Program-made: the position numbers and the translations under genes
Part shown: in pieces, positions 1 to 33,945 of the stretch
Position numbering within the stretch: position 1 is the first letter of the stretch
Layout of the letters: every line of letters starts with the position of its first letter
Notes under the pieces: model-generated
What the model saw: only the letters and a program-made list of their open reading frames with translations
Told to the model about the DNA's origin: nothing
Database searches by the model: none
Source of the DNA: Patescibacteria group bacterium
Lineage (GTDB): Bacteria; Patescibacteriota; Patescibacteriia; DYHP01
Reading direction: 5' to 3'
NCBI GenBank assembly: GCA_034716735.1
Contig: JAYEKT010000064.1
Location: 1-33,945 of the forward strand
DNA: 33,945 nucleotides

Positions 1-1
1 A

Positions 2-292
2 AATCCCAAGACATCAATAGAATTTTTAAAACCGTTTTTAAAATCTTTGGATATGGTTCTTGTAATGGGGGTTAATCCAGGATTTAGTGGACAAAAATTT
101 CAAAAATCAATTCTGAAAAAAATCAAACAGATTAAAAAGTTAAATTCAAAAGTTTTAGTCGGTGTAGACGGGGGAGTAAATCTTCAAAACACAAAAGAAA
201 TCACAAAGGCCGGCGCTGATATCCTTTCCGCGGCTAGTGTGATATTTAAAAGTAATGACATTAAAAAAACAATAGAAAAACTAAATATGTAA
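2..292 (+). CDS. rpe: ribulose-phosphate 3-epimerase, C-terminal part (5' end upstream of window)
   Basis: Frame is open from base 2 (NPKTSIEFLKPFLKSLD precedes the listed Met). 'DMVLVMGVNPGFSGQKF' and 'VGVDGGVN' match conserved Rpe motifs (VNPGFGGQ, DGG). Confidence 0.85.
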   Translation, partial: NPKTSIEFLKPFLKSLDMVLVMGVNPGFSGQKFQKSILKKIKQIKKLNSKVLVGVDGGVNLQNTKEITKAGADILSAASVIFKSNDIKKTIEKLNM

Positions 293-307
293 AAAAGGAG
301 GAAATTC

Positions 308-733
308 ATGAAACATATCGCGTTACTTCTTGTTTTGGTTATTACGGGATGTCTTAATACCACAGGTTCTATTGGCGAGGTTCCAGAAGTAGAAGAAGAG
401 GAATATGTAGAATGTAATCGTGATATTGAGTGCGTGGAATATCCTACTTGGCAGAGTTGGCAAACTTATTATGATGGTGATTCAGAATTTGTGTGCGAGC
501 CATGCTGGCGGAACCATCATTATGAACAACGTGGTGATTGTTGCGTCTGCAACCCTGAAGAACACCGTAAGTGGTGTTCTTCAAACAGAAGCGCGATTTA
601 TTTTTGTTCGCCTCTTGGAGAGTTTATTCACAGAAATTGCGCGGCATATTGCGCATGGTTTCGGTATTCATATGGCAATACATGTGTTGAGATTAGTGGC
701 GAAGCCCAGTGTGATTGCAGGATGGAGTTTTAG
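308..733 (+). CDS. small cysteine-rich secreted lipoprotein, function unknown
   Basis: AAGGAGG lies 6 nt upstream of the ATG. Signal peptide with lipobox LVITG|C. 14 further Cys in the mature part, acidic EVPEVEEEEY linker, C-terminal C..C.C spacing reminiscent of EGF-like modules. Confidence 0.7.
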   Translation: MKHIALLLVLVITGCLNTTGSIGEVPEVEEEEYVECNRDIECVEYPTWQSWQTYYDGDSEFVCEPCWRNHHYEQRGDCCVCNPEEHRKWCSSNRSAIYFCSPLGEFIHRNCAAYCAWFRYSYGNTCVEISGEAQCDCRMEF

Positions 734-786
734 TTTCAGACCTTGGCTATTACAGTCAGGGTCTTTTTCTGTTATAATAAAGATAT

Positions 787-1614
787 ATGCTTTCTGATAA
801 AAAATTAAAAAGTTTGGGAAGAACAGCTAATACTGTTCGTCAAGATATTATCAAAATGTTACTCGCAGCTGGTTCTGGACATTCTGCTGGTTCATTAGGA
901 ATGGCTGATGTTTTTACAGCGCTTTATTTTAACGTCCTTAACATCAACCCAAAAAAACCATGGGAGCCAAAGCGTGATAGATTATATTTATCAAACGGAC
1001 ATATCTGTCCAGTTCTTTATGCAGTGCTCGCTCGCCGCGGATATTTTCCAGTAAGCAAACTTAAAACACTTCGTAAGTTAGGTAGTCCTTTGCAGGGACA
1101 CCCCCATTATAAATGCTTGCCGGGTATTGAAAATACAAGCGGACCGATTGCGCAAGGACAATCTATTGCGATTGGCGCGGCTCTGTCAGCAAAAATGGAC
1201 AACAATAAACATCAAATTTATTGTTTGGTCGGTGATGGCGGTCAGGATGAAGGTCAAACATGGGAAGCGGTTCTTTGCGCTGGAAAATACAAACTTGATA
1301 ATCTTACATTTATAATGGATAGAAATAATATTCAGATTGACGGCTATACAGAAGATGTAATGCCAATCGAACCATTGGCAGATAAATATAAAGCATTTGG
1401 CTGGCATGTTATTGAAGTTGATGGACACAATATCCGCCAGATTATTGATGCATGCGGTCAGGCAGAATCTATTTTTGAAAAACCAGTGATGATTATTGCC
1501 CACACTATTCCTGGCAAGGGGGTTGATTTTATGGAATGGAAATATCAGTGGCATGGAAAAGTTCCAAATTCAAAAGAAGCAAAAGAAGCATTAAAACAAT
1601 TACGTAAATTATGA
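787..1614 (+). CDS. tkt: transketolase, N-terminal (TPP-binding) subunit
   Basis: 'GHSAGSLGMADVFTALYF' and 'GDGGQDEGQTWEA' TPP-binding motifs. ATGA overlap with the next gene. Confidence 0.9.
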   Translation: MLSDKKLKSLGRTANTVRQDIIKMLLAAGSGHSAGSLGMADVFTALYFNVLNINPKKPWEPKRDRLYLSNGHICPVLYAVLARRGYFPVSKLKTLRKLGSPLQGHPHYKCLPGIENTSGPIAQGQSIAIGAALSAKMDNNKHQIYCLVGDGGQDEGQTWEAVLCAGKYKLDNLTFIMDRNNIQIDGYTEDVMPIEPLADKYKAFGWHVIEVDGHNIRQIIDACGQAESIFEKPVMIIAHTIPGKGVDFMEWKYQWHGKVPNSKEAKEALKQLRKL

Positions 1615-2579
1615 ATTTATCACCAAGAATTTTTAAGAAAAATATAGACATGGTCCCAACTCGTAATGGCTATGGTGATGCTTTAGTTGAACTCGGTAGA
1701 AAAAATCCTAATGTTGTTGTGTTGTGCGCTGACCTTTCTGATTCAACCCGCAGTTCTGGTTTTCAAAAAGAATTTCCAGAAAGATTTATTGAATGTGGTA
1801 TTGCCGAGCAAAATATGATGGGTATGGCAGCTGGCTTGGCATCTGAAGGAAAAATTCCATTTGTTTCAACATATAGTGTTTTTTGTCCAGGACGAAATTG
1901 GGATCAGCTTCGCGTCAGCGCTTGTTACAGCAATTTGCCAGTAAAACTAACTGGCGCGCATGCAGGTGTTTCTGTTGGGCCAGACGGAGCGACCCATCAG
2001 GGTTTGGAAGACATTGCAATTACAAGATGTATTCCAAACCTGACCGTTCTTGCGCCATGTGATTATGAAGAAACCAGAAAAGCAACGGTGGAAGCGGCAA
2101 AATTACCCGGACCGGTTTATCTTCGTTTTGCCAGAGAAAAAACACCAGTTTTCACAACATCAAGAACGCCTTTTAAAATCGGCAGAGCAGAAGTTTTGCG
2201 TGAAGGAAAAGATGTTTCTGTAGTCGCTTGCGGCCCTTTGGTTTATGAAGCCCTACTTGTAGCGGAAAAATTAAAGAAAGAACAAATCAAAGTAGAAGTG
2301 ATTGATAGTCACACAATAAAACCATTAGACAAAAAAACAATTTTAAAATCTGCTAAAAAAACAGGCGCCATTATAACAGTTGAAGAACATCAGATAATGG
2401 GAGGAATGGGTTCTGCCGTTGCAGAAGTTCTCGCGCGCAATTATCCAGTGCCAATGGAATTTGTTGGCATGCCTGATTCATTTGGAGAAAGCGGCGCGCC
2501 AGAAGAATTACTAAAAAAATACGGAATGACTTCTGCGCGCATCATCAAAGCCATTAAAAAAGTTTTAAAACGAAAATAA
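1611..2579 (+). CDS. tkt: transketolase, C-terminal subunit
   Basis: 'TRNGYGDALVELG', 'IAEQNMMGMAAGLA', 'GPDGATHQGLEDIA' are typical of the pyrimidine-binding half of split transketolases. Confidence 0.9.
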   Translation: MNLSPRIFKKNIDMVPTRNGYGDALVELGRKNPNVVVLCADLSDSTRSSGFQKEFPERFIECGIAEQNMMGMAAGLASEGKIPFVSTYSVFCPGRNWDQLRVSACYSNLPVKLTGAHAGVSVGPDGATHQGLEDIAITRCIPNLTVLAPCDYEETRKATVEAAKLPGPVYLRFAREKTPVFTTSRTPFKIGRAEVLREGKDVSVVACGPLVYEALLVAEKLKKEQIKVEVIDSHTIKPLDKKTILKSAKKTGAIITVEEHQIMGGMGSAVAEVLARNYPVPMEFVGMPDSFGESGAPEELLKKYGMTSARIIKAIKKVLKRK

Positions 2580-2580
2580 T

Positions 2581-3543
2581 ATGTTTGATATTATTTCAAT
2601 TGGCGATTCAGTTCTTGATACTTTTTTGAAGTTGGAAGATGCCGTTCTTATCCCATCAAAAGAAGAGCATAATCCAATGCTTTGTTTGGTTTATGCGGAT
2701 AAAATTCCAATTGAACACTTTGAACAAAAAATCGCTGGCAATGCAGCCAATAATGCAATTGGTTCATCACGTCTTGGAATGAAGGCGGCATTTTACAGTG
2801 TTGTTGGAAACGATGACAGTGGAAAAAAAATAATCAAGGGAATTAAGGCAGAAAAAGTTTCTACAAAATACTTGGTGATTGATAAAAAACAACCAACAAA
2901 CTATACCGTTGTTCTTAATTATAATGGTGAAAGAACGCAATTGATTTATCGTTTAGATCGTCAGTATAATCTCCCAAAACTTAGTAAAACAAAATGGGTT
3001 TATTATACAGCAGTTGGAAAAAATCATATTAATTTAGAGAAAGATATCATTAAATATGTTAAAAGAAATGGCGCTAAACTTGGTTTTAATCCAGGCGCCT
3101 ATCAATTAGAAAGAGGTGTTAAGGCACTAAAAGATGTTTTGAAAGTTACAGAAATACTTTTTGTTAATAAAGAAGAGGGATTTAAGTTGGTCGGGCGGCA
3201 TAAAATGAAAGACCTGCTTTTGAAATTGTGCGATTTAGGTCCTAAAAATGTAGTTGTAACAGATGGTTCAAAAGGCGCTTATGCATCTGACTGCAAGGAC
3301 TGTTATTCTATGGGGGTTTTCCCAACAAAAGTAGTGGAGATGACTGGCGCTGGCGATGCTTTTGCCACAGGGTTTATTTCAGGAATATATTATAGCAAAG
3401 ATGTTTCAGAAGCATTAAGATGGGGAACAGCAAACTCTACATCTGTAATTAGTTTTATCGGTCCACAAGAAGGACTTTTGACAAAAGATGGAATGGTAAA
3501 AATGCTTAAAAAATATAGTAGAGTAAAACCAAAAAAAATATAG
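2581..3543 (+). CDS. PfkB-family carbohydrate kinase (substrate not assignable)
   Basis: 'GNAANNAIG' N-terminal region and PfkB signature 'TGAGDAFATGF'. Starts 2 nt after the tkt stop. Confidence 0.8.
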   Translation: MFDIISIGDSVLDTFLKLEDAVLIPSKEEHNPMLCLVYADKIPIEHFEQKIAGNAANNAIGSSRLGMKAAFYSVVGNDDSGKKIIKGIKAEKVSTKYLVIDKKQPTNYTVVLNYNGERTQLIYRLDRQYNLPKLSKTKWVYYTAVGKNHINLEKDIIKYVKRNGAKLGFNPGAYQLERGVKALKDVLKVTEILFVNKEEGFKLVGRHKMKDLLLKLCDLGPKNVVVTDGSKGAYASDCKDCYSMGVFPTKVVEMTGAGDAFATGFISGIYYSKDVSEALRWGTANSTSVISFIGPQEGLLTKDGMVKMLKKYSRVKPKKI

Positions 3544-3544
3544 A

Positions 3545-4462
3545 ATGCTTGTAAGTTTAAAAAAAATTTTGATAAAAGCGCAAAGAGGGAAGTATGCTGT
3601 CCCTGCTTTTAATATAAACGACTTAGAAATTTTGCAGGCGATTATGGTGGCAGCAAAAAGATTAAAATCGCCAGTTATTATCCAAGCGTCTGAAGGCGCG
3701 ATAAAATATGCTGGAATGAAAAATCTTGTGAATATGGTGAAAGTTGCATCCAAAGGAAAAATTCCAGTTGTGTTTCATTTAGATCATGGCAAGGATTTGC
3801 GAGTGGTTAAGCAGGCAATTAAGTCAGGGTTTACTTCGGTGATGTATGATGGCTCAAAATTTTCTTTTAAAAAAAATTTGCGATTAACAAAAAAAGTTGT
3901 TGGATGGGCGCGCAAGAAAGGAGTTTCAGTGGAAGCAGAACTTGGCGCGCTAAAAGGTGTTGAAGATTTAGTAAGTGTTTCAGAAAAAGAAGCAATTTTA
4001 ACAAACCCGAAACAAGTTGGTGAATTTGTTGCAAAAACAGGATGCGATGCTTTGGCAATTGCAATCGGCACTTCGCATGGCGCGTATAAATTCAAAGGAA
4101 TGGCAAAGCTTGATATGAAACGACTTCAGGAGATTAAGAAAAATGTAAAAATTCCATTGGTTTTGCATGGCGCGAGCGGTGTTCCACAAGAGCTTGTAAA
4201 TCTAATTAAAAAATGTGGCGGTGATGTTGGTAATGCAAAAGGCAATTCACCAACAGAAATCAGAAAAGCAATCAAACAAGGAATTTGTAAGATAAATATT
4301 GATACTGATTTGCGCTTGGCATTCACTGCCGGCGTGCGATGTAAATTACAAAAAGATAAAAAAGTGATTGACCCAAGAAAAATTTTGGGAGAAGCAAAAG
4401 AATTGATAGAAAAAGTGGCAGAAGATAAAATTAAACTTTGTGGTTCGCAAAATAAGATATAA
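3545..4462 (+). CDS. fba: class II fructose/tagatose-bisphosphate aldolase
   Basis: 'VPAFNINDLE', 'HLDHG', 'GTSHGAYK', 'LVLHGASG' motifs of class II aldolases. Confidence 0.85.
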   Translation: MLVSLKKILIKAQRGKYAVPAFNINDLEILQAIMVAAKRLKSPVIIQASEGAIKYAGMKNLVNMVKVASKGKIPVVFHLDHGKDLRVVKQAIKSGFTSVMYDGSKFSFKKNLRLTKKVVGWARKKGVSVEAELGALKGVEDLVSVSEKEAILTNPKQVGEFVAKTGCDALAIAIGTSHGAYKFKGMAKLDMKRLQEIKKNVKIPLVLHGASGVPQELVNLIKKCGGDVGNAKGNSPTEIRKAIKQGICKINIDTDLRLAFTAGVRCKLQKDKKVIDPRKILGEAKELIEKVAEDKIKLCGSQNKI

Positions 4463-4463
4463 G

Positions 4464-4518
4464 AATGTCATTCCTGCCCATTCGGCAAGCTCAGGATAAA
4501 CTCTGGCAGGAATCCATT
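4464..4518. repeat. palindromic GTCATTCCTGCC...GGCAGGAATCC element, long form (26-nt loop)
   Basis: AATGTCATTCCTGCC / GGCAGGAATCCATT arms. The same arms and internal 'TAAACTCYGGCAGGAATCCAT' recur at 20213-20263. Short forms are at 20270-20296 and 29897-29922. Confidence 0.8.
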
Positions 4519-4531
4519 ATTATAAAAAATT

Positions 4532-5509
4532 ATGTTCTACGACGTTATCACAATCGGTTCGGCTACGAGGGATGTTTATTTGCGTTCGCCTGCTTTTGAT
4601 TTAATAAAATCAGATAAATTTTCAACAGGCACAGGAAGTTGCTTGGCGCTTGGAAGCAAGAACGAAGCAAGCGAGATTTTTTTAGATACTGGCGGAGGGG
4701 CAACAAACGTTGCAATAACTTTTGGTAATCTCAAATTGAAGACAGGGACAATCACTAATATCGGTGATGACCCAGCTGGAAAAGAGATTATTCAAATTTT
4801 AAAAAAATCAAAAGTTGATACATCTTTGATTCAAAGGGATAGAAAACATTTTACTTCTTACTCAACATTGCTTTTAACAAAATCTGGACACCGTTCTATT
4901 TTGGTTTATCGCGGAGCATCTAAATTTTTAAATTGGAAAAAGGTTCCAAAAGATATAAGAACCAAGTGGTTTTATATTACATCTCTTGCCGGCAACATAA
5001 AGTTATTAAAAGAGATTTTTAAATTTGCAAAGAAAAATAAAATTAGAATTGCATGGAATCCGGGAAAAAAAGAATTAGAATTTGGCGCAAAAAAATTGAA
5101 AGGACTTATTCGGCAGGCAGAAGTTTTTAATCTCAATCGAGAAGAAGCGACAAAATTAGTTAGAGAAGTTTATAAAGATAAAAAGAAGATTTTTAAGAAG
5201 ATGGAAAAATTAGAATCAAGAATTATTGTTATAACAGATGGCGCGCGCGGAGCTTATGCGCGGAATGATGGTCAATGGTATTTTGCAAAGTCGTTTGGCA
5301 CAAAGCCAGTGAACACAACTGGCGCTGGTGATGCATTTGGAAGCGGTTTTGTATCAGGTTTGATTATAAAGAATGATTTGAAATATGCGCTTGCGCTTGC
5401 CACTATAAATGCCGACGGACTAATTCAAAAAATGGGAGCAAAGAGCGGAGTTTTGACAAAATTACCGAGCAAGAAAGAAATTGAAAGGGTTGTTATTAAA
5501 AAAATATAA
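4532..5509 (+). CDS. PfkB-family carbohydrate kinase (second paralogue)
   Basis: 'GGGATNVAITFG' and 'NTTGAGDAFGSGF' PfkB signatures. Confidence 0.8.
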   Translation: MFYDVITIGSATRDVYLRSPAFDLIKSDKFSTGTGSCLALGSKNEASEIFLDTGGGATNVAITFGNLKLKTGTITNIGDDPAGKEIIQILKKSKVDTSLIQRDRKHFTSYSTLLLTKSGHRSILVYRGASKFLNWKKVPKDIRTKWFYITSLAGNIKLLKEIFKFAKKNKIRIAWNPGKKELEFGAKKLKGLIRQAEVFNLNREEATKLVREVYKDKKKIFKKMEKLESRIIVITDGARGAYARNDGQWYFAKSFGTKPVNTTGAGDAFGSGFVSGLIIKNDLKYALALATINADGLIQKMGAKSGVLTKLPSKKEIERVVIKKI

Positions 5510-5553
5510 CGAGAAATAAACCATTTCGTGATAGATAACAACTAAACAATAAG

Positions 5554-5587
5554 GCAAGGAATTCTCACGGCCGTGAGAATTCCTTGC
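5554..5587. repeat. 34-nt perfect palindrome (17-nt arms) upstream of the PaaX-like gene
   Basis: GCAAGGAATTCTCACGG|CCGTGAGAATTCCTTGC. Shares the 22-nt core AATTCTCACGGCCGTGAGAATT with 6143-6178. Confidence 0.9.
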
Positions 5588-5619
5588 AGGGTAAATCAAT
5601 CACATTTTTTGTTTATAAT

Positions 5620-6138
5620 ATGAAAAAGAAAAAATTTAGTGTAGCTAAAGAAATATTGATAGAGATTTTTGAAAATTCACTTGCTGCGACAGGATTTTTT
5701 ACGGACGCTTTTTTTGAATATCCGCACATGGCAAAAGGTAATTATCAAGATAGTGACTTGAAGTATGTAAAAAAAGAAATTTCGCGGCTTAAGCGCGAAA
5801 AGTTTGTAGAAGAAAGGAAGCGAGGTGATCGGTTAGAATTGGTTTTAACAAGTAAAGGAAAAAGGGCAGCTCGTAAATATCACGTTTTAACATGTAAAGA
5901 AAAAGTAAAAGACAAATACTATTTAGTAATTTTTGATATTCCAGAATCTGAGCGCAAAACCAGAGATTTTTTTCGCGCATTTCTCAAAGAAGCTGAATTT
6001 ATCCAATTACAACAAAGTGTTTGGGTTACTAAAAAAGAGATATTAGAACCTCTCAAGGAAATAATAAAGGATGCAGGGGCAGAGAAGTGGATTCATATTG
6101 TCACAGCGACAGACATAAGTGATTTTTCTTTAAAATAA
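5620..6138 (+). CDS. PaaX-like / Cas2-fold putative transcriptional regulator
   Basis: 'YYLVIFDIPESERKTRDFFRAFLKEAEFIQLQQSVWV' resembles the PaaX C-terminal (Cas2-like ferredoxin fold) signature, with a wHTH-like segment before it. ATG at 5620 is preferred over the listed TTG at 5584, which lies inside the palindrome. Confidence 0.45.
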   Translation: MKKKKFSVAKEILIEIFENSLAATGFFTDAFFEYPHMAKGNYQDSDLKYVKKEISRLKREKFVEERKRGDRLELVLTSKGKRAARKYHVLTCKEKVKDKYYLVIFDIPESERKTRDFFRAFLKEAEFIQLQQSVWVTKKEILEPLKEIIKDAGAEKWIHIVTATDISDFSLK

Positions 6139-6142
6139 GCGT

Positions 6143-6178
6143 GGCTAGAAATTCTCACGGCCGTGAGAATTTCTAGCC
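6143..6178. repeat. 36-nt perfect palindrome (18-nt arms) 5 nt after the PaaX-like stop
   Basis: GGCTAGAAATTCTCACGG|CCGTGAGAATTTCTAGCC. Same 22-nt core as 5554-5587. The outer arm bases differ but remain self-complementary. Confidence 0.9.
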
Positions 6179-6200
6179 TGCGTGTAATTAAACATGACTT

Positions 6201-6238
6201 AAAAAAACGGCTCAATTGGTTGAGCCGTTGGATTTTAT
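6201..6238. terminator. bidirectional intrinsic terminator
   Basis: AACGGCTCAA-TTGG-TTGAGCCGTT hairpin (6206-6229) with an A-run upstream and a T-rich run downstream. Sits between convergent genes. Confidence 0.7.
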
Positions 6239-6253
6239 TCTCCGTTTATTCTC

Positions 6254-7339
6254 CTAAAAAACCAAATTTATCAAAAATTCAGCAGTCCTCTTTGCCGAGT
6301 CGCCACGAGGCATCATGGGGTGATTTAAGTTTTTACTACTTTTTATCGCAGTGTCAATACTCCGTGGAATATCGGCTATCTCTGTGGCCAACTGCGCAAT
6401 TCCACATCCAACTGTCGGAAGGTATGGGAATGGCTGTTCCATCTCATTTTCCATTGCAAATCTATGGCTTTCAAGTAGGGTATTTACTGTTGGCACACCC
6501 ATAATTGCTGATTTGATTCCTTCTGTTCCCCACGGCGTCATCACAAGGTCAGCGGCAAGTCCGAGCTGTTCAGGATTGGCGCTATCCGCGCGGACAACGC
6601 GAACACCATGGATAGTGGCATGTGAAGCAATCATCTCGTGCAAAAACTCAAAATATTCTTTGCTAACTACTTTTTTGAGCTTTGGGTGAAGGCGTGGGAT
6701 AAGAACAAGATTCCTTGCCCAGCGGTTACCAAGGGTTGAAAGAAGCGCTACTACTGCATCGTTACATCGCTCGCGGTGGTCACCTAAACTCCAGAAAAGC
6801 AGGACTTTTTCATTTTCTGACAAACCAAGGCTGGCGCGCATTTCGCGACGAACACTGTCACGGTTTTCCATAAGCTTTACCAAATAATCAAAGCTCGGCT
6901 GACCAAGCACAGGAACTCTTTCTTTGTTCCAATTGGGTCTGCGCGAAAGAATATCCTTTTGATGCACCTCATCAATCGCCAGCCAAAAGTCAGGGTTAGC
7001 ATCACGCCAATGATTTGGCCACATGTCCGAACCAACAACAGAAAATATCTGATTTCTATTTGCGCAATCAACGGCGAATTTTTCTGCTGCATAAGTAGTA
7101 GCGCAAGAGCCGACAAAAACTAAATCTGCTTCGCGAACAACATCCTCAAACTCGGCACTTGGAAGCATGGGTGTATGCGGAATACAGGCTTTTTCCCAAA
7201 CCATTCCTGCCTTGCCAGTAGGAGACGCATCAGTTACCACAGAGATATCAACATCCCCAAGTTTCTTATAAACAGGCAGTTGAACCTTGGCCCCACCAAT
7301 ATCTCCAGAAACAAACAAAATCCGCGGTTTTCTGTCCAT
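6254..7339 (-). CDS. hypothetical protein, possibly a two-Rossmann (GT-B-like) fold; function unassigned
   Basis: 361-aa ORF with GGGAGGAGACA-ATG SD. N-terminal 'RILFVSGDIGGA' and C-terminal 'LVMTPWGTEGIKSAIMGVPTV' resemble GT-B/epimerase-type halves. Visibly GC-richer than its neighbours. Confidence 0.6.
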   Translation of the reverse strand: MDRKPRILFVSGDIGGAKVQLPVYKKLGDVDISVVTDASPTGKAGMVWEKACIPHTPMLPSAEFEDVVREADLVFVGSCATTYAAEKFAVDCANRNQIFSVVGSDMWPNHWRDANPDFWLAIDEVHQKDILSRRPNWNKERVPVLGQPSFDYLVKLMENRDSVRREMRASLGLSENEKVLLFWSLGDHRERCNDAVVALLSTLGNRWARNLVLIPRLHPKLKKVVSKEYFEFLHEMIASHATIHGVRVVRADSANPEQLGLAADLVMTPWGTEGIKSAIMGVPTVNTLLESHRFAMENEMEQPFPYLPTVGCGIAQLATEIADIPRSIDTAIKSSKNLNHPMMPRGDSAKRTAEFLINLVF

Positions 7340-7432
7340 TGTCTCCTCCCTTTCTTTTTATTTTTAATGTTCTATTTAAAACAACTTAACACATTAGTTA
7401 AAATTTAGCAAGACATGTTATAATAAAAGTGT

Positions 7433-8401
7433 ATGAAAAAAGTTTATATCACCCGTCGGATTCCGGAGGCAGGAATCAAATTATTACAAAAACAAAAAGG
7501 TTTTAAAGTTGAGGTGAGTCCGCACGATAGAGTTTTGTCAAAAAAAGAAATTATTAAAAAAGCAAAAGGTTGCGATGCTCTTTTGTCTCTTTTGACAGAT
7601 AAAATTGATGGAGATATTTTAGACGGAATTGGAAAGCAATTAAAAATCGTTGCCAATTATGCTGTTGGTTTTAATAATTTAGACGTGAAGGCCGCGAAGA
7701 AAAGAAAAGTAATGATGAGTAATGCTCCAGGGCCGGAAATTTCACAGTCAGTTGCCGAACATGCTTTTGGTCTTTTGTTGTCTGTTGCAAAGCGAATTCC
7801 AGAATCAGATAAATATACCCGCGCTGGAAAATATAAAGGATGGGCGCCAATGTTATTTTTAGGTGTTGATGTTCACGACAAGGTTTTAGGTATTGTTGGC
7901 TTGGGGGCAATTGGCCGAGCTGTTGCGCACCGCGCAGTTAAGGGAATGGGAATGAAAGTTTTGTATTATGATTTAAAACGCGACAAAGCTTTTGAGAAAA
8001 AATATGGCGCAAAACACGCATCTGTAAAAGAACTTTTAAAGAAATCAGATTTTGTTACTTTACATGTCCCGCTCTTGCCATCAACCAAACATTTAATCGG
8101 CGCAAAAGAATTAAACTCAATGAAAAAGACAGCATTTTTAATAAATACTTCACGTGGTCCTGTAATAGATGAAAAAGCATTGGTAAAAGCATTGAGAGCA
8201 AAGAAGATTGCTGGCGCAGGACTAGATGTTTATGAATGGGAGCCAAAACTTGCTCCTGGTTTGGCAAAACTTCCAAATGCTGTCTTAACACCGCACACAG
8301 CATCTGCATCAATTGAAACCAGAAGCGCAATGTCAGTTACGGCAGCAAAAAATATCATTGCAGCGCTTACTGGAAAGAAGCCGCCGAATTTGATTAAATA
8401 A
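7433..8401 (+). CDS. D-isomer-specific 2-hydroxyacid dehydrogenase (glyoxylate/hydroxypyruvate reductase-like)
   Basis: 'GIVGLGAIGRAVA' NAD fold, 'NTSRGPVIDEKAL', 'LTPHTASAS' catalytic-region motifs. N-terminus 'ITRRIPEAGIKLL' is typical of GyaR-type enzymes. Confidence 0.85.
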   Translation: MKKVYITRRIPEAGIKLLQKQKGFKVEVSPHDRVLSKKEIIKKAKGCDALLSLLTDKIDGDILDGIGKQLKIVANYAVGFNNLDVKAAKKRKVMMSNAPGPEISQSVAEHAFGLLLSVAKRIPESDKYTRAGKYKGWAPMLFLGVDVHDKVLGIVGLGAIGRAVAHRAVKGMGMKVLYYDLKRDKAFEKKYGAKHASVKELLKKSDFVTLHVPLLPSTKHLIGAKELNSMKKTAFLINTSRGPVIDEKALVKALRAKKIAGAGLDVYEWEPKLAPGLAKLPNAVLTPHTASASIETRSAMSVTAAKNIIAALTGKKPPNLIK

Positions 8402-8448
8402 ATGGAACAAAACTTTCACAGATTATTACCACAGATTTTCACAGATTT

Positions 8449-8475
8449 AAAATCCTCACTTTAGGTGAGGATTTT
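8449..8475. terminator. bidirectional intrinsic terminator
   Basis: AAAATCCTCAC-TTTAG-GTGAGGATTTT hairpin flanked by A/T runs, between convergent genes. Confidence 0.75.
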
Positions 8476-8478
8476 ATT

Positions 8479-8907
8479 TTATAACTTACTTTTATACAGC
8501 TCCAGAAATTTGGGAAACTGGGAATGTGTTTTGTCTGGTAAAGTATCTAATGTAAACCAAGACAGAGCATCAAATTTATGGGGTTCGCCATTTTTGACTT
8601 TTTGCGGGTCAACCAAAACTTTGAAATCAAGCGCAACCCAATGTGTTTTACTTCCTTTATGTTCACGGTGTACATCGCGGTAACCTAAAAATTCATAATT
8701 TAATACATCTGTGCAATATTCTTCTTTTATTTCTTTTCGCAAGGTTTGTTCTATTGTGAGTCCAAAGTCCAATCCACCGCCTCCATGATCCCAACAACCA
8801 TATTCATCGCGACAGTTGACGCTTCTTTTGTTCATTACAAAATTTCCTTTGCCGTCGTGGCAAAAATAAACAAGCGCAACGTCAGTGTAATCAAATCCTT
8901 TTTTCAT
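8479..8907 (-). CDS. NUDIX hydrolase
   Basis: Nudix box 'GGGLDFGLTIEQTLRKEIKEEYC'. Start moved to the MKKGFDY Met at 8907, because the longer listed ORF runs through the upstream terminator. Confidence 0.8.
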   Translation of the reverse strand: MKKGFDYTDVALVYFCHDGKGNFVMNKRSVNCRDEYGCWDHGGGGLDFGLTIEQTLRKEIKEEYCTDVLNYEFLGYRDVHREHKGSKTHWVALDFKVLVDPQKVKNGEPHKFDALSWFTLDTLPDKTHSQFPKFLELYKSKL

Positions 8908-8926
8908 ATTTATTAGTTTAGCACAA

Positions 8927-8959
8927 AATAAAAAAACACGACACCCGAGTGTCGTGTTT
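8927..8959 (-). terminator. intrinsic terminator after the histidine phosphatase gene
   Basis: On the minus strand: AAACACGACAC-TCGG-GTGTCGTGTTT followed by a T-run. Confidence 0.75.
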
Positions 8960-8965
8960 GTGATT

Positions 8966-9511
8966 TTAATATTCAATAATTCTATACTCTCCTCTTTGCA
9001 TCATTGGATTATCATTTCCAAGGGCTGTTAGCATAGTGCAGAATAACCAACCGTGCGCTACAATTAAAACAATGTCATCTTCGGTGAATTTTTGTCTGCA
9101 ATCTTCAAGAACTTGAATAAAACGTTTCATAACACTAACGCTATCTTCCCCGCCGACTGGTCTGTAATCATAATGTTTGCAACTATACAAAGTTTCATGT
9201 GTTAGAATACCACGAAATTGTTTTCTTGCTTCGGGTAATGTTAGCCCTTCTACTGCTCCAAAACTACACTCTTCTAATCCATTATTCAAAGATACATCTA
9301 CCTTGAGTTTCAGATAAATCATTATAGTAGTTTGAACTGCGCGGTTGAGAGGTGAAGAGATTATTTTTGTAATTCCCAAGCCCATTAGTTTTTTCGCAGT
9401 TTCTTTAGCATCTTCAAATCCTTGGTCATTTAAGTTGTTGTTGGTATGTCCTTGTATTCTATTTTGTTCATTCCAATCTGTAGTACCATGCCGAACCAAG
9501 ATGAATCTCAT
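8966..9511 (-). CDS. histidine phosphatase family protein (phosphoglycerate mutase-like)
   Basis: 'ILVRHGTTDWN' RHG motif and C-terminal 'LIVAHG'. GAGGTAAGA SD upstream. Confidence 0.8.
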   Translation of the reverse strand: MRFILVRHGTTDWNEQNRIQGHTNNNLNDQGFEDAKETAKKLMGLGITKIISSPLNRAVQTTIMIYLKLKVDVSLNNGLEECSFGAVEGLTLPEARKQFRGILTHETLYSCKHYDYRPVGGEDSVSVMKRFIQVLEDCRQKFTEDDIVLIVAHGWLFCTMLTALGNDNPMMQRGEYRIIEY

Positions 9512-9513
9512 TC

Positions 9514-10146
9514 TTACCTCCCCAATTCTTTTTTCAGAAATTCCATTGCGTTTCTTGATTTGTGTACCAATGAGTGATTAGAATTTGCTGTTTCTCCGCT
9601 CACATGGAGATGCAAGAGATGGTGTATTGATACTTCAAACAAATCATTAGCATATTGCATCGTTATATCATGTTCATAGGCATGCTGAACATCCAAGACA
9701 AAACCAAGGTCAATACTTTTTACTAGTCCTTCCAGCTCATTGATATCAAAGCCACTATCTTTGTTTTTGTCCATATTCTCAATTGCCAAAGGAACACCAT
9801 TGGAAACCAGCTCCTCATAAAAATCTACAGGATAATCGCCATTTACCTTGGTAGGATGAATTAATACTGTATCCATACGATGAGAATCAACAAGTTGTCT
9901 TGCTGTTGCGACATGGTCTTTTGTTTCCAAAGTATAGACAAGTCCAGGAAGATGAAGTGAGCGGTATGATAAACCTGCAACGTCAAAGGCCTTGCCGTTT
10001 CTCAAAGAATTTATTCTTGCGCCTTCCCATGCATCTAGAATTATCTCTACGCTACTAGTTTTTACTGCCCTTAGAATTTTTTCCTGCTCATTTAACAAAT
10101 AAAGTCCACTCGCATACATCCATCTAGTCGATGGTCCGATTCGCAT
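9514..10146 (-). CDS. xylose-isomerase-like TIM-barrel protein (sugar phosphate isomerase/epimerase or AP-endonuclease-2 family)
   Basis: 'LHLPG', 'AIENM', 'LDVQHAYEH', 'HLHVSGE' pattern. Start placed at MRIGPS (10146), which is preceded by GGAGGAAAAAGAC. Confidence 0.55.
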   Translation of the reverse strand: MRIGPSTRWMYASGLYLLNEQEKILRAVKTSSVEIILDAWEGARINSLRNGKAFDVAGLSYRSLHLPGLVYTLETKDHVATARQLVDSHRMDTVLIHPTKVNGDYPVDFYEELVSNGVPLAIENMDKNKDSGFDINELEGLVKSIDLGFVLDVQHAYEHDITMQYANDLFEVSIHHLLHLHVSGETANSNHSLVHKSRNAMEFLKKELGR

Positions 10147-10222
10147 GTCTTTTTCCTCCTTTGTTTTCAAGGTACGTTTATTTCTTCTAAGCTTAATATA
10201 AAAAAAGATTTTTGTCAAAGGG

Positions 10223-10251
10223 ATTGACTCAAACTGATTTATGTGGTACTA
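10223..10251 (+). promoter_or_regulatory. sigma70-type promoter of the tRNA-Val/Ala locus
   Basis: TTGACT, 17 nt, TACTAT. It ends 12 nt before the first copy of the tRNA-Val 5' end (10264). Confidence 0.6.
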
Positions 10252-10297
10252 TAGTACAAGTTAGGGCGGTTAGCCCCTCACACGGGAGCTTATAGAT

Positions 10298-10552
10298 ATG
10301 TTTTATATTTATATACTGAAAAGCAAAAAAGATGATAGTATTTACATAGGTTATACAAATGACCTGAAAAGACGTTTTGAAGAACACAATAATCTAAAGA
10401 GTAAATCTACAAAAAACAAAGCGCCGTTTGAGCTCATTTATTATGAATCCTATAAGTCAGAATCCGATGCAAAATACAGAGAGAAAAATTTAAAAAGATT
10501 TGCGGGCGCATATACAAGCTTGAGCAGACGAATCAAAAATAGCTTGTTGTAA
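10298..10552 (+). CDS. stand-alone GIY-YIG nuclease-domain protein (84 aa), copy 1
   Basis: 'FYIYILKS...SIYIGYTNDLKRRFEEHN' GIY/YIG/R/E/N motifs. GGGAG lies 9 nt upstream of the ATG, inside the left IR. Confidence 0.85.
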   Translation: MFYIYILKSKKDDSIYIGYTNDLKRRFEEHNNLKSKSTKNKAPFELIYYESYKSESDAKYREKNLKRFAGAYTSLSRRIKNSLL

Positions 10553-10599
10553 GCTCCCGTGTGAGGGGCGGTTAGCCCCTCACACGGGAGCTTATAGAT

Positions 10600-10854
10600 A
10601 TGTTTTATATTTATATACTGAAAAGCAAAAAAGATGATAGTATTTACATAGGTTATACAAATGACCTGAAAAGACGTTTTGAAGAACACAATAATCTAAA
10701 GAGTAAATCTACAAAAAACAAAGCGCCGTTTGAGCTCATTTATTATGAATCCTATAAGTCAGAATCCGATGCAAAATACAGAGAGAAAAATTTAAAAAGA
10801 TTTGCGGGCGCATATACAAGCTTGAGCAGACGAATCAAAAATAGCTTGTTGTAA
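10600..10854 (+). CDS. stand-alone GIY-YIG nuclease-domain protein, copy 2 (identical)
   Basis: Nucleotide-identical to copy 1. Confidence 0.85.
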   Translation: MFYIYILKSKKDDSIYIGYTNDLKRRFEEHNNLKSKSTKNKAPFELIYYESYKSESDAKYREKNLKRFAGAYTSLSRRIKNSLL

Positions 10855-10867
10855 GCTCCCGTGTGAG

Positions 10868-10944
10868 GGGCGGTTAGCTCAGTTGGTTAGAGTGTCGCAT
10901 TGACATTGCGGAGGTCACAGGTTCGAATCCTGTACCGCCCACCA
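10868..10944 (+). tRNA. tRNA-Val (anticodon GAC), CCA encoded
   Basis: Hand-folded cloverleaf: acceptor GGGCGGT/ACCGCCC, D arm GCTC..GAGT, anticodon stem TCGCA/TGCGG with loop TTGACAT, T arm ACAGG-TTCGAAT-CCTGT, A73, CCA. Confidence 0.9.
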
Positions 10945-10947
10945 TAA

Positions 10948-11021
10948 GGGCCCTTAGCTCATTTTGGTAGAGCACTGCACTTGCACTGCAGAGGTGGCGA
11001 GTTCGATTCTCGCAGGGTCCA
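10948..11021 (+). tRNA. tRNA-Ala (anticodon UGC), no CCA encoded
   Basis: Acceptor GGGCCCT/AGGGTCC with the G3:U70 Ala identity pair. Anticodon loop CTTGCAC. T arm GCGAG-TTCGATT-CTCGC. A73 is followed by TAG. Confidence 0.9.
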
Positions 11022-11025
11022 TAGA

Positions 11026-11058
11026 AAAATACCTCACCTTTTGGTGGGGTATTTTTTT
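11026..11058. terminator. intrinsic terminator after tRNA-Ala (also faces the fic 3' end)
   Basis: AAAATACCTCACC-TTTT-GGTGGGGTATTTT followed by T7. Confidence 0.75.
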
Positions 11059-11108
11059 ATTGTAGAATTGCAAGAGTGGTGTCTGTAAAATATACCTTTG
11101 TATATATC

Positions 11109-12437
11109 CTAATGCAGTAATTCTTTTATTTTGTCGGTAGAATAATACAATACGTTTCTGCCTCTTTTTTTTGTATACAAAAACCCCGATCTTTTTAATT
11201 TCTTAAGATCGTTTATAGCTGTTTTTTTAGATACCTGATAAATATTCGTGTAAGTTTTTGTTGTCGTGTAAGCATCCTTTTCTTCAAAATAATATTGTAG
11301 CAATCTAATTTGTCTGTCATTCAAATTATATTTATTTTTCGATAACTTATTTATTATTCTATTTTCGCCCGCTTTAGTGGTCGCATAATCCTTAAATTCA
11401 TCTATTGCCTGTTCTATTTTTCTAATATTATAATCAATAAAATAAGTTAAGTCGTTATCATCTTGTTCGCTATAAACATAGGCCATTCCATATTGTTTAG
11501 AAGAATTTTTTATTATCTTTGAAATGGGTAAATATGCAAATGCCCAATATCCATTTCTTAAAAGATACCAATAAAATAATGCCCGTGCTATTCTTCCATT
11601 GCCGTCTGGAAACGGATGTAAATACCCTATCCAAAAATGGATCATAATAGCTTTTATAACTGGATGCAAGAAAGGTTCCCCAAATTCATCATTAGCAAAT
11701 TTTATTAAGCGATTTAATTCCTCTTTAACAAACTTAATATTTGGGGCAATGTGATAAATTATTTTATCATCAGTTACAATAATATCCTCTTCTTTGTTTC
11801 TAATCCTCCCCTCTTGGTCAGGATTCTCAAAAGTATCCTTAGTTATCATTTTATGTAATTCTATCATCATCTCCAAAGAAAGGATCTTCTCTTTATACTC
11901 CTCCTCTATTGCCTTCATTGTTTCATAATTATTTAGAATCATCTTTTCATCAGTGGTTCTAGGTTTTCTACCTTCTTGTATCATTTTTTTAGCAACTCTT
12001 CTGGTTGTATGTGCGCCCTCTAATTGAGATGATGCTATTGCCTCTTCAATAATACCCCGTGATATGAACTGCATTTTCTTTTTCTCATCTATATCGGCGC
12101 TTGGAATTTTAAGTTGGCCACCAGTATCAAAATCTATATTATGAAAAAATTCTTCTAATCCTGGCAAAGTCTTAATCCATGTAAAAATATTTCCATCTTC
12201 ATCCTTAATAATAGTTTCAGTTTTAATGTATCCTCTAATAGTTTTAACAACATGCCAAAATTGTTCTGGTGTTACGCCTTGAGGCATTTTTTTATATTGT
12301 GATTTTTCCCAAGAAATATATGGCTTAAATGTAGATTGGACAGCATCAAATAAACCCTTATTTTTAGGATTTTCTAATAACTTTGCTACTTTATCTTTAT
12401 CCTCTTGAGATAATTTAGGTTTTCTTAAAACGTACAT
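11109..12437 (-). CDS. fic: Fic-family protein (AMPylase-type) with C-terminal wHTH-like tail
   Basis: 'HPFPDGNGRIARAL' matches the Fic motif HxFx(D/E)GNGRxxR. 'SSQLEG' matches the inhibitory (S/T)xxxE(G/N) helix. Confidence 0.9.
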   Translation of the reverse strand: MYVLRKPKLSQEDKDKVAKLLENPKNKGLFDAVQSTFKPYISWEKSQYKKMPQGVTPEQFWHVVKTIRGYIKTETIIKDEDGNIFTWIKTLPGLEEFFHNIDFDTGGQLKIPSADIDEKKKMQFISRGIIEEAIASSQLEGAHTTRRVAKKMIQEGRKPRTTDEKMILNNYETMKAIEEEYKEKILSLEMMIELHKMITKDTFENPDQEGRIRNKEEDIIVTDDKIIYHIAPNIKFVKEELNRLIKFANDEFGEPFLHPVIKAIMIHFWIGYLHPFPDGNGRIARALFYWYLLRNGYWAFAYLPISKIIKNSSKQYGMAYVYSEQDDNDLTYFIDYNIRKIEQAIDEFKDYATTKAGENRIINKLSKNKYNLNDRQIRLLQYYFEEKDAYTTTKTYTNIYQVSKKTAINDLKKLKRSGFLYTKKRGRNVLYYSTDKIKELLH

Positions 12438-12469
12438 AAAATATAAATAGATTAAAATAAGTATAGCAT

Positions 12470-12552
12470 ATACCTATTATATACCTATTTTATACCTTTT
12501 GTCAAGACGGGTGTAATGTATACCTATACTACACCTATTTTACACCTTTTTG
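12470..12552. repeat. two clusters of three 11-bp-phased AYACCTWTTWT repeats
   Basis: ACCT cores at 12472, 12483, 12494 and at 12522, 12533, 12544. A related TATACCTTTG is at 11091-11100, beyond the fic 3' end. Confidence 0.8.
12476..12505 (-). promoter_or_regulatory. fic promoter
   Basis: Minus strand: TTGACA (12505-12500), 18 nt, TATAAT (12481-12476). The spacer is filled by the first repeat cluster. Confidence 0.6.
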
Positions 12553-12612
12553 CAATTCCTTATATTATCCCACAACCGCAACTCCTCCAAAAACTCGTTC
12601 CAATGAAATGTT

Positions 12613-12625
12613 GCAGGGTCCACCA
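12613..12625 (+). repeat. displaced copy of the tRNA-Ala 3' end (GCAGGGTCCA + CCA)
   Basis: GCAGGGTCCA is identical to 11012-11021. Here it is followed by CCA and a hairpin/T7 terminator (12630-12657) whose 3' half resembles that at 11043-11058. Confidence 0.5.
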
Positions 12626-12658
12626 CAAAGAACATCCTGAAAGGGGTGTTTTTTTGTA

Positions 12659-12687
12659 TTGACAAAAAGTTGTTTTTGTCTTAAGCT
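12659..12687 (+). promoter_or_regulatory. possible promoter of the orphan radical SAM gene
   Basis: TTGACA, 17 nt, TAAGCT (weak -10). Strong AAGGGGAGGAAAGC-ATG SD downstream. Confidence 0.35.
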
Positions 12688-12733
12688 TAATAAAATTAAA
12701 TGATCTTTTAAAAAACAACAAGGGGAGGAAAGC

Positions 12734-13585
12734 ATGCAGGTATGTCTATTCGTAAATTCAGAATGTAACGCGAGGTGTAAACATTGTTGTTTATCATATT
12801 CTGGCTCAAGAGATCCAGAAGATTCATTAAAGATAGTAAAACAGTTGAGAGATAACAGGCATAAAGTAATTATTGCCGGTAGCGAGATATTGTTGAATCC
12901 TGAATATCTTAAATCGTATCAGAGGGCTGGACAGAATTATCTACTAACAAATGGAATTATCTTAGACAGAGATAAGGCGACATATGATTTGTTGAGGAAA
13001 CATGGAATTGAGGAGTTGGGGCTTAGTATTCATTTCGGGATTCAGAGAGATTTAGGAAGCGTGCCCGAAGATTTGGTAGTTAGAGTGATAAAAGAAAGTA
13101 GAAGAAGGGAATTTAGAATTAAGATTACTACAACAATCACCTCGGGAAACTACAGTATCATTGAACAAATGTGTGAGAAGGCAACAGGACTTGATGCCTA
13201 CATGATTCAATTTTTTAGGTTTGTGAGTATTGGAAGAGGAAATACAAGAGGAGAATTAGCGCTATCGCCAGAACAAGTAGATGAATTTTTTGCACAGGTA
13301 GAAGAATTGAGAAAAAAATATCCCAAGTCAATTCTTGAGATAAGACCGCATGGAAATTTTGGTCCCAGACCTGGTTCAAAAGGCGAACGGCTTGCTAAAA
13401 AGAATAGATATTGTCCGGCGGGAAAGGATTTGGTTGTGATTGATTCGCAAAATAGAGTTTATGGTTGCCCATTCTGCATGAGCCCAGAAAATGTAATTGG
13501 AAGATACGAAGACGGAAAGATTGTGATTGAAAGGGGGATATTAAAAGGAAAAAGAGATACTTGTATTGCGCATTTGCTTATTTAG
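12734..13585 (+). CDS. radical SAM protein with SPASM/twitch-like C-terminal Cys cluster
   Basis: 'CNARCKHC' CX3CX2C at residues 11-18. C-terminal 'YCPAGKD...VYGCPFC'. Confidence 0.8.
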   Translation: MQVCLFVNSECNARCKHCCLSYSGSRDPEDSLKIVKQLRDNRHKVIIAGSEILLNPEYLKSYQRAGQNYLLTNGIILDRDKATYDLLRKHGIEELGLSIHFGIQRDLGSVPEDLVVRVIKESRRREFRIKITTTITSGNYSIIEQMCEKATGLDAYMIQFFRFVSIGRGNTRGELALSPEQVDEFFAQVEELRKKYPKSILEIRPHGNFGPRPGSKGERLAKKNRYCPAGKDLVVIDSQNRVYGCPFCMSPENVIGRYEDGKIVIERGILKGKRDTCIAHLLI

Positions 13586-13593
13586 ATTTAAAA

Positions 13594-13625
13594 AACCCGA
13601 TGTGTATCGGGTTTTATTTTTTATT
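13594..13625. terminator. bidirectional intrinsic terminator
   Basis: AACCCGAT-GTGT-ATCGGGTT with an A5 run upstream and a T-rich run downstream. Confidence 0.8.
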
Positions 13626-13797
13626 TCAACATTTCGGCGATTTTATTGAAAGTAAAACGGCGCATACCATGGTGCGGTATAGATACTCCTTGTGACCAGC
13701 GTCTGATAGTTGGTCTTGCAGTATCAAACAATCTTGATAGTTTTTCTTCATCACAACCTTCCAGTTCGAGAGCGATAGAGATGACTTTTTGGAACAA
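13621..13797 (-). CDS. possible small XRE-type HTH protein (TTG start, 58 aa; start uncertain)
   Basis: Hand translation of the minus strand gives '...EEKLSRLFDTARPTIRRWSQGVSIPHHGMRRFTFNKIAEMLK*', a classic HTH pattern. The frame is open back to 13857 and has no ATG. Confidence 0.35.
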   Translation of the reverse strand: MFQKVISIALELEGCDEEKLSRLFDTARPTIRRWSQGVSIPHHGMRRFTFNKIAEMLK

Positions 13798-13857
13798 ATC
13801 TTTGTTTACAATATCTTCTTTAGTATAATTTTCACAAAGATTTTTCAGCTTTGTTTT

Positions 13858-14988
13858 TTAAAGAACTAATTTTCTTACCTCATCAACTACCCACTTTTCA
13901 GATTTTATCAAATCCTTATCTGTTACGCAAAACTTAATTTCATTATTAATAATTACATAAGGTTCATTGAAATTCATTGCTAGTTTTTTCAAATCAAAAT
14001 TTCTTCCAGCGCGAAGGAGACAGCAAATAGAATCAGAATCTTCATATATAAAAAGGACGAGCTTTGCTTCTGGCGAATTTATTATCAATTCATCAATAAC
14101 ATCTGGCAAATGTTTCGCATCTGCGCCTGCTTTTATGAAATCTTGTCGAGACAAAACTGACCAGACAAGCCCAATATTATCATCGTGTTTTAGTCCTGCA
14201 AGCGCTCTTCCCCAAAGTTTTAAAATTGGAACAGTTTGTTGTTTATATAAATTATTAACTATCTTTTCTCGCTTTGCGCCCATAGAAATAAGACGCCCTG
14301 CAATATCTAATGTGCGGGGCGTTATGTTTTCTGTTTTAAAACTTTTTGTTTTTGAAATAATTCCTGTTAAAAAGTATGTAGAAATATCTTCATCAATAAT
14401 TTGTTCATTTTCATTAAAAATATTATAAATAATTTCAGAAATTGATGTCGCAGATAAGTCCACCAAATTTATTTGTCCAAAGCGTGTATTTTCTGGCTTG
14501 TGGTCTATATTAACAATTGGAGTATGATAGAAAAAGTCCAGATTTTTTTCATAAATTTTTCCTAGTGTTTCAAGATTTTCCGCGTCAAGCGTAAAAATAA
14601 TATCATAATTAAATTTTGATGAACCAAATTTGATGTTTTCGGTCTTTATACTGCCTTCTTTTAATCTGAGAGAGATATTTAACTTGTTGTTTTTATGAAA
14701 ATGATCTACAGTATCAATTTTATCTTCTGGAATCTCAATTGAAATTAAATAATTTTGTAGATTAACAAGATTTGGTGAAATTAAATTTATTTTAGGTAGA
14801 AATTCAATTGGTTTTGTAGAGGCAAAATTATGCGAAACAATAGTCGGATTTTTTTTCAAATCCATACATAGTAAATATAATCCTAAACTAGATGCTATTG
14901 CATCGTGTGATGGGTTCTCTGCAAGAACTATAAGTGGTTTTTTGCTCTCACCAAGAATTGTCTTAATTTGTGCTATTTCGTCATTCAT
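13858..14988 (-). CDS. DHH-family phosphoesterase (NrnA-like), catalytic motifs partly degenerate
   Basis: 'PSHDAIASSLGLYL' (where DGDAIGS is usual), 'NIDHKPEN' (where DHH is usual), 'LTGIISKTKSF'. No GGGH motif seen in the DHHA1 region. Confidence 0.55.
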   Translation of the reverse strand: MNDEIAQIKTILGESKKPLIVLAENPSHDAIASSLGLYLLCMDLKKNPTIVSHNFASTKPIEFLPKINLISPNLVNLQNYLISIEIPEDKIDTVDHFHKNNKLNISLRLKEGSIKTENIKFGSSKFNYDIIFTLDAENLETLGKIYEKNLDFFYHTPIVNIDHKPENTRFGQINLVDLSATSISEIIYNIFNENEQIIDEDISTYFLTGIISKTKSFKTENITPRTLDIAGRLISMGAKREKIVNNLYKQQTVPILKLWGRALAGLKHDDNIGLVWSVLSRQDFIKAGADAKHLPDVIDELIINSPEAKLVLFIYEDSDSICCLLRAGRNFDLKKLAMNFNEPYVIINNEIKFCVTDKDLIKSEKWVVDEVRKLVL

Positions 14989-15086
14989 GATTATTTACGC
15001 TTCGCGTAAAGCCCTGCTACGAATAGGGCACACGCGAATATTTTTCGTTTTAATTAATTACATCATCATATAATAAGGCGAAAAAC

Positions 15087-15115
15087 TTGTCAACCCCGTT
15101 GTATTCAGGTACAAT
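15087..15115 (+). promoter_or_regulatory. valS promoter
   Basis: TTGTCA, 17 nt, TACAAT. The -10 ends 10 nt before the ATG at 15126. Confidence 0.55.
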
Positions 15116-15125
15116 TTGTGTATAT

Positions 15126-17468
15126 ATGTCAGAAAAAGCTTACAATCCAGAAAAATACGAAGACGAGGTTTATAAAAGATGGGAAAGAAGCGGTTATTTT
15201 AACCCCGATAACCTTCCTGGTGACAGGAAGAAATCTTTTAGTATTGTAATGCCACCGCCAAATGTGACTGGTGTTTTGCATGTTGGGCATGCTGTGATGC
15301 TTGCTTTAGAAGATATTATGGCGCGATACCACAGAATGCGCGGATATGACACATTATGGCTCCCTGGTACGGACCACGCAGCAATCGCAACACAGACAAA
15401 AGTGGAGAAATTATTAAAAGAAAAAGACAAAACTCGTCACGACTTAGGACAAGAAGATTTTTTGAAAGAAGTAAGAAAATTTGTTGACCAGTCAAAAGAC
15501 ACAATTCATAGGCAAATTAGAAAAATGGGGTGTTCGTGTGATTGGTCGCGCGAGGCATATACTTTGGACGAACAAAGATCTTTGGCTACGCGGACAGTAT
15601 TTAAAAAAATGTATGATGATGGTTTAATCTACCGAGGTGATAGATTGGTCAACTGGTGTCCGCGATGTGAATCTACATTATCAGATGATGAGGTGGAATA
15701 TAGAGAAGAGGATTCAAAATTATATTTCTTTAAATATGATGAAGATTTTCCTTTTGAAATTGCAACAACTAGACCAGAAACAAAATTAGGGGATACTGCC
15801 GTTGCTGTTCATCCAGATGATAAAAGATATAAAAAATACATTGGCGAAACTATTGATGTAAATTTTGTTGGCAAGCGACTAAGTTTAAAAATTATTGGCG
15901 ATAAATCTGTTGATATGGAATTTGGCACAGGCGCGGTTGGTGTAACACCAGCGCATTCAATGGCCGATTCGCAATTGGCAGAAAAACATAAATTAGAATC
16001 TATAAAAGTTATTGGCGAAGATGGAAAAATTACAGTAGAAGCAGGAAAGTTTTTTGGTCTTACTCCGCTTGAGGCGCGCGAGAGAATTTTGAAATCATTA
16101 GAAAAAAATGAGTTTTTAAGCAAAGAGGAAGATATTACACACAATTTGAGTGTTTGTTATCGTTGTGGCGAAGGTGTGGAACCGCTTTCATCAAAGCAGT
16201 GGTTTATAGATGTTAATAAAAAGATAACAATAAAAGGAAACAAGTATTTTAAAAATAAATCTTTGAAAGATGTTGCAGTTAAGGTTGTAAAAGATGGTGA
16301 AATTAAAATAATGCCAAAAAGATTTGAAAAAGTTTATTTTCACTGGATGGATAATTTACGCGATTGGTGCATAAGCCGACAAATTTGGTTTGGTCATCAA
16401 ATACCTGTGTGGTATAAAGGCGAAAAGGTTTATGTTGGGGTTGATGAACCAAAAGGAAGCGGATGGGAACAGGATGAGGATACTTTGGATACATGGTTTT
16501 CTTCTGGGCTTTGGACTTTTTCAACTTTGGGTTGGCCAGAAAAAACAGAAGATATTAAAAAATATCACCCGACAACAGTTTTGGAAACAGGTTATGATAT
16601 TTTATTTTTCTGGGTAGCAAGAATGATTTTAATGACAACCTATACTTTGGGCGAGATACCATTTGAAAATGTTTATTTACATGGTTTAGTGCGCGATAAA
16701 CAAGGACAAAAGATGTCAAAATCATTGGGTAATGTTATTGACCCATTAGATGTTGCGGAAAAATATGGAACAGACGCAGTTCGTCTTTCTTTAATAATGG
16801 GAACATCGCCGGGTAATGATGTAAAGCTTTCAGAAGAAAAAATTGCAGGGTTTAGGAACTTTGCAAACAAACTTTGGAATATCGGACGCTTTATTTCATT
16901 TCAAGAAAAATGCGGTGGCAAGGAAACATTGGCAGATAGATGGATTTTATCTCGTTTGAATAATCTTATAAAAGAAGTTAGTGAGGATTTGGAAAATTAT
17001 AATTTTTCATTTGCCGGTGAAAAGCTTCGTGATTTTACATGGGGGGAGTTTGCCGATTGGTATTTAGAAATTTCAAAAGTAGAAGAAGGAAAAACTAAGG
17101 TTTTAAAAGATGTTTTAGAAAAACTTTTAATTCTTTGGCATCCATTTATACCTTATGTTACAGAAGTTGTTTGGAAAGAAATGCTTGGTAAACGAAATTT
17201 GATAATCGCTGAATGGCCAGAAGTAGACAAAAAGAAGATTGATGAAAAAGCAGAAGAAGAGTTTGTTATAGTAAGGGAAGTGGTTGCAAAAATCCGTAAT
17301 ATGCGCGCAGAGCAAAAAGTAGAAGGCGGGCGGATGATAGATGTTTCAATTATATCAAAAGATAAAAAATTATTAGAAGAACAAGAACATATTATAAAAA
17401 GATTGGCGAGAATAGAAAATTTAGAGATAAAAGCCGATGGTAAAAAGACAGAAATAGTGATAAAATAG
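15126..17468 (+). CDS. valS: valyl-tRNA synthetase
   Basis: 'PPPNVTGVLHVGHA' HIGH region, 'KMSKSLGN', CP1 editing-domain motifs 'TTRPETKLGDTAVAV'. ATG at 15126 is preferred to the listed TTG, which lies inside the promoter. Confidence 0.9.
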   Translation: MSEKAYNPEKYEDEVYKRWERSGYFNPDNLPGDRKKSFSIVMPPPNVTGVLHVGHAVMLALEDIMARYHRMRGYDTLWLPGTDHAAIATQTKVEKLLKEKDKTRHDLGQEDFLKEVRKFVDQSKDTIHRQIRKMGCSCDWSREAYTLDEQRSLATRTVFKKMYDDGLIYRGDRLVNWCPRCESTLSDDEVEYREEDSKLYFFKYDEDFPFEIATTRPETKLGDTAVAVHPDDKRYKKYIGETIDVNFVGKRLSLKIIGDKSVDMEFGTGAVGVTPAHSMADSQLAEKHKLESIKVIGEDGKITVEAGKFFGLTPLEARERILKSLEKNEFLSKEEDITHNLSVCYRCGEGVEPLSSKQWFIDVNKKITIKGNKYFKNKSLKDVAVKVVKDGEIKIMPKRFEKVYFHWMDNLRDWCISRQIWFGHQIPVWYKGEKVYVGVDEPKGSGWEQDEDTLDTWFSSGLWTFSTLGWPEKTEDIKKYHPTTVLETGYDILFFWVARMILMTTYTLGEIPFENVYLHGLVRDKQGQKMSKSLGNVIDPLDVAEKYGTDAVRLSLIMGTSPGNDVKLSEEKIAGFRNFANKLWNIGRFISFQEKCGGKETLADRWILSRLNNLIKEVSEDLENYNFSFAGEKLRDFTWGEFADWYLEISKVEEGKTKVLKDVLEKLLILWHPFIPYVTEVVWKEMLGKRNLIIAEWPEVDKKKIDEKAEEEFVIVREVVAKIRNMRAEQKVEGGRMIDVSIISKDKKLLEEQEHIIKRLARIENLEIKADGKKTEIVIK

Positions 17469-17474
17469 ACTTAT

Positions 17475-18677
17475 ATGAACAAAAAATCAAAAAAACTTTC
17501 TACTGCGTCTAAGAAATCAATTGACGAAATTTTAAATCGCGGGGTTGATGAAGTTATTGGCAAAGAACATCTTGAAGAAGATTTAAAAAAAGGGCATTGT
17601 CTTAGAATTAAACTTGGCGCAGATCCAACCGCGCCAGATTTGCATTTGGGACATGCTGTAGTTTTGCGCAAACTTAAACAATTTCAGGATTTGGGACACA
17701 CCATCGTATTTATCATTGGTGATTATACGGCAAGGATTGGCGACCCGTCAGGAAAATCCAAAACTCGCCCGCAACTAACTGCTCTTGAAATTGAAAAAAA
17801 TGCAAAAACATATTTTGAACAAGTTGGGAAAATTTTAAATCTTAAAAAATGTAGTATTCATTATAATTCAGAGTGGTTTAAAAAATTTACTTTTGATGAT
17901 TTAATAAAACTTTCTTCAAAATTTCCCTTGGCGCGTATTTTAGAACGTGATGATTTTGAAAAGAGATTAAAAGAAGGAATTGAAATTGGCGCGCATGAAA
18001 TTCTTTATCCAATGATGCAAGCGCATGATTCTGTGATGATTAATGCTTCGGTTGAAATTGGCGGCACAGACCAAAGATTTAATATGCTTGCTGGACGAGA
18101 TCTTCAAAAGAAAATAAATATGATGCCACAAGAAGTAATTACTTGTCCGCTTTTGATTGGATTGGACGGCAAGAAGAAAATGTCAAAAAGTTTAGGTAAT
18201 TATATTGCACTTTCAGATAAGTCGCGCGAGATGTATGGAAAAGTAATGTCAATTCCAGATAAACTTTTAATGCACTATTTTGAATTTGCAACAGAGTTAT
18301 CAGCCGTAGAACTTAAGAAAATTCAACAACAGCTCAAAACAAAAAATCCGCGTGATATTAAAATGCGTCTTGCGCGTGAAATCGTAACAATGTATCACGG
18401 TAAGGCAAAAGTAAAAGACGCAGAAAAGAATTTTGTGCAAGTTTTTCAGAAAAAAGAAAAACCTGACAAAATGCCAGAGTTTAAAGCAGAGAAAGAGATG
18501 TTTTTGATAGATGTTTTATACGAAAGCAAGCTTGCGCAGAGCAAAACTGATGCCAGACGTGTTATTGCGCAAGGCGGGGTGCAGGTAAATAGCAAGGTAA
18601 TAAAAGATATTAAGGTAAAAGTTAAGAAAGGCGCGTTAATACAAAAGGGGAAAAGGCACTTTTTGAAAGTTGTTTAA
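17475..18677 (+). CDS. tyrS: tyrosyl-tRNA synthetase
   Basis: 'DPTAPDLHLGHAV' HIGH, 'KMSKSLGN', C-terminal S4-like 'SKTDARRVIAQGGVQVN'. Confidence 0.9.
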   Translation: MNKKSKKLSTASKKSIDEILNRGVDEVIGKEHLEEDLKKGHCLRIKLGADPTAPDLHLGHAVVLRKLKQFQDLGHTIVFIIGDYTARIGDPSGKSKTRPQLTALEIEKNAKTYFEQVGKILNLKKCSIHYNSEWFKKFTFDDLIKLSSKFPLARILERDDFEKRLKEGIEIGAHEILYPMMQAHDSVMINASVEIGGTDQRFNMLAGRDLQKKINMMPQEVITCPLLIGLDGKKKMSKSLGNYIALSDKSREMYGKVMSIPDKLLMHYFEFATELSAVELKKIQQQLKTKNPRDIKMRLAREIVTMYHGKAKVKDAEKNFVQVFQKKEKPDKMPEFKAEKEMFLIDVLYESKLAQSKTDARRVIAQGGVQVNSKVIKDIKVKVKKGALIQKGKRHFLKVV

Positions 18678-20212
18678 TTCTTTTCTGGACGATATTGAAT
18701 CGCTTCGGCAATATCGTCTGGTGAAATATTTTCTCGTTCTTCTAAGTCCGCAATTGTGCGGGCTATTTTTAATACTCTAAAGTATCCACGGGCAGAAAGA
18801 TTTTTTAAGTTAACTGCTTGGCGGAGAAGTTGTTTTGATTCGTCATTAACTGGGCAGAACTTTTTGATTGTTTGCGACGACATTTCTGTGTTTGTGAAAA
18901 TTTCTAAATCTTTAAATCTTGCAGTTTGAATATCCCGCGCTTTTTGCACGCGTTCGCGTATAACGCGCGATGGTTCACCAATTGTTGTATCGTCTAATTT
19001 GTCAAAATCAATTTTTGGCACAGTAGTGTGTAAATCAATTCTATCCAAAAGAGGTCCAGAAATTTTTCTATGATATTTTGAAATTTGTCCGGGCAAGCAA
19101 TCGCATTTTCCATTAGGATCATTCAAATATCCACAAGGACAAGGATTTTGAGCGGCAATTAAAACAAATTTTGCGGGAAATTGCAGGGTTCCTGATGCGC
19201 GCGAGACAGTAACAAATCCGTCTTCAAGTGGTTGGCGTAAATTTTCTAAAACTGAACGATTAAATTCTGGAAGTTCGTCTAAAAACAAAACTCCGCGATG
19301 CGCCAAACTAATCTCACCAGGTTTTGGCCATGTTCCTCCGCCAACAAGAGCGACGCCAGAAGATGTGTGATGTGGACTTCTAAATGTTCGTTCTGTTATC
19401 AATGGCTTACTTGATGGCAAAAGACCAGCAATTGACCAAATTTTTGTCATTTCAAGCGCTTCATTCAAAGTGAGGCGGGGGAGGATTGTTGGAAGCGTGC
19501 GCGCTAACAATGTTTTTCCAGAACCAGGAGGGCCAGTCATTAAAATGTTATGTCCGCCTGCGGCGGCAATTTCTAAAACATGCTTGGCGTTTTCCTGTCC
19601 TTTTACAAACCCCATGTCAAAATCAGAAAGCCCAGAGTTTTCTAAATTAATTTTTCCACGTTGGTATGGGGCTATCAATTCTATGCCTTGAAGATGGAGT
19701 ATTAGTTGACGAAGATTTTTTACAGGAATAATTTCAAACCCTGGAACAAGCCCAGCTTCTCGCGCATTATCTTCAGGAAGATAAAGTGTTTTTGCGCCAA
19801 GTGATGTTGCCATTGTTGCAATTGAAAGAATTCCATTTACTCTACGAAGAGTCCCATCCAATGCAAGCTCGCCAATAAAAAGATTTTGGTGCTTGTCTTC
19901 TGGTGTGGCTTGAGTTGTTTTTATTGTACCTGAAGTGCAAAGCAAACTAATAGCAATTGGCAAATCATATGAAGGTCCTGCTTTTTTAATATCTGCTGGC
20001 GCAAGATTTACAGCAATGCGTGGACGAGGAAAAGTAAAACCACTGCTTTTAATAGCAGCCTTTACGCGCTCGCGCGATTCTTGAACCGCAGTATCTGGCA
20101 AACCAACAATTACAAAATTTACAAATCCGCCTGTAATGCAGGATTCAACTTCTATTGGCTTTGCCTCCAAGCCAATCGTCGCCGCAGAATATATTTTAGA
20201 TGTCATAGCCAT
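18674..20212 (-). CDS. comM: YifB/ComM-family Mg-chelatase-like AAA+ ATPase
   Basis: Lon-protease-like N-terminal domain, 'GPPGSGKT' Walker A, 'VLFLDELPEF' Walker B, C-terminal 'SARGYFRVLKIARTIADL'. Confidence 0.9.
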   Translation of the reverse strand: MAMTSKIYSAATIGLEAKPIEVESCITGGFVNFVIVGLPDTAVQESRERVKAAIKSSGFTFPRPRIAVNLAPADIKKAGPSYDLPIAISLLCTSGTIKTTQATPEDKHQNLFIGELALDGTLRRVNGILSIATMATSLGAKTLYLPEDNAREAGLVPGFEIIPVKNLRQLILHLQGIELIAPYQRGKINLENSGLSDFDMGFVKGQENAKHVLEIAAAGGHNILMTGPPGSGKTLLARTLPTILPRLTLNEALEMTKIWSIAGLLPSSKPLITERTFRSPHHTSSGVALVGGGTWPKPGEISLAHRGVLFLDELPEFNRSVLENLRQPLEDGFVTVSRASGTLQFPAKFVLIAAQNPCPCGYLNDPNGKCDCLPGQISKYHRKISGPLLDRIDLHTTVPKIDFDKLDDTTIGEPSRVIRERVQKARDIQTARFKDLEIFTNTEMSSQTIKKFCPVNDESKQLLRQAVNLKNLSARGYFRVLKIARTIADLEERENISPDDIAEAIQYRPEKN

Positions 20213-20296
20213 TTGTCATTCCTGCCCCGTAATAAATATGGGGTAAACTCCGGCAGGAATCCATTCATTTGTCATTCCTGCGAAGGCAGGAATCCA
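20213..20296. repeat. two adjacent GTCATTCCTGC...GCAGGAATCC palindromic elements (one long form, one short form)
   Basis: 20215-20263: TGTCATTCCTGCC-(25 nt)-GGCAGGAATCCA. 20270-20296: TGTCATTCCTGC-GAAG-GCAGGAATCCA. They start 1 nt upstream of the comM start codon. Confidence 0.85.
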
Positions 20297-20396
20297 TAAA
20301 TTAAATTCCATACTATCTTATCATATCTAAAAAGATGCGCAAGTTTTTGTTTTCTTATATAGAGTATGAGATAATAAAAAAAGAGATTTATAAAAT

Positions 20397-20428
20397 GGTA
20401 TGTTCAATGAACATACCGTGAACATACC
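20397..20428. promoter_or_regulatory. putative operator: 9-bp inverted repeat plus a third direct copy
   Basis: GGTATGTTC-AAT-GAACATACC-GT-GAACATACC, ending 6 nt before the AbrB-like ATG. Confidence 0.5.
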
Positions 20429-20434
20429 AAAAAT

Positions 20435-20590
20435 ATGTCTGACATAAGAAAAATCGTAAAAAACGGTCGCAATAGTTATTATATAAATATCCCAAAGGAA
20501 CTAATGAAGGAATTAAGATGGAAAGAAAAACAAAAACTCGTCGTCAAAAAACACGGTAAAGGAGTTTTGGTGGTGGATTGGGAGAAGTAG
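20435..20590 (+). CDS. AbrB/MazE/SpoVT-type DNA-binding protein (51 aa), no cognate toxin gene
   Basis: Hand translation: MSDIRKIVKNGRNSYYINIPKELMKELRWKEKQKLVVKKHGKGVLVVDWEK. The 'G.S..I.IPKE...L..K.G' pattern is typical of the SpoVT-AbrB fold. Below the ORF-track length cutoff. Confidence 0.6.
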   Translation: MSDIRKIVKNGRNSYYINIPKELMKELRWKEKQKLVVKKHGKGVLVVDWEK

Positions 20591-20618
20591 TAGTTGATGC
20601 AAGGGTGGCTTTGTAAAA

Positions 20619-21284
20619 TTATTTGCGTTTTAAAATCTTCTGATCAGCAATACTTAATGGAATATCTAATAGTTTTTTAATAATCAATATTATTTTATTA
20701 TCATCACTATCATTCTGTTTATTACATATGAAATCAAAAGTTTTTTTATAATTCAATTTACGATCAGAGTTGATGATTAAAGTAGGGAATTCTCTTGACC
20801 ACATTTCATTAAAAATATCTATATAATCAAAATATTCTTTATCTATATACTTTCTCCCCGTTTTTTTAATAGCATTATTTAGTTTATATCTTTTGAGAGC
20901 TGTTTTATACGAACAAGATACGATAATGTATTTATTAGGTATTATGATTTCATTTTTGTTGAAATAGAATTCTAATTCTTTCAGATAGAATAATCGCATA
21001 TCAAATAATCCTTTTTTATAGATAGCATAAACATGGGCGCTCATAGAAATAAAGCTTCTATCTAATAGGTTGGTTCCATTATGAATTTGTAGCATTCTTT
21101 TTTTATCAACTTTAAGGTATCTTACTTGTTCATTTTTATAGACGCTATCGTGAGTATCCTTTAGTGGGATATTTTTTAGGATATCACAATACTCAACAAT
21201 TTTATTAAATCCGTATTTAGACGATAGTTTTGATATAATAGTGGTTTTTCCAGTAAAAACATTTCCATCAAACGATATAATCAT
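20619..21284 (-). CDS. P-loop nucleotide kinase, dTMP-kinase/deoxynucleoside-kinase-like
   Basis: 'ISFDGNVFTGKTT' P-loop and 'LLDRSFISMSAHVYA' (DR[YF]..S..AY region of the TMPK family). ATGA overlap with the upstream radical SAM gene. Confidence 0.6.
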   Translation of the reverse strand: MIISFDGNVFTGKTTIISKLSSKYGFNKIVEYCDILKNIPLKDTHDSVYKNEQVRYLKVDKKRMLQIHNGTNLLDRSFISMSAHVYAIYKKGLFDMRLFYLKELEFYFNKNEIIIPNKYIIVSCSYKTALKRYKLNNAIKKTGRKYIDKEYFDYIDIFNEMWSREFPTLIINSDRKLNYKKTFDFICNKQNDSDDNKIILIIKKLLDIPLSIADQKILKRK

Positions 21285-22144
21285 AGCGCTAATTTACATT
21301 TTTTACACAACGCAATACTTTTTTCATTTTTTAAATAAATTCTTTTTCTTATTTTGCGATACTTTGTTGAGTCCCAAACCCGTTGTATTGTTTGCTTGTT
21401 TAAATCTCCAAGAATATAATCAGATTTCCAATCCATACAACAAAGGATAACTTTCCCAGAGTATGTAATATGTATCCTATCAAGCGGTCTGTTTTGCTGA
21501 CAGCCAGCGGTCTGTTTTTTATAAATATTATTTTTGTATTTTTTAACATTATTAGATCTATCAAGAAAACCCCACAATTCAAATTTAATACAGTTTTTTT
21601 CACAGAATTTTTTAGCGATTTCAATATCTTTTTGACTAATGCGCGGGTAGTCAATCATTACAATGCTAAGTTGCCCAATACTATTTCTAAGCTTCTTGTT
21701 TGAAACTAATAAATCCAGATTTTGTTTTACATTTTTCCATAATATTCCAGGCATTGCTTTTTTATGGGTCTTTTCTGTAAATCCAAAAATACTCATACGC
21801 AAATCTCTAATATTTATCCCAAGCATTTTGTTTTGCATTTCCTCATTAAGCATAGAAAGATTTGTGGATATTTCAATTTCAGCTTCAGGACATTTTTTAT
21901 TTATATACTTCAGACGATCAATAAAATAAGGATCTAAAAATGGCTCGTTATTGAGGTAGGGGATAATTTTGATGCCCCAGGGATTTTTTATTTGATCAAT
22001 AATTTTCTTAAATAAATCTTTGCTCATAACGCCATGTGATTTTGAGTCCTTAATGTCGCGATAAGGACATATCGCGCACATTCCATTGCAATAAGATGCT
22101 GTTTGGATTTCTAACGCTTTTGGAAATGGTGAACATTTAATCAT
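21281..22144 (-). CDS. radical SAM / SPASM-domain protein
   Basis: 'SYCNGMCAICPY' CX3CX2C. C-terminal Cys cluster 'GCQQN...VILCCMDW...CKKCKL'. Confidence 0.8.
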   Translation of the reverse strand: MIKCSPFPKALEIQTASYCNGMCAICPYRDIKDSKSHGVMSKDLFKKIIDQIKNPWGIKIIPYLNNEPFLDPYFIDRLKYINKKCPEAEIEISTNLSMLNEEMQNKMLGINIRDLRMSIFGFTEKTHKKAMPGILWKNVKQNLDLLVSNKKLRNSIGQLSIVMIDYPRISQKDIEIAKKFCEKNCIKFELWGFLDRSNNVKKYKNNIYKKQTAGCQQNRPLDRIHITYSGKVILCCMDWKSDYILGDLNKQTIQRVWDSTKYRKIRKRIYLKNEKSIALCKKCKLAL

Positions 22145-23793
22145 ATCCTATCTATTCCAATATATATTTCTTTGACAATATCACGACCCCCACCTTCTAT
22201 CGTCTTAGTTATTATATCGGCGTGTTTAATTTTGATTGATTGCGAAATAGTCCTAAATTTATCAATGAAACTTTTATCTTCTTGATTTAATTCGCGCAAA
22301 TCACCGCGCGCAGTTAGGCGCGCAGTATTTTTAAGATATTCCGATAGTAGATTCATAGAGATATCTCGCATTTGGTTAAATTCTTTAAAATCATCCCTAA
22401 TAATTTTTTTGTATTTATTTTTTTCTTTTTTAAGTAGAGTCTCCAATAATTTACAAGTTGTGCAATAATATTCGTATTCATATGCCTCTGGATTTAGCGT
22501 TTCAGAAAAAATCTTTTTTAATTTTTTTAGTAGTTTCCCAACATCCGTATTTAAAAAATTATATCCATAAGTAATTTTATCGCATTTTGTATTTTTAGAT
22601 ATTAAGTTGTCACTTTGTAATTTAATATGAAGTTTAGAGCTTGGGATGACGCGCATAGGTTCCAATATCACCCCTAACCTAAATAATTTTCTTATTTTTA
22701 GTAGGTAATCAAAATTTAGGATTATATCATCTATAGTTGAGTAGGGTTCAAACACAATATATCCGATGTGAATATTTATATGACGAGCCTCTAATCTTTT
22801 TTTGATTTGCGAATATATATTTTTTTCTATTGTCTTATTGAATACCGCCTGACTTCTTTTTGACGCATTTTCTAAGCCCAAGAAAACTCGCGCTAACCCC
22901 ACAGAGGAAAGTTTTTTTAAAAGTTTTTCGCTAATAAATGGCTTGCATCTTAAGTAAATATAGAATTTGATATTTAACTTTCTTTTTTTTATTTCAGAAC
23001 AAAACTTTTCTATTCTATCGTTGTCCATTGGTCCTCTCCAAAAACAATCATCATTAAAGATAAAAAGGGTTTTATTTAATTTTTTATGCAAATATTCCAT
23101 CTCATCTACCACTAATTTAGGGTTTTTCATATCAACAACACCTTTTTTGTTATTAAATTTTGCCATTATTGGATTATGACAAAAACTACATCCAAAAGCA
23201 CAACCGCGAGACGCTTCTATATTTATATATTTTACATTTTCTTGAGCTTCTATATCTCGGGCAGGAAATGGCAATTTATTAAGCGAGATCGTTGCATTCC
23301 TTATTTTATTTGAGCTGATTTGATTTGTAGATGGTTTTCTCCAGATACCTCCGGGGCAATTGGTGTCAAAATTGCTACAATCCTTGTTAAGAGAATTAAC
23401 TAAAGCTAAAGATGTTTCTTCAATCGCGCCTGTTATCACACCGTCTATCCATACATAATCCTTTATCAATTCTTCAGCATTCAGAGATGCGTATGGACCA
23501 CAAATAAAAATTTTGTTTATTTTTTTATATTTTTTGAGTCCAGCAAGAATATTGAATAATTCTTTATAATCTTTAAAATTTGGTTTTGCAATAATGATAT
23601 TATATCTCTCCCTATCTTTTAGAATTTTTTCTGTAGCATGTAGATCTCGTTTTTCTAAAAAACACAAATCTACTTTATATCCATTTTTTCTTAAAAGGGA
23701 CGCAATACTTCCCATTGTCAAAGAAGCCCCTGATTGGGAGAAGAGGGTTCTATAAAAGACTAACTTTATTTTCTTCTGTCTTATTTGATTCAT
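22141..23793 (-). CDS. class B (B12-binding-domain) radical SAM protein
   Basis: N-terminal Rossmann-like B12-binding-type domain ('MGSIASLLRKNGYKVDL...IFICGPYASL...IDGVITGAIEE'), then 'ASRGCAFGCSFCHNP'. Confidence 0.75.
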   Translation of the reverse strand: MNQIRQKKIKLVFYRTLFSQSGASLTMGSIASLLRKNGYKVDLCFLEKRDLHATEKILKDRERYNIIIAKPNFKDYKELFNILAGLKKYKKINKIFICGPYASLNAEELIKDYVWIDGVITGAIEETSLALVNSLNKDCSNFDTNCPGGIWRKPSTNQISSNKIRNATISLNKLPFPARDIEAQENVKYINIEASRGCAFGCSFCHNPIMAKFNNKKGVVDMKNPKLVVDEMEYLHKKLNKTLFIFNDDCFWRGPMDNDRIEKFCSEIKKRKLNIKFYIYLRCKPFISEKLLKKLSSVGLARVFLGLENASKRSQAVFNKTIEKNIYSQIKKRLEARHINIHIGYIVFEPYSTIDDIILNFDYLLKIRKLFRLGVILEPMRVIPSSKLHIKLQSDNLISKNTKCDKITYGYNFLNTDVGKLLKKLKKIFSETLNPEAYEYEYYCTTCKLLETLLKKEKNKYKKIIRDDFKEFNQMRDISMNLLSEYLKNTARLTARGDLRELNQEDKSFIDKFRTISQSIKIKHADIITKTIEGGGRDIVKEIYIGIDRI

Positions 23794-23847
23794 ATAAATT
23801 TTTTTGATAGTATATAAAATATAATTTATTAACTAATAAATATCAAT

Positions 23848-24273
23848 ATGGATAAAGGACTAATCGTTCATACACTCATTTTTAATGATAAGAAGCAGGT
23901 TCTTATTACTAAAAGAGCCAAAATCAATGATGTGCTACCCGAATATTGGGATATTCCTGGAGGAACTCTGGAAGAAGGGGAAGACCCTATGGTTGGCGCG
24001 ATGCGTGAAACCAAAGAAGAGTCGGGGATAGATATAGAAAATCCTAATTTATTTTTTCAATTTTCTAATATAGACACAGGTAAAAATAAACAGTTTATTA
24101 CATTGGTTTTTTTAGCAGAATATTCTAGCGGGGATATAAAACTTAGTCCTGAAGAGCATGAAGATTATGCATGGATAGATATGGTAGATTCTGATAAATA
24201 TAAGAAAGTTAGTTATTTGCAGGATTGCTTTGATTTATTAAATTCAAAGAGTCATAATGTTCTTAAATTTTAA
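23848..24273 (+). CDS. NUDIX hydrolase
   Basis: Nudix box 'GGTLEEGEDPMVGAMRETKEESGI'. Divergent from the radical SAM operon. Confidence 0.85.
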   Translation: MDKGLIVHTLIFNDKKQVLITKRAKINDVLPEYWDIPGGTLEEGEDPMVGAMRETKEESGIDIENPNLFFQFSNIDTGKNKQFITLVFLAEYSSGDIKLSPEEHEDYAWIDMVDSDKYKKVSYLQDCFDLLNSKSHNVLKF

Positions 24274-25751
24274 GACATTTCAGTTTTTTCTTTCAAGACC
24301 TTTTTATTAAATATTTTGCTAATTAAAATTTTTAATAGAGTTCTGTATGAAGATAGTCCATGAAGAAGGTAGCAAGGGATTGCGCCCAAAAGAATACCTA
24401 ACAACGAGTTCCGTAGTTTTATTTTTTTTCTATCTACGATAAGCCAACTTAATAAGTTGGGGATTGATAAAAATAATATTGATTCACATATAAAAACAGC
24501 CCAAAAATATGGGCTGTTTTTATATATGGCAATAATAAGCGAGAGCGTCATAAATGTGGGACCGAACACCCAATAGACGGCATGGGAAAAAAGTTTGGAG
24601 GACAGGATAAATAATCTCATTTTGTCCCTCTTTTTTTCAAGCACCTGTTCACCTACTATCTTTTTGTAATAATTAAACGATTGTAACGGACCAAAAAACC
24701 AATTTGCTTTTTGTTTGTATATACTCTCTACACTGTCTGGCGTATCCGATTCGTCAAAGTAGGGAATTGGCATAATTAGTTCTTCGGCGTAGCTTAGTTT
24801 TAATCCAAAAATAGCATCTTCATTATGAGTTGTAGTATCAAACCCATTCAAGTTTTGGTAGATATCTCTCGTAAAAAATAGACCATGCCCTATGCAGTAA
24901 TTTAGCGGATAGTTAAATGACTGTTTGCGGTTTTTGAATTTCAATTGTTTTAGAGCGTGGTATATTTCAAATCCAATGCTCCACCTCGTCTGCCATAACG
25001 CAGCCGAGGTTAATATCTTACCACTAATTACGCCCTTAAAGTTTTGTATATTTCCGAGATAATTTCCATATTGTTGGAATACTTTGATATTGCTTTTTTT
25101 TGACATCTGCAAAACCCAGTTAAATGTTTTTGGATGTGGCTTTGAGTCAGCGTTATAAACACAGAAAATATCATTGTCGCGCTTGTTGTTTTTAATAATC
25201 AAATCAATAGCATAGTTCAGTTGGTTTGACATATTGCCATTTAGTTTTGGGTAGTGATAAGTTTTTACCAAGGGATTATTTCGGGATATTTTTTTAATAA
25301 TTTTTATTGTATTTTCTCGCTTATTTATTATTCTTTTTGCTTTTTCTTTTGCGTCAAATAAATTATCACCGATATTCTTTATATCAGTTTTGCATTTTAA
25401 ATTAATAAAGTCGCGGACAAGTTGAATCTGATTGATGCTTTCTAAGTTTTTTAATAAGAACTGTGTTCTTTTATCAAACAATTCAAACTCTTTTTCTGTA
25501 GAAATTAAAATAATACGAAATTTTTTGATATGCTTAAAGGTATTTGTAAAATATTTAACCGTTTGTTCAATTCTTTCTACTTCATCTAAGACAGGTATTA
25601 GCGCATATAAATTTTTATGGTATCTGTCAGAGTGTTTTAAGGATATTTTTCGGCTTTTCTTGATCCATCTATACGATATAAATATTTTAAAATACCAATA
25701 GAATGAAATAGTCGCAAATCCTAAAAAAATGGCGTAAAATATTTTTGTCAT
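24270..25751 (-). CDS. membrane-embedded family-2 glycosyltransferase (synthase-like topology)
   Basis: N-terminal TM helix, 'ALIPVLDE', 'VYNADSKP', 'HNEDAIFGL' GT2 motifs, then 3-4 C-terminal TM helices. Confidence 0.7.
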   Translation of the reverse strand: MTKIFYAIFLGFATISFYWYFKIFISYRWIKKSRKISLKHSDRYHKNLYALIPVLDEVERIEQTVKYFTNTFKHIKKFRIILISTEKEFELFDKRTQFLLKNLESINQIQLVRDFINLKCKTDIKNIGDNLFDAKEKAKRIINKRENTIKIIKKISRNNPLVKTYHYPKLNGNMSNQLNYAIDLIIKNNKRDNDIFCVYNADSKPHPKTFNWVLQMSKKSNIKVFQQYGNYLGNIQNFKGVISGKILTSAALWQTRWSIGFEIYHALKQLKFKNRKQSFNYPLNYCIGHGLFFTRDIYQNLNGFDTTTHNEDAIFGLKLSYAEELIMPIPYFDESDTPDSVESIYKQKANWFFGPLQSFNYYKKIVGEQVLEKKRDKMRLFILSSKLFSHAVYWVFGPTFMTLSLIIAIYKNSPYFWAVFICESILFLSIPNLLSWLIVDRKKIKLRNSLLGILLGAIPCYLLHGLSSYRTLLKILISKIFNKKVLKEKTEMS

Positions 25752-25769
25752 AATATTTGTGTATTAAAG

Positions 25770-25793
25770 AATGGGGAGAATTTTCTCCCCATT
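25770..25793 (-). terminator. hairpin between the NDK-like and GT2 genes (terminator or attenuator)
   Basis: AATGGGGAG-AATTTT-CTCCCCATT. It begins 2 nt after the NDK-like stop and has only a weak T-run. Confidence 0.45.
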
Positions 25794-25794
25794 A

Positions 25795-26292
25795 TTATAT
25801 TTTTGCCTTTATGGCATTGATGATACTTTCTTTTTTGAATAGAAGTAATGATTCTCGGAGAGTATCTTCAGTAGTGTCTGATGTATGCATTAAATTAATA
25901 ATGTTTCCCTCAGTATGCTTATATAAATGACGCACATGATTTTTTATTTCATTGAGTTCATTTATAACATCTGGACCAGTTAAGATAAGAGCGTGTGATA
26001 CGTCAGATAAAAGATATTTTTTGAGATCGTTTGCCCACTTTAGTTCGTGGAAACCAGGATACATATCAAAAATTAATTTTTCATTGAAGGTAAATTTTTT
26101 TTCAAGACATATACTTAGTTTTTCACTCAAAATATCTGTAATAGTATCTTTTAGTTTGAGATATGTAATATCTGGTTTTAAGATGCAGAGCCCAATCGTT
26201 AAATCACATAATTCTTGACAGTCTATCCTGGGCTGTATATCGCCATACCAAAATCTCAATTTCCCATCAACAATCTTCATCTTCTTTTCCAT
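25795..26292 (-). CDS. divergent nucleoside-diphosphate-kinase-like protein
   Basis: 'LCILKPD', 'LILTGPDV', 'NLMHTSDTTEDTLRESLLLF' parallel the NDK motifs IIKPD, SGPVV and N.[IV]HGSDS.E.A..EI..[WF]F, with the catalytic His retained. ATG at 26292 has AAGGAG 6 nt upstream. Confidence 0.6.
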   Translation of the reverse strand: MEKKMKIVDGKLRFWYGDIQPRIDCQELCDLTIGLCILKPDITYLKLKDTITDILSEKLSICLEKKFTFNEKLIFDMYPGFHELKWANDLKKYLLSDVSHALILTGPDVINELNEIKNHVRHLYKHTEGNIINLMHTSDTTEDTLRESLLLFKKESIINAIKAKI

Positions 26293-26399
26293 CAAAATCT
26301 CCTTTGTTTTTGGCGTTAAATAAATGAACCATGATTTTTCTATAAAATATCACAAAATTGTGTTTTTGTCAAGGGTAAAGCAAATAGCTGTAATTTAAA

Positions 26400-26428
26400 T
26401 TGACAAAAGCGCTGAAATTTATTACAAT
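26400..26428 (+). promoter_or_regulatory. tRNA-Gly promoter
   Basis: TTGACA, 17 nt, TACAAT, 23 nt upstream of the tRNA. Confidence 0.65.
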
Positions 26429-26451
26429 TATTTTAGCTTTGAACCCTCAAA

Positions 26452-26523
26452 GCGGGCGTCGTATAACGGCTATTATACATCCTTGCCAAGGATGAGACGG
26501 CGGTTCGATTCCGCTCGCCCGCT
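26452..26523 (+). tRNA. tRNA-Gly (anticodon GCC), no CCA encoded
   Basis: Acceptor GCGGGCG/CGCCCGC, anticodon stem CATCC/GGATG with loop TTGCCAA, T arm GGCGG-TTCGATT-CCGCT, U73. Confidence 0.9.
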
Positions 26524-26595
26524 TTGAGGGTTTTAAGATATTCAAAAACCCCCGCCTACCCTGTCATCCTCTGGTTTATCCAGTGGATCCACAAA

Positions 26596-26618
26596 AACAC
26601 GCCAGGGGGTGGCGTGTT
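26596..26618. terminator. GC-rich hairpin between tRNA-Gly and hsdM
   Basis: AACACGCCA-GGGGG-TGGCGTGTT. The T-run is only on the minus-strand side. Confidence 0.4.
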
Positions 26619-26691
26619 TAGAGAATTGCAAAAATTAAGAAAATGTGGGAGAATGGAGGTAGAAATTAAAATTTTTTAAGCATAGAAAATT

Positions 26692-28269
26692 ATGACAACT
26701 GAACAAAAAAAGACATTAGAGCGTCAATTGTGGAAAGTAGCCGACACGCTTCGCGGTAAAATGAACGCAGATGAATATAAAAATTACATTCTTGGCTTCA
26801 TTTTTTACAAATATCTTTCCGAAAAATTAGAACGCTATGTCAATGAAAAGCTTCTTGTGCGGGAAGATTTTAAATTTGCAGAAATTAAAGAAAGTACAAA
26901 AGAGGGTAAATTAACTTTGGAAGAGGTAAGAAAAGCGTGCGTCGGACACCTCGGTTTTTTCTTAAAACCAAAAGAATTATTTTCTTATCTTGTTAAAAAA
27001 GGCAAGGGGGAAATAAAAAATCAAGAAGATTTTATTTTAGAAGATCTAAAAAGTGTTTTAGATACCATTGAACAAACATCTAAAAACACAGCAAGTGAAG
27101 ATGATTTTAAGGGTCTTTTTGATGATGTAGATTTAACATCTTCAAAACTTGGTTCTCGCGAAAATCAAAAAAATGAAACAATTATTGAAATTTTTAAACT
27201 TCTAAGTGAAATAGATTTTAAATTAGAAGATTCAAAAAGCGATTTACTTGGTGATGCTTATGAATATCTTATTGGAGAATTTGCCGCAGGCGCTGGTAAA
27301 AAAGGTGGTGAGTTTTATACCCCCGCACAAGTATCACGCTTGTTGGCTCAAATTGTAACAGAAGATAAAAAGAAAATTTGCTCAGTTTACGATCCAACCT
27401 GTGGTTCGGGTTCGCTTTTGCTTCGTATAGGTGACTTTGTTGATGTTGGCAATTACTTTGGGCAAGAACTTAATCGAACAACCTATAACCTCGCGCGTAT
27501 GAATATGATATTGCACGGCGTTAATTTTAATGACTTTAATATTCAACAAGGAGATACTTTAGTGGAAGACGCGCATCCAGATTTAAGAGCAGAGGCAATA
27601 GTTGCCAATCCTCCTTTTGCCGCAAAATGGAAAAGCGATAGTGATCCACAGTTAGCGCAAGATGAAAGATTTTCTCAATATGGAAGATTAGCGCCAAAAG
27701 GCGCGGCAGATTATGCTTTTGTAACACATATGATTTATCACTTGGCTGATAATGGAACAATGGCTGTTGTTTTACCGCATGGCGTATTGTTCAGAGGAGG
27801 CGCAGAAGGGCAGATAAGAAAATATATTATAGAAAGTCAAAATTATTTAGATGCGGTTATCGGGTTTCCTGCAAATATTTTTTATGGAACTTCTATTCCA
27901 GTAACCGTTCTGGTATTTAAAAAATGTCGTAAAGATGATGAGGATATTTTATTTATTGACGCGTCAAAAGAGTTTGAAAAAGGAAGAAATCAAAATCACC
28001 TGACTGATGAAAATCTTACAAAAATTTTTGAAACTTATGAAAAGCGTAAAGAGATAGAAAAATATTCTCATAAAGCAAGCTTGGAAGAAATTAAAGAAAA
28101 TGATTATAACTTAAACATTCCGCGCTATGTAGATACTTTTGAAGAAGAAGAGGAAATAGATATTGATAAAGTCGCGAAAGAGTTGAGAGGATTTCAGTCA
28201 AAAGAGAAAGAGATAGAGAAAAGAATCACAAAATATTGTAAGGAGTTGAAGATAGATAAGCCGTTTTAG
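26692..28269 (+). CDS. hsdM: Type I restriction-modification system, N6-adenine methyltransferase subunit
   Basis: HsdM N-terminal domain 'LWKVADTLRGKMNADEYKNYILGFIFYKYLS', motif I 'DPTCGSGSLL', motif IV 'VANPPFAAKW'. Confidence 0.92.
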   Translation: MTTEQKKTLERQLWKVADTLRGKMNADEYKNYILGFIFYKYLSEKLERYVNEKLLVREDFKFAEIKESTKEGKLTLEEVRKACVGHLGFFLKPKELFSYLVKKGKGEIKNQEDFILEDLKSVLDTIEQTSKNTASEDDFKGLFDDVDLTSSKLGSRENQKNETIIEIFKLLSEIDFKLEDSKSDLLGDAYEYLIGEFAAGAGKKGGEFYTPAQVSRLLAQIVTEDKKKICSVYDPTCGSGSLLLRIGDFVDVGNYFGQELNRTTYNLARMNMILHGVNFNDFNIQQGDTLVEDAHPDLRAEAIVANPPFAAKWKSDSDPQLAQDERFSQYGRLAPKGAADYAFVTHMIYHLADNGTMAVVLPHGVLFRGGAEGQIRKYIIESQNYLDAVIGFPANIFYGTSIPVTVLVFKKCRKDDEDILFIDASKEFEKGRNQNHLTDENLTKIFETYEKRKEIEKYSHKASLEEIKENDYNLNIPRYVDTFEEEEEIDIDKVAKELRGFQSKEKEIEKRITKYCKELKIDKPF

Positions 28270-28289
28270 AGTAGTAAATTGTTAAAATT

Positions 28290-29240
28290 ATGCAAGAAGA
28301 CAAAAATAATCAAATAATCATCTATAAAGCTGAAGACGGTAAGACAAAAATTGAAGTTCAGGTAAAAGATGAAACTGTTTGGCTTTCGCAAAAGCAAATG
28401 GCAGAGCTTTTTGATTGCTCTGTGGATAATGTAGGGCTTCATTTAAAGAATATTTATTTTGAAGGAGAATTAGTGGAAAATTTAACTTCCGAGGATTCCT
28501 CGGTAGTTCAAATAGAGGGCGGACGGAGTGTGAATAGACCGATTAAATCTTACAATCTAGATGCAATTATTTCCGTTGGGTATAGGGTTAATTCCTTGCG
28601 TGGTACACAGTTTCGTATTTGGGCAACTCAAAAATTGCGCGATTACATTATTAAGGGTTTTGCTATGGACGACGAACGATTGGCTGAAGGTCGGGTAGAA
28701 AAAACATATTTTGAAGAATGGGAAGATCGGATTAGAAAAATTAGAACTTCGGAAGCTAATTTTTATCAAAAAGTAAAAGACGTTTTTGCTACTAGCGCGG
28801 ATTATGATTCGAGATCAGATTACGCTAAGCAATTTTTTTCAGTAGTACAAAATAAATTTCATTTTGCTATAACTGGCTTAACTGCAGCAGAAATTGTTTC
28901 CAGTCGTGTAAGTAGTAGCAAGGATAATTTAGGATTAACGAATTGGAAGGGTGAGATCATCACACGCGATCAAGCACAGGTTGCAAAGAATTATTTAGAA
29001 GAGCTGGAACTTAAAAGATTAAATTTATTAGTAGAGCAATTTTTATCTTTTGCAGAACTGCAAAGTATAGAAAAGAGAGTGATGTATATGAGGGATTGGA
29101 TTAAAAAATTAGATGGTTTTTTAGTTTTAAATGACAAAAAGATTTTACAGAATGCGGGTAATATTTCGCATGTAAAAATGGAAAAGAAGGTTAGGGAGGA
29201 ACTAAAGAAATATAATGAGAATATTAAAGAATTAAAATAA
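28290..29240 (+). CDS. rhuM: RhuM-family protein
   Basis: 'IIIYKAEDGKTKIEVQVKDETVWLSQKQMAELF', 'ISVGYRVNSLRGTQFRIWATQKLRDYIIKGFAMDDERL' are characteristic RhuM motifs. The hsdM-rhuM-hsdS arrangement is common. Confidence 0.8.
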   Translation: MQEDKNNQIIIYKAEDGKTKIEVQVKDETVWLSQKQMAELFDCSVDNVGLHLKNIYFEGELVENLTSEDSSVVQIEGGRSVNRPIKSYNLDAIISVGYRVNSLRGTQFRIWATQKLRDYIIKGFAMDDERLAEGRVEKTYFEEWEDRIRKIRTSEANFYQKVKDVFATSADYDSRSDYAKQFFSVVQNKFHFAITGLTAAEIVSSRVSSSKDNLGLTNWKGEIITRDQAQVAKNYLEELELKRLNLLVEQFLSFAELQSIEKRVMYMRDWIKKLDGFLVLNDKKILQNAGNISHVKMEKKVREELKKYNENIKELK

Positions 29241-29266
29241 AAAAGTTACTATATTTTTTAAATAAA

Positions 29267-30553
29267 ATGCCAGCCAAAAACAAAAAATCAAAAAATAAAA
29301 AAATCCCGAAACTTCGTTTTCCGGAGTTTTCTGGTGCGTGGGAGGAGAGGAGGTTGGGGGAGGTGGGGGATATTATTACAGGTACGACTCCACCAACAGC
29401 AGAACGCGATTTTTATGGAGACGAGTTTATGTTTATATCACCAGCAGATATCGGAAACAAACGTTATATCAGAGATACAAAAAACAAATTAAGCAAATTG
29501 GGTTTTGGCTATGGAAGGGGGGTTAGAAAAAATGCAACGTTGTTTGTGTGTATTGGTTCAACTATAGGAAAAGTCGCACAAGCTGATAGAGATTGTTCGA
29601 CAAATCAACAAATTAATTCAATAGAATCAAATAAAAATAATTTAGATGATTTTATTTTTTATAGGTTGTTAAATGATTCAAAGAAAATTAAATTGTTAGC
29701 AGGTACTCAAGCTGTTCCACAATTAAATAAAACTCAATTTTCTAGTTTAAAATTTTGTTTTCCTATATTGAAGGAACAACAAAAAATCGCTGGGTTTTTG
29801 GGAGGGGTAGATGAGTGGATTGAAAATCTTCGCGCGGAAAAGGAAAAAATGGAAGAATATAAAAAAGGAATGATGCAAAAGATTTTTGACTTCTCTTGTC
29901 ATTCCCGCGCAGGCGGGAATCCAGAAAATTGCATCCGTTTCAAAGACGACAACGGTAAAAATTTTCCAGATTGGGAGGAGAAGGGGTTGGGGGAAATAAA
30001 AGTATTCGTATCTGATGGAAATTATGGGGAGATGTATCCAAAGGCGAGTGAAATGAAAGATACTGGAGTTCCCTTTATTCGTGCAAACAATATAAAAGAT
30101 CTCAAAGTGGTTTGGGATGATATGAAATATATAGGTAGTGATTTACATAAAATGCTACAAAGTGGCCATTTAAAAAAAGGTGATATTTTAGTTACAACAA
30201 GGGGTGAAATTGGTATGCTTGCCTATGTAGATGAAGAATTTGACGATGCCAATATCAACGCGCAAATTTGTTTATTAAGGTGCGGTAATGATATTTTGCC
30301 AAGATTTTTATTAAATTATTTATCATCGCGAATTGGGCAAAAACAATTTAAGGAATTACAGACCGGTTCAGCATTAAAACAATTACCAAAAGGGAATCTA
30401 TCAAAGATAAAAATTAATCTTCCATCACTTCCAGAACAGCAAAAAATCGCAGAATTTTTGACTTCCTTAGATAATCTGATAGAATTAAAAGAAAAACAAA
30501 TAACCCAAGCAGAGGAGTGGAAAAAGGGCTTAATGCAGGGGTTGTTTGTGTAA
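29267..30553 (+). CDS. hsdS: Type I R-M specificity subunit (two TRDs)
   Basis: 'PKLRFPEFSGAWEERRLGEV' and 'DWEEKGLGEI' TRD starts. Conserved helices 'LKEQQKIAGFL...KKGMMQKIF' and 'LPEQQKIAEFL...KKGLMQGLFV'. Confidence 0.9.
   Translation: MPAKNKKSKNKKIPKLRFPEFSGAWEERRLGEVGDIITGTTPPTAERDFYGDEFMFISPADIGNKRYIRDTKNKLSKLGFGYGRGVRKNATLFVCIGSTIGKVAQADRDCSTNQQINSIESNKNNLDDFIFYRLLNDSKKIKLLAGTQAVPQLNKTQFSSLKFCFPILKEQQKIAGFLGGVDEWIENLRAEKEKMEEYKKGMMQKIFDFSCHSRAGGNPENCIRFKDDNGKNFPDWEEKGLGEIKVFVSDGNYGEMYPKASEMKDTGVPFIRANNIKDLKVVWDDMKYIGSDLHKMLQSGHLKKGDILVTTRGEIGMLAYVDEEFDDANINAQICLLRCGNDILPRFLLNYLSSRIGQKQFKELQTGSALKQLPKGNLSKIKINLPSLPEQQKIAEFLTSLDNLIELKEKQITQAEEWKKGLMQGLFV
29891..29932 (+). repeat. in-frame copy of the GTCATTCC-YGC...GCR-GGAATCC palindromic element inside hsdS
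   Basis: TTCTCTTGTCATTCCCGC-GCAG-GCGGGAATCCAGAAAATTGC encodes FSCHSRAGGNPENC. It sits between the central conserved helix and the 'IRFKDDNG' start of TRD2. Confidence 0.65.
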
Positions 30554-30559
30554 TAATTT

Positions 30560-31198
30560 ATGAATAAGACCAGAAGGTTAATTGATGATAAAAGAAGTGA
30601 TTTTCCGGAATTTCAATATTACCATAATATTTTAGATAAAATAGAAGAGAATGTTAAAAAGATGCCAGATATTGCCATTGAAAGTTGCAAATCTTTAATA
30701 GAAGGAGTTTCTAAAACAATTTTAAAAAAATTAAAGATAGATTTTAAAGAAAATGGTAGAGGCACTGATCAGTCAAGGGAGTTATTAAACAAAGTTTTAG
30801 ATAATATTCCTAGTGCAATACCGCATGATCCAGAATTTATTAATAGAACTTGTGGACTCGTTTGTAGAATGACAGAAATAAGAAATAAAAGAGGTGATGT
30901 TTCTCATGGTAAAGTATCGCCAAAGGAGGAAGATAGTGATGTTAGGTTAGCACAATTTATTGCCGAAGTTACGGATAGTATAGTCTACTATGTACTGGAA
31001 ACTTTCTTTGTCGCAGACCTATCTTCCTTTGAAGAGGCTAAGTATGAAGACAACGAAGAATTTAATCAATTTTTAGATAGCGAAAATGAATTAGATGGAA
31101 TATCTTATAGCGAAGCATTGTTTTATCAAGATCCGGCCTCCTATGAAGAACAATTAAAAAATTATTTAGCAGAAAAAGAGGAGGGAGAAAGTAACTAA
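30560..31198 (+). CDS. Abi_C-like (abortive-infection C-terminal domain) protein
   Basis: 'AIESCKSLIEGVSKTILKKL' ... 'MTEIRNKRGDVSHGK' matches my recollection of the Abi_C pattern (helix ... [LI]RN..G..HG), followed by an acidic tail. Confidence 0.55.
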   Translation: MNKTRRLIDDKRSDFPEFQYYHNILDKIEENVKKMPDIAIESCKSLIEGVSKTILKKLKIDFKENGRGTDQSRELLNKVLDNIPSAIPHDPEFINRTCGLVCRMTEIRNKRGDVSHGKVSPKEEDSDVRLAQFIAEVTDSIVYYVLETFFVADLSSFEEAKYEDNEEFNQFLDSENELDGISYSEALFYQDPASYEEQLKNYLAEKEEGESN

Positions 31199-31201
31199 AA
31201 T

Positions 31202-31257
31202 AAATAACCCAAGCCGAGCAATGGAAAAAAGGTTTGATGTAGGGGTTGTTTGTGTAA
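31202..31257 (+). pseudogene. remnant of an hsdS 3' end (56 nt, 49/56 identical to 30498-30553) with an in-frame stop
   Basis: Hand alignment. It reads ITQAEQWKKGLM*GLFV*, compared with the hsdS C-terminus ITQAEEWKKGLMQGLFV*. Confidence 0.8.
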
Positions 31258-31259
31258 AC

Positions 31260-31347
31260 TTGCAATTTTTTTAGAGTGTGTTATAATAAAATTATTAACA
31301 CAACACTTTAAGATAAAGTTGCAATTTTTTTTAATATAGATTATAAT
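31260..31347 (+). promoter_or_regulatory. two tandem promoters upstream of higB, plus an imperfect palindrome
   Basis: P1 is TTGCAA (31260), 16 nt, TATAAT (31282). P2 is TTGCAA (31319), 17 nt, TATAAT (31342), ending 4 nt before the ATG. GTGTGTTATAAT-AAA-ATTATTAACACAAC overlaps the P1 -10. Confidence 0.5.
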
Positions 31348-31351
31348 AGAT

Positions 31352-31657
31352 ATGGAGATATCATTTAGAGATAACAAAATAAAAAAACAGGTAGCAAAAA
31401 AAGTGAGGTCTAATAATATCGCCAATAGACGATTGACGCAATTAAAAAATGCTATTTGTTTTACAGATATACCAGCCAGCGCAAAAGCGCATTTTTTACA
31501 AGGTAATTTAAAAAATTGTTTTGCGGTGGATTTTGATTATCCAGCAAGATTAATTTGTGAACCTGCTGAAGAATTTAGAAAGGATGGTAATGGACAGTTC
31601 ATTAAAGAAAGTATTACTGCTTTAGAGATTTTAGAGATTAAAAAAGATTATCATTAA
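31352..31657 (+). CDS. higB: HigB-like (RelE/ParE superfamily 'killer protein') toxin
   Basis: The N-terminus 'MEISFRDNKIKK', the 'HFLQGNLKNCFAV' segment and the C-terminus '...ILEIKKDYH' parallel the HigB/killer-protein family (MIKSF..., H.LKGD..G.WS, ...DYH). Confidence 0.6.
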   Translation: MEISFRDNKIKKQVAKKVRSNNIANRRLTQLKNAICFTDIPASAKAHFLQGNLKNCFAVDFDYPARLICEPAEEFRKDGNGQFIKESITALEILEIKKDYH

Positions 31658-31680
31658 AAAAATAATTAATCTATAAGAAT

Positions 31681-32862
31681 ATGACTACAAAAAATCAAAA
31701 ATCGTATATAGAAAACAAAAAGAAACAGGGTCTTTATGGTGTTGATTTTTTGACGGCTGAACATCCTGGAGCAACATTGCAGGACGAATTAGATTTTTTT
31801 GGTTTAACCCAAAAAGCTTTAGCTGAAAAGATTGGCTACACTGCTCAAACAGTTAATAGGATTATAAAAGGAGTAGAACCCATAACTACAGACATAGCTT
31901 TGGCATTAGAAAGAGTTTTTGATGGAAGCCCCTCTGTTCAATTTTGGTTGAATATGCAGTCTGAATACGATCAAGAAATTTCTAAAGTAAAAGAGCTCGA
32001 AGAAACAGAAGAAGTTCAATTTTTTAAAGACAACGTTAAGGCTACCTTTAAAGAATTGCAAAAAGGTCATATATTTGAAAACTATCTTTTAAATACAAGA
32101 ATAAATTGCAAAAAAGCAATTATTGATATTAAAAATTTTTTTGGTTCTTATTCTTTACGGTCAATCCCAGATGAAGCTTTCCTTGGAGTTGCTTTTAGAA
32201 AGGGGGGCAAAAAAGATATAAGTGAATACAATTTGGCGGCAATTTTAAAGATTGGAGACAGAAAGGCTAAAGCTATATTAAAGGACGGTGGTATTTCCAG
32301 ATATAATAAAATAAATTTTTTAAAATTATTGCCGAAGTTGAAAAAAATATCAAATGAAACGCAAAAAGATTTTTTAAGATTATTACAAGAAGAGTGTTTG
32401 AAGGTGGGTGTCATTGTGGTATATGTGCCTAATATGACGAATACTGTTTTTGGTGGGGCGACCATGAGAATTGCCAATCATCCAGTGATTTTGCTTAAAG
32501 TTGAAAATCAGCGGGAAGATATTTTTTGGTTTAATTTTTACCACGAAGCTGGGCATATTGTTAAACATAGTAAGAAGAAAGTTTTTATTGACTTTGATGA
32601 AGACGGACAAAAAAATGAGTTTGAGATAGATGCAAATGAATTCGCTTCAAGTATATTATATTCAGATTTTGATGAAATTAAGAATAAAATAGAAAAAAAC
32701 GCACCACTTGATATTAGAATTAAAAAGATTTCTCAAATAGTTGGTATCTCAAAAAGTATAGTGGCTGGTAAAATATGCAATTTAGTAGGTTGTTCAGAAG
32801 CTTGGAAGATACTAAGTAAGTATAGACCAACAATAAAGGAAAAAATTGGATTTATAAAATAA
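31681..32862 (+). CDS. HigA-type HTH antitoxin domain fused to an ImmA/IrrE (COG2856) metallopeptidase domain
   Basis: N-terminus 'HPGATLQDELDFFGLTQKALAEKIGYTAQTVNRIIKGVEPITTDIALALERVF' is a HigA-family HTH. C-terminus 'FNFYHEAGHIVKH...EIDANEFASSIL' has the HExxH zinc motif of ImmA/IrrE. Confidence 0.75.
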   Translation: MTTKNQKSYIENKKKQGLYGVDFLTAEHPGATLQDELDFFGLTQKALAEKIGYTAQTVNRIIKGVEPITTDIALALERVFDGSPSVQFWLNMQSEYDQEISKVKELEETEEVQFFKDNVKATFKELQKGHIFENYLLNTRINCKKAIIDIKNFFGSYSLRSIPDEAFLGVAFRKGGKKDISEYNLAAILKIGDRKAKAILKDGGISRYNKINFLKLLPKLKKISNETQKDFLRLLQEECLKVGVIVVYVPNMTNTVFGGATMRIANHPVILLKVENQREDIFWFNFYHEAGHIVKHSKKKVFIDFDEDGQKNEFEIDANEFASSILYSDFDEIKNKIEKNAPLDIRIKKISQIVGISKSIVAGKICNLVGCSEAWKILSKYRPTIKEKIGFIK

Positions 32863-32872
32863 TAATGAAATT

Positions 32873-33304
32873 ATGACAAAAGAATATAAATATCCAGATC
32901 CAGAGTATATTAGGATTAACGAAGCAGACTTAAAGCTTCATTTAATAAATTTTGCAAAAGCAAATAAAAGTAAAATTACTATAAGGGATTTGATTATTTT
33001 AATCCCAGCGTGGGCAGTACTTTTTACTGCTGACTTTAAGTTATTATTTGGTTTAGATCCAGTTATAATTAAGTCCTTATATGCTGGTTTACTTATATTT
33101 GGTACAGCAATTTATTTTAATCAATTTTTTTGGTCGTTAAGACGTTTATATAATTGGCTAAAAGATAAAATATTTTTTAACTCAAAAAAGAAAAAAAATA
33201 TAATTTTATCGGAATATTGTGAAAATACAGCGTTCATCGCTGATCCAACAAAAAAAGTGGAGTCCGTAAAGGAAATATCTAGGTTATACAAATTGAAGAA
33301 ATGA
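32873..33304 (+). CDS. small membrane protein (2 predicted TM helices), unknown function
   Basis: Hydrophobic stretches 'LIILIPAWAVLFTADFKLLF' and 'LYAGLLIFGTAIYFNQFFW'. Lys-rich tail. Confidence 0.6.
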   Translation: MTKEYKYPDPEYIRINEADLKLHLINFAKANKSKITIRDLIILIPAWAVLFTADFKLLFGLDPVIIKSLYAGLLIFGTAIYFNQFFWSLRRLYNWLKDKIFFNSKKKKNIILSEYCENTAFIADPTKKVESVKEISRLYKLKK

Positions 33305-33390
33305 AAAAATTAGCGCTACGCCATGATGGTTTAAATGCGTACATTAATCGCCACAAGCATTGGTATTCAGAAAAAAAGATAAATATATGA
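33301..33390 (+). CDS. possible 29-codon coupling ORF (MKKLALRHDGLNAYINRHKHWYSEKKINI)
   Basis: ATGA overlap with the preceding stop (33301-33304) and ATGA overlap with the hsdR start (33387-33390). Confidence 0.3.
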   Translation: MKKLALRHDGLNAYINRHKHWYSEKKINI

Positions 33391-33945
33391 CCCACCAATC
33401 CGAACAAAAACTCGAAAATACCTTAATAAAACAGCTGAATAGGCTGGGGTTTTCGAGTATCGTAATCCAGGACGACAAAGAGCTTATTAAAAACCTTAAA
33501 AAGCAGTTAGAAAAATTTAATCAGATAAAATTTTCCGACAAAGAGTTTGCAAAAATTTTAAATCACTTGAAAAAAGGCGACAGATTTCACAAGGCAAAAA
33601 CCTTGCGTGATAGGTTTTTATTTAAAGGAGATGACGGGAAAGATAGGTATATTAGATTTTTCAACATGGACAAGTGGTGCAAGAATGAATATCAGGTGGC
33701 GCAACAAATTACTCAAAAGGGCCATTATGAAAATAGGTATGATGTAACCCTTCTTGTAAACGGGCTTCCGCTTGTTCAAATTGAACTAAAACGCAGAGGA
33801 ATGGAAATGAAAGAAGCTTTTAATCAAATTCAGCGGTACCATAAACACTCTTTTACTGGAACACTTTTTGAATATGCTCAAATTTTTGTAATTTCAAACG
33901 GGGTTAATACAAAATACTTTTCAAATAATCCAAAACAAACTTTTG
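33387..33945 (+). CDS. hsdR: Type I R-M restriction subunit, N-terminal part (continues beyond window)
   Basis: Hand translation: MTHQSEQKLENTLIKQLNRLGF...RYDVTLLVNGLPLVQIELKRRG...FNQIQRY. This is the PD-(D/E)xK nuclease core typical of the HsdR N-terminus. The frame is open to the window end. Confidence 0.85.
   Translation, partial: MTHQSEQKLENTLIKQLNRLGFSSIVIQDDKELIKNLKKQLEKFNQIKFSDKEFAKILNHLKKGDRFHKAKTLRDRFLFKGDDGKDRYIRFFNMDKWCKNEYQVAQQITQKGHYENRYDVTLLVNGLPLVQIELKRRGMEMKEAFNQIQRYHKHSFTGTLFEYAQIFVISNGVNTKYFSNNPKQTF

Follow-up and report, generated by a model that had tools for sequence, protein, structure and literature searches.

Organization of the locus

The window analysed here is a contig of 33,945 nucleotides (JAYEKT010000064.1) from a Patescibacteria group bacterium. 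It holds two units of about 300 bp, each with a tiny nuclease gene, which are placed downstream of a promoter and ahead of a tRNA-Val gene that has been rebuilt. The region is organized as follows.

10224..10252, plus strand: sigma-70-type promoter TTGACT-17-TACTAT with a TG extension (9/12 match), its hexamers TTGACT (10224-10229) and TACTAT (10247-10252) being separated by 17 nt
10264..10274, plus strand: fossil 5' fragment of tRNA-Val (nt 1-11), GGGCGGTTAGC, the first copy of the direct repeat and thus of the target duplication
10273..10292, plus strand: left arm of unit 1, GCCCCTCACACGGGAGCTTA, located by inverted-repeat search, with the core CCCCTCAC (10274-10281), conserved across loci, and an SD-like GGGAG (10284-10288)
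10298..10552, plus strand: ORF 1, predicted 84-aa minimal Slx1/UPF0213-type GIY-YIG nuclease (Pfam, PDB profiles, AF2/Foldseek)
10550..10569, plus strand: right arm of unit 1, TAAGCTCCCGTGTGAGGGGC, covering the stop codon and running 4 nt into the following tRNA fragment
10566..10576, plus strand: second copy of GGGCGGTTAGC, whose GGTTA is the loop of the inter-copy hairpin
10575..10594, plus strand: left arm of unit 2, which pairs with the right arm of unit 1
10547-10597: inter-copy hairpin of 20-23 bp (fold -47.5 kcal/mol, z = -9.8)
10600..10854, plus strand: ORF 2, of the same sequence as ORF 1
10852..10871, plus strand: right arm of unit 2, whose final GGGC is nt 1-4 of the functional tRNA-Val
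10868..10944, plus strand: intact tRNA-Val(GAC), the reconstituted target (ARAGORN; Rfam tRNA, 71.2 bits)
10948..11021, plus strand: tRNA-Ala(TGC), 3 nt past tRNA-Val, starting with GGGCCCTTAGC, of the target type GGG-N4-TAG-C and unoccupied
11021..11060, plus strand: hairpin followed by a T-run (ATAGAAAAATACCTCACC / GGTGGGGTATTTTTTTAT), arms 89% complementary, tentative

The two units form a perfect tandem array with a period of 302 bp (10264-10865), in which positions 10264-10563 and 10566-10865 are 100% identical and the spacer is identical as well; an earlier note on this DNA had likewise described two identical units. Ahead of each unit stands GGGCGGTTAGC, which equals nt 1-11 of the intact downstream tRNA-Val and occurs three times in the window as an exact match (10264, 10566 and 10868; 0.1 expected by chance), and the 14-mer of the arm is found four times against 0.5 expected. 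The same note had placed the first tRNA fragment 12 nt after the promoter; the promoter is confirmed, but the gap is 11 nt. Both tRNA-Val(GAC), which was said to be reconstituted at 10868-10944, and tRNA-Ala(TGC) are intact according to ARAGORN and Rfam (71.2 and 66 bits), and the Rfam search of the window returned tRNAs only, with no family for the hairpin or the leader. The inverted repeat of the unit is indeed perfect, but with 20 nt (GCCCCTCACACGGGAGCTTA / TAAGCTCCCGTGTGAGGGGC; 23 pairs including G-U) it is longer than the 13-16 bp first reported. At the junction between the copies, GTGAGGGGCGGTTAGCCCCTCAC, the predicted hairpin encloses the GGGAG of copy 2, in agreement with the earlier reading. 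No ORF-less copies were found in the window itself.

The length of the duplication is ambiguous, because the terminal G- and C-runs of the element overlap the GGGC...AGC of the tRNA. It may be read as 11 nt (tRNA nt 1-11), with the element running CCCTCAC...GTGAG, or as 7 nt, CGGTTAG (tRNA nt 4-10), with the element running CCCCTCAC...GTGAGGGG; the direct repeats that were taken for an 11-bp target duplication are thus present, but their length is 7-11 nt and not necessarily 11. The candidate target in tRNA-Val is GGGCGGTTAG|CTCAG, with GGGCGGTTAGCTCAGTTGG as the target duplex.

The promoter appears to be the resident tRNA promoter and is now the sole visible promoter for both ORFs, which would be co-transcribed with the tRNAs. 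The hairpin and T-run at 11021..11060 are likely, if tentatively, the end of this transcription unit; the hairpin is not among the calls of a consensus terminator scan. The array has at least two copies since, by our own reasoning, a lone copy with 11-nt repeats makes no de Bruijn loop, and the true copy number could be higher than two.

A minimal GIY-YIG protein

The 84-aa protein consists of a single domain, without a DNA-binding domain, and matches PF01541 with 66.7 bits (cut-off 22.6; E=2.3e-18). Among 30 sequences, Y5, Y16, G18, R26, E29, H30, N31, and E62 are invariant, which includes the catalytic residues. The AF2 model (pLDDT 89) has strands at residues 2-9, 15-20, and 44-52 and helices at 23-31 and 55-83, in the beta-beta-alpha-beta-alpha order of the GIY-YIG fold, and a Foldseek search with it matched UPF0213 (1zg2), Slx1, I-TevI, and UvrC, the 1zg2 and Slx1 entries ranking above I-TevI and UvrC. 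A profile search of the PDB gave 1zg2 (1.6e-10), 1ywl (9e-8), and SLX1 (2e-3), and neither UvrC nor I-TevI was matched below 0.01; the NCBIfam model for group I intron endonucleases scored 22 bits, below its cut-off of 56. The structures 1zg2 and 1ywl are those of the prokaryotic UPF0213 proteins BH0048 and EF2693. Judged by its profile matches and predicted fold, the protein is best described as a minimal Slx1/UPF0213-type nuclease. The family is under strong purifying selection (dN/dS 0.03-0.09, with saturated dS), and its mean column identity is 73% across many Patescibacteria lineages.

Recurrence at tRNA genes of relatives

In a comparison set of 80 related loci, nearly all from Patescibacteria MAGs, the same junctions were found at 17 independent loci, ahead of eight tRNA species (Val-GAC, Val-CAC, Val-TAC, Ala-TGC, Ala-GGC, Ala-CGC, Ile-TAT, and Lys-TTT). 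The architecture at these loci is tRNA 5' fragment-CCC(C)TCAC-arm-ORF-arm-GTGAG-intact tRNA, a 9-mer from the 5' end of the local tRNA being present a second time 25-38 nt ahead of the ATG, and in every case the upstream fragment matches the local tRNA. This search of relatives yielded what the earlier note had asked about, namely related units adjoining tRNA 5' ends with a duplication. The left fragment stands where a tRNA would be expected to start, after a -10-like hexamer or after a preceding tRNA: a -10-like hexamer ends 4-11 nt ahead of it at 10 of 19 loci, against 13% of random positions. The tRNA-Ala(TGC) that is free in the window is occupied in four relatives (L001, L014, L017, and L028), of which L017, a MAG of another lineage, has its own, independent tandem of two perfectly matching units ahead of tRNA-Ala, again with a period of 302 bp.

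A tree of the proteins pairs the element of the window (Val-GAC) with L001 (Ala-TGC) as sisters, and likewise L034 (Val-CAC) with L035 (Ala-CGC), both in one MAG. Since sister elements lie at different tRNAs, the repeat was copied from the target and is not borne by the element; an element carrying its own tRNA 5' segment, as an att-core, was rejected on the same grounds, the repeat following the local tRNA. An intron, either of group I or of the archaeal bulge-helix-bulge type, was likewise rejected, as the downstream tRNA is complete and no Rfam intron family matched at E<=1.

Stems and target duplications across the family

Flanking stems of 20-25 bp are present in 70 non-redundant members, nearly the whole protein family. 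Their outer core is conserved (CCCC[C/T]CAC / GTG[A/G]GGGG), and the inner arms covary: in 48 arm pairs, 92% of cells pair compared with 61% after shuffling, the covariation score is 0.73 compared with 0.17, and slid registers pair at 42-54%. The terminal repeats described earlier therefore stand for the outer 8 bp, but the remaining arm covaries, which suggests that the inverted repeat acts as a hairpin and not as a classical transposase-binding terminal inverted repeat (TIR). The stems often take in the start and stop codons. Isolated stem mismatches show no excess of G-U over A-C in an unbiased count (10 versus 15), so that nothing shows selection of the stem in the sense RNA, and a reading based on such selection was dropped.

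Target duplications were assessed at 58 loci, with the element ends fixed at the conserved core and with cross-locus controls. Under this definition an exact 4-bp flanking repeat is present at 16 of the 58 loci (1.3% in controls), a 7- or 8-bp repeat at 11 tRNA loci (0.2% in controls), and no flanking repeat at 22 of the 58. The length of the duplication goes with the subfamily, being 4 bp in the CCCCCACAC subfamily and 7-11 bp at tRNAs. The tRNA-targeting units constitute one subfamily in a family that is much larger, and others are found in RNase P RNA, 16S rRNA, and AT-rich intergenic sites. At L033 a 291-nt insertion lies in an RNase P RNA helix and at L081 the insertion is in 16S rRNA. 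Some right ends adjoin TTATCCACA; insertion at DnaA boxes or oriC was considered for these and rejected, as the neighbours are ComM-like and LexA-like and not dnaA.

Copies without the ORF that share the core and the duplications were found at L035, L060, L049, and L016/L022, and also at L206. Three of them have the following layout.

L035, 1274-1351 and 1359-1433: tandem pair of ORF-less units at one tRNA, 78 and 75 nt long, of different sequence
L060, 1271-1308: ORF-less copy with the duplication TAAA
L049, 1306-1438: ORF-less copy with the duplication TTGA

Tandem pairs aside, the copies dispersed over a single genome share only 60-85% identity, and no evidence of recent intragenomic transposition was found. 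Movement would thus be rare, or inheritance mostly vertical. A metagenome scan with the window arm CCCCTCACACGGGAGC gave 112 single-strand matches, mostly in high-GC contigs and none with a GIY-YIG gene or a paired arm; as all of these are chance matches, the scan is uninformative on other copies in this lineage.

Empty, filled, and ORF-less alleles

Close syntenic relatives could be compared at a locus composed of a 202-aa ORF, tRNA-Val(CAC), and SerRS, where the neighbouring gene is 87-95% identical in nucleotide sequence among the five contigs. L204 has the empty site and L006 and L208 the full element, whose ORF is largely deleted in L206 and L200. Empty and filled alleles differ in addition in the spacer that precedes the left fragment, so that either the insertion was not a clean cut-and-fill event or a deletion followed. 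A leftover GTGAG precedes the left fragment of L006, from which it appears that arrays form and decay. An empty site, for which the earlier note had suggested looking, was thus found for a relative (L204 for L006), but no close relative was found for the window locus, all relatives of the protein encoded by its upstream neighbour being at most 54% identical; the presence/absence polymorphism is accordingly known from L006 and L204 and not from the window genome.

A probable selfish element that rebuilds its target

We consider it reasonably probable that both units belong to a small, selfish insertion element of stable-RNA genes, whose tRNA target is rebuilt and which uses the host promoter. 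Judging by the relatives, mini mobile elements of this family may be widespread in Patescibacteria, inserted in tRNA, RNase P RNA, and rRNA genes. The earlier note had proposed a site-specific, tRNA-targeting miniature mobile element, and the 17 loci ahead of eight tRNA species, the match to the local tRNA, and the allelic series all bear this out.

The unit, of about 295 bp, would consist of a conserved 8-bp core (CCCCTCAC ... GTGAGGGG), lineage-specific paired arms, and the nuclease gene in the loop. Members of the tRNA subfamily would integrate in the 5' part of tRNA genes starting with GGG-N4-TAG (Val, Ala, Ile, and Lys), with a duplication of tRNA nt 4-10 or, if the boundaries are read the other way, of nt 1-11. 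The right-end G-run and the duplication would together rebuild a complete downstream tRNA, and in this way the essential tRNA gene would survive, while a fossil 5' fragment is left behind the tRNA promoter. The element, apparently without a promoter of its own, would be transcribed from that of the tRNA; RNase P could still free the tRNA at the proximal +1, and the arms may pair as a long stem in the precursor, with the ORF enclosed. In the two-copy array the inter-copy hairpin would bury the second ribosome-binding site. By inference, nicks in the target and at the base of the hairpin would be made by the GIY-YIG protein itself; the stagger of the cut, the use of the host promoter, and the RNA processing are inferred likewise. 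The array is probably recent: either the element inserted a second time, once its target had been regenerated, or the 11-nt repeats slipped or recombined unequally.

To our knowledge no transposition chemistry has been described for a GIY-YIG domain alone, and this counts against the selfish-element explanation. Such strong and long-lasting purifying selection, too, is unusual for a purely selfish nuclease and counts against it; the selection could reflect a host function. Further points against it are the lack of a DNA-binding domain, the divergence of dispersed copies, the 22 of 58 loci with no flanking repeat, the different duplication lengths of the subfamilies, the altered spacer between empty and filled alleles, and the missing G-U excess in the stems.

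A broader proposal, possible but short of probable, is that these units represent a new prokaryotic DNA transposon superfamily, in which a minimal Slx1-like GIY-YIG nuclease, the sole protein, acts on hairpin-forming ends. Its autonomous and MITE-like members would have spread through the Candidate Phyla Radiation (CPR), settling in intergenic sites as well as in rRNA, RNase P RNA, and the 5' regions of tRNAs, and would survive in essential stable-RNA genes by rebuilding or mimicking host RNA.

Alternative explanations

The second copy in the window may have arisen from a single insertion followed by local tandem duplication, through slippage or unequal exchange between the 11-nt repeats 302 bp apart, an alternative that the earlier note had also raised, and to this we give an even chance. 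Direct repeats around a unit are a classical substrate for duplication. The two copies are 100% identical including the spacer, the only other identical pair that was found, in L017, is likewise arranged in tandem at a period of 302 bp, and the divergence of the dispersed copies implies that local events are far commoner than jumps. Re-insertion beside the regenerated target would, however, yield exactly the same product, the tandem ORF-less units of L035 differ from each other, which fits an old duplication or two insertions, and the remnant in L006 shows only that arrays form and decay. Local duplication concerns the origin of the second copy only and is compatible with the selfish-element explanation.

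GIY-YIG enzymes are the classical homing nucleases, and the ORF could be a free-standing homing endonuclease gene that spread solely by double-strand-break repair from genome to genome, into the same tRNA locus, the inverted repeat being a signal for RNA processing or expression and the tRNA fragment the scar of a single ancient illegitimate event. Phage T4 SegB offers a precedent in a tRNA gene cluster (PMC2330249), the copies are old and mostly syntenic, and the alleles of L006, L206, and L204 could exchange by homologous recombination. Nevertheless, we regard this as unlikely. Homing spreads by repair and makes no target duplications, whereas here duplications are found at 17 tRNA loci, involving eight tRNA species, and 4-bp repeats at 16 other, non-tRNA sites. 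Closely related proteins lie at different tRNAs, ORF-less miniature copies with duplications are scattered at other sites, and the 84-aa protein lacks the DNA-binding domain that lies behind long recognition sites, its nearest relatives being Slx1/UPF0213 and not I-TevI or Seg. Matches in phage collections reach only 36-39% identity. A phage origin of the element as such was also rejected, given these distant matches to phage records and the weak PHROG matches.

A third alternative is a domesticated host gene acting in repair or in stable-RNA or tRNA metabolism, retained in stable-RNA operons for the sake of its expression, with the stem as a regulatory or processing signal and the copies now immobile. 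The low dN/dS at saturated dS, the column identity maintained over many lineages, and the age of the dispersed copies would all fit such a role, as would the stems covering start and stop codons, which translational control would predict; a role in repair or RNA metabolism has been proposed for prokaryotic Slx1-like proteins (PMC1564403). We find it improbable all the same, since close relatives differ in the presence of the element and include ORF-less alleles, tandem amplification has occurred (in the window and in L017), several diverged copies per genome occupy unrelated sites that include RNase P RNA and 16S rRNA, ORF-less copies keep the arms alone, and a host gene would need no target duplications.

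That the two-copy array is an assembly artefact is very improbable: the window is a short-read MAG contig and the exact 84-aa protein was not found in the contig index, but by our reasoning assemblers collapse repeats and do not expand them, a single copy giving no graph loop at the usual k, L017 has a similar perfect pair in an independent MAG of another lineage, and the single-copy architecture is present in many assemblies from different pipelines.

Comparison with known systems

Seg proteins and I-TevI bind DNA through a C-terminal domain, and their genes spread through homologous repair, with no inverted repeats or target duplication. The units resemble the Seg genes in being a selfish, tRNA-associated GIY-YIG nuclease gene with no surrounding intron, of which phage T4 SegB, lying and cleaving in a tRNA gene cluster, is an example (PMC2330249). 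In contrast to Seg and I-TevI, the element protein is the catalytic domain only, is closer to Slx1/UPF0213, and is surrounded by a hairpin and a duplication.

Insertion sequences and MITEs, such as the Correia elements of Neisseria, share with these units the terminal inverted repeats, short target duplications, autonomous and ORF-less miniature copies, and hairpins in transcripts. Terminal inverted repeats, target duplication and, in a relative, presence/absence polymorphism were all found here, and the short ORF-less copies in relatives have the same ends and duplications as the autonomous partner. Unlike insertion sequences, the units encode no DDE, HUH, serine, or tyrosine transposase, the sole ORF being GIY-YIG, conservation of the terminal repeat is limited to 8 bp while the remainder covaries, and the targets include stable-RNA genes, with the tRNA rebuilt. 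The REP/RAYT 'REPtrons' also have a small nuclease gene between inverted hairpin repeats and many gene-less hairpins. The RAYTs, REP-associated tyrosine transposases, are HUH/Y1 enzymes, and REPs are without target duplications, whereas the present units encode a GIY-YIG enzyme and do have duplications.

Elements that integrate at tRNA genes also restore an intact tRNA and leave a partial tRNA copy as a direct repeat. Such integrative elements carry a tRNA 3' segment and recombine at the 3' half via a tyrosine integrase; in the present units it is the 5' end that is duplicated, the repeat is derived from the target, and no integrase is encoded.

In eukaryotic repair Slx1 partners Slx4; its substrates are branched DNA and stem-loops. 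The element protein shares the minimal stand-alone GIY-YIG domain and gives its best profile and fold matches with Slx1/UPF0213, and by analogy the cutting of stem-loops would fit a hairpin-bounded element. A review of GIY-YIG proteins treats UPF0213 as a vertically inherited repair family and not as genes of mobile elements (PMC1564403).

Insertions encoding GIY-YIG proteins are known from CPR rRNA genes (Tsurumaki et al. 2024; PMC11270868). Like these and the 23S intervening sequences, the units are non-intron insertions with a GIY-YIG ORF in the same bacterial group, and the cases in 16S rRNA (L081) and RNase P RNA (L033) are insertions of this type inside the present family. As with rRNA intervening sequences, the long stems might be cut by RNase III. 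The tRNA subfamily differs from the rRNA insertions in leaving the mature RNA uninterrupted.

Implications

Literature searches found no description of such nuclease-in-hairpin mini elements, in line with the earlier view that this element class was undescribed. If the GIY-YIG protein mobilises the units, it would add a new catalytic class to the prokaryotic transposable elements, would provide a first biological context for the large 'UPF0213 / bacterial Slx1-like' family, and would account for the unexplained GIY-YIG insertions in CPR rRNA genes. By rebuilding the tRNA 5' end and borrowing the promoter, a parasite would have a way to live in the essential single-copy stable-RNA genes of very small genomes. 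The annotation of CPR genomes would also gain, as an ORF fused to the start of a tRNA, a split RNase P RNA gene, or a fossil fragment of a tRNA could be recognized for what it is. A mini nuclease of 84 aa that is specific for sequence or structure and has a defined DNA hairpin as its partner would be attractive for biochemistry. A profile built from the close relatives of the window protein retrieved 17,655 clusters at 50% identity (E<=1e-3).

Structure of the tandem array

Direct reading of window positions 9900-11400, together with a repeat finder, bore out the order described in the earlier note, in which a promoter and an 11-mer are followed by a unit, the 11-mer again, a second unit and tRNA-Val:

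10224-10252, promoter-like TTGACT-17-TACTAT with a TG extension (promoter scan)
10264-10274, first 11-mer GGGCGGTTAGC, 11 nt after the promoter-like sequence
10566-10576, second 11-mer GGGCGGTTAGC, between the 291-bp unit 1 and the identical unit 2
10868-10944, intact tRNA-Val(GAC), beginning with the third 11-mer GGGCGGTTAGC (ARAGORN; Rfam, 71 bits)
3 nt after tRNA-Val(GAC), tRNA-Ala(TGC) (ARAGORN; Rfam, 66 bits)

The gap between promoter and 11-mer is thus 11 nt and not the 12 nt first given, and the perfect terminal inverted repeat, put at 13-16 bp, is longer than claimed, at 20 nt (GCCCCTCACACGGGAGCTTA / TAAGCTCCCGTGTGAGGGGC). The second unit is indeed identical, with 100% identity over 300 nt and a 302-bp period. 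The 11-mer occurs three times in the window (0.1 expected) and a 14-mer of the arm four times (0.5 expected). Each unit holds one 84-aa ORF, a GIY-YIG domain (PF01541, E=2e-18), and the contig derives from a Patescibacteria MAG. Directly downstream of the tRNA pair, and convergent with it, lies a gene for a Fic-domain protein of 442 aa whose C-terminal region is HTH-like (11109-12437, minus strand), in a region of low GC (0.30 over 11001-12000).

Recurrence at other tRNA genes

Two close relatives of the protein are encoded in the same setting. The gene of P0002 (87% identity to the window protein) precedes tRNA-Ala(TGC) in the layout GGGCCAGTAGC-CCCTCACCTAAAAAGATT-ATG...TAA-AATCTTTTTAGGTGAG-GGGCCAGTAGCTCAG, and that of P0025 (76% identity) precedes tRNA-Val(CAC) in a like layout; both retain the outer CCCTCAC/GTGAG, while their inner arms are different yet still pair. 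One genome was scanned for each species; this gave 80 related loci, nearly all from Patescibacteria, which were screened by tblastn and ARAGORN for tRNAs near the GIY-YIG gene. At 21 distinct loci a tRNA starts within 39 nt past the stop codon, and at 17 of these a 9-mer of its 5' end recurs 25-38 nt upstream of the ATG, so that units adjoining tRNA 5' ends with duplicated tRNA sequence, which the earlier note proposed to look for, do occur in relatives. The tRNAs concerned are Val-GAC, Val-CAC, Val-TAC, Ala-TGC, Ala-GGC, Ala-CGC, Ile-TAT and Lys-TTT, all GGG-initial.

In every case the upstream fragment matches the local tRNA, and close relatives in the protein tree have mixed tRNA identities, the window element (Val-GAC) being sister to that of L001 (Ala-TGC), and L034 (Val-CAC) to L035 (Ala-CGC), both in one MAG. 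These two observations show that the repeated fragment is a duplicated target, and rule out a tRNA segment carried by the element itself. A −10-like hexamer ends 4-11 nt ahead of the left fragment at 10 of 19 loci, compared with 13% at random positions, and at others the fragment comes after a preceding tRNA; the left fragment occupies the position expected for a tRNA start.

A conserved flanking stem

When 70 nt on either side of every ORF were searched and the best flanking stem was taken, a stem of 20-25 bp was found to bracket almost every member of at least 50% identity. Its outer core is conserved, as CCCCTCAC/GTGAGGGG in the tRNA subfamily and as (A/T)CCCCCACAC(C)/GTGTGGGGG(T/A) or CCCCCCACC/GGTGGGGGG in other members, whereas the inner arms are particular to each lineage (55 stems gave 51 different 9-mers), with 97% of positions pairing with their own partner against 44% with partners from other loci. 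When 48 arm pairs were aligned without gaps, 92% of cells paired, against 61% in shuffles and 42-54% in slid registers; double-sided changes affect 269 cells (89 in shuffles) and the covariation score is 0.73 versus 0.17. Start and stop codons fall inside the stem in many members. An unbiased count of isolated stem mismatches gave no excess of G-T over A-C (10 versus 15), so the sense RNA is not singled out as the selected strand, and it may be as DNA that the repeat is maintained.

Duplicated targets and ORF-less copies

Taking the C-run and the G-run as fixed ends, and cross-locus pairs as control, we found an exact 4-bp flanking repeat (including TAAA, TTAT, TTTA, TCAA, TGAA and TTGA) at 16 of 58 loci (control 1.3%), and a repeat of 7 or 8 bp (NNNNTAG, tRNA nt 4-10) at 11 tRNA loci (control 0.2%). 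The duplication claimed at tRNA-Val is therefore upheld, but its length of 11 nt is not fixed: the tRNA loci fit equally well a duplication of 11 nt (nt 1-11, ends CCCTCAC...GTGAG) and one of 7 nt (ends CCCCTCAC...GTGAGGGG). L015 and L017 (GTCCCTCAC) are compatible with either length, as are L012-L014, where the tRNA has T11 and the junction C. In the 7-nt reading the ends are symmetric and the G-run of the element substitutes for the GGG of the tRNA, which would explain why occupancy is limited to GGG-initial tRNAs.

Copies lacking the ORF, with family core and duplications, also occur among relatives:

L035, two tandem 75-78-nt units at tRNA-Ala
L060, 32-38-nt hairpins with a TAAA repeat
L048 and L049, 101-133-nt units
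L016 and L022, a 24-nt hairpin at the tRNA position

At L086 (1884-2014) an inverted-repeat unit with a family-type core (CCCCGCACTAAAATTT...AATTTTTAGTGCGGGG) contains an apparent minus-strand tRNA gene in place of the GIY-YIG ORF. In the window, tRNA-Gly(GCC) (26451-26524) lies between a leader and a trailer inverted repeat (CCCTCAAA / TTTGAGGG; 26444-26530) that, with the acceptor strands, forms a 15-bp extended acceptor stem. At its outer bases it is similar to the element core (CCCTCA...), and it could be a processing stem or an element relic.

Alleles with and without the element

Since the protein database contained no genome closely related to that of the window, alleles were compared at the L006 locus, on contigs of relatives (67-100% identity) of its upstream 202-aa protein. 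In L204 tRNA-Val(CAC) directly follows the spacer, so that an empty site of the kind sought in the earlier note exists at this related locus. L006 and L208 carry the full element, and L206 and L200 an L006-type element from which most of the ORF is deleted; what is kept includes the right arm, without any change, and the final ~35 nt of the ORF. Across these contigs the adjacent gene shares 87-95% nucleotide identity, and the empty allele does not branch as an outgroup; the element was therefore gained or precisely lost inside a shallow clade. The alleles differ as well in the spacer ahead of the left fragment, which in L006 closes with GTGAG, apparently the leftover of an earlier upstream copy.

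At this locus L207 (1870-2020) holds a different tRNA-Val(CAC) allele (GGGCACG...), behind which come the mini hairpin CCCGTACAAA...TTTGTGCGGG and then ATTCAATCCCCGCATCACCCA, a 3' piece of the older tRNA present in its relatives; this suggests tRNA replacement alongside element activity. In L200 (3196-3250) the tRNA body behind the ORF-less element departs from its relatives from about nt 26. With the anticodon arm GTCG-CCTCAGG-CGAC it would present UCA, and another GIY-YIG ORF breaks into its T-loop at the contig end; ARAGORN called no tRNA in this segment.

Predicted transcript and origin of the second copy

The putative precursor (10260-10945) is predicted to fold into an inter-copy hairpin (right arm of copy 1 with left arm of copy 2) and an outer stem (left arm of copy 1 with right arm of copy 2), and in the fold of lowest energy the 3' strand of the acceptor is contested by the distal 5' fragment. 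The inter-copy hairpin alone has a predicted energy of -47.5 kcal/mol (z = -9.8) and holds the GGGAG of copy 2, in agreement with the earlier description. That the proximal tRNA is intact suggests RNase P cleavage at the proximal +1 as the productive path.

A perfect pair with a 302-bp period is also found in L017, at tRNA-Ala in another lineage (64% protein identity), and dispersed copies within one MAG are 60-85% identical; local doubling is thus the only recent event seen. The earlier note favoured two insertions, with a crossover duplication as alternative. The two copies stand, and because slippage between the direct repeats and re-insertion into the regenerated target yield the same product, we consider both routes about equally probable.

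The GIY-YIG protein

The catalytic residues are invariant among relatives, and dN/dS is 0.03-0.09, with dS saturated. A PDB profile search returned the UPF0213 proteins BH0048 and EF2693 first, followed by SLX1, and the AF2 model (pLDDT 89) matched 1zg2 and Slx1 ahead of I-TevI and UvrC. No NCBIfam family fits the window protein, and phage matches are weak. The profile matches 17,655 clusters of 50% identity at E<=1e-3, a number that falls to 3,025 with a cut-off of E<=1e-10. In a 2006 survey of the superfamily, the Slx1-like proteins of bacteria are regarded as repair proteins passed on vertically, and the question whether other members are 'molecular parasites' is left open (PMC1564403).

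Other insertion sites and relation to known systems

Rfam matches place members of the family at other stable RNA genes as well. In L033 (1398-2050) a 291-nt insertion lies within a helix of RNase P RNA, its C- and G-runs taking the place of the native helix; the helix tip is replaced, so that a protein-coding hairpin divides the gene of the ribozyme. Members are found at the 5' edge of RNase P RNA in L031, L032 and L077 (around 1750), near the 3' end of 16S rRNA in L081, and adjoining tRNA 3' ends in L062, L066, L067 and L087. Those of L020 and L072 likewise lie within an RNase P RNA gene or at its 5' edge. These sites match the non-intron insertions with GIY-YIG ORFs reported in CPR rRNA genes, in a study that does not mention inverted repeats, duplications or tRNAs (PMC11270868).

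With IS/MITE systems the element shares inverted ends, duplications, miniature derivatives and insertion polymorphism, but by transposase class it falls outside the IS. Homing endonuclease genes have the same enzyme superfamily, whereas their DNA-binding domain and duplication-free homing are absent here. REP/RAYT are alike in layout but have a different enzyme, and integrase-driven tRNA integration also restores the tRNA, whereas this element acts at the 5' end with target-derived repeats. No description of such elements was found in the literature searched, as the earlier note had supposed, with incomplete coverage of subscription journals making this absence of evidence. We place it among the TIR/TSD insertion elements, with a nuclease that is unprecedented there, an architecture of hairpins and targets in stable RNAs. 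The original observation is confirmed, and its reading as a mobile, tRNA-targeting element is supported; we favour this, with somewhat better than even confidence, as the best explanation overall, and only tentatively, at a little under an even chance, propose a new transposon class.

Further GIY-YIG lineages and minor sites

In L059 and L064 (right flank of each, ~1775-1790), and in L051 and L082, the right end of CCCCCACAC-type elements adjoins TTATCCACA, the DnaA-box consensus, with TTAT as the duplication; the target continuation CCACA resembles the left end of the element, and the adjacent genes are ComM-like and LexA-like, not dnaA.

A second, more distant GIY-YIG subfamily without flanking stem (L001 1509-1835, 52% identity; L200 3185-3285) comes after a tRNA truncated in the T-arm or T-loop, in L001 the 5' portion of a Val(TAC)-like tRNA, with GGTCACAGG as its end, and in L200 ...GATTCAAAT. 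In L001 its stop codon TAG sits within nt 8-10 of the next tRNA-Val. It appears to be a separate tRNA-associated lineage with a different insertion point. A third, unrelated GIY-YIG domain (24% identity) lies at 2498-3493 of L001 in one called ORF with an RluA-type pseudouridine synthase, and the sequence of L002 (790-860) diverges just past tRNA-Ala; this may be a further GIY-YIG insertion giving an apparent fusion with an RNA-modification enzyme.

Follow-up and report, generated by a model that had tools for sequence, protein, structure and literature searches.

Genomic islands placed at tRNA genes by tyrosine integrases have attL and attR at the tRNA 3' end and blocks of identity that typically extend from the T-loop or the anticodon loop to that end. 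The insert described here lies in a window (the whole stretch of DNA analysed, 33,945 nucleotides from a Patescibacteria group bacterium) and resembles such islands in several ways: it starts at a tRNA 3' end, is followed by a distal repeat, comes with a replacement end and terminator for the tRNA, and carries accessory cargo of the toxin or defence type. It differs from them in having no integrase, a repeat of only 10 nt and a single gene, fic. Elements flanked by att sites but devoid of their own recombination genes are known as CIMEs (ICEberg 2.0, PMC6323972; review PMC5704250), and the cassette of the window likewise has repeats on both sides, occupies an integration hotspot and contains no integrase. 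CIMEs, however, stem from known ICE or IME families whose att sites are defined and whose cognate integrase is present in the same host, while no such partner was identified for this cassette and the related cassettes have no arms in common. A third class is the insertion with long target duplication of restriction-modification units, described by Furuta et al. 2010 (PMC2853133), citing Nobusato et al. 2000. Here the likeness is that of a selfish or defence unit with no mobility gene and with target repeats of variable length. The class is set by target repeats longer than 30 bp in the absence of any other mobile element, which suits about 12 of the 68 homologous Fic loci and not the window itself, whose repeat is 10 bp. 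The restriction-modification examples in that study also have near-identical repeats, whereas the copies at Fic loci differ at synonymous sites, implying that one copy is foreign.

The encoded protein has described relatives of its own. With SoFic and the class II Fic AMPylases (PADLOC SoFic; PMC12249575) it shares the profile match, the HPFxDGNGRxxR and SxxxEG motifs and the single-gene organisation; its N-terminus is extended by about 80 aa, and its score of 45 bits is far under the NCBIfam SoFic equivalog cut-off of 550. The PADLOC profile is matched over 305 of its 361 positions. The active site HPFPDGNGRIAR fits HxFx(D/E)GNGRxxR, the inhibitory motif (S/T)xxxE(G/N) is present N-terminal to the core as IASSQLEGA (residues 134-142), and both are invariant in our alignment. 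The structure matches are PDB 8cil, FICD and 7xux, the last at 5.9e-9. [quoted passage not shown] The window Fic has the same two-part build, its C-terminal region being wHTH-like with an ArsR-like HTH at residues 376-434. CccR, however, is a T6SS-secreted effector (PMC9755527), whereas the window Fic shows no sign of secretion, and operator binding is here putative. The repeats over a consensus promoter suggest autoregulation of fic, and the most likely role of the protein is that of an auto-repressed AMPylating toxin or an abortive-infection defence enzyme, with a wHTH predicted to bind the promoter repeats.

Table 1. Features of the tRNA-Ala/fic locus, in window coordinates.
Feature	Position	Strand	Remarks
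Promoter and RBS of AP-endonuclease-2-like gene	10144..10218	-	Other arm of the inverted repeat
tRNA-Val(GAC)	10868..10944	+	CCA encoded; ARAGORN, Rfam
tRNA-Ala(UGC)	10948..11021	+	G3:U70; followed by TAG, no encoded CCA; ARAGORN, Rfam
Proximal GCAGGGTCCA	11012..11021	+	Last 2 nt of T-stem, 3' acceptor strand and discriminator
Hairpin and T7 after tRNA-Ala (cassette-side end), bidirectional terminator-like	11022..11060	+	Fold -22.5 kcal/mol, z -7.5
fic ORF, 442 aa, SoFic-like	11109..12437	-	Pfam Fic 5e-18; PADLOC SoFic 3e-44
fic promoter in TATACCTATT-type repeats	12438..12555	-	-35 TTGACA 12505-12500; -10 TATAAT 12481-12476; repeat family D2
62-bp stretch between conserved cassette and distal repeat	12551..12612		No homologue in fetched loci or elsewhere in genome
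Distal GCAGGGTCCA and CCA, putative displaced tRNA-Ala 3' end	12613..12625	+	Sequence repeat search
Hairpin and T7 after distal repeat copy	12625..12658	+	Fold -13.3 kcal/mol, z -3.3
Promoter and RBS of radical SAM gene	12659..12736	+	Inverted-repeat arm (I1) with 10144-10218

The locus was first brought up by a sequence-only reading, which noticed that the last 10 nt of tRNA-Ala recur downstream. Indeed, GCAGGGTCCA occurs at 11012-11021 and again at 12613-12622, on the same strand and about 1.6 kb apart, and these are the only two copies on both strands of the 871-kb genome (1.74 Mb scanned); the window holds no further copy, and 100 shuffles gave none. From base composition (36% GC), we estimate the chance of a same-strand copy of a 10-mer within 2 kb at about 4e-4, and at about 1/64 of that once the CCA adjoining the distal copy (12623-12625) is included. 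The same reading had cautioned that a 10-nt repeat alone has a non-trivial chance expectation in 34 kb. As a generic match between flanks it scores 22, which is background (family median 20-22), and what makes it significant is only that it lies precisely where the tRNA ends and is joined to CCA.

The lack of an encoded CCA on this tRNA-Ala, and its presence on the neighbouring tRNA-Val, were also correctly read, as ARAGORN and Rfam agree; Rfam recognised no RNA family in the window apart from tRNAs. About half of the 33 tRNAs in the source genome have no encoded CCA, so its absence is not unusual there, and the genome encodes a candidate CCA-adding enzyme. The gene in Table 1 is the single tRNA-Ala(UGC) of the assembly. 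In relatives, tRNA-Ala(UGC) has an encoded CCA in all four cases (G001, G002, G044 and G057). The hairpin and T-run behind the distal CCA are likewise where the sequence-only reading placed them, and neither this hairpin nor the one after tRNA-Ala is listed by a simple terminator scan because the T-run sits inside an extended stem. The two stretches had been called alike; their likeness is above that of shuffled sequences, though weakly (p about 0.006-0.02), and is in part a matter of the terminator architecture common to both, so we do not rely on it.

Between the copies (11022-12612) there is nothing besides the fic ORF, its sigma-70 promoter, which matches the consensus at 12/12 positions, and the repeats, as had been claimed, plus the hairpin. 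DNA homology to the closest cassettes (72-73% aa identity) covers 11119-12550 only, that is, the ORF and the promoter, and no arm sequences common to the related cassettes extend beyond these two. Neither the fetched loci nor the rest of the genome contain a homologue of the stretch 12551-12612, and when the cassette arms and the distal flank were compared with the same sequences by BLAST, only chance 12-16-mers came back. Inspection of the sequence at 11022 and 12612 revealed no terminal inverted repeats of the transposon type, and a serine recombinase was not found.

Several observations lend indirect support to the view that fic is a foreign single-gene cassette which probably came to lie with the functional tRNA-Ala on one side and a displaced copy of the tRNA 3' end on the other, much as the sequence-only reading proposed: the CCA of the four relatives, the rarity of fic, the low GC, the repeats in the family at large and a tRNA-Glu empty site described below. 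Neither of the two same-family genomes (G001, G002) yielded the gene, and just 2 of the 60 class relatives have a close homologue, while homologues at 50-58% identity are spread over many phyla. In G002 the order is tRNA-Ala, CCA and terminator, with fic absent and another gene downstream. The segment has a GC content of 0.302 compared with 0.354 for the genome, and 4% of genome windows are equally low. A point against is that the conserved neighbour gene DHH is as AT-rich as the fic segment.

Our best explanation, to which we would give a probability of about 0.6, is that a recombinase-less single-gene fic cassette was inserted at the 3' end of tRNA-Ala(UGC) through host recombination that used the conserved tRNA as its anchor, and that the segment was inverted later. 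The cassette would consist of an operator-studded promoter and the gene for the SoFic-like Fic-wHTH protein, about 1.45 kb in all, with short idiosyncratic flanks, and would have entered at the very 3' end of the tRNA gene. Judging from the comparisons, the functional tRNA would have been left with the cassette-side end, lacking CCA and having its own hairpin terminator, and its native last 10 nt, CCA and terminator would have moved 1.6 kb downstream. An empty site would then run ...CTCGCAGGGTCCA straight into CCACAAAGAACATCC, and in a same-genus genome it would read ...CTCGCAGGGTCCACCACAAAGAACATCC... The mechanism is less certain. The cassette may have been carried along with a conserved gene end to which its DNA was joined, in this case the tRNA, and may have entered by homologous recombination of the host anchored on the conserved sequence, with an illegitimate join at the other side. 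Such an event would be homology-facilitated illegitimate recombination, or "insertion with target duplication", in which the length of the duplication is arbitrary and would here be 10 nt. In the later step, the whole tRNA-fic segment may have been flipped by recombination between two inverted promoter copies.

Direct repeats of host sequence flank fic in 12 of 68 loci of this Fic family, counting flank-to-flank scores of at least 40 in 500-bp flanks, compared with 0 of 68 inverted and 0 of 204 mismatched controls. These repeats correspond to the ends of host genes, span about 20-145 bp and leave no room for a recombinase; family-wide, the targets vary and the repeats range from 10 to about 145 bp. 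Repeat copies differ chiefly at third codon positions (4 of 4 differences at locus L067, 14 of 19 at L126), and therefore one copy would come from another lineage. An empty site for L126, which has a long repeat, was not found among its relatives, which are too divergent. At locus L070, an 11-nt repeat of the 3' end of tRNA-Glu brackets an IS3-orfA fragment together with fic, and the related genome G062 has the tRNA-Glu site uninterrupted, a matching empty site; at L102 and L116, where the tRNA is convergent with fic, no repeat was found even with 2 mismatches allowed.

The surroundings speak for the proposed later inversion. The two promoter regions at the outer ends of the locus form inverted-repeat arms with a score of 62 vs 22 +/- 4 for shuffles, and they bracket 10219-12658. 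The frame from 2HAdh to DHH is common to the source genome and G002 with the tRNAs flipped, and from this comparison the tRNA-fic segment appears inverted relative to relatives, with inverted promoter copies at both ends. Since these promoters bracket an inverted segment, the radical SAM gene is a doubtful neighbour of the empty site, and the earlier prediction that terminator and radical SAM gene would follow one another there is probably wrong in detail; no such site was found. The search turned up neither a genome nor a contig of the same genus, and for this lineage it yielded neither a close relative nor an empty site. Exact-protein matches of fic and of the radical SAM protein gave nothing, the radical SAM gene is absent from the 60 relatives, and its homologues (best 68% identity) lie in unrelated contexts with no tRNA nearby and no empty site. 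A metagenome scan for the tRNA-Ala 3' end with CCA produced 12 contigs, none of them from a close relative and none with the sequence from 12626 onwards. The radical SAM protein was also considered as a viperin-type defence partner and rejected: its matches fall far short of the cut-offs, and the enzyme is of a generic SPASM type.

An alternative that we consider unlikely is that the 10-nt repeat is an att core, used by a tyrosine integrase acting in trans on a cis-mobilizable element or left by a larger island that has lost its integrase. The sequence-only reading had spoken of a classic attL/attR signature, and the architecture of tRNA 3' end, direct repeat and element-supplied terminator is that of a tRNA island: the cassette-side sequence begins at 11022, right after the discriminator base, and the distal repeat is exact, although at 10 nt it is short for that class. 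RecA-type recombination requires more than 10-11 bp, and because the repeats of the window and L070 are too short for it and suit a recombinase core better, a site-specific enzyme may have acted in the tRNA cases. The L070 islet contains the IS3 orfA fragment, and the genome encodes a 447-aa phage-type integrase on contig C92 and a Xer-like enzyme on C61 (PF00589 matches). Neither of these is near a tRNA, however, and the insert and its neighbours contain no integrase. The closely related cassettes have no common arms past promoter and ORF, the targets and repeat lengths of the family are too variable to be expected from one integrase family, and it is unlikely that a dozen loci each decayed independently to exactly one gene. 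We therefore take a classic integrase attL/attR to be the less likely reading, and favour host recombination with the conserved tRNA as anchor.

We regard as quite improbable that the distal tRNA-Ala fragment is a scar which some earlier and unrelated event left at a tRNA hotspot (the nested tRNA-Ala / GIY-YIG elements of this clade, for example, or accretion of another element), with fic merely lying between the copies. Fic-less tRNA-Ala fragments are common in the clade, G001 having tRNA-Ala halves around a GIY-YIG ORF, and nesting is seen in 6 of the 12 metagenomic tRNA-Ala loci that share this 3' end. The 62 bp beside the distal repeat are not cassette sequence, and the locus has undergone inversion. 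But in the scars of the clade the 3' half measures 37-40 nt, T-arm included, sits no further than about 15 nt from the intact gene and is bordered by TCCCGAT/ATCGGGA. None of these traits is seen at 12551-12625, and the flanking-repeat pattern is found in the fic family itself. That the 10-nt match is chance and fic a plain accessory neighbour is very improbable: exact matches of 10-11 nt are family background between 500-bp flanks and very many tRNAs were inspected in a large survey, but the rarity of the 10-mer and of its CCA-bearing copy, its end exactly at the discriminator base and the parallel 11-nt case with an empty site argue against it.

Taken alone, the locus is a credible, fairly ordinary recombinase-less gene islet with indirect support, in which host recombination anchored on the tRNA is still our preferred route of entry. 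More tentatively, SoFic-type Fic genes with operator-promoters may be widespread recombinase-free mobile defence cassettes, which hitch-hike between distant lineages on conserved gene ends (tRNA 3' ends, housekeeping termini) through host recombination with target duplications of 10 to about 145 bp, the window being the short-repeat extreme. Patescibacteria have tiny genomes with few recognisable mobile elements, and little is understood of the ways in which they acquire defence genes. The locus and the family pattern suggest that a single toxin or defence gene can be mobile with no dedicated recombinase, using conserved gene ends as landing pads; if general, this would be a simple added route of horizontal gene flow and would account for the gathering of such genes near tRNAs. 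Many windows were surveyed, among which some chance cases are to be expected. Read by eye, the terminator at 12625..12658 looks like the one that follows tRNA-Ala in the same-family genome G002.

The last 10 nt of tRNA-Ala, GCAGGGTCCA, run from the final two bases of the T-stem through the 3' acceptor strand to the discriminator and occur twice on the same strand. As the sequence-only reading had claimed, they recur at the far side of fic, and no other copies were found in the window (100 shuffles gave 0) or in the whole genome on either strand. The chance of a same-strand copy within 2 kb is about 4e-4, as estimated from base composition, and the CCA after the distal copy makes it about 64 times smaller still. 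A strong hairpin ending in T7 follows each copy (-22.5 kcal/mol after the proximal copy, -13.3 kcal/mol after the distal one); the CCA, hairpin and T7 described for the distal copy are all present. A consensus scan overlooked both hairpins, their T-run being part of the extended stem. The two terminators had also been called alike. They do share a hairpin and T7, but the likeness of the stretches is weakly above shuffles and in part reflects terminator architecture. ARAGORN and Rfam agree with the earlier view that the functional tRNA-Ala has no encoded CCA while its neighbour tRNA-Val has one. Between the repeats, fic is indeed the sole ORF, accompanied by its promoter and repeats, plus a hairpin and 62 bp.

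Coordinates of features at and around the tRNA-Ala/fic locus
Feature	Position	Strand	Remarks
2-hydroxyacid dehydrogenase gene	7433-8401
Inverted promoter-RBS copies	10144-10218, 12659-12736		TTGACA-N17-TAAGCT...ATG; bracket 10219-12658
Two 302-bp units	10264-10871		side by side
tRNA-Val(GAC)	10868-10944		CCA encoded; ARAGORN, Rfam
tRNA-Ala(UGC)	10948-11021		G3:U70 pair; TAG next, not CCA; ARAGORN, Rfam
Proximal GCAGGGTCCA	11012-11021
First hairpin	inside 11022-12612		after proximal repeat
fic ORF	11109-12437	minus	442 aa
DNA homology to nearest cassettes	11119-12550
sigma-70 promoter	TTGACA 12505-12500, TATAAT 12481-12476		perfect 12/12
TATACCTATT-type repeats (family D2)			promoter embedded among them
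62-bp stretch	12551-12612		between end of cassette homology and distal repeat
Distal GCAGGGTCCA	12613-12622
Radical SAM/SPASM-like enzyme	12734-13585		283 aa, compact
DHH gene	13858-14988

We consider it likely, with a probability of roughly 0.75, that the fic cassette was inserted at the tRNA-Ala 3' end. In size and gene content the genome (871 kb, 35% GC, 124 contigs, of which the window is C64) matches a Patescibacteria-type (CPR) organism. Since about half of its 33 tRNAs have no encoded CCA, the absence of CCA from tRNA-Ala is not odd in itself, and a candidate CCA-adding enzyme was found. Nevertheless, tRNA-Ala(UGC) encodes CCA in all four relatives whose genes were recovered, without selection on CCA (G001, G002, G044 and G057). 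The same family is represented in the comparison only by G001 and G002, both of other genera; a close fic homologue was found in neither, and G002 has the order DHH, tRNA-Val, tRNA-Ala-CCA and terminator, with no fic. Only 2 of 60 class relatives carry a close homologue, and homologues of 50-58% identity are scattered over Patescibacteria, Omnitrophota, Zixibacteria, Margulisbacteria, Gammaproteobacteria and others. The nearest cassettes (L038-L041) are 72-73% identical to the window's at the amino acid level, and their DNA homology to it, which takes in the ORF plus about 113 bp of promoter and operator sequence, ends inside the repeat-bounded segment. At 0.302 the segment's GC lies below that of the genome (0.354 +/- 0.034), and only 4% of genome windows are as low, although DHH, a conserved gene, is just as AT-rich. 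Of the island proposed by the sequence-only reading, the insertion is likely, but attL/attR of integrase type are unproven, there being no integrase in the insert.

For this lineage, no empty site came to light among the contexts of radical SAM homologues, and metagenomes scanned for tRNA-Ala 3' ends with CCA yielded no close relative. The radical SAM homologues are at most 68% identical and lie in unrelated contexts with no tRNAs. They occur only on scattered contigs of CPR (Peregrinibacteria, Gracilibacteria) and DPANN (Woesearchaeota, Nanoarchaeota); as a pVip/viperin the enzyme was rejected, its matches falling far below the cut-offs.

The window and G002 share a frame from the 2-hydroxyacid dehydrogenase to DHH, within which the tRNA pair lies on opposite strands relative to DHH. 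Inverted copies of one promoter-RBS region (alignment score 62 vs 22 +/- 4 in shuffles), driving an AP-endonuclease-2-like gene and the radical SAM gene, bracket 2.4 kb with the GIY-YIG units, the tRNA pair, fic, and the displaced tRNA end followed by its terminator. This segment is inverted relative to the same-family genomes, and flipping it restores collinearity with G002. Because the flip puts the displaced end and its terminator beside the AP-endonuclease-like gene, the expectation that an empty site would run from the terminator into the radical SAM gene is doubtful.

The wider Fic family was represented by 83 loci (80 genome loci, two metagenome loci and the window's own). At 7 of the 80 genome loci, fic has a tRNA within 700 bp. 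When 500 bp upstream were aligned with 500 bp downstream at the 68 loci where 300 bp or more were available on either side, a direct repeat scoring at least 40 was found around fic at 12, against 0/68 for inverted repeats and 0/204 for mismatched locus pairs. By this alignment the window's 10-nt repeat scores 22, a background level; its weight rests on its exact position at the tRNA end. The family repeats are host gene ends of about 20 to 145 bp. What they enclose amounts to a 70-270-bp promoter stretch, the fic ORF and another 0-70 bp, too little to include a recombinase. The two copies of a repeat differ mostly at third codon positions (4/4 in L067, 14/19 in L126) with both reading frames kept, which indicates that each evolved as a functional gene, in separate lineages, and that one copy arrived with the cassette.

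A close parallel to the window's locus is L070, from a Margulisbacteria single-cell genome, where tRNA-Glu(UUC), a hairpin, an IS3-orfA fragment, an opposite-strand fic and operator repeats precede a copy of the 11 nt that end the tRNA (CCGTGGGGCTA); this copy lies directly against the stop codon of a convergent gene of the LEA_2 family. In the relative G062 the site is uninterrupted, and the tRNA-Glu end overlaps that stop codon. Two convergent tRNA-fic loci, L102 and L116, have no repeat. In L070 versus L141, compared with G062, the tRNA-Glu/LEA_2 pair with its fic islet is inverted relative to the adjoining MTAP gene. The window's closest fic homologue is flanked on both sides by an element of ~125 nt (L038 215-365 and 1825-1965; L039 2765-2915), with a 23-codon ORF first (MSFSIGTAGTQ...) and containing ATCGGGACGG (alignment A1); a tRNA-Ala(GGC) lies 377 bp upstream of this homologue.

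As to mechanism, we tentatively favor entry of the cassette by host recombination, which would be anchored on a conserved gene end, the other side being closed by an illegitimate join. Targets and repeat lengths vary, the copies are foreign and have diverged at synonymous sites, and close cassettes have no arm sequences in common; these four features fit this model well and fit poorly with a single site-specific integrase acting in trans on a cis-mobilizable element (CIME). The latter is unlikely, though a recombinase is possible for the 10-11-bp repeats at tRNA ends. No integrase lies inside the insert; the search elsewhere in the genome, as suggested earlier, found two tyrosine recombinases, one Xer-like (C61) and one of 447 aa (C92), on other contigs with no tRNA nearby, and no serine recombinase. 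Anchored entry would resemble homology-facilitated illegitimate recombination. The closest described pattern is the "insertion with long target duplication" of restriction-modification units (PMC2853133).

The 442-aa protein matches Pfam Fic at 5e-18, and its active site HPFPDGNGRIAR and intramolecular inhibitory motif IASSQLEGA are invariant among 24 homologues. It matches the PADLOC SoFic defence model (3e-44, 305/361 positions) and falls far below the NCBIfam SoFic equivalog cut-off. Its C-terminus resembles ArsR-like wHTH domains. Among solved structures the protein is closest to a Fic family protein (8cil), FICD and the Fic-HTH protein 7xux. The last is CccR, which represses its own promoter via its DNA-binding domain (PMC9755527); SoFic is described as acting through AMPylation-mediated abortive infection (PMC12249575). 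From these resemblances we infer that the protein may be an auto-repressed AMPylating toxin or abortive-infection enzyme. An exact-protein look-up has no identical protein on record for it or for the radical SAM neighbour.

Several observations concern the tRNAs and neighboring elements. Near-duplicate sets of tRNA-Gly(GCC) and tRNA-Phe(GAA) on contigs C36/C124, and of tRNA-Lys(UUU) on C80/C93, suggest strain heterogeneity or assembly redundancy. The 302-bp units beside tRNA-Val are 100% identical, each with an 84-aa GIY-YIG ORF within 20-nt terminal inverted repeats (GCCCCTCACACGGGAGCTTA / TAAGCTCCCGTGTGAGGGGC), and GGGCGGTTAGC, the stretch of 11 nt with which tRNA-Val begins, occurs three times. 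Nested tRNA-Ala genes were seen in G001 (L023, 1698-2230) and at L128, L129, L131, L133, L134 and L137: an insertion with TCCCGAT...ATCGGGA at its borders interrupts the anticodon loop of the outer tRNA-Ala(UGC) (TTTG^CAA). Inside the insertion lies a complete inner tRNA-Ala, CCA included, accompanied in G001 and L128 by a GIY-YIG ORF. The acceptor stem of the inner tRNA is lengthened by complementary flanking sequence, and the nested arrangement is present in 6 of the 12 metagenome contigs with the window's tRNA-Ala 3' end.

Follow-up and report, generated by a model that had tools for sequence, protein, structure and literature searches.

Six genes of a Patescibacteria group bacterium form a conserved and horizontally shared unit, not a chance neighbourhood. 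They encode two radical SAM enzymes, a kinase of the deoxynucleoside kinase (dNK) family, an NDK-like protein, a Nudix hydrolase and a membrane glycosyltransferase (GT2). We put the chances that they constitute one biosynthetic cassette acting on a nucleotide-linked small molecule at about even. The best reading is a nucleoside-analogue-type pathway with a step that glycosylates or exports the product; tailoring of an NDP-sugar or glycan is a serious rival. The original prediction had named two chemistries, a modified nucleotide and a modified NDP-sugar handed to the GT2. Both survive, with new evidence favouring nucleotide-linked chemistry. It had also proposed an undescribed system, in line with our results: the literature searched held no description of the cassette, every component scored below the cut-offs of curated families, and the NCBI product names are generic.

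Organization of the locus

The window is the whole stretch of DNA that was analysed (33,945 nucleotides). All six predicted open reading frames were recovered in it, together with the motifs assigned to them (CAFGCSFC, CNGMCAIC, FDGNVFTGKTT, LLDRSFIS, NLMHTSD and the canonical Nudix box). Gene coordinates are those of the ORF list.

20210-20302: REP-like palindromes
20435-20590: AbrB/MazE-like ORF
20619-21284 (-): P-loop kinase, dNK family, 221 aa
21281-22144 (-): radical SAM enzyme with SPASM-type C-terminus, BtrN-like 'twitch', 287 aa
22141-23793 (-): radical SAM enzyme, class-B type, with N-terminal B12-like (cobalamin) domain, 550 aa
23794-23847: divergent intergenic region, 54 nt, between the B12-type radical SAM and Nudix genes
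23846-23818 (-): promoter-like site for the radical SAM operon, inside the divergent gap (consensus match only)
23848-24273 (+): Nudix hydrolase, MutT/NudI-type, 141 aa
24270-25751 (-): membrane GT2, synthase-type, 493 aa
25770-25793: perfect GC-rich hairpin between the NDK-like gene and the GT2 gene (terminator-like scan, both strands)
25795-26295 (-): NDK-like (divergent NDK-fold) protein, 166 aa
26344-26372 (-): promoter-like site 5' of the NDK-like-GT2 unit (consensus match only)
26451-26524: tRNA-Gly

The BtrN-like radical SAM gene is translationally coupled via ATGA to both of its neighbours. The 4-nt overlaps with the kinase gene (21281-21284) and the B12-type radical SAM gene (22141-22144) are real, as expected for the proposed three-gene operon on the minus strand. 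The Nudix gene is convergent with the GT2 gene and overlaps it by 4 nt. Gaps between genes within the block measure only 43-54 nt, too little to accommodate a precursor-peptide gene, and the lack of a short precursor ORF noted earlier was confirmed. The promoter-like site of the radical SAM operon reads TTGATA-17-TATATT on the minus strand, and the 54-nt gap presumably also holds the promoter of the Nudix gene. The second promoter-like site, 5' of the NDK-like-GT2 unit, reads TTGACA-17-TATTTT, carries an extended TG and has 10/12 matches to the consensus. The hairpin described earlier was located at 25770-25793 (sequence AATGGGGAGAATTTTCTCCCCATT, arms GGGGAGAA/TTCTCCCC); judged from its sequence, it may be an attenuator or an RNA-stability element. 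The flanks are likewise as described, with the palindromes and the AbrB-like ORF on the left and the tRNA-Gly followed by an R-M/Abi island (hsdM, RhuM, hsdS, Abi_C, HTH-M78) on the right. The AbrB-like gene is not supported as a system component, as it is not conserved alongside the cassette.

The block had been described as an AT-rich island. Its bulk GC content is indeed lower than that of the rest (29.8% versus 35.3%), but GC3 is the same (0.22-0.32 versus 0.24-0.31), and the Fic and DHH genes elsewhere in the window are with 30% GC as AT-rich as the block. The compositional difference that had been looked for is thus weak, being present in bulk GC and absent from GC3, and the unchanged GC3 speaks against AT-richness as a sign of recent transfer. 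Because GC3 is the same and other window genes are equally AT-rich, there is no clear foreign-DNA signature; the composition signal of the block reflects amino-acid content.

Conservation and distribution of the cassette

Related loci were recovered in two ways. Anchoring on the B12-type radical SAM yielded 28 non-redundant genome loci, anchoring on the kinase 34 metagenome loci, and both anchors recover the same gene set. The reciprocal, kinase-anchored search found the same cassette in 31/31 metagenome loci with flank sequence. Beyond this contig, the hosts comprise further ultra-small bacteria, archaea of the DPANN type, and Firmicutes from gut and soil. Every CPR locus that a contig end does not truncate carries the full set of six genes. 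Four archaeal and 11 Firmicutes loci carry a four-gene core (B12-type radical SAM, second radical SAM, dNK-family kinase and membrane GT2) plus the Nudix gene, which lies within 9 kb of the B12-type radical SAM gene in 24/28 genome loci. The gene combination is strongly conserved in other genomes, with varying flanks and a shuffled gene order of at least two arrangements. Among the Firmicutes hosts, Paenibacillus tyrfis and Eubacterium sp. AF36-5BH are in culture. NTP_transf_5 genes accompany the variants of both genera, and in Paenibacillus there is also a faint HprK-related-kinase-like gene; some RiPP clusters contain genes of these two kinds.

The genomic context bears on a role in anti-phage defence. 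In that case an infected cell would use the cassette to produce a nucleotide analogue that terminates chains or poisons polymerases, in the manner of prokaryotic viperins with their adjacent kinases. In the window, the type I R-M, RhuM and Abi_C island adjoins the cassette, and a tRNA lies less than 1 kb from the cassette edge in six loci as well as in the window. Recombinase, UvrD, AbiJ and terminase genes neighbour locus L004, RT, TIR-like and recombinase genes surround the variant seen in L017, L018 and L109, and L065 is within a conjugative element. There is also a weak likeness to the PADLOC candidate PDC-M51, a radical SAM and kinase pair (component A 36-41 bits, component B 28 bits). 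However, most CPR loci are flanked by ordinary housekeeping genes (GreA, peptide deformylase, folate genes), and no component has a convincing PADLOC match. The search for homologues of the B12-type enzyme on phage and viral contigs revealed none that suggest an arms race. Similarity to viperin is limited to the generic radical SAM core (~1e-4), and a membrane synthase-type GT2 fits no viperin-like scheme. With these mixed flanks and no PADLOC membership, the specific antiviral role raised earlier is not upheld, and we regard defence as unlikely.

The two radical SAM enzymes

The 550-aa protein matches Pfam Radical_SAM (3.1e-12), and its Pfam B12-binding match (0.018) is below threshold. The motif C198-x3-C202-x2-C205 is invariant in the family. 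The AF2 model (pLDDT 90.8) consists of a 5-strand Rossmann domain, a radical SAM barrel and a C-terminal helical bundle. The family profile matches OxsB at 9.5e-21, with the next match at 4.8e-9, and Foldseek ranked OxsB first (7.8e-22, TM 0.65), followed by AprD4 (7.6e-16). OxsB is the enzyme that contracts the ring of a deoxyadenosine nucleotide in oxetanocin formation. N72-F73 aligns with OxsB N186-F187. An Asn at the Asn72 position is found in 100/100 aligned family members, compared with about 12 of about 130 next-nearest B12 radical SAM enzymes. In OxsB, Asn186 sits under the cobalt (PMC13331322, PMC12931638). OxsB is the nearest solved structure, but at 17% identity; its N-terminal domain is absent from the family, and the cassette lacks an HD-domain OxsA partner. 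More than 1000 uncharacterised B12 radical SAM enzymes outscore OxsB on the family profile (~190-230 versus 77 bits). Patescibacteria are not known to make cobalamin.

The 287-aa protein matches Pfam Radical_SAM (1.7e-14) and SPASM (3.9e-14). Its profile finds BtrN, an aminocyclitol dehydrogenase, at 6.4e-23 over core and C-terminal domain, with YydG next (1e-8). Invariant are C19/C23/C26 together with C215, C235, C280 and C283. The earlier SPASM assignment therefore holds as a Pfam match, but because there is only one, BtrN-type auxiliary-cluster Cys set, the enzyme is twitch-like and not a full SPASM protein. As predicted, neither radical SAM belongs to a known curated family, the best NCBIfam matches reaching 58-80 bits against cut-offs of 170-750.

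It is highly improbable that the block serves RiPP maturation, or that housekeeping genes for salvage came to lie beside unrelated radical SAM genes by chance. Chance is ruled out by the synteny across two domains of life. Among NCBIfam families the B12-type enzyme scores best with ApyD, which belongs to RiPP biosynthesis; enzymes of the SPASM type are common among peptide maturases, and the additional Paenibacillus and Eubacterium genes would also suit a RiPP cluster. However, the ApyD score of 80 bits is well under the cut-off of 750, a precursor ORF is lacking, and the second radical SAM is specifically BtrN-like. No RRE/PqqD domain is present, and the radical SAM motif of the 287-aa enzyme begins at residue 19.

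The kinases and the Nudix hydrolase

The kinase has a Pfam dNK match below threshold (2.6e-4). It had been described as dTMP-kinase-like; the family profile instead places it with deoxynucleoside kinases (8puu, 3e-5; Mycoplasma dGK 2jas, 8e-5), ahead of TMPK (2pbr, 1e-3). DGNVxxGKT, E31, D75-R76-S77, R97, R132 and T142 are invariant. The kinase is the hub gene of the cassette. It adjoins the B12-type radical SAM in 27/28 genome loci, the sole exception being cut by a contig end, and the B12-type and/or BtrN-like enzyme in 31/31 metagenome loci with upstream sequence.

The NDK-like protein matches Pfam NDK at 8.6e-10 (39 bits, cut-off 27), with K40, Y79, R122 and H137, the latter at the catalytic position, invariant. 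Its gene is found in 11/11 CPR loci and is specific to CPR cassettes; a TMPK-like kinase replaces it in archaea, Firmicutes, Bacteroidota and Verrucomicrobiota. Paenibacillus and Eubacterium, cultured Firmicutes with large genomes, are assumed to have a complete nucleotide metabolism. Since dedicated kinases are retained even in their cassettes, the substrate of these kinases appears to be pathway-specific.

The predicted Nudix hydrolase, divergently encoded and with a canonical box, is present (Pfam NUDIX 6.3e-20). Its profile matches 3grn (MutT-related, 3e-22), NudI (3e-14) and MutT (1e-12), but GDP-mannose hydrolase only at 1e-9. Its closer relatives are therefore NTP pyrophosphatases, with GDP-mannose hydrolase more distant.

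A variant from Bacteroidota and Verrucomicrobiota keeps the B12-type radical SAM, both kinases and the Nudix gene, and has no glycosyltransferase at all. In place of the GT2 and the second radical SAM it carries a protein of the beta-RFAP-synthase family (TIGR00144, 169 bits, cut-off 113.5). The nearest structure is ForT, the formycin C-nucleotide synthase. Because such a C-glycoside synthase would already yield a 5'-phosphate, the dNK-like enzyme of the variant may phosphorylate another position, by analogy with the cryptic phosphorylation by AbmG cited in PMC12691670.

The membrane glycosyltransferase

The 493-aa protein matches Pfam Glyco_trans_2_3 (4.9e-8). In the AF2 model (pLDDT 93.7) a single TM helix at the N-terminus precedes a GT-A domain, and a bundle of TM helices forms the C-terminus, consistent with the multi-TM GT2 proposed. 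Foldseek matches include BcsA (2.6e-9), Chlorella-virus hyaluronan synthase (TM 0.54-0.57), chitin synthase and the membrane mannosyltransferase PcManGT, also a GT2. Judged from the model, the nearest solved relatives are hyaluronan and cellulose synthases. E57, D202-S203, E311-D312 and Q347...W351 are invariant.

A glycan pathway is the serious rival, although we consider it rather less than probable. Here, the GT2 would be a processive synthase, and the two radical SAM enzymes would tailor the NDP-sugar donor or a nascent surface or secreted glycan; such tailoring could, for instance, combine oxidation with C-methylation or ring rearrangement. Kinases and NDK would provide the nucleotide handle or regenerate it, while the Nudix enzyme would proofread or drain the NDP-sugar pool, as does WcaH/Gmm of colanic-acid clusters. 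This agrees with the synthase-like fold and the retained ED and Q...W motifs, with the carbohydrate-acting BtrN and AprD4 among the nearest relatives of the radical SAM enzymes, and with the presence of the GT2 in all non-truncated CPR, archaeal and Firmicutes cassettes. In CPR, moreover, relatives of the GT2 without radical SAM genes adjoin a dNK-like kinase, Nudix, PIG-L or polysaccharide deacetylases and a second GT2. In contrast, CPR and archaeal cassettes have no sugar-1-phosphate nucleotidyltransferase or sugar-activating enzyme, and nucleotide kinases are kept in Paenibacillus and Eubacterium, where they should be superfluous. The glycosyltransferase-free variant with its C-nucleotide synthase and the NTP pyrophosphatase-like Nudix also argue against a glycan.

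A glycolipid or cyclitol product is improbable. The GT2 would glycosylate a scavenged membrane lipid, and the radical SAM enzymes would remodel the sugar to give a head group that is carbocyclic or oxidised, in analogy to hopanoid HpnI (a GT2) and HpnJ (a sugar-ring-contracting B12 radical SAM enzyme). CPR, DPANN and small-genome gut Firmicutes, in which the cassette is found, are understood to scavenge lipids. A GT2, a B12 radical SAM and a cyclitol-oxidising BtrN-like enzyme match this chemical logic; HpnJ is matched at 2.5e-11 and PcManGT is among the GT2 matches. However, HpnJ (43 bits) scores below several other B12 families, a search for an HpnI match to the GT2 gave none, the GT2 is absent from the ForT-like variant, and the two kinases, NDK and Nudix stay unexplained.

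Proposed pathway

Taken up again, the nucleotide-linked pathway would proceed in six steps. The dNK-family kinase would phosphorylate a salvaged (deoxy)nucleoside or nucleoside-like intermediate, as suggested by its family, P-loop, Glu at the catalytic-base position of dNKs, and DRS and LID residues. A second phosphotransferase, NDK-like or TMPK-like, would set the phosphorylation state from NMP via NDP to NTP, a role suggested by the non-orthologous replacement of one by the other. The OxsB-like cobalamin-type enzyme would abstract a sugar-ring hydrogen and rearrange or alkylate the ring, given the similarity to its nearest structure and the shared Asn under the cobalt. The BtrN-like enzyme with its single auxiliary cluster could oxidise a secondary alcohol on that ring by two electrons, or catalyse a related step there. 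The MutT/NudI-type Nudix hydrolase would hydrolyse the di- or triphosphate form, shielding the polymerases of the producer or releasing a monophosphate, with OxsA and ThmC as analogues. In the least certain step, the hyaluronan/cellulose-synthase-type GT2 might glycosylate or use the product at the membrane and extrude it. The same logic is seen in OxsB with its phosphohydrolase, in AlsB with a second radical SAM, and in thmABC (radical SAM, nucleoside kinase, and an NTPase conferring self-resistance).

Several points stand against the nucleotide reading. It is not evident what a GT2 would do in making a nucleoside analogue, AprD4 (the second structural neighbour) and BtrN act on aminoglycoside carbohydrates and not on nucleotides, and the GT2 loci without radical SAM genes fit a glycan pathway whose GT2 is served by kinase and Nudix. 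Further, the link to OxsB is one of nearest solved structure only, Pfam B12-binding and dNK both score below threshold, and Patescibacteria are not known to make cobalamin. Nevertheless, the evidence leans to nucleotide-linked chemistry because of OxsB as nearest relative with the shared Asn, the dNK-family kinase, the NDK/TMPK replacement, the MutT/NudI-type Nudix and the ForT-like variant. Most likely, what the cassette makes and exports is a nucleoside, nucleotide or nucleotide-linked sugar with a remodelled sugar ring.

The cassette and its surroundings

The window makes up a whole contig of 33,945 bp from a Patescibacteria MAG. Six open reading frames had been named by the original prediction in the block 20619-26295. 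All six were found at their predicted positions, with the expected domain content of a kinase, two radical SAM (rSAM) enzymes, a Nudix hydrolase, a GT2 and an NDK-domain protein.

Genes of the cassette in the window
20619-21284 (-), P-loop kinase, dNK-like, 221 aa; sub-threshold Pfam dNK match
21281-22144 (-), second rSAM, BtrN-like, 287 aa; SPASM-type C-terminus
22141-23793 (-), first rSAM, B12-type, 550 aa; weak B12-binding match
23848-24273 (+), Nudix hydrolase; canonical
24270-25751 (-), membrane GT2; Glyco_trans_2_3
25795-26295 (-), NDK-like protein

As predicted, ATGA overlaps join the three minus-strand genes between 20619 and 23793. The Nudix gene is divergent from this rSAM operon, with a promoter-like site in the 54-nt gap between them. 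A further promoter-like site belongs to a second minus-strand unit, made up of the NDK-like and GT2 genes with a perfect GC hairpin between the two.

Both flanks were also recovered as described. The left one contains comM, REP-like palindromes and an AbrB/MazE-like ORF. The REP-like unit occurs in two copies at 20210-20302 (CATTTGTCATTCCTGC ... GCAGGAATCC), between comM and the AbrB-like gene. Directly upstream of the AbrB/MazE-like ORF (20435), positions 20396-20429 hold a perfect 11-nt palindrome (TGGTATGTTCA/TGAACATACCA), which may be an operator, and a tandem TGAACATACC repeat. On the right, tRNA-Gly (26451-26524) is enclosed by a 25-nt inverted repeat (26434-26540) that lengthens the acceptor stem by ~14 bp into leader and trailer and could be a processing signal. 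It is followed by a type I R-M locus (26692-33945) consisting of hsdM, an inserted RhuM-family gene, hsdS, an Abi_C protein and HTH-M78 (ImmA/IrrE-like). No hsdR was found from 26692 up to the contig end at 33945.

The block had further been called an AT-rich island. This stood for bulk composition, with 29.8% GC against 35.3% in the rest of the window, but not for third codon positions, where GC is the same as in valS, tyrS and comM. Other genes of the window are just as AT-rich. Since GC3 is unchanged and AT-rich genes occur elsewhere in the window, composition marks no recent acquisition of the block. Recent transfer as a deduction from composition was rejected, the cassette and its neighbours having equal GC3. 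A second AT-rich stretch (30% GC), which may be part of a second accessory island, contains a 442-aa Fic/DOC-family protein (11109-12437) beside tRNA-Val and tRNA-Ala.

The first radical SAM enzyme has OxsB as its nearest characterised relative

The 550-aa protein matched Pfam Radical_SAM (3.1e-12), and C198, C202 and C205 of its CxxxCxxC motif were invariant in 26 aligned homologues. A profile from 26 homologues, searched against solved structures, placed OxsB far ahead (9.5e-21), followed by the MCR glutamine methylase (4.8e-9). In the AF2 model (pLDDT 90.8), a Rossmann domain of five strands plus a hairpin is joined to the rSAM barrel, and a bundle of helices forms the C-terminus. Foldseek with this model, a check proposed by the original prediction, returned OxsB first (7.8e-22, TM 0.65) and then AprD4, TokK, TsrM, CysS and MgmA. 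The matches to OxsB, TokK, TsrM, CysS and MgmA run over the full length. AprD4, the second-best fold match, is a diol dehydratase that is not known to use cobalamin. The Pfam B12-binding score (15 bits) fell short of the cut-off (32), and PF02310 was absent from close homologues in the precomputed Pfam annotation.

Asn72-Phe73, in the loop after strand 3, aligned with Asn186-Phe187 of OxsB. In OxsB, Asn186 lies under the cobalt through a water molecule, a hydrophilic arrangement that sets this enzyme apart, since Trp or Leu serves in the methylases (two reviews: PMC13331322, PMC12931638). Asn72 was present in 100/100 aligned family members, compared with ~12 of ~130 next-nearest B12-rSAMs. The likeness to OxsB comprises a putative Cbl-type Rossmann domain, the rSAM barrel, the C-terminal helical bundle and the Asn after strand 3 that would lie under the cobalt.

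Identity to OxsB is 17%, and the alignment begins at OxsB residue 138; the 550-aa protein starts with the Rossmann domain. Alignment and AF2 model agree that the N-terminal domain of OxsB is absent and the C-terminal helical bundle present. An HD-domain protein was not found in the cassette, where the partners are the Nudix hydrolase and the BtrN-like rSAM. An exhaustive HMM search returned ~45 representatives, at 50% identity, of the family proper (>250 bits). More than 1000 uncharacterised BchE-like B12-rSAMs scored 190-230 bits against the family profile, all far above OxsB. Because these proteins outscore it, OxsB is the nearest characterised relative and not close kin. Membership of the OxsB family was dropped for this reason; what is left is that OxsB is the solved protein nearest to it and has the Asn in common.

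The second radical SAM enzyme is a BtrN-like twitch enzyme

The 287-aa protein matched BtrN across the core and the auxiliary domain (6.4e-23; next match 1e-8). Viperins matched far less well than BtrN, at 1e-4 to 2e-3 and in the N-terminal rSAM core only. C215, C235, C280 and C283 are invariant and make up a single four-Cys auxiliary set; three of the four are assignable to BtrN positions from the alignment. A second SPASM Cys set is absent. The protein had been predicted to be a SPASM rSAM. A SPASM-type C-terminus was indeed found, but because there is one invariant four-Cys auxiliary set we assign it as a twitch enzyme and not as full SPASM. In size and in its single four-Cys set it is like BtrN, the twitch-type 2-deoxy-scyllo-inosamine dehydrogenase of butirosin. 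In contrast to BtrN, the cassette does not lie in an aminoglycoside cluster, and no aminoglycoside genes occurred in any locus examined.

A RiPP pathway was rejected, as there is no precursor and no N-terminal RRE and the second rSAM is BtrN-like. The prediction that a precursor-peptide ORF is missing was borne out, since the block has no ORF space. No short ORF family common to the loci was seen in the accessory-gene clustering, whose scope was ORFs of at least 70 aa, above the size of short precursors.

Kinase, NDK-like protein and Nudix hydrolase

The kinase profile aligned over its full length with the dNKs 8puu and 2jas. Invariant are the P-loop DGNVxxGKT, E31, which by analogy with dNK and dCK would be the catalytic base, the DRS motif D75-R76-S77, and R132 among the LID residues. 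The Pfam dNK score (21.2 bits) is below the cut-off of 27, and there was no NCBIfam match. The kinase is the hub that is common to all cassette variants.

The NDK-like protein scored 39 bits with Pfam NDK (cut-off 27), and K40, Y79, R122 and H137, the phospho-His position, were invariant in 12 orthologues. No counterparts of the canonical Kpn-loop contacts, presumably R88 and T94, were identified in the alignment, and the NCBIfam equivalog scores were far below cut-off. For these two reasons we regard it as a divergent NDK member. Most orthologues from CPR (Patescibacteria-type ultra-small) bacteria carry a conserved N-terminal extension of ~60 aa (D-x-KGR ... GEYI-x-VDGEKRYW); they belong to L002, L004 and L006-L012, where L-numbers are handles for cassette-related loci in other genomes and metagenomes. 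The extension is missing from the window copy and from L001.

The Nudix box GX5EX7REUXEEXGU is intact (Pfam NUDIX 6.3e-20). The nearest structures were 3grn, a MutT-related archaeal protein, then NudI and MutT; the match to GDP-mannose hydrolase was much weaker.

The GT2 resembles membrane synthases in its predicted fold

The AF2 model of the GT2 (pLDDT 93.7) is nearest in fold to membrane-integrated processive synthases, namely BcsA, Chlorella-virus hyaluronan synthase (TM 0.54-0.57) and chitin synthase. E57, D202 and E311-D312 are conserved, and the acceptor motif is Q347-K-x-N-W351, with the Arg of QxxRW missing. The predicted fold, topology and TM bundle resemble those of BcsA, hyaluronan synthase and chitin synthase/NodC, and the nucleotide-binding Asp, the ED motif and a Q-x3-W acceptor motif are retained. 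However, identity to the processive synthases is 9-13%, QKxNW replaces QxxRW, and there is no PilZ domain or partner subunit. In a further difference from known synthases, members of this GT2 clade always have kinases (dNK- or TMPK-like) and Nudix genes as neighbours. Kinship with HpnI/HpnJ was rejected (no HpnI match; HpnJ 43 bits only).

The presence of a GT2 speaks for NDP-sugar or glycan tailoring for this enzyme, the main rival to a pathway that makes a nucleoside analogue. The substrates of BtrN and AprD4 are carbohydrates as well, but a sugar-activating enzyme is absent from the cassette.

No cassette component reached a curated NCBIfam cut-off, and NCBI product names are generic. Assignment to curated families was therefore abandoned; the NCBIfam/Pfam matches of both rSAMs, the kinase and the GT2 are at superfamily level only.

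The cassette is conserved in bacteria and archaea

The six genes are one unit. Close homologues of the 550-aa rSAM fall into ~77 clusters, almost all of them from Patescibacteria and Woesearchaeota. All six genes recur on long contigs in Falkowbacteria, a CPR MAG and a complete 1.09-Mb Moraniibacteriota genome, with unrelated flanks and in two gene orders. We then scanned one genome per GTDB species, which gave 57 loci, and searched six-frame ORFs by phmmer and jackhmmer. The six-gene set was found in all 11 non-redundant CPR loci, the sole exception being cut by a contig end. Four archaeal MAG loci, labelled Woesearchaeota or, in two cases, Methanosarcinales, contain the GT2, both rSAMs, the kinase and the Nudix gene. 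The same core was detected in 11 Firmicutes loci. Besides gut MAGs, these come from the isolate Eubacterium sp. AF36-5BH and from Paenibacillus tyrfis, the last recovered via its GT2.

The B12-type rSAM was accompanied by the kinase in 27/28 loci, by the second rSAM in 25/28, and by the GT2 and the Nudix gene in 24/28 each. All absences in CPR, archaeal and Firmicutes loci fall at contig ends, except for the Nudix gene missing in P. tyrfis. In a reverse search of JGI metagenomes with the kinase as anchor, the same cassette was present in 31/31 loci that had any upstream sequence. The original prediction had proposed looking for the combination in other genomes, and it is conserved in CPR, archaea and Firmicutes. 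A chance neighbourhood was ruled out by this synteny across two domains of life. The NDK-like gene is limited to CPR cassettes; elsewhere a TMPK-like kinase, encoded on its own or as a fusion with the dNK-like kinase, takes its role. Eight loci have, as an optional addition, a small SAM methyltransferase.

Identity to the window 550-aa rSAM is 44-45% for the archaeal copies and 41-50% for many CPR copies. As the archaeal copies are as similar as many from CPR, these sequence identities imply that transfer took place between both groups.

The AbrB/MazE-like gene and tRNA-Gly were dropped from the list of components, because they are not conserved together with the other genes. A tRNA gene was located less than 1 kb from the cassette edge in 6/30 loci scanned, plus the window, with a different identity each time. 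By a rough estimate from typical small-genome tRNA density this is two to three times chance, and it is weak evidence of island-like insertion.

tRNA genes near a cassette edge
Window, 26451
L004, 6554
L007, 1780
L020, 8971
L026, 7275-7441
L086, 9333

Relatives of the B12-type rSAM in IMG/VR, INPHARED phages and PLSDB were limited to generic matches (22-28% identity). A phage or plasmid origin was rejected on this basis; viral BtrN-like genes are distant and stand-alone. Such genes were seen on the IMG/VR contigs L067-L076 (25-35% identity), without other cassette genes.

Prokaryotic viperins and PDC-M51, a PADLOC candidate consisting of an rSAM and a kinase, are like the cassette in that an rSAM is genetically coupled to nucleotide kinases, and some cassette loci have mobile or defence-rich surroundings. 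A defence role is possible but unsupported. Neither cassette rSAM is a viperin, the similarity being to the generic core only (~1e-4), and PDC-M51 scored only 28-41 bits, while the cassette has a GT2 and a second rSAM. The flanks of the loci are mixed, the PADLOC similarity is weak, and viral or plasmid relatives were not found. Assignment as a defence system was accordingly rejected: PADLOC gave weak similarity to PDC-M51A and PDC-S07 only and no viperin match.

Variant loci

One variant lacks the GT2 and the second rSAM and consists of a Nudix gene, a TMPK-like kinase, the B12-type rSAM, the dNK-like kinase and a 316-aa protein. It was found in two MAGs, one of Prolixibacteraceae and one of Verrucomicrobiae, and on a metagenome contig, with RT, TIR-like and recombinase genes as neighbours. 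The 316-aa protein belongs to the beta-RFAP-synthase family (TIGR00144, 169 bits; cut-off 113.5), and among structures it is nearest to ForT, a PRPP-dependent synthase that makes the C-nucleotide in the formycin pathway. By this relationship, the variant ties the trio of B12-type rSAM, kinase and Nudix directly to nucleotide-analogue chemistry. Absence of the GT2 from the ForT-like variant argues against glycan tailoring.

Variant loci and their coordinates
ForT-like variant (Bacteroidota, Verrucomicrobiota): L017 8541-13224; L018 9193-13697; L109 3887-8570
rSAM-less GT2 relatives (CPR): L063 9516-14154; L064 5054-13092; L066 6929-10670
Larger-genome versions (one a high-GC contig): L062 1367-19230 (Paenibacillus tyrfis); L099; L101

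Glycan tailoring gains support from rSAM-less relatives of the GT2 in CPR. Their neighbours are one to three Nudix genes and a kinase that belongs to the dNK-like family of the cassette (5e-16, 2e-18), with PIG-L or polysaccharide deacetylases and a second GT2 also nearby. From their gene content, such modules tie the kinase and Nudix to the GT2 too. On the other side, Paenibacillus and Eubacterium, which we assume to be metabolically complete, keep the dedicated kinases.

The larger-genome versions add, depending on the locus, two paralogous ~320-aa proteins, NTP_transf_5 genes and an ABC transporter, and resemble secondary-metabolite clusters. In P. tyrfis the extras include NTP_transf_5 genes and an ABC transporter, together with an aminotransferase, a carrier protein and an ATP-grasp enzyme; faint similarity to HprK-related kinase/FomB was seen for one of its ~320-aa proteins. 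In L065 (1-11379), from a gut Firmicutes, the cassette lies inside a conjugative element and is bordered by PrgI, a VirB4/TraG-like ATPase, HU and an M23 peptidase.

Relation to known nucleoside pathways and proposed scheme

The oxetanocin A pathway of Bacillus megaterium combines the cobalamin-dependent rSAM OxsB with the HD phosphohydrolase OxsA. By analogy, the cassette may follow the same logic, in which the substrate is a phosphorylated (deoxy)nucleoside and the rSAM has its own phosphohydrolase partner. In contrast to oxetanocin, the hydrolase of the cassette is a Nudix and not an HD-domain protein, and there are in addition two phosphotransferases, a membrane GT2 and another rSAM. In albucidin biosynthesis two rSAMs, the OxsB homologue AlsB/AlbB and AlsA/AlbA, act in turn on a deoxynucleotide sugar ring; OxsB and AlsB have 44% similarity. 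The pairing of a B12-type enzyme with a second rSAM would be the analogous feature here. However, AlsA is biotin-synthase-like whereas the second rSAM of the cassette is BtrN-like, and kinase, Nudix and GT2 are not reported as required for albucidin. Albucidin is moreover an actinomycete secondary metabolite, whereas the cassette is common to CPR, DPANN and Firmicutes.

The 4'-thiothymidine genes thmABC of Photorhabdus encode an rSAM, a dNK-type nucleoside kinase and a self-resistance nucleoside triphosphatase (PMC12691670). The minimal logic of thmABC, and of AbmG, AbmJ and AbmM of albomycin, appears like that of the cassette by description, not by sequence. In contrast to the cassette, PMC12691670 gives no evidence of a B12-type domain in ThmA, and a membrane GT2 is absent there. 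The cassette is best filed under the rSAM nucleoside-analogue pathway type, with a membrane-synthase step that lacks precedent.

We infer the substrate, cobalamin use, product and role of the cassette. The simplest scheme that uses every conserved part would be a pathway on a nucleotide-linked small molecule. The dNK-like kinase would phosphorylate the substrate, and the NDK-like or TMPK-like enzyme would adjust its phosphate state. The OxsB-like and then the BtrN-like rSAM would remodel the sugar ring. The Nudix enzyme may hydrolyse the di- or triphosphate form, for self-protection or release, and the synthase-type GT2 would glycosylate and/or extrude the product. The original prediction of a modified nucleotide, or of a modified NDP-sugar for the GT2, stands as a hedged interpretation of a conserved cassette whose parts now have established nearest relatives.

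It had also been predicted that the gene combination is not a described system. We searched the literature for the combination, PDC-M51, OxsB homologues in CPR and P. tyrfis products, and found no description of the cassette or of its combination, in which two oxygen-sensitive radical enzymes of unassigned families occur with dedicated nucleotide kinases, a Nudix for sanitising and a synthase-type GT2 in the membrane. The cassette is uncharacterised and horizontally shared. Our fullest reading is tentative, and we hold it to be possible but on the doubtful side. Ultra-small episymbionts (Patescibacteria, DPANN-type archaea) and some gut and soil Firmicutes would share horizontally a novel pathway in which an OxsB-like cobalamin rSAM and a BtrN-like rSAM remodel the sugar ring of a kinase-activated nucleoside, which the hyaluronan-synthase-like GT2 glycosylates and extrudes. 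This would yield either a glyco-nucleoside antimetabolite of a new class, released from the cell, or a surface polymer derived from nucleotides, for interactions between symbiont, host or competitors.

To our knowledge, there are few reports of specialised metabolism from CPR bacteria and DPANN archaea, which otherwise have pared-down genomes. That they kept and exchanged the cassette (44-45% CPR-archaeal identity) points to a function important for host-dependent life. The only natural oxetane nucleosides we know of are oxetanocin and albucidin. A ring-remodelled nucleoside as product would enlarge the very small set of B12-radical-SAM nucleoside analogues. It might also offer new antiviral or antibacterial scaffolds, and would make the source of cobalamin in Patescibacteria a question. 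The cultured carriers Eubacterium sp. AF36-5BH and Paenibacillus tyrfis make the cassette experimentally tractable.

Follow-up and report, generated by a model that had tools for sequence, protein, structure and literature searches.

Defence genes nested within type I restriction–modification (R-M) operons have been described several times. PrrC is embedded in the type IC system EcoprrI (PMC12707154), DarTG2 lies between hsdS and hsdR in EPEC (PMC12255303), TgvAB is part of a type I R-M operon on V. cholerae VPI-2 (PMC11411939), and such embedding in type I R-M is the subject of a guilt-by-embedding survey (Payne et al. 2024; 10.1101/2024.01.29.577857). In the PD-lambda-2 system (Vassallo et al. 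2022), component B is toxic and is neutralised by component A, and the system behaves as a toxin-antitoxin-like abortive-infection system (PMC9519451). Here we describe a type I R-M operon in a window of 33,945 nt (the whole stretch of DNA analysed) from a 0.87-Mb MAG of an ultra-small Patescibacteria bacterium. With nesting of this kind already documented, the locus illustrates it clearly but is not unusual; its build-up can be traced via leftover gene-end scars.

All genes lie on the + strand in the order hsdM, RhuM, hsdS, Abi_C/HEPN, hsdS-tail scar, HigB-like, HigA-HTH::M78, 2-TM, 29-codon ORF and hsdR (Table 1). Gene identities were taken from the ORF listing and from Pfam and PADLOC scans, which confirmed those given in a preliminary description of this DNA, as well as the order and the single strand. 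The PADLOC scan proposed there returned matches including PDC-S05, AbiJ, PD-Lambda-2_B and the hsd subunits. The operon had been described as stretched to more than 7 kb by six passenger ORFs. It is indeed stretched, and once hsdR is continued onto contig C123 its full size is 9,494 bp, compared with about 5.5-5.7 kb in cargo-free relatives. Five of the passengers are credible genes; the supposed hsdS remnant was rejected as an ORF and is a non-coding scar, and the 29-codon ORF lacks a counterpart. No terminator-like sites were found between the operon genes. The promoter-like site upstream of hsdM scored under the scanner's threshold and is a candidate.

Table 1. Features of the operon and its upstream flank (positions in the window).
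Feature	Position	Strand	Evidence or remarks
tRNA-Gly gene	26451-26524		Directly upstream of hsdM; tRNA call
Hairpin	26597-26617		Between tRNA-Gly gene and hsdM promoter-like site
Promoter-like site upstream of hsdM	26626..26654	+	TTGCAA, 17-nt spacer, GAGAAT; read from sequence
hsdM, type I methyltransferase subunit, 525 aa	26692..28269	+	N6_Mtase PF02384 4e-112; HsdM_N PF12161 3.5e-22; PADLOC MTase_I 3e-168
RhuM-family passenger, 316 aa, hsdM-hsdS slot	28290..29240	+	PF13310 5e-97; PADLOC candidate defence family PDC-S05 1e-127
hsdS specificity subunit, 428 aa, two TRDs	29267..30553	+	PF01420 8e-52, two stretches; PADLOC Specificity_I 6e-80
Abi_C/HEPN-type passenger, 212 aa, first cassette of hsdS-hsdR slot	30560..31198	+	PF14355 2.5e-5; PADLOC AbiJ 6e-6
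Scar, last ~56 nt of an hsdS gene with in-frame TAG	31202..31257	+	QAEQWKKGLM*GLFV*; left end of second hsdS-hsdR cassette
Tandemly duplicated promoter-like region	31260..31347	+	Two TTGCAA...TATAAT copies, 59-60 nt apart
HigB-like (RelE-fold) protein, 101 aa	31352..31657	+	Family profile, AF2 fold; PD-lambda-2 component A counterpart by architecture
HigA-type HTH fused to ImmA/IrrE (M78) metallopeptidase, 393 aa	31681..32862	+	HTH_3 PF01381 9.5e-10; Peptidase_M78 PF06114 7.5e-6
Small membrane protein, two hydrophobic segments (2-TM), 143 aa	32873..33304	+	Hydropathy segments about 35-61 and 57-82
29-codon ORF	33301..33390	+	ATG overlaps 2-TM stop, TGA overlaps hsdR ATG; ATGA at both ends
hsdR 5' part, 186 codons, ATG at 33387	33387..33945	+	PF04313 7e-41; PADLOC REase_I 5.5e-65, model position 1 at ATG

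The hsdM product is 59-80% identical to those of 80 relatives. A palindromic genome repeat of 42 nt lies in frame within hsdS at 29891-29932, and its core (TCCCGC-N4-GCGGGA) has 14 copies in the assembly; the repeat-derived insertion amounts to 14 residues where the central helix meets TRD2. The contig end cuts hsdR, and an in-frame continuation was found on C123 (L003:1-2367) via a 127-nt overlap. The joined product is 932 aa with HSDR_N, SWI2_SNF2, ResIII, T1R_D3-like and EcoR124_C domains, equals the usual length in the lineage with all domains present, and is predicted to be an intact type IC-like enzyme. Since this is the sole hsdR in the assembly and has the conserved length and start of the lineage (M[TSP]HQSEQ in relatives, MTHQSEQ here), hsdR is part of the same operon as hsdM and hsdS, as originally supposed. 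A strain variant could be hidden by the overlap across which the gene was joined.

We surveyed cargo in 58 complete related hsd operons, this locus included. The hsdS-hsdR slot was filled in 44/58 and the hsdM-hsdS slot in 26/58, mostly with recognised defence families, in agreement with the earlier view of hsd loci as landing pads. The other 14 operons have an empty hsdS-hsdR slot with a spacing of -86 to +54 nt. Almost all cargo ORFs (112/114) are co-directional with the operon. The 114 ORFs fell into 87 families (clusters), mostly known defence types, dominated by DUF3800, AbiL/AriA/PtuA-like ATPases, Shedu SduA, Fic/SoFic, Schlafen-AlbA_2, Abi_C, reverse transcriptases, RhuM, KAP NTPase and SocA_Panacea. 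By cargo length this locus ranks sixth, and its cargo set is not repeated in any of the other 57 operons. The closest hsdM relative (G009, 76% identity) has wholly different passengers in both slots, and the hsdM tree requires at least 16 state changes.

The scar after the Abi_C gene is 89-94% identical to genuine hsdS tails of two relatives (L042 and L030), and a first-stage figure gave 49/56 matches (87.5%) with the resident hsdS tail. The hsdS remnant accompanies the HigB/HigA-M78 pair: it also occurs 5' of homologous pairs outside any hsd operon (L005-L007), and in L103 an hsdS tail precedes the pair by 129 nt. Scars derived from an hsdS tail, hsdR head, hsdM tail or hsdS head also sit exactly between cargo genes in six relatives (L021, L025, L031, L036, L042 and L064), and such hsd-end scars are restricted to multi-cargo slots. 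We interpret the scar as the seam between two separately acquired cassettes, Abi_C and HigB/HigA-M78. Because hsdS-tail or hsdR-head scars separate cargo modules here and in the six relatives, stacking appears to have been piecewise, by recombination at hsd gene ends. A 29-aa ORF at 31250-31339 was rejected as a gene, being a chance frame that spans the promoter region.

RhuM homologues are hsd cargo in three further operons (L024, L036 and L071). The Abi_C gene scored 24.7 bits against PF14355, barely over the Pfam cut-off of 24, and its PADLOC AbiJ match covers the C-terminal part only (model positions 141-248 of 281). The protein has a HEPN-type R111-x4-H116 motif, and the RGDVSH Rx4H is conserved with a homologue that is the lone cargo between hsdS and hsdR in L043. 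Both detected copies of this subfamily lie directly after hsdS (n=2). We propose that the protein is a putative RNase-type abortive-infection effector.

The region upstream of the HigB-like gene gave 10/12 promoter matches at both 31260-31287 and 31319-31347. An operator-like dyad (TGTTATAATAA/TTATTAACACA) lies at 31279-31302, and direct repeats D1/D2 and inverted repeat I5 were detected. The -35, the extended -10 and the TTATTAACA...TGTTAATAA palindrome, which overlaps or abuts the -10 element, are kept upstream of homologous pairs at five other loci; we infer a promoter/operator role for the region. The 101-aa HigB-like protein itself had no direct Pfam match. In its family alignment, 28/57 members match PF05015 (HigB-like_toxin), and the family profile matches P. 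vulgaris HigB (4mct, 5.5e-6). Its AF2 model (pLDDT 94.7) matched YoeB/RelE/YafQ/HigB in Foldseek (probability 1.00, TM about 0.6), and three residues do not vary: H47, R66 and the C-terminal H101. The fusion protein matched PADLOC models PD-Lambda-2_B (6.7e-23), RmrA (7e-10) and capP (5e-6), and its HExxH motif (H288, E289, H292) is invariant across 24 homologues. The N-terminal domain of its AF2 model matches HigA structures (TM 0.75-0.85, 39-43% identity) and the C-terminal domain matches CapP (7t5t), PprI (8sln) and IrrE (3dti).

In about 90 loci the two genes are conserved as a unit, and the genes beside them vary. About 10 of these adjoin or sit inside hsd operons and most lie outside; in L103 the pair is just upstream of hsdR, as here, and in L109 and L113 just upstream of hsdS. 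In 30/73 evaluable loci no co-directional gene follows within 300 nt, and the genes that do follow elsewhere belong to unrelated families at different loci. The pair is a self-contained cassette of two genes that is widespread and brings along its own promoter-like region and operator-like dyad. It resembles PD-lambda-2 A/B, and since B is the toxic and A the neutralising component in that system, canonical HigB-toxin/HigA-antitoxin logic may not apply here.

Only 10 nt separate the HigA-M78 gene from the 2-TM gene. The 2-TM protein had no Pfam or PADLOC match except the CBASS 2TM effector at 0.024. A full HMMER search found 40 distant homologues of 117-230 aa with the common motif YKYPDPDxIxINEADL. 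The protein belongs to a rare uncharacterised family; it may be the effector of the HigB/HigA-M78 cassette or a further passenger. A bridging frame such as the 29-codon ORF has an estimated chance of about 0.01, and nothing similar was present in any fetched locus. It is a putative gene at most, possibly coupling the 2-TM gene translationally to hsdR.

Gene identities and folds, the complete hsdR, the variable cargo of relatives, the scars and a promoter/operator conserved with the pair make it quite likely that this is a type IC-like hsdM-hsdS-hsdR operon which collected three independent co-directional defence cassettes at two gene junctions, stacked stepwise. RhuM, between hsdM and hsdS, would be the first cassette and the Abi_C/HEPN gene, directly after hsdS, the second. 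The third would comprise its own promoter and operator-like dyad, the HigB-like gene, the HigA-HTH::M78 fusion (PD-lambda-2 A/B architecture, related to RosmerTA RmrA) and then the 2-TM gene. Each would have been added singly by recombination at conserved hsd gene ends. What each component does, what the trigger is, how the operon is transcribed and what part the 2-TM protein plays are predictions. Most likely each layer acts independently: the R-M complex would cleave unmethylated DNA, and the HEPN protein and the HigB/HigA-M78 module would be abortive-infection or toxin-antitoxin-type back-ups; an infection signal probably prompts the M78 peptidase to inactivate the HigA-type repressor/antitoxin domain. 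The hsdR gene is probably expressed by read-through of the cargo from the hsdM and/or the cassette promoter, because the tight packing of M, S and R in this lineage leaves no room for a separate hsdR promoter; such read-through would explain why cargo is almost always co-directional. Passive coupling is possible, as no terminator-like site separates hsdR from the promoter of the pair upstream of it.

The pair might instead be a transcriptional switch for downstream genes, comparable to CapH/CapP or to the control of restriction genes by C proteins. The HigA domain would repress the cassette promoter until an infection or DNA-damage signal activated M78, whereupon the repressor would be destroyed and the 2-TM gene and hsdR induced together. 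The operator-like palindrome at the -10, conserved with the pair, fits this idea, as do the resemblance of the M78 domain to CapP and IrrE/PprI, the lack of a + strand terminator-like site from the pair to hsdR, the short gap before the 2-TM gene followed by ATGA overlaps through the micro-ORF to hsdR, and the position of the pair in L103, L109 and L113. A switch is nevertheless unlikely, given the many pair loci without a close co-directional gene, the unrelated families that otherwise follow, the toxin-antitoxin-like abortive-infection behaviour of PD-lambda-2 (PMC9519451) and an hsdM promoter that can also reach hsdR. Still less likely is a PrrC-type guardian among the passengers (at least one, most plausibly Abi_C/HEPN or RhuM), physically kept silent by the type I enzyme and freed once a phage anti-restriction protein inhibits that enzyme. 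Homology to PrrC or RloC is absent, the Abi_C subfamily was observed only twice, and dozens of unrelated families occupy the same slots, which indicates a permissive site and argues against a specific partnership. These points outweigh the precedent of PrrC in a type IC locus (PMC12707154), with HsdR here type IC-like and carrying EcoR124_C, the placement of both Abi_C copies and the recurrence of RhuM as hsd cargo in three relatives.

Partial decay, with restriction lost through the repeat insertion in hsdS or a truly broken hsdR, comes after both of these in likelihood and is improbable: the 42-nt repeat at the central helix/TRD2 junction and the assembly break inside hsdR would be its traces, but all reading frames are open, the hsdS insertion is in frame at a linker, and the joined hsdR has exactly the usual length and every domain. 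Finally, the preliminary description had seen a multi-layer defence locus that may function as one regulated unit. Its gene identities and order hold up, and the single strand, short gaps and lack of terminator-like sites between genes would suit a co-adapted, jointly regulated set. Joint regulation of the whole nested set is highly improbable, however, and the claim of one co-evolved unit is disfavoured by the uniqueness of the set among the 58 operons, the 87 families among 114 cargo ORFs and the different cargo of G009. Moreover, each module is found separately elsewhere (Abi_C alone in L043, the pair mostly outside hsd operons), and the hsdS-tail scar and internal promoter mark separate acquisitions.

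We favour stepwise stacking of independent cassettes, whose parts compare with known systems as follows. The third cassette shares with PD-lambda-2 a HigB-like gene, a following HigA/Xre HTH fused to a C-terminal M78 domain with a homologous B, and a third co-directional gene. That gene encodes a 2-TM protein here and a P4-antitoxin-like protein in PD-lambda-2, and is not conserved across homologues of the pair; the PADLOC PD-Lambda-2_A and _C models matched neither at the locus nor in the HigB-like family. RosmerTA (RmrT/RmrA) and the Xre-COG2856 class likewise combine an HTH with an ImmA/IrrE Zn-peptidase and variable partner genes. The RmrA models match the peptidase core of the M78 region only, RmrT models matched neither the HigB-like nor the 2-TM protein, and the partner here is an upstream RelE-fold protein. 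In CapH/CapP, ImmR/ImmA and DdrO/IrrE, too, an M78 peptidase of this fold goes with an HTH repressor and an operator palindrome in the promoter; in contrast, a single chain holds both repressor and protease here, with a HigB-like partner and no CBASS or SOS-type regulon, and cleavage and its signal are putative. The Abi_C protein has the C-terminal Abi_C (HEPN) domain and Rx4H motif of AbiJ/Abi_C HEPN proteins and lacks the N-terminal AbiJ domain; only the C-terminal half of the AbiJ model aligns. As in the PrrC, DarTG2, TgvAB and Payne loci, same-strand passenger defence genes lie between hsd genes, with the hsdS-hsdR junction as hotspot; the cargo is toxin-antitoxin-like and Abi-like, and HsdR is type IC-like, as in EcoprrI. 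Unlike those loci, this one lacks PrrC, DarTG and GmrSD homologues and has a tRNA-Gly gene directly 5' of hsdM in place of an upstream RptR-like regulator. It also differs in its small Patescibacteria host genome, in the three cassettes stacked in two slots, and in the hsd-end scars that reveal their accretion order.

The preliminary description had presented the end of the window as a nested defence locus of ten elements, and the ORF listing together with Pfam and PADLOC searches bore out the identities and the order of its genes. All sizeable ORFs from 26692 to the window end lie on the + strand, and the named homologues come from Patescibacteria MAGs. The assembly has 871 kb in 124 contigs, with completeness estimated at 92%, and the window is the whole of one of these contigs (C64). 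HsdM has both the N6-adenine methyltransferase domain and the HsdM N-terminal domain, HsdS has its two target-recognition domains and the conserved helices, and the RhuM-family protein matches PF13310 over its full length (profile positions 4-249 of 252). None of the passengers matched the PrrC/RloC anticodon-nuclease guardian models in Pfam or PADLOC. Upstream the island is bordered by a tRNA-Gly gene; downstream of it are a small winged-helix gene and then housekeeping genes on the opposite strand. The winged-helix gene (L003:2505-2819, on contig C123 of the same assembly) encodes 104 aa in the same direction as hsdR, starts ∼140 nt after hsdR and may be part of the island. Another RhuM-like fragment, 44% identical to residues 209-311, was present at the edge of another contig of the assembly (G000:C68:3-311).

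Features of the nested restriction–modification locus (positions in the window)
Feature	Position	Strand	Evidence or remark
tRNA-Gly	26451-26524		upstream island border
hsdM promoter-like site	26626-26654
hsdM	26692-28269	+	PF02384 4e-112; PF12161 3.5e-22
RhuM-family gene	28290-29240	+	PF13310 5e-97; PADLOC candidate family PDC-S05 1.4e-127
hsdS, two TRDs	29267-30553	+	PF01420 8e-52 in two stretches; PADLOC Specificity_I full length
Palindromic repeat copy	29891-29932		within hsdS
Abi_C gene, 212 aa	30560-31198	+	Abi_C 24.7 bits (cut-off 24)
hsdS-tail remnant (scar)	31202-31257		56 nt, in-frame TAG
Promoter-like site	31260-31287		upstream of the pair
Dyad	31279-31302		upstream of the pair
Promoter-like site	31319-31347		upstream of the pair
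HigB-like gene, 101 aa	31352-31657	+	without direct Pfam or PADLOC match
HTH_3 + Peptidase_M78 gene, 393 aa	31681-32862	+	PD-Lambda-2_B 6.7e-23; RmrA 7e-10; capP 5e-6
2-TM gene, 143 aa	32873-33304	+	two hydrophobic segments
29-codon ORF	33301-33390	+	ATGA overlap at each end
hsdR (start)	ATG 33387 to window end	+	MTHQSEQ start conserved in relatives
Overlap with C123	33819-33945		equals L003 (C123) 1-127

The window ends within hsdR, and the call of a full-length HsdR depends on the 127-nt overlap between C64 and C123, which keeps the frame and gives a protein of 932 aa, the same length as in relatives. Since the joined protein contains HSDR_N, SWI2_SNF2/ResIII, T1R_D3-like and EcoR124_C domains, this HsdR is type IC-like. 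[quoted passage not shown] The end of C123 overlaps a further contig, C102, so that the three are chained by 127-nt overlaps. No second hsd system that would account for the contig break was found in the assembly, and strain variation within the population is a possible cause of a break inside hsdR. The assembly contains 14 copies of a small palindromic repeat, GTCATTCCCGCG-N-AGGCGGGAATCC: one within hsdS and 13 others (e.g. C111:9225, C111:9276 and C123:6423, on contigs of the same assembly). The in-frame copy adds 14 residues (FSCHSRAGGNPENC) to HsdS, between the central helix and TRD2.

To see whether the nested set forms a unit, we surveyed 80 loci with hsdM 59-80% identical, taking one genome per species and locating hsdM, hsdS and hsdR by script; G009, the closest relative from the genome search (hsdM 76% identical), was added. 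It carries a Schlafen/AlbA_2 gene in the first slot, between hsdM and hsdS, and two unknown genes in the second, between hsdS and hsdR. Among the complete operons, the hsdS–hsdR slot was filled in 44 of 58 and the hsdM–hsdS slot in 26 of 58, the latter never without the former. The remaining 14/58 were empty, with hsdS–hsdR spacings of -86 to +54 nt. Cargo fell into 87 BLAST clusters, and the families recognised by Pfam and PADLOC included DUF3800, AbiL/AriA/PtuA-like ATPases, Shedu SduA, Fic/SoFic, Schlafen-AlbA_2, Abi_C, reverse transcriptases, RhuM, KAP NTPases and SocA_Panacea. This occupancy and the defence-type cargo support the interpretation of hsd loci as landing pads. The window locus was sixth of 58 by cargo length, and no other surveyed complete operon contained HigB-like, HigA-M78 or 2-TM genes; the locus is therefore typical of its lineage, while its combination is not conserved. 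On a quick hsdM tree, slot occupancy changes state at least 16 times. The same tree mixes many Patescibacteria candidate phyla, which argues that the hsd operon is itself mobile. Among L022-L101, several MAGs titled Gammaproteobacteria or Pseudomonadales have near-identical operons, which points to broad horizontal spread of the operon, to wrongly labelled bins, or to both.

The passenger directly behind hsdS carries an Rx4H HEPN motif (RGDVSH). AbiJ proper was ruled out for this gene, as the AbiJ model aligns only in its C-terminal part (positions 141-248 of 281) and the N-terminal domain required of AbiJ is missing. Together with the score against Abi_C and the Rx4H motif, this partial alignment identifies it as an Abi_C/HEPN protein. 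A homologue is the sole cargo between hsdS and hsdR in one other operon (L043).

For the next two genes, the labels proposed in the preliminary description, a HigB-like protein and a fusion of a HigA HTH to ImmA/IrrE, proved right on family, profile and fold evidence. The HigB-like family (∼100-120 aa) precedes an HTH-M78 gene nearly everywhere; PF05015 (HigB-like_toxin) is matched by 28 of 57 family members, and the family profile finds Proteus vulgaris HigB (5.5e-6). In agreement, the AlphaFold model of the 101-aa protein (pLDDT 94.7) resembles YoeB, RelE, YafQ and HigB, and H47, R66 and the C-terminal His (H101) of the DYH end are invariant in the family. The N-terminal domain of the 393-aa protein superposes on HigA antitoxins (TM 0.75-0.85, ∼40% identity), and its C-terminal domain, in which HExxH is invariant, is like CapP and IrrE/PprI. 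The pair thus has the features of a HigBA type II toxin–antitoxin system, a RelE-fold HigB with the catalytic-type His, Arg and C-terminal His and a HigA HTH encoded downstream, with putative toxicity. It differs from HigBA in that the antitoxin here has a 290-residue extension bearing the M78 peptidase.

The pair has the architecture of PD-lambda-2, in which B by itself is toxic, A counteracts this toxicity and defence also requires a third, P4-antitoxin-like gene (PMC9519451). The 393-aa protein matches component B (PADLOC PDLC03982, 6.7e-23), its residues 117-366 aligning with positions 133-374 of the 402-position model, and the place of component A, directly upstream of B, is taken by a protein with a HigB/RelE fold and a family link to PF05015. 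No PADLOC model, PD-Lambda-2_A included, matched the HigB-like protein or its 56 relatives. Component C is absent: the third gene encodes the 2-TM protein, and the PADLOC C model matches nothing. Because the A and C models find no match here, we class the pair as a predicted PD-lambda-2 relative by architecture and by B, not as a demonstrated member. RosmerTA was also considered and rejected: RmrA models match residues ∼240-347 only (best 7e-10), and neither neighbouring gene matches RmrT.

The pair behaves as a portable cassette. Its close homologues in other Patescibacteria (41-69% identity) always have the ∼100-aa gene in front, and they occur in unrelated settings: behind the gene for a penicillin-binding protein, next to both an IS element and a PIN_12 gene, or alongside a PvuII-type restriction–modification system. 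In one relative (L103), hsdR again follows closely on the pair, and the third gene is a different, HEPN-like one. Across 80 more distant metagenomic loci the pair was nearly universal; in ∼10 of these, hsd genes lie no more than four genes away, and in some the pair sits between hsdM and hsdS. The genes that follow the close homologues encode differing effector-like proteins: 189 aa with an RNKIAH HEPN-like motif and a weak HEPN_MAE_28990 match (L103:1817-2386), 157 aa with an HEIIH motif (L102:9700-10173) and a PIN_12 protein (L008:5578-6579). More widely, the next co-directional gene differs per locus (hsdS, methyltransferases, DruA, PIN, integrase and others), and when a third component common to the pairs was sought behind them, the neighbours proved heterogeneous. 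Since these next genes are unrelated from locus to locus, conservation does not assign the 2-TM gene to the pair. Six loci share, ahead of the pair, a -35 element (TTGCAA/TTGTAA), an extended -10 and a conserved TTATTAACA...TGTTAATAA palindrome, and the window has two tandem copies of this region. We read it as the cassette's own, putatively autoregulated promoter.

The 2-TM family is real but rare. Full HMMER searches recovered 40 distant homologues of 117-230 aa, which share an N-terminal YKYPDPDxIxINEADL, two hydrophobic helices and a C-terminal DPxxKVxxIK. It has no Pfam match, and its only PADLOC match is a weak one to the CBASS 2TM effector (E 0.024). Searches of 400 sampled genomes of the phylum, the fetched loci, viral contigs and plasmids revealed no member of the family, and a word-based search with the protein returned the query itself only.

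The remnant between the Abi_C gene and the pair records how the stack may have been built. It corresponds to the end of an hsdS gene, and its identity to genuine hsdS tails in other operons reaches 94%, compared with 49/56 (87.5%) for the resident tail. Insertion of Abi_C, with the remnant left as a target duplication, was rejected as an explanation by itself, because the remnant is nearer to the tails of other alleles than to the resident one and because the same remnant travels with the pair cassette in other genomes. This remnant also precedes the homologous pair in three loci where the pair is not in an hsd operon (L005-L007), and in L103 the pair lies 129 nt downstream of an hsdS tail. 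The scar is therefore part of the left end of this cassette, which normally resides directly behind hsdS. In L005-L007 (e.g. L005:7225-7315), the cassette follows a penicillin-binding-protein gene with the hsdS-tail remnant still upstream of its promoter, and it has probably moved out of an hsd operon or outlived one. In the window, the present hsdS and Abi_C may have joined later in front of the cassette; alternatively, the cassette may have joined behind Abi_C, in which case homology in hsdR would have served on the far side. Fragments of hsdS tails, hsdR heads, hsdM tails or hsdS heads also lie exactly between cargo genes in L021 (G009:C27), L025, L031, L036, L042 and L064; in L064 the third cargo gene opens with ∼20 nt of hsdR head. 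Such fragments are confined to slots with two or more cargo genes, with none in single-cargo slots. An hsdR-head scar or a homologue of the 82-nt pre-hsdR gap was looked for, and none was found. The recurrence of scars in other operons supports piecewise accretion, presumably by recombination at conserved hsd gene ends.

The preliminary description had further suggested that the locus may act as one regulated unit. This was not supported: the combination is absent from the other complete operons surveyed, and its modules are separate elsewhere. Intergenic gaps are 6-26 nt, except for the 153-nt promoter region and 82 nt before hsdR, the latter bridged by the 29-codon ORF. No start in the locus has a Shine-Dalgarno sequence, and a bridging frame of this kind would arise by chance with a probability of ∼0.01 by rough estimate. 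The ORF stretch has no counterpart elsewhere, and translational coupling through it is possible. Because no convincing + strand terminator lies between the genes and empty operons leave no room for an hsdR promoter of their own, we infer that hsdR is transcribed through the cargo, with the hsdM promoter-like site and the cassette promoter as candidate sources, and its co-transcription with the last cassette is probable. Transcription through the cargo would explain the orientation bias, with 112 of 114 cargo ORFs co-directional. A more ambitious reading is that HigA-M78 gates hsdR through an autorepression/peptidase switch, with the scars marking cassette exchange and the lineage acting as an integron-like collector. 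Here autorepression at the conserved dyad would hold down hsdR and the 2-TM gene, chained to the cassette by ATGA overlaps, until, on infection, the peptidase destroyed its own HTH and switched both on. We consider this reading unlikely. If true, an embedded toxin–antitoxin-like module would also be a controller of restriction, a protease-triggered analogue of C-protein control; hsd-end scars would represent a cassette-exchange mechanism, and the type IC lineage would collect defence genes across Patescibacteria much as integrons do.

What the locus offers is a well-resolved case in an uncultured lineage with reduced genomes, in which ∼1% of a 0.87-Mb genome is devoted to one layered defence operon, and three quarters of the complete operons in this widely transferred type IC-like lineage carry cargo. 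The hsdS-tail and hsdR-head leftovers between cargo modules are a concrete footprint of stack assembly, and the portable pair with its conserved operator offers a tractable model for the still unexplained mechanism of PD-lambda-2. What these scars, the occupancy figures and the HigB/HigA-M78 cassette add is modest, and the locus introduces no new principle: defence genes embedded in type I systems are known from experiment and large surveys. The type IC EcoprrI locus harbours PrrC (PMC12707154), DarTG2 lies between hsdS and hsdR in EPEC at what its authors consider a likely recombination hotspot (PMC12255303), TgvAB is embedded in a V. cholerae type I cluster (PMC11411939), and the catalogue of Payne et al. 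lists 17,432 non-redundant genes located inside BREX, DISARM and type I systems (10.1101/2024.01.29.577857). The nested locus described here is an instance of this documented embedding.
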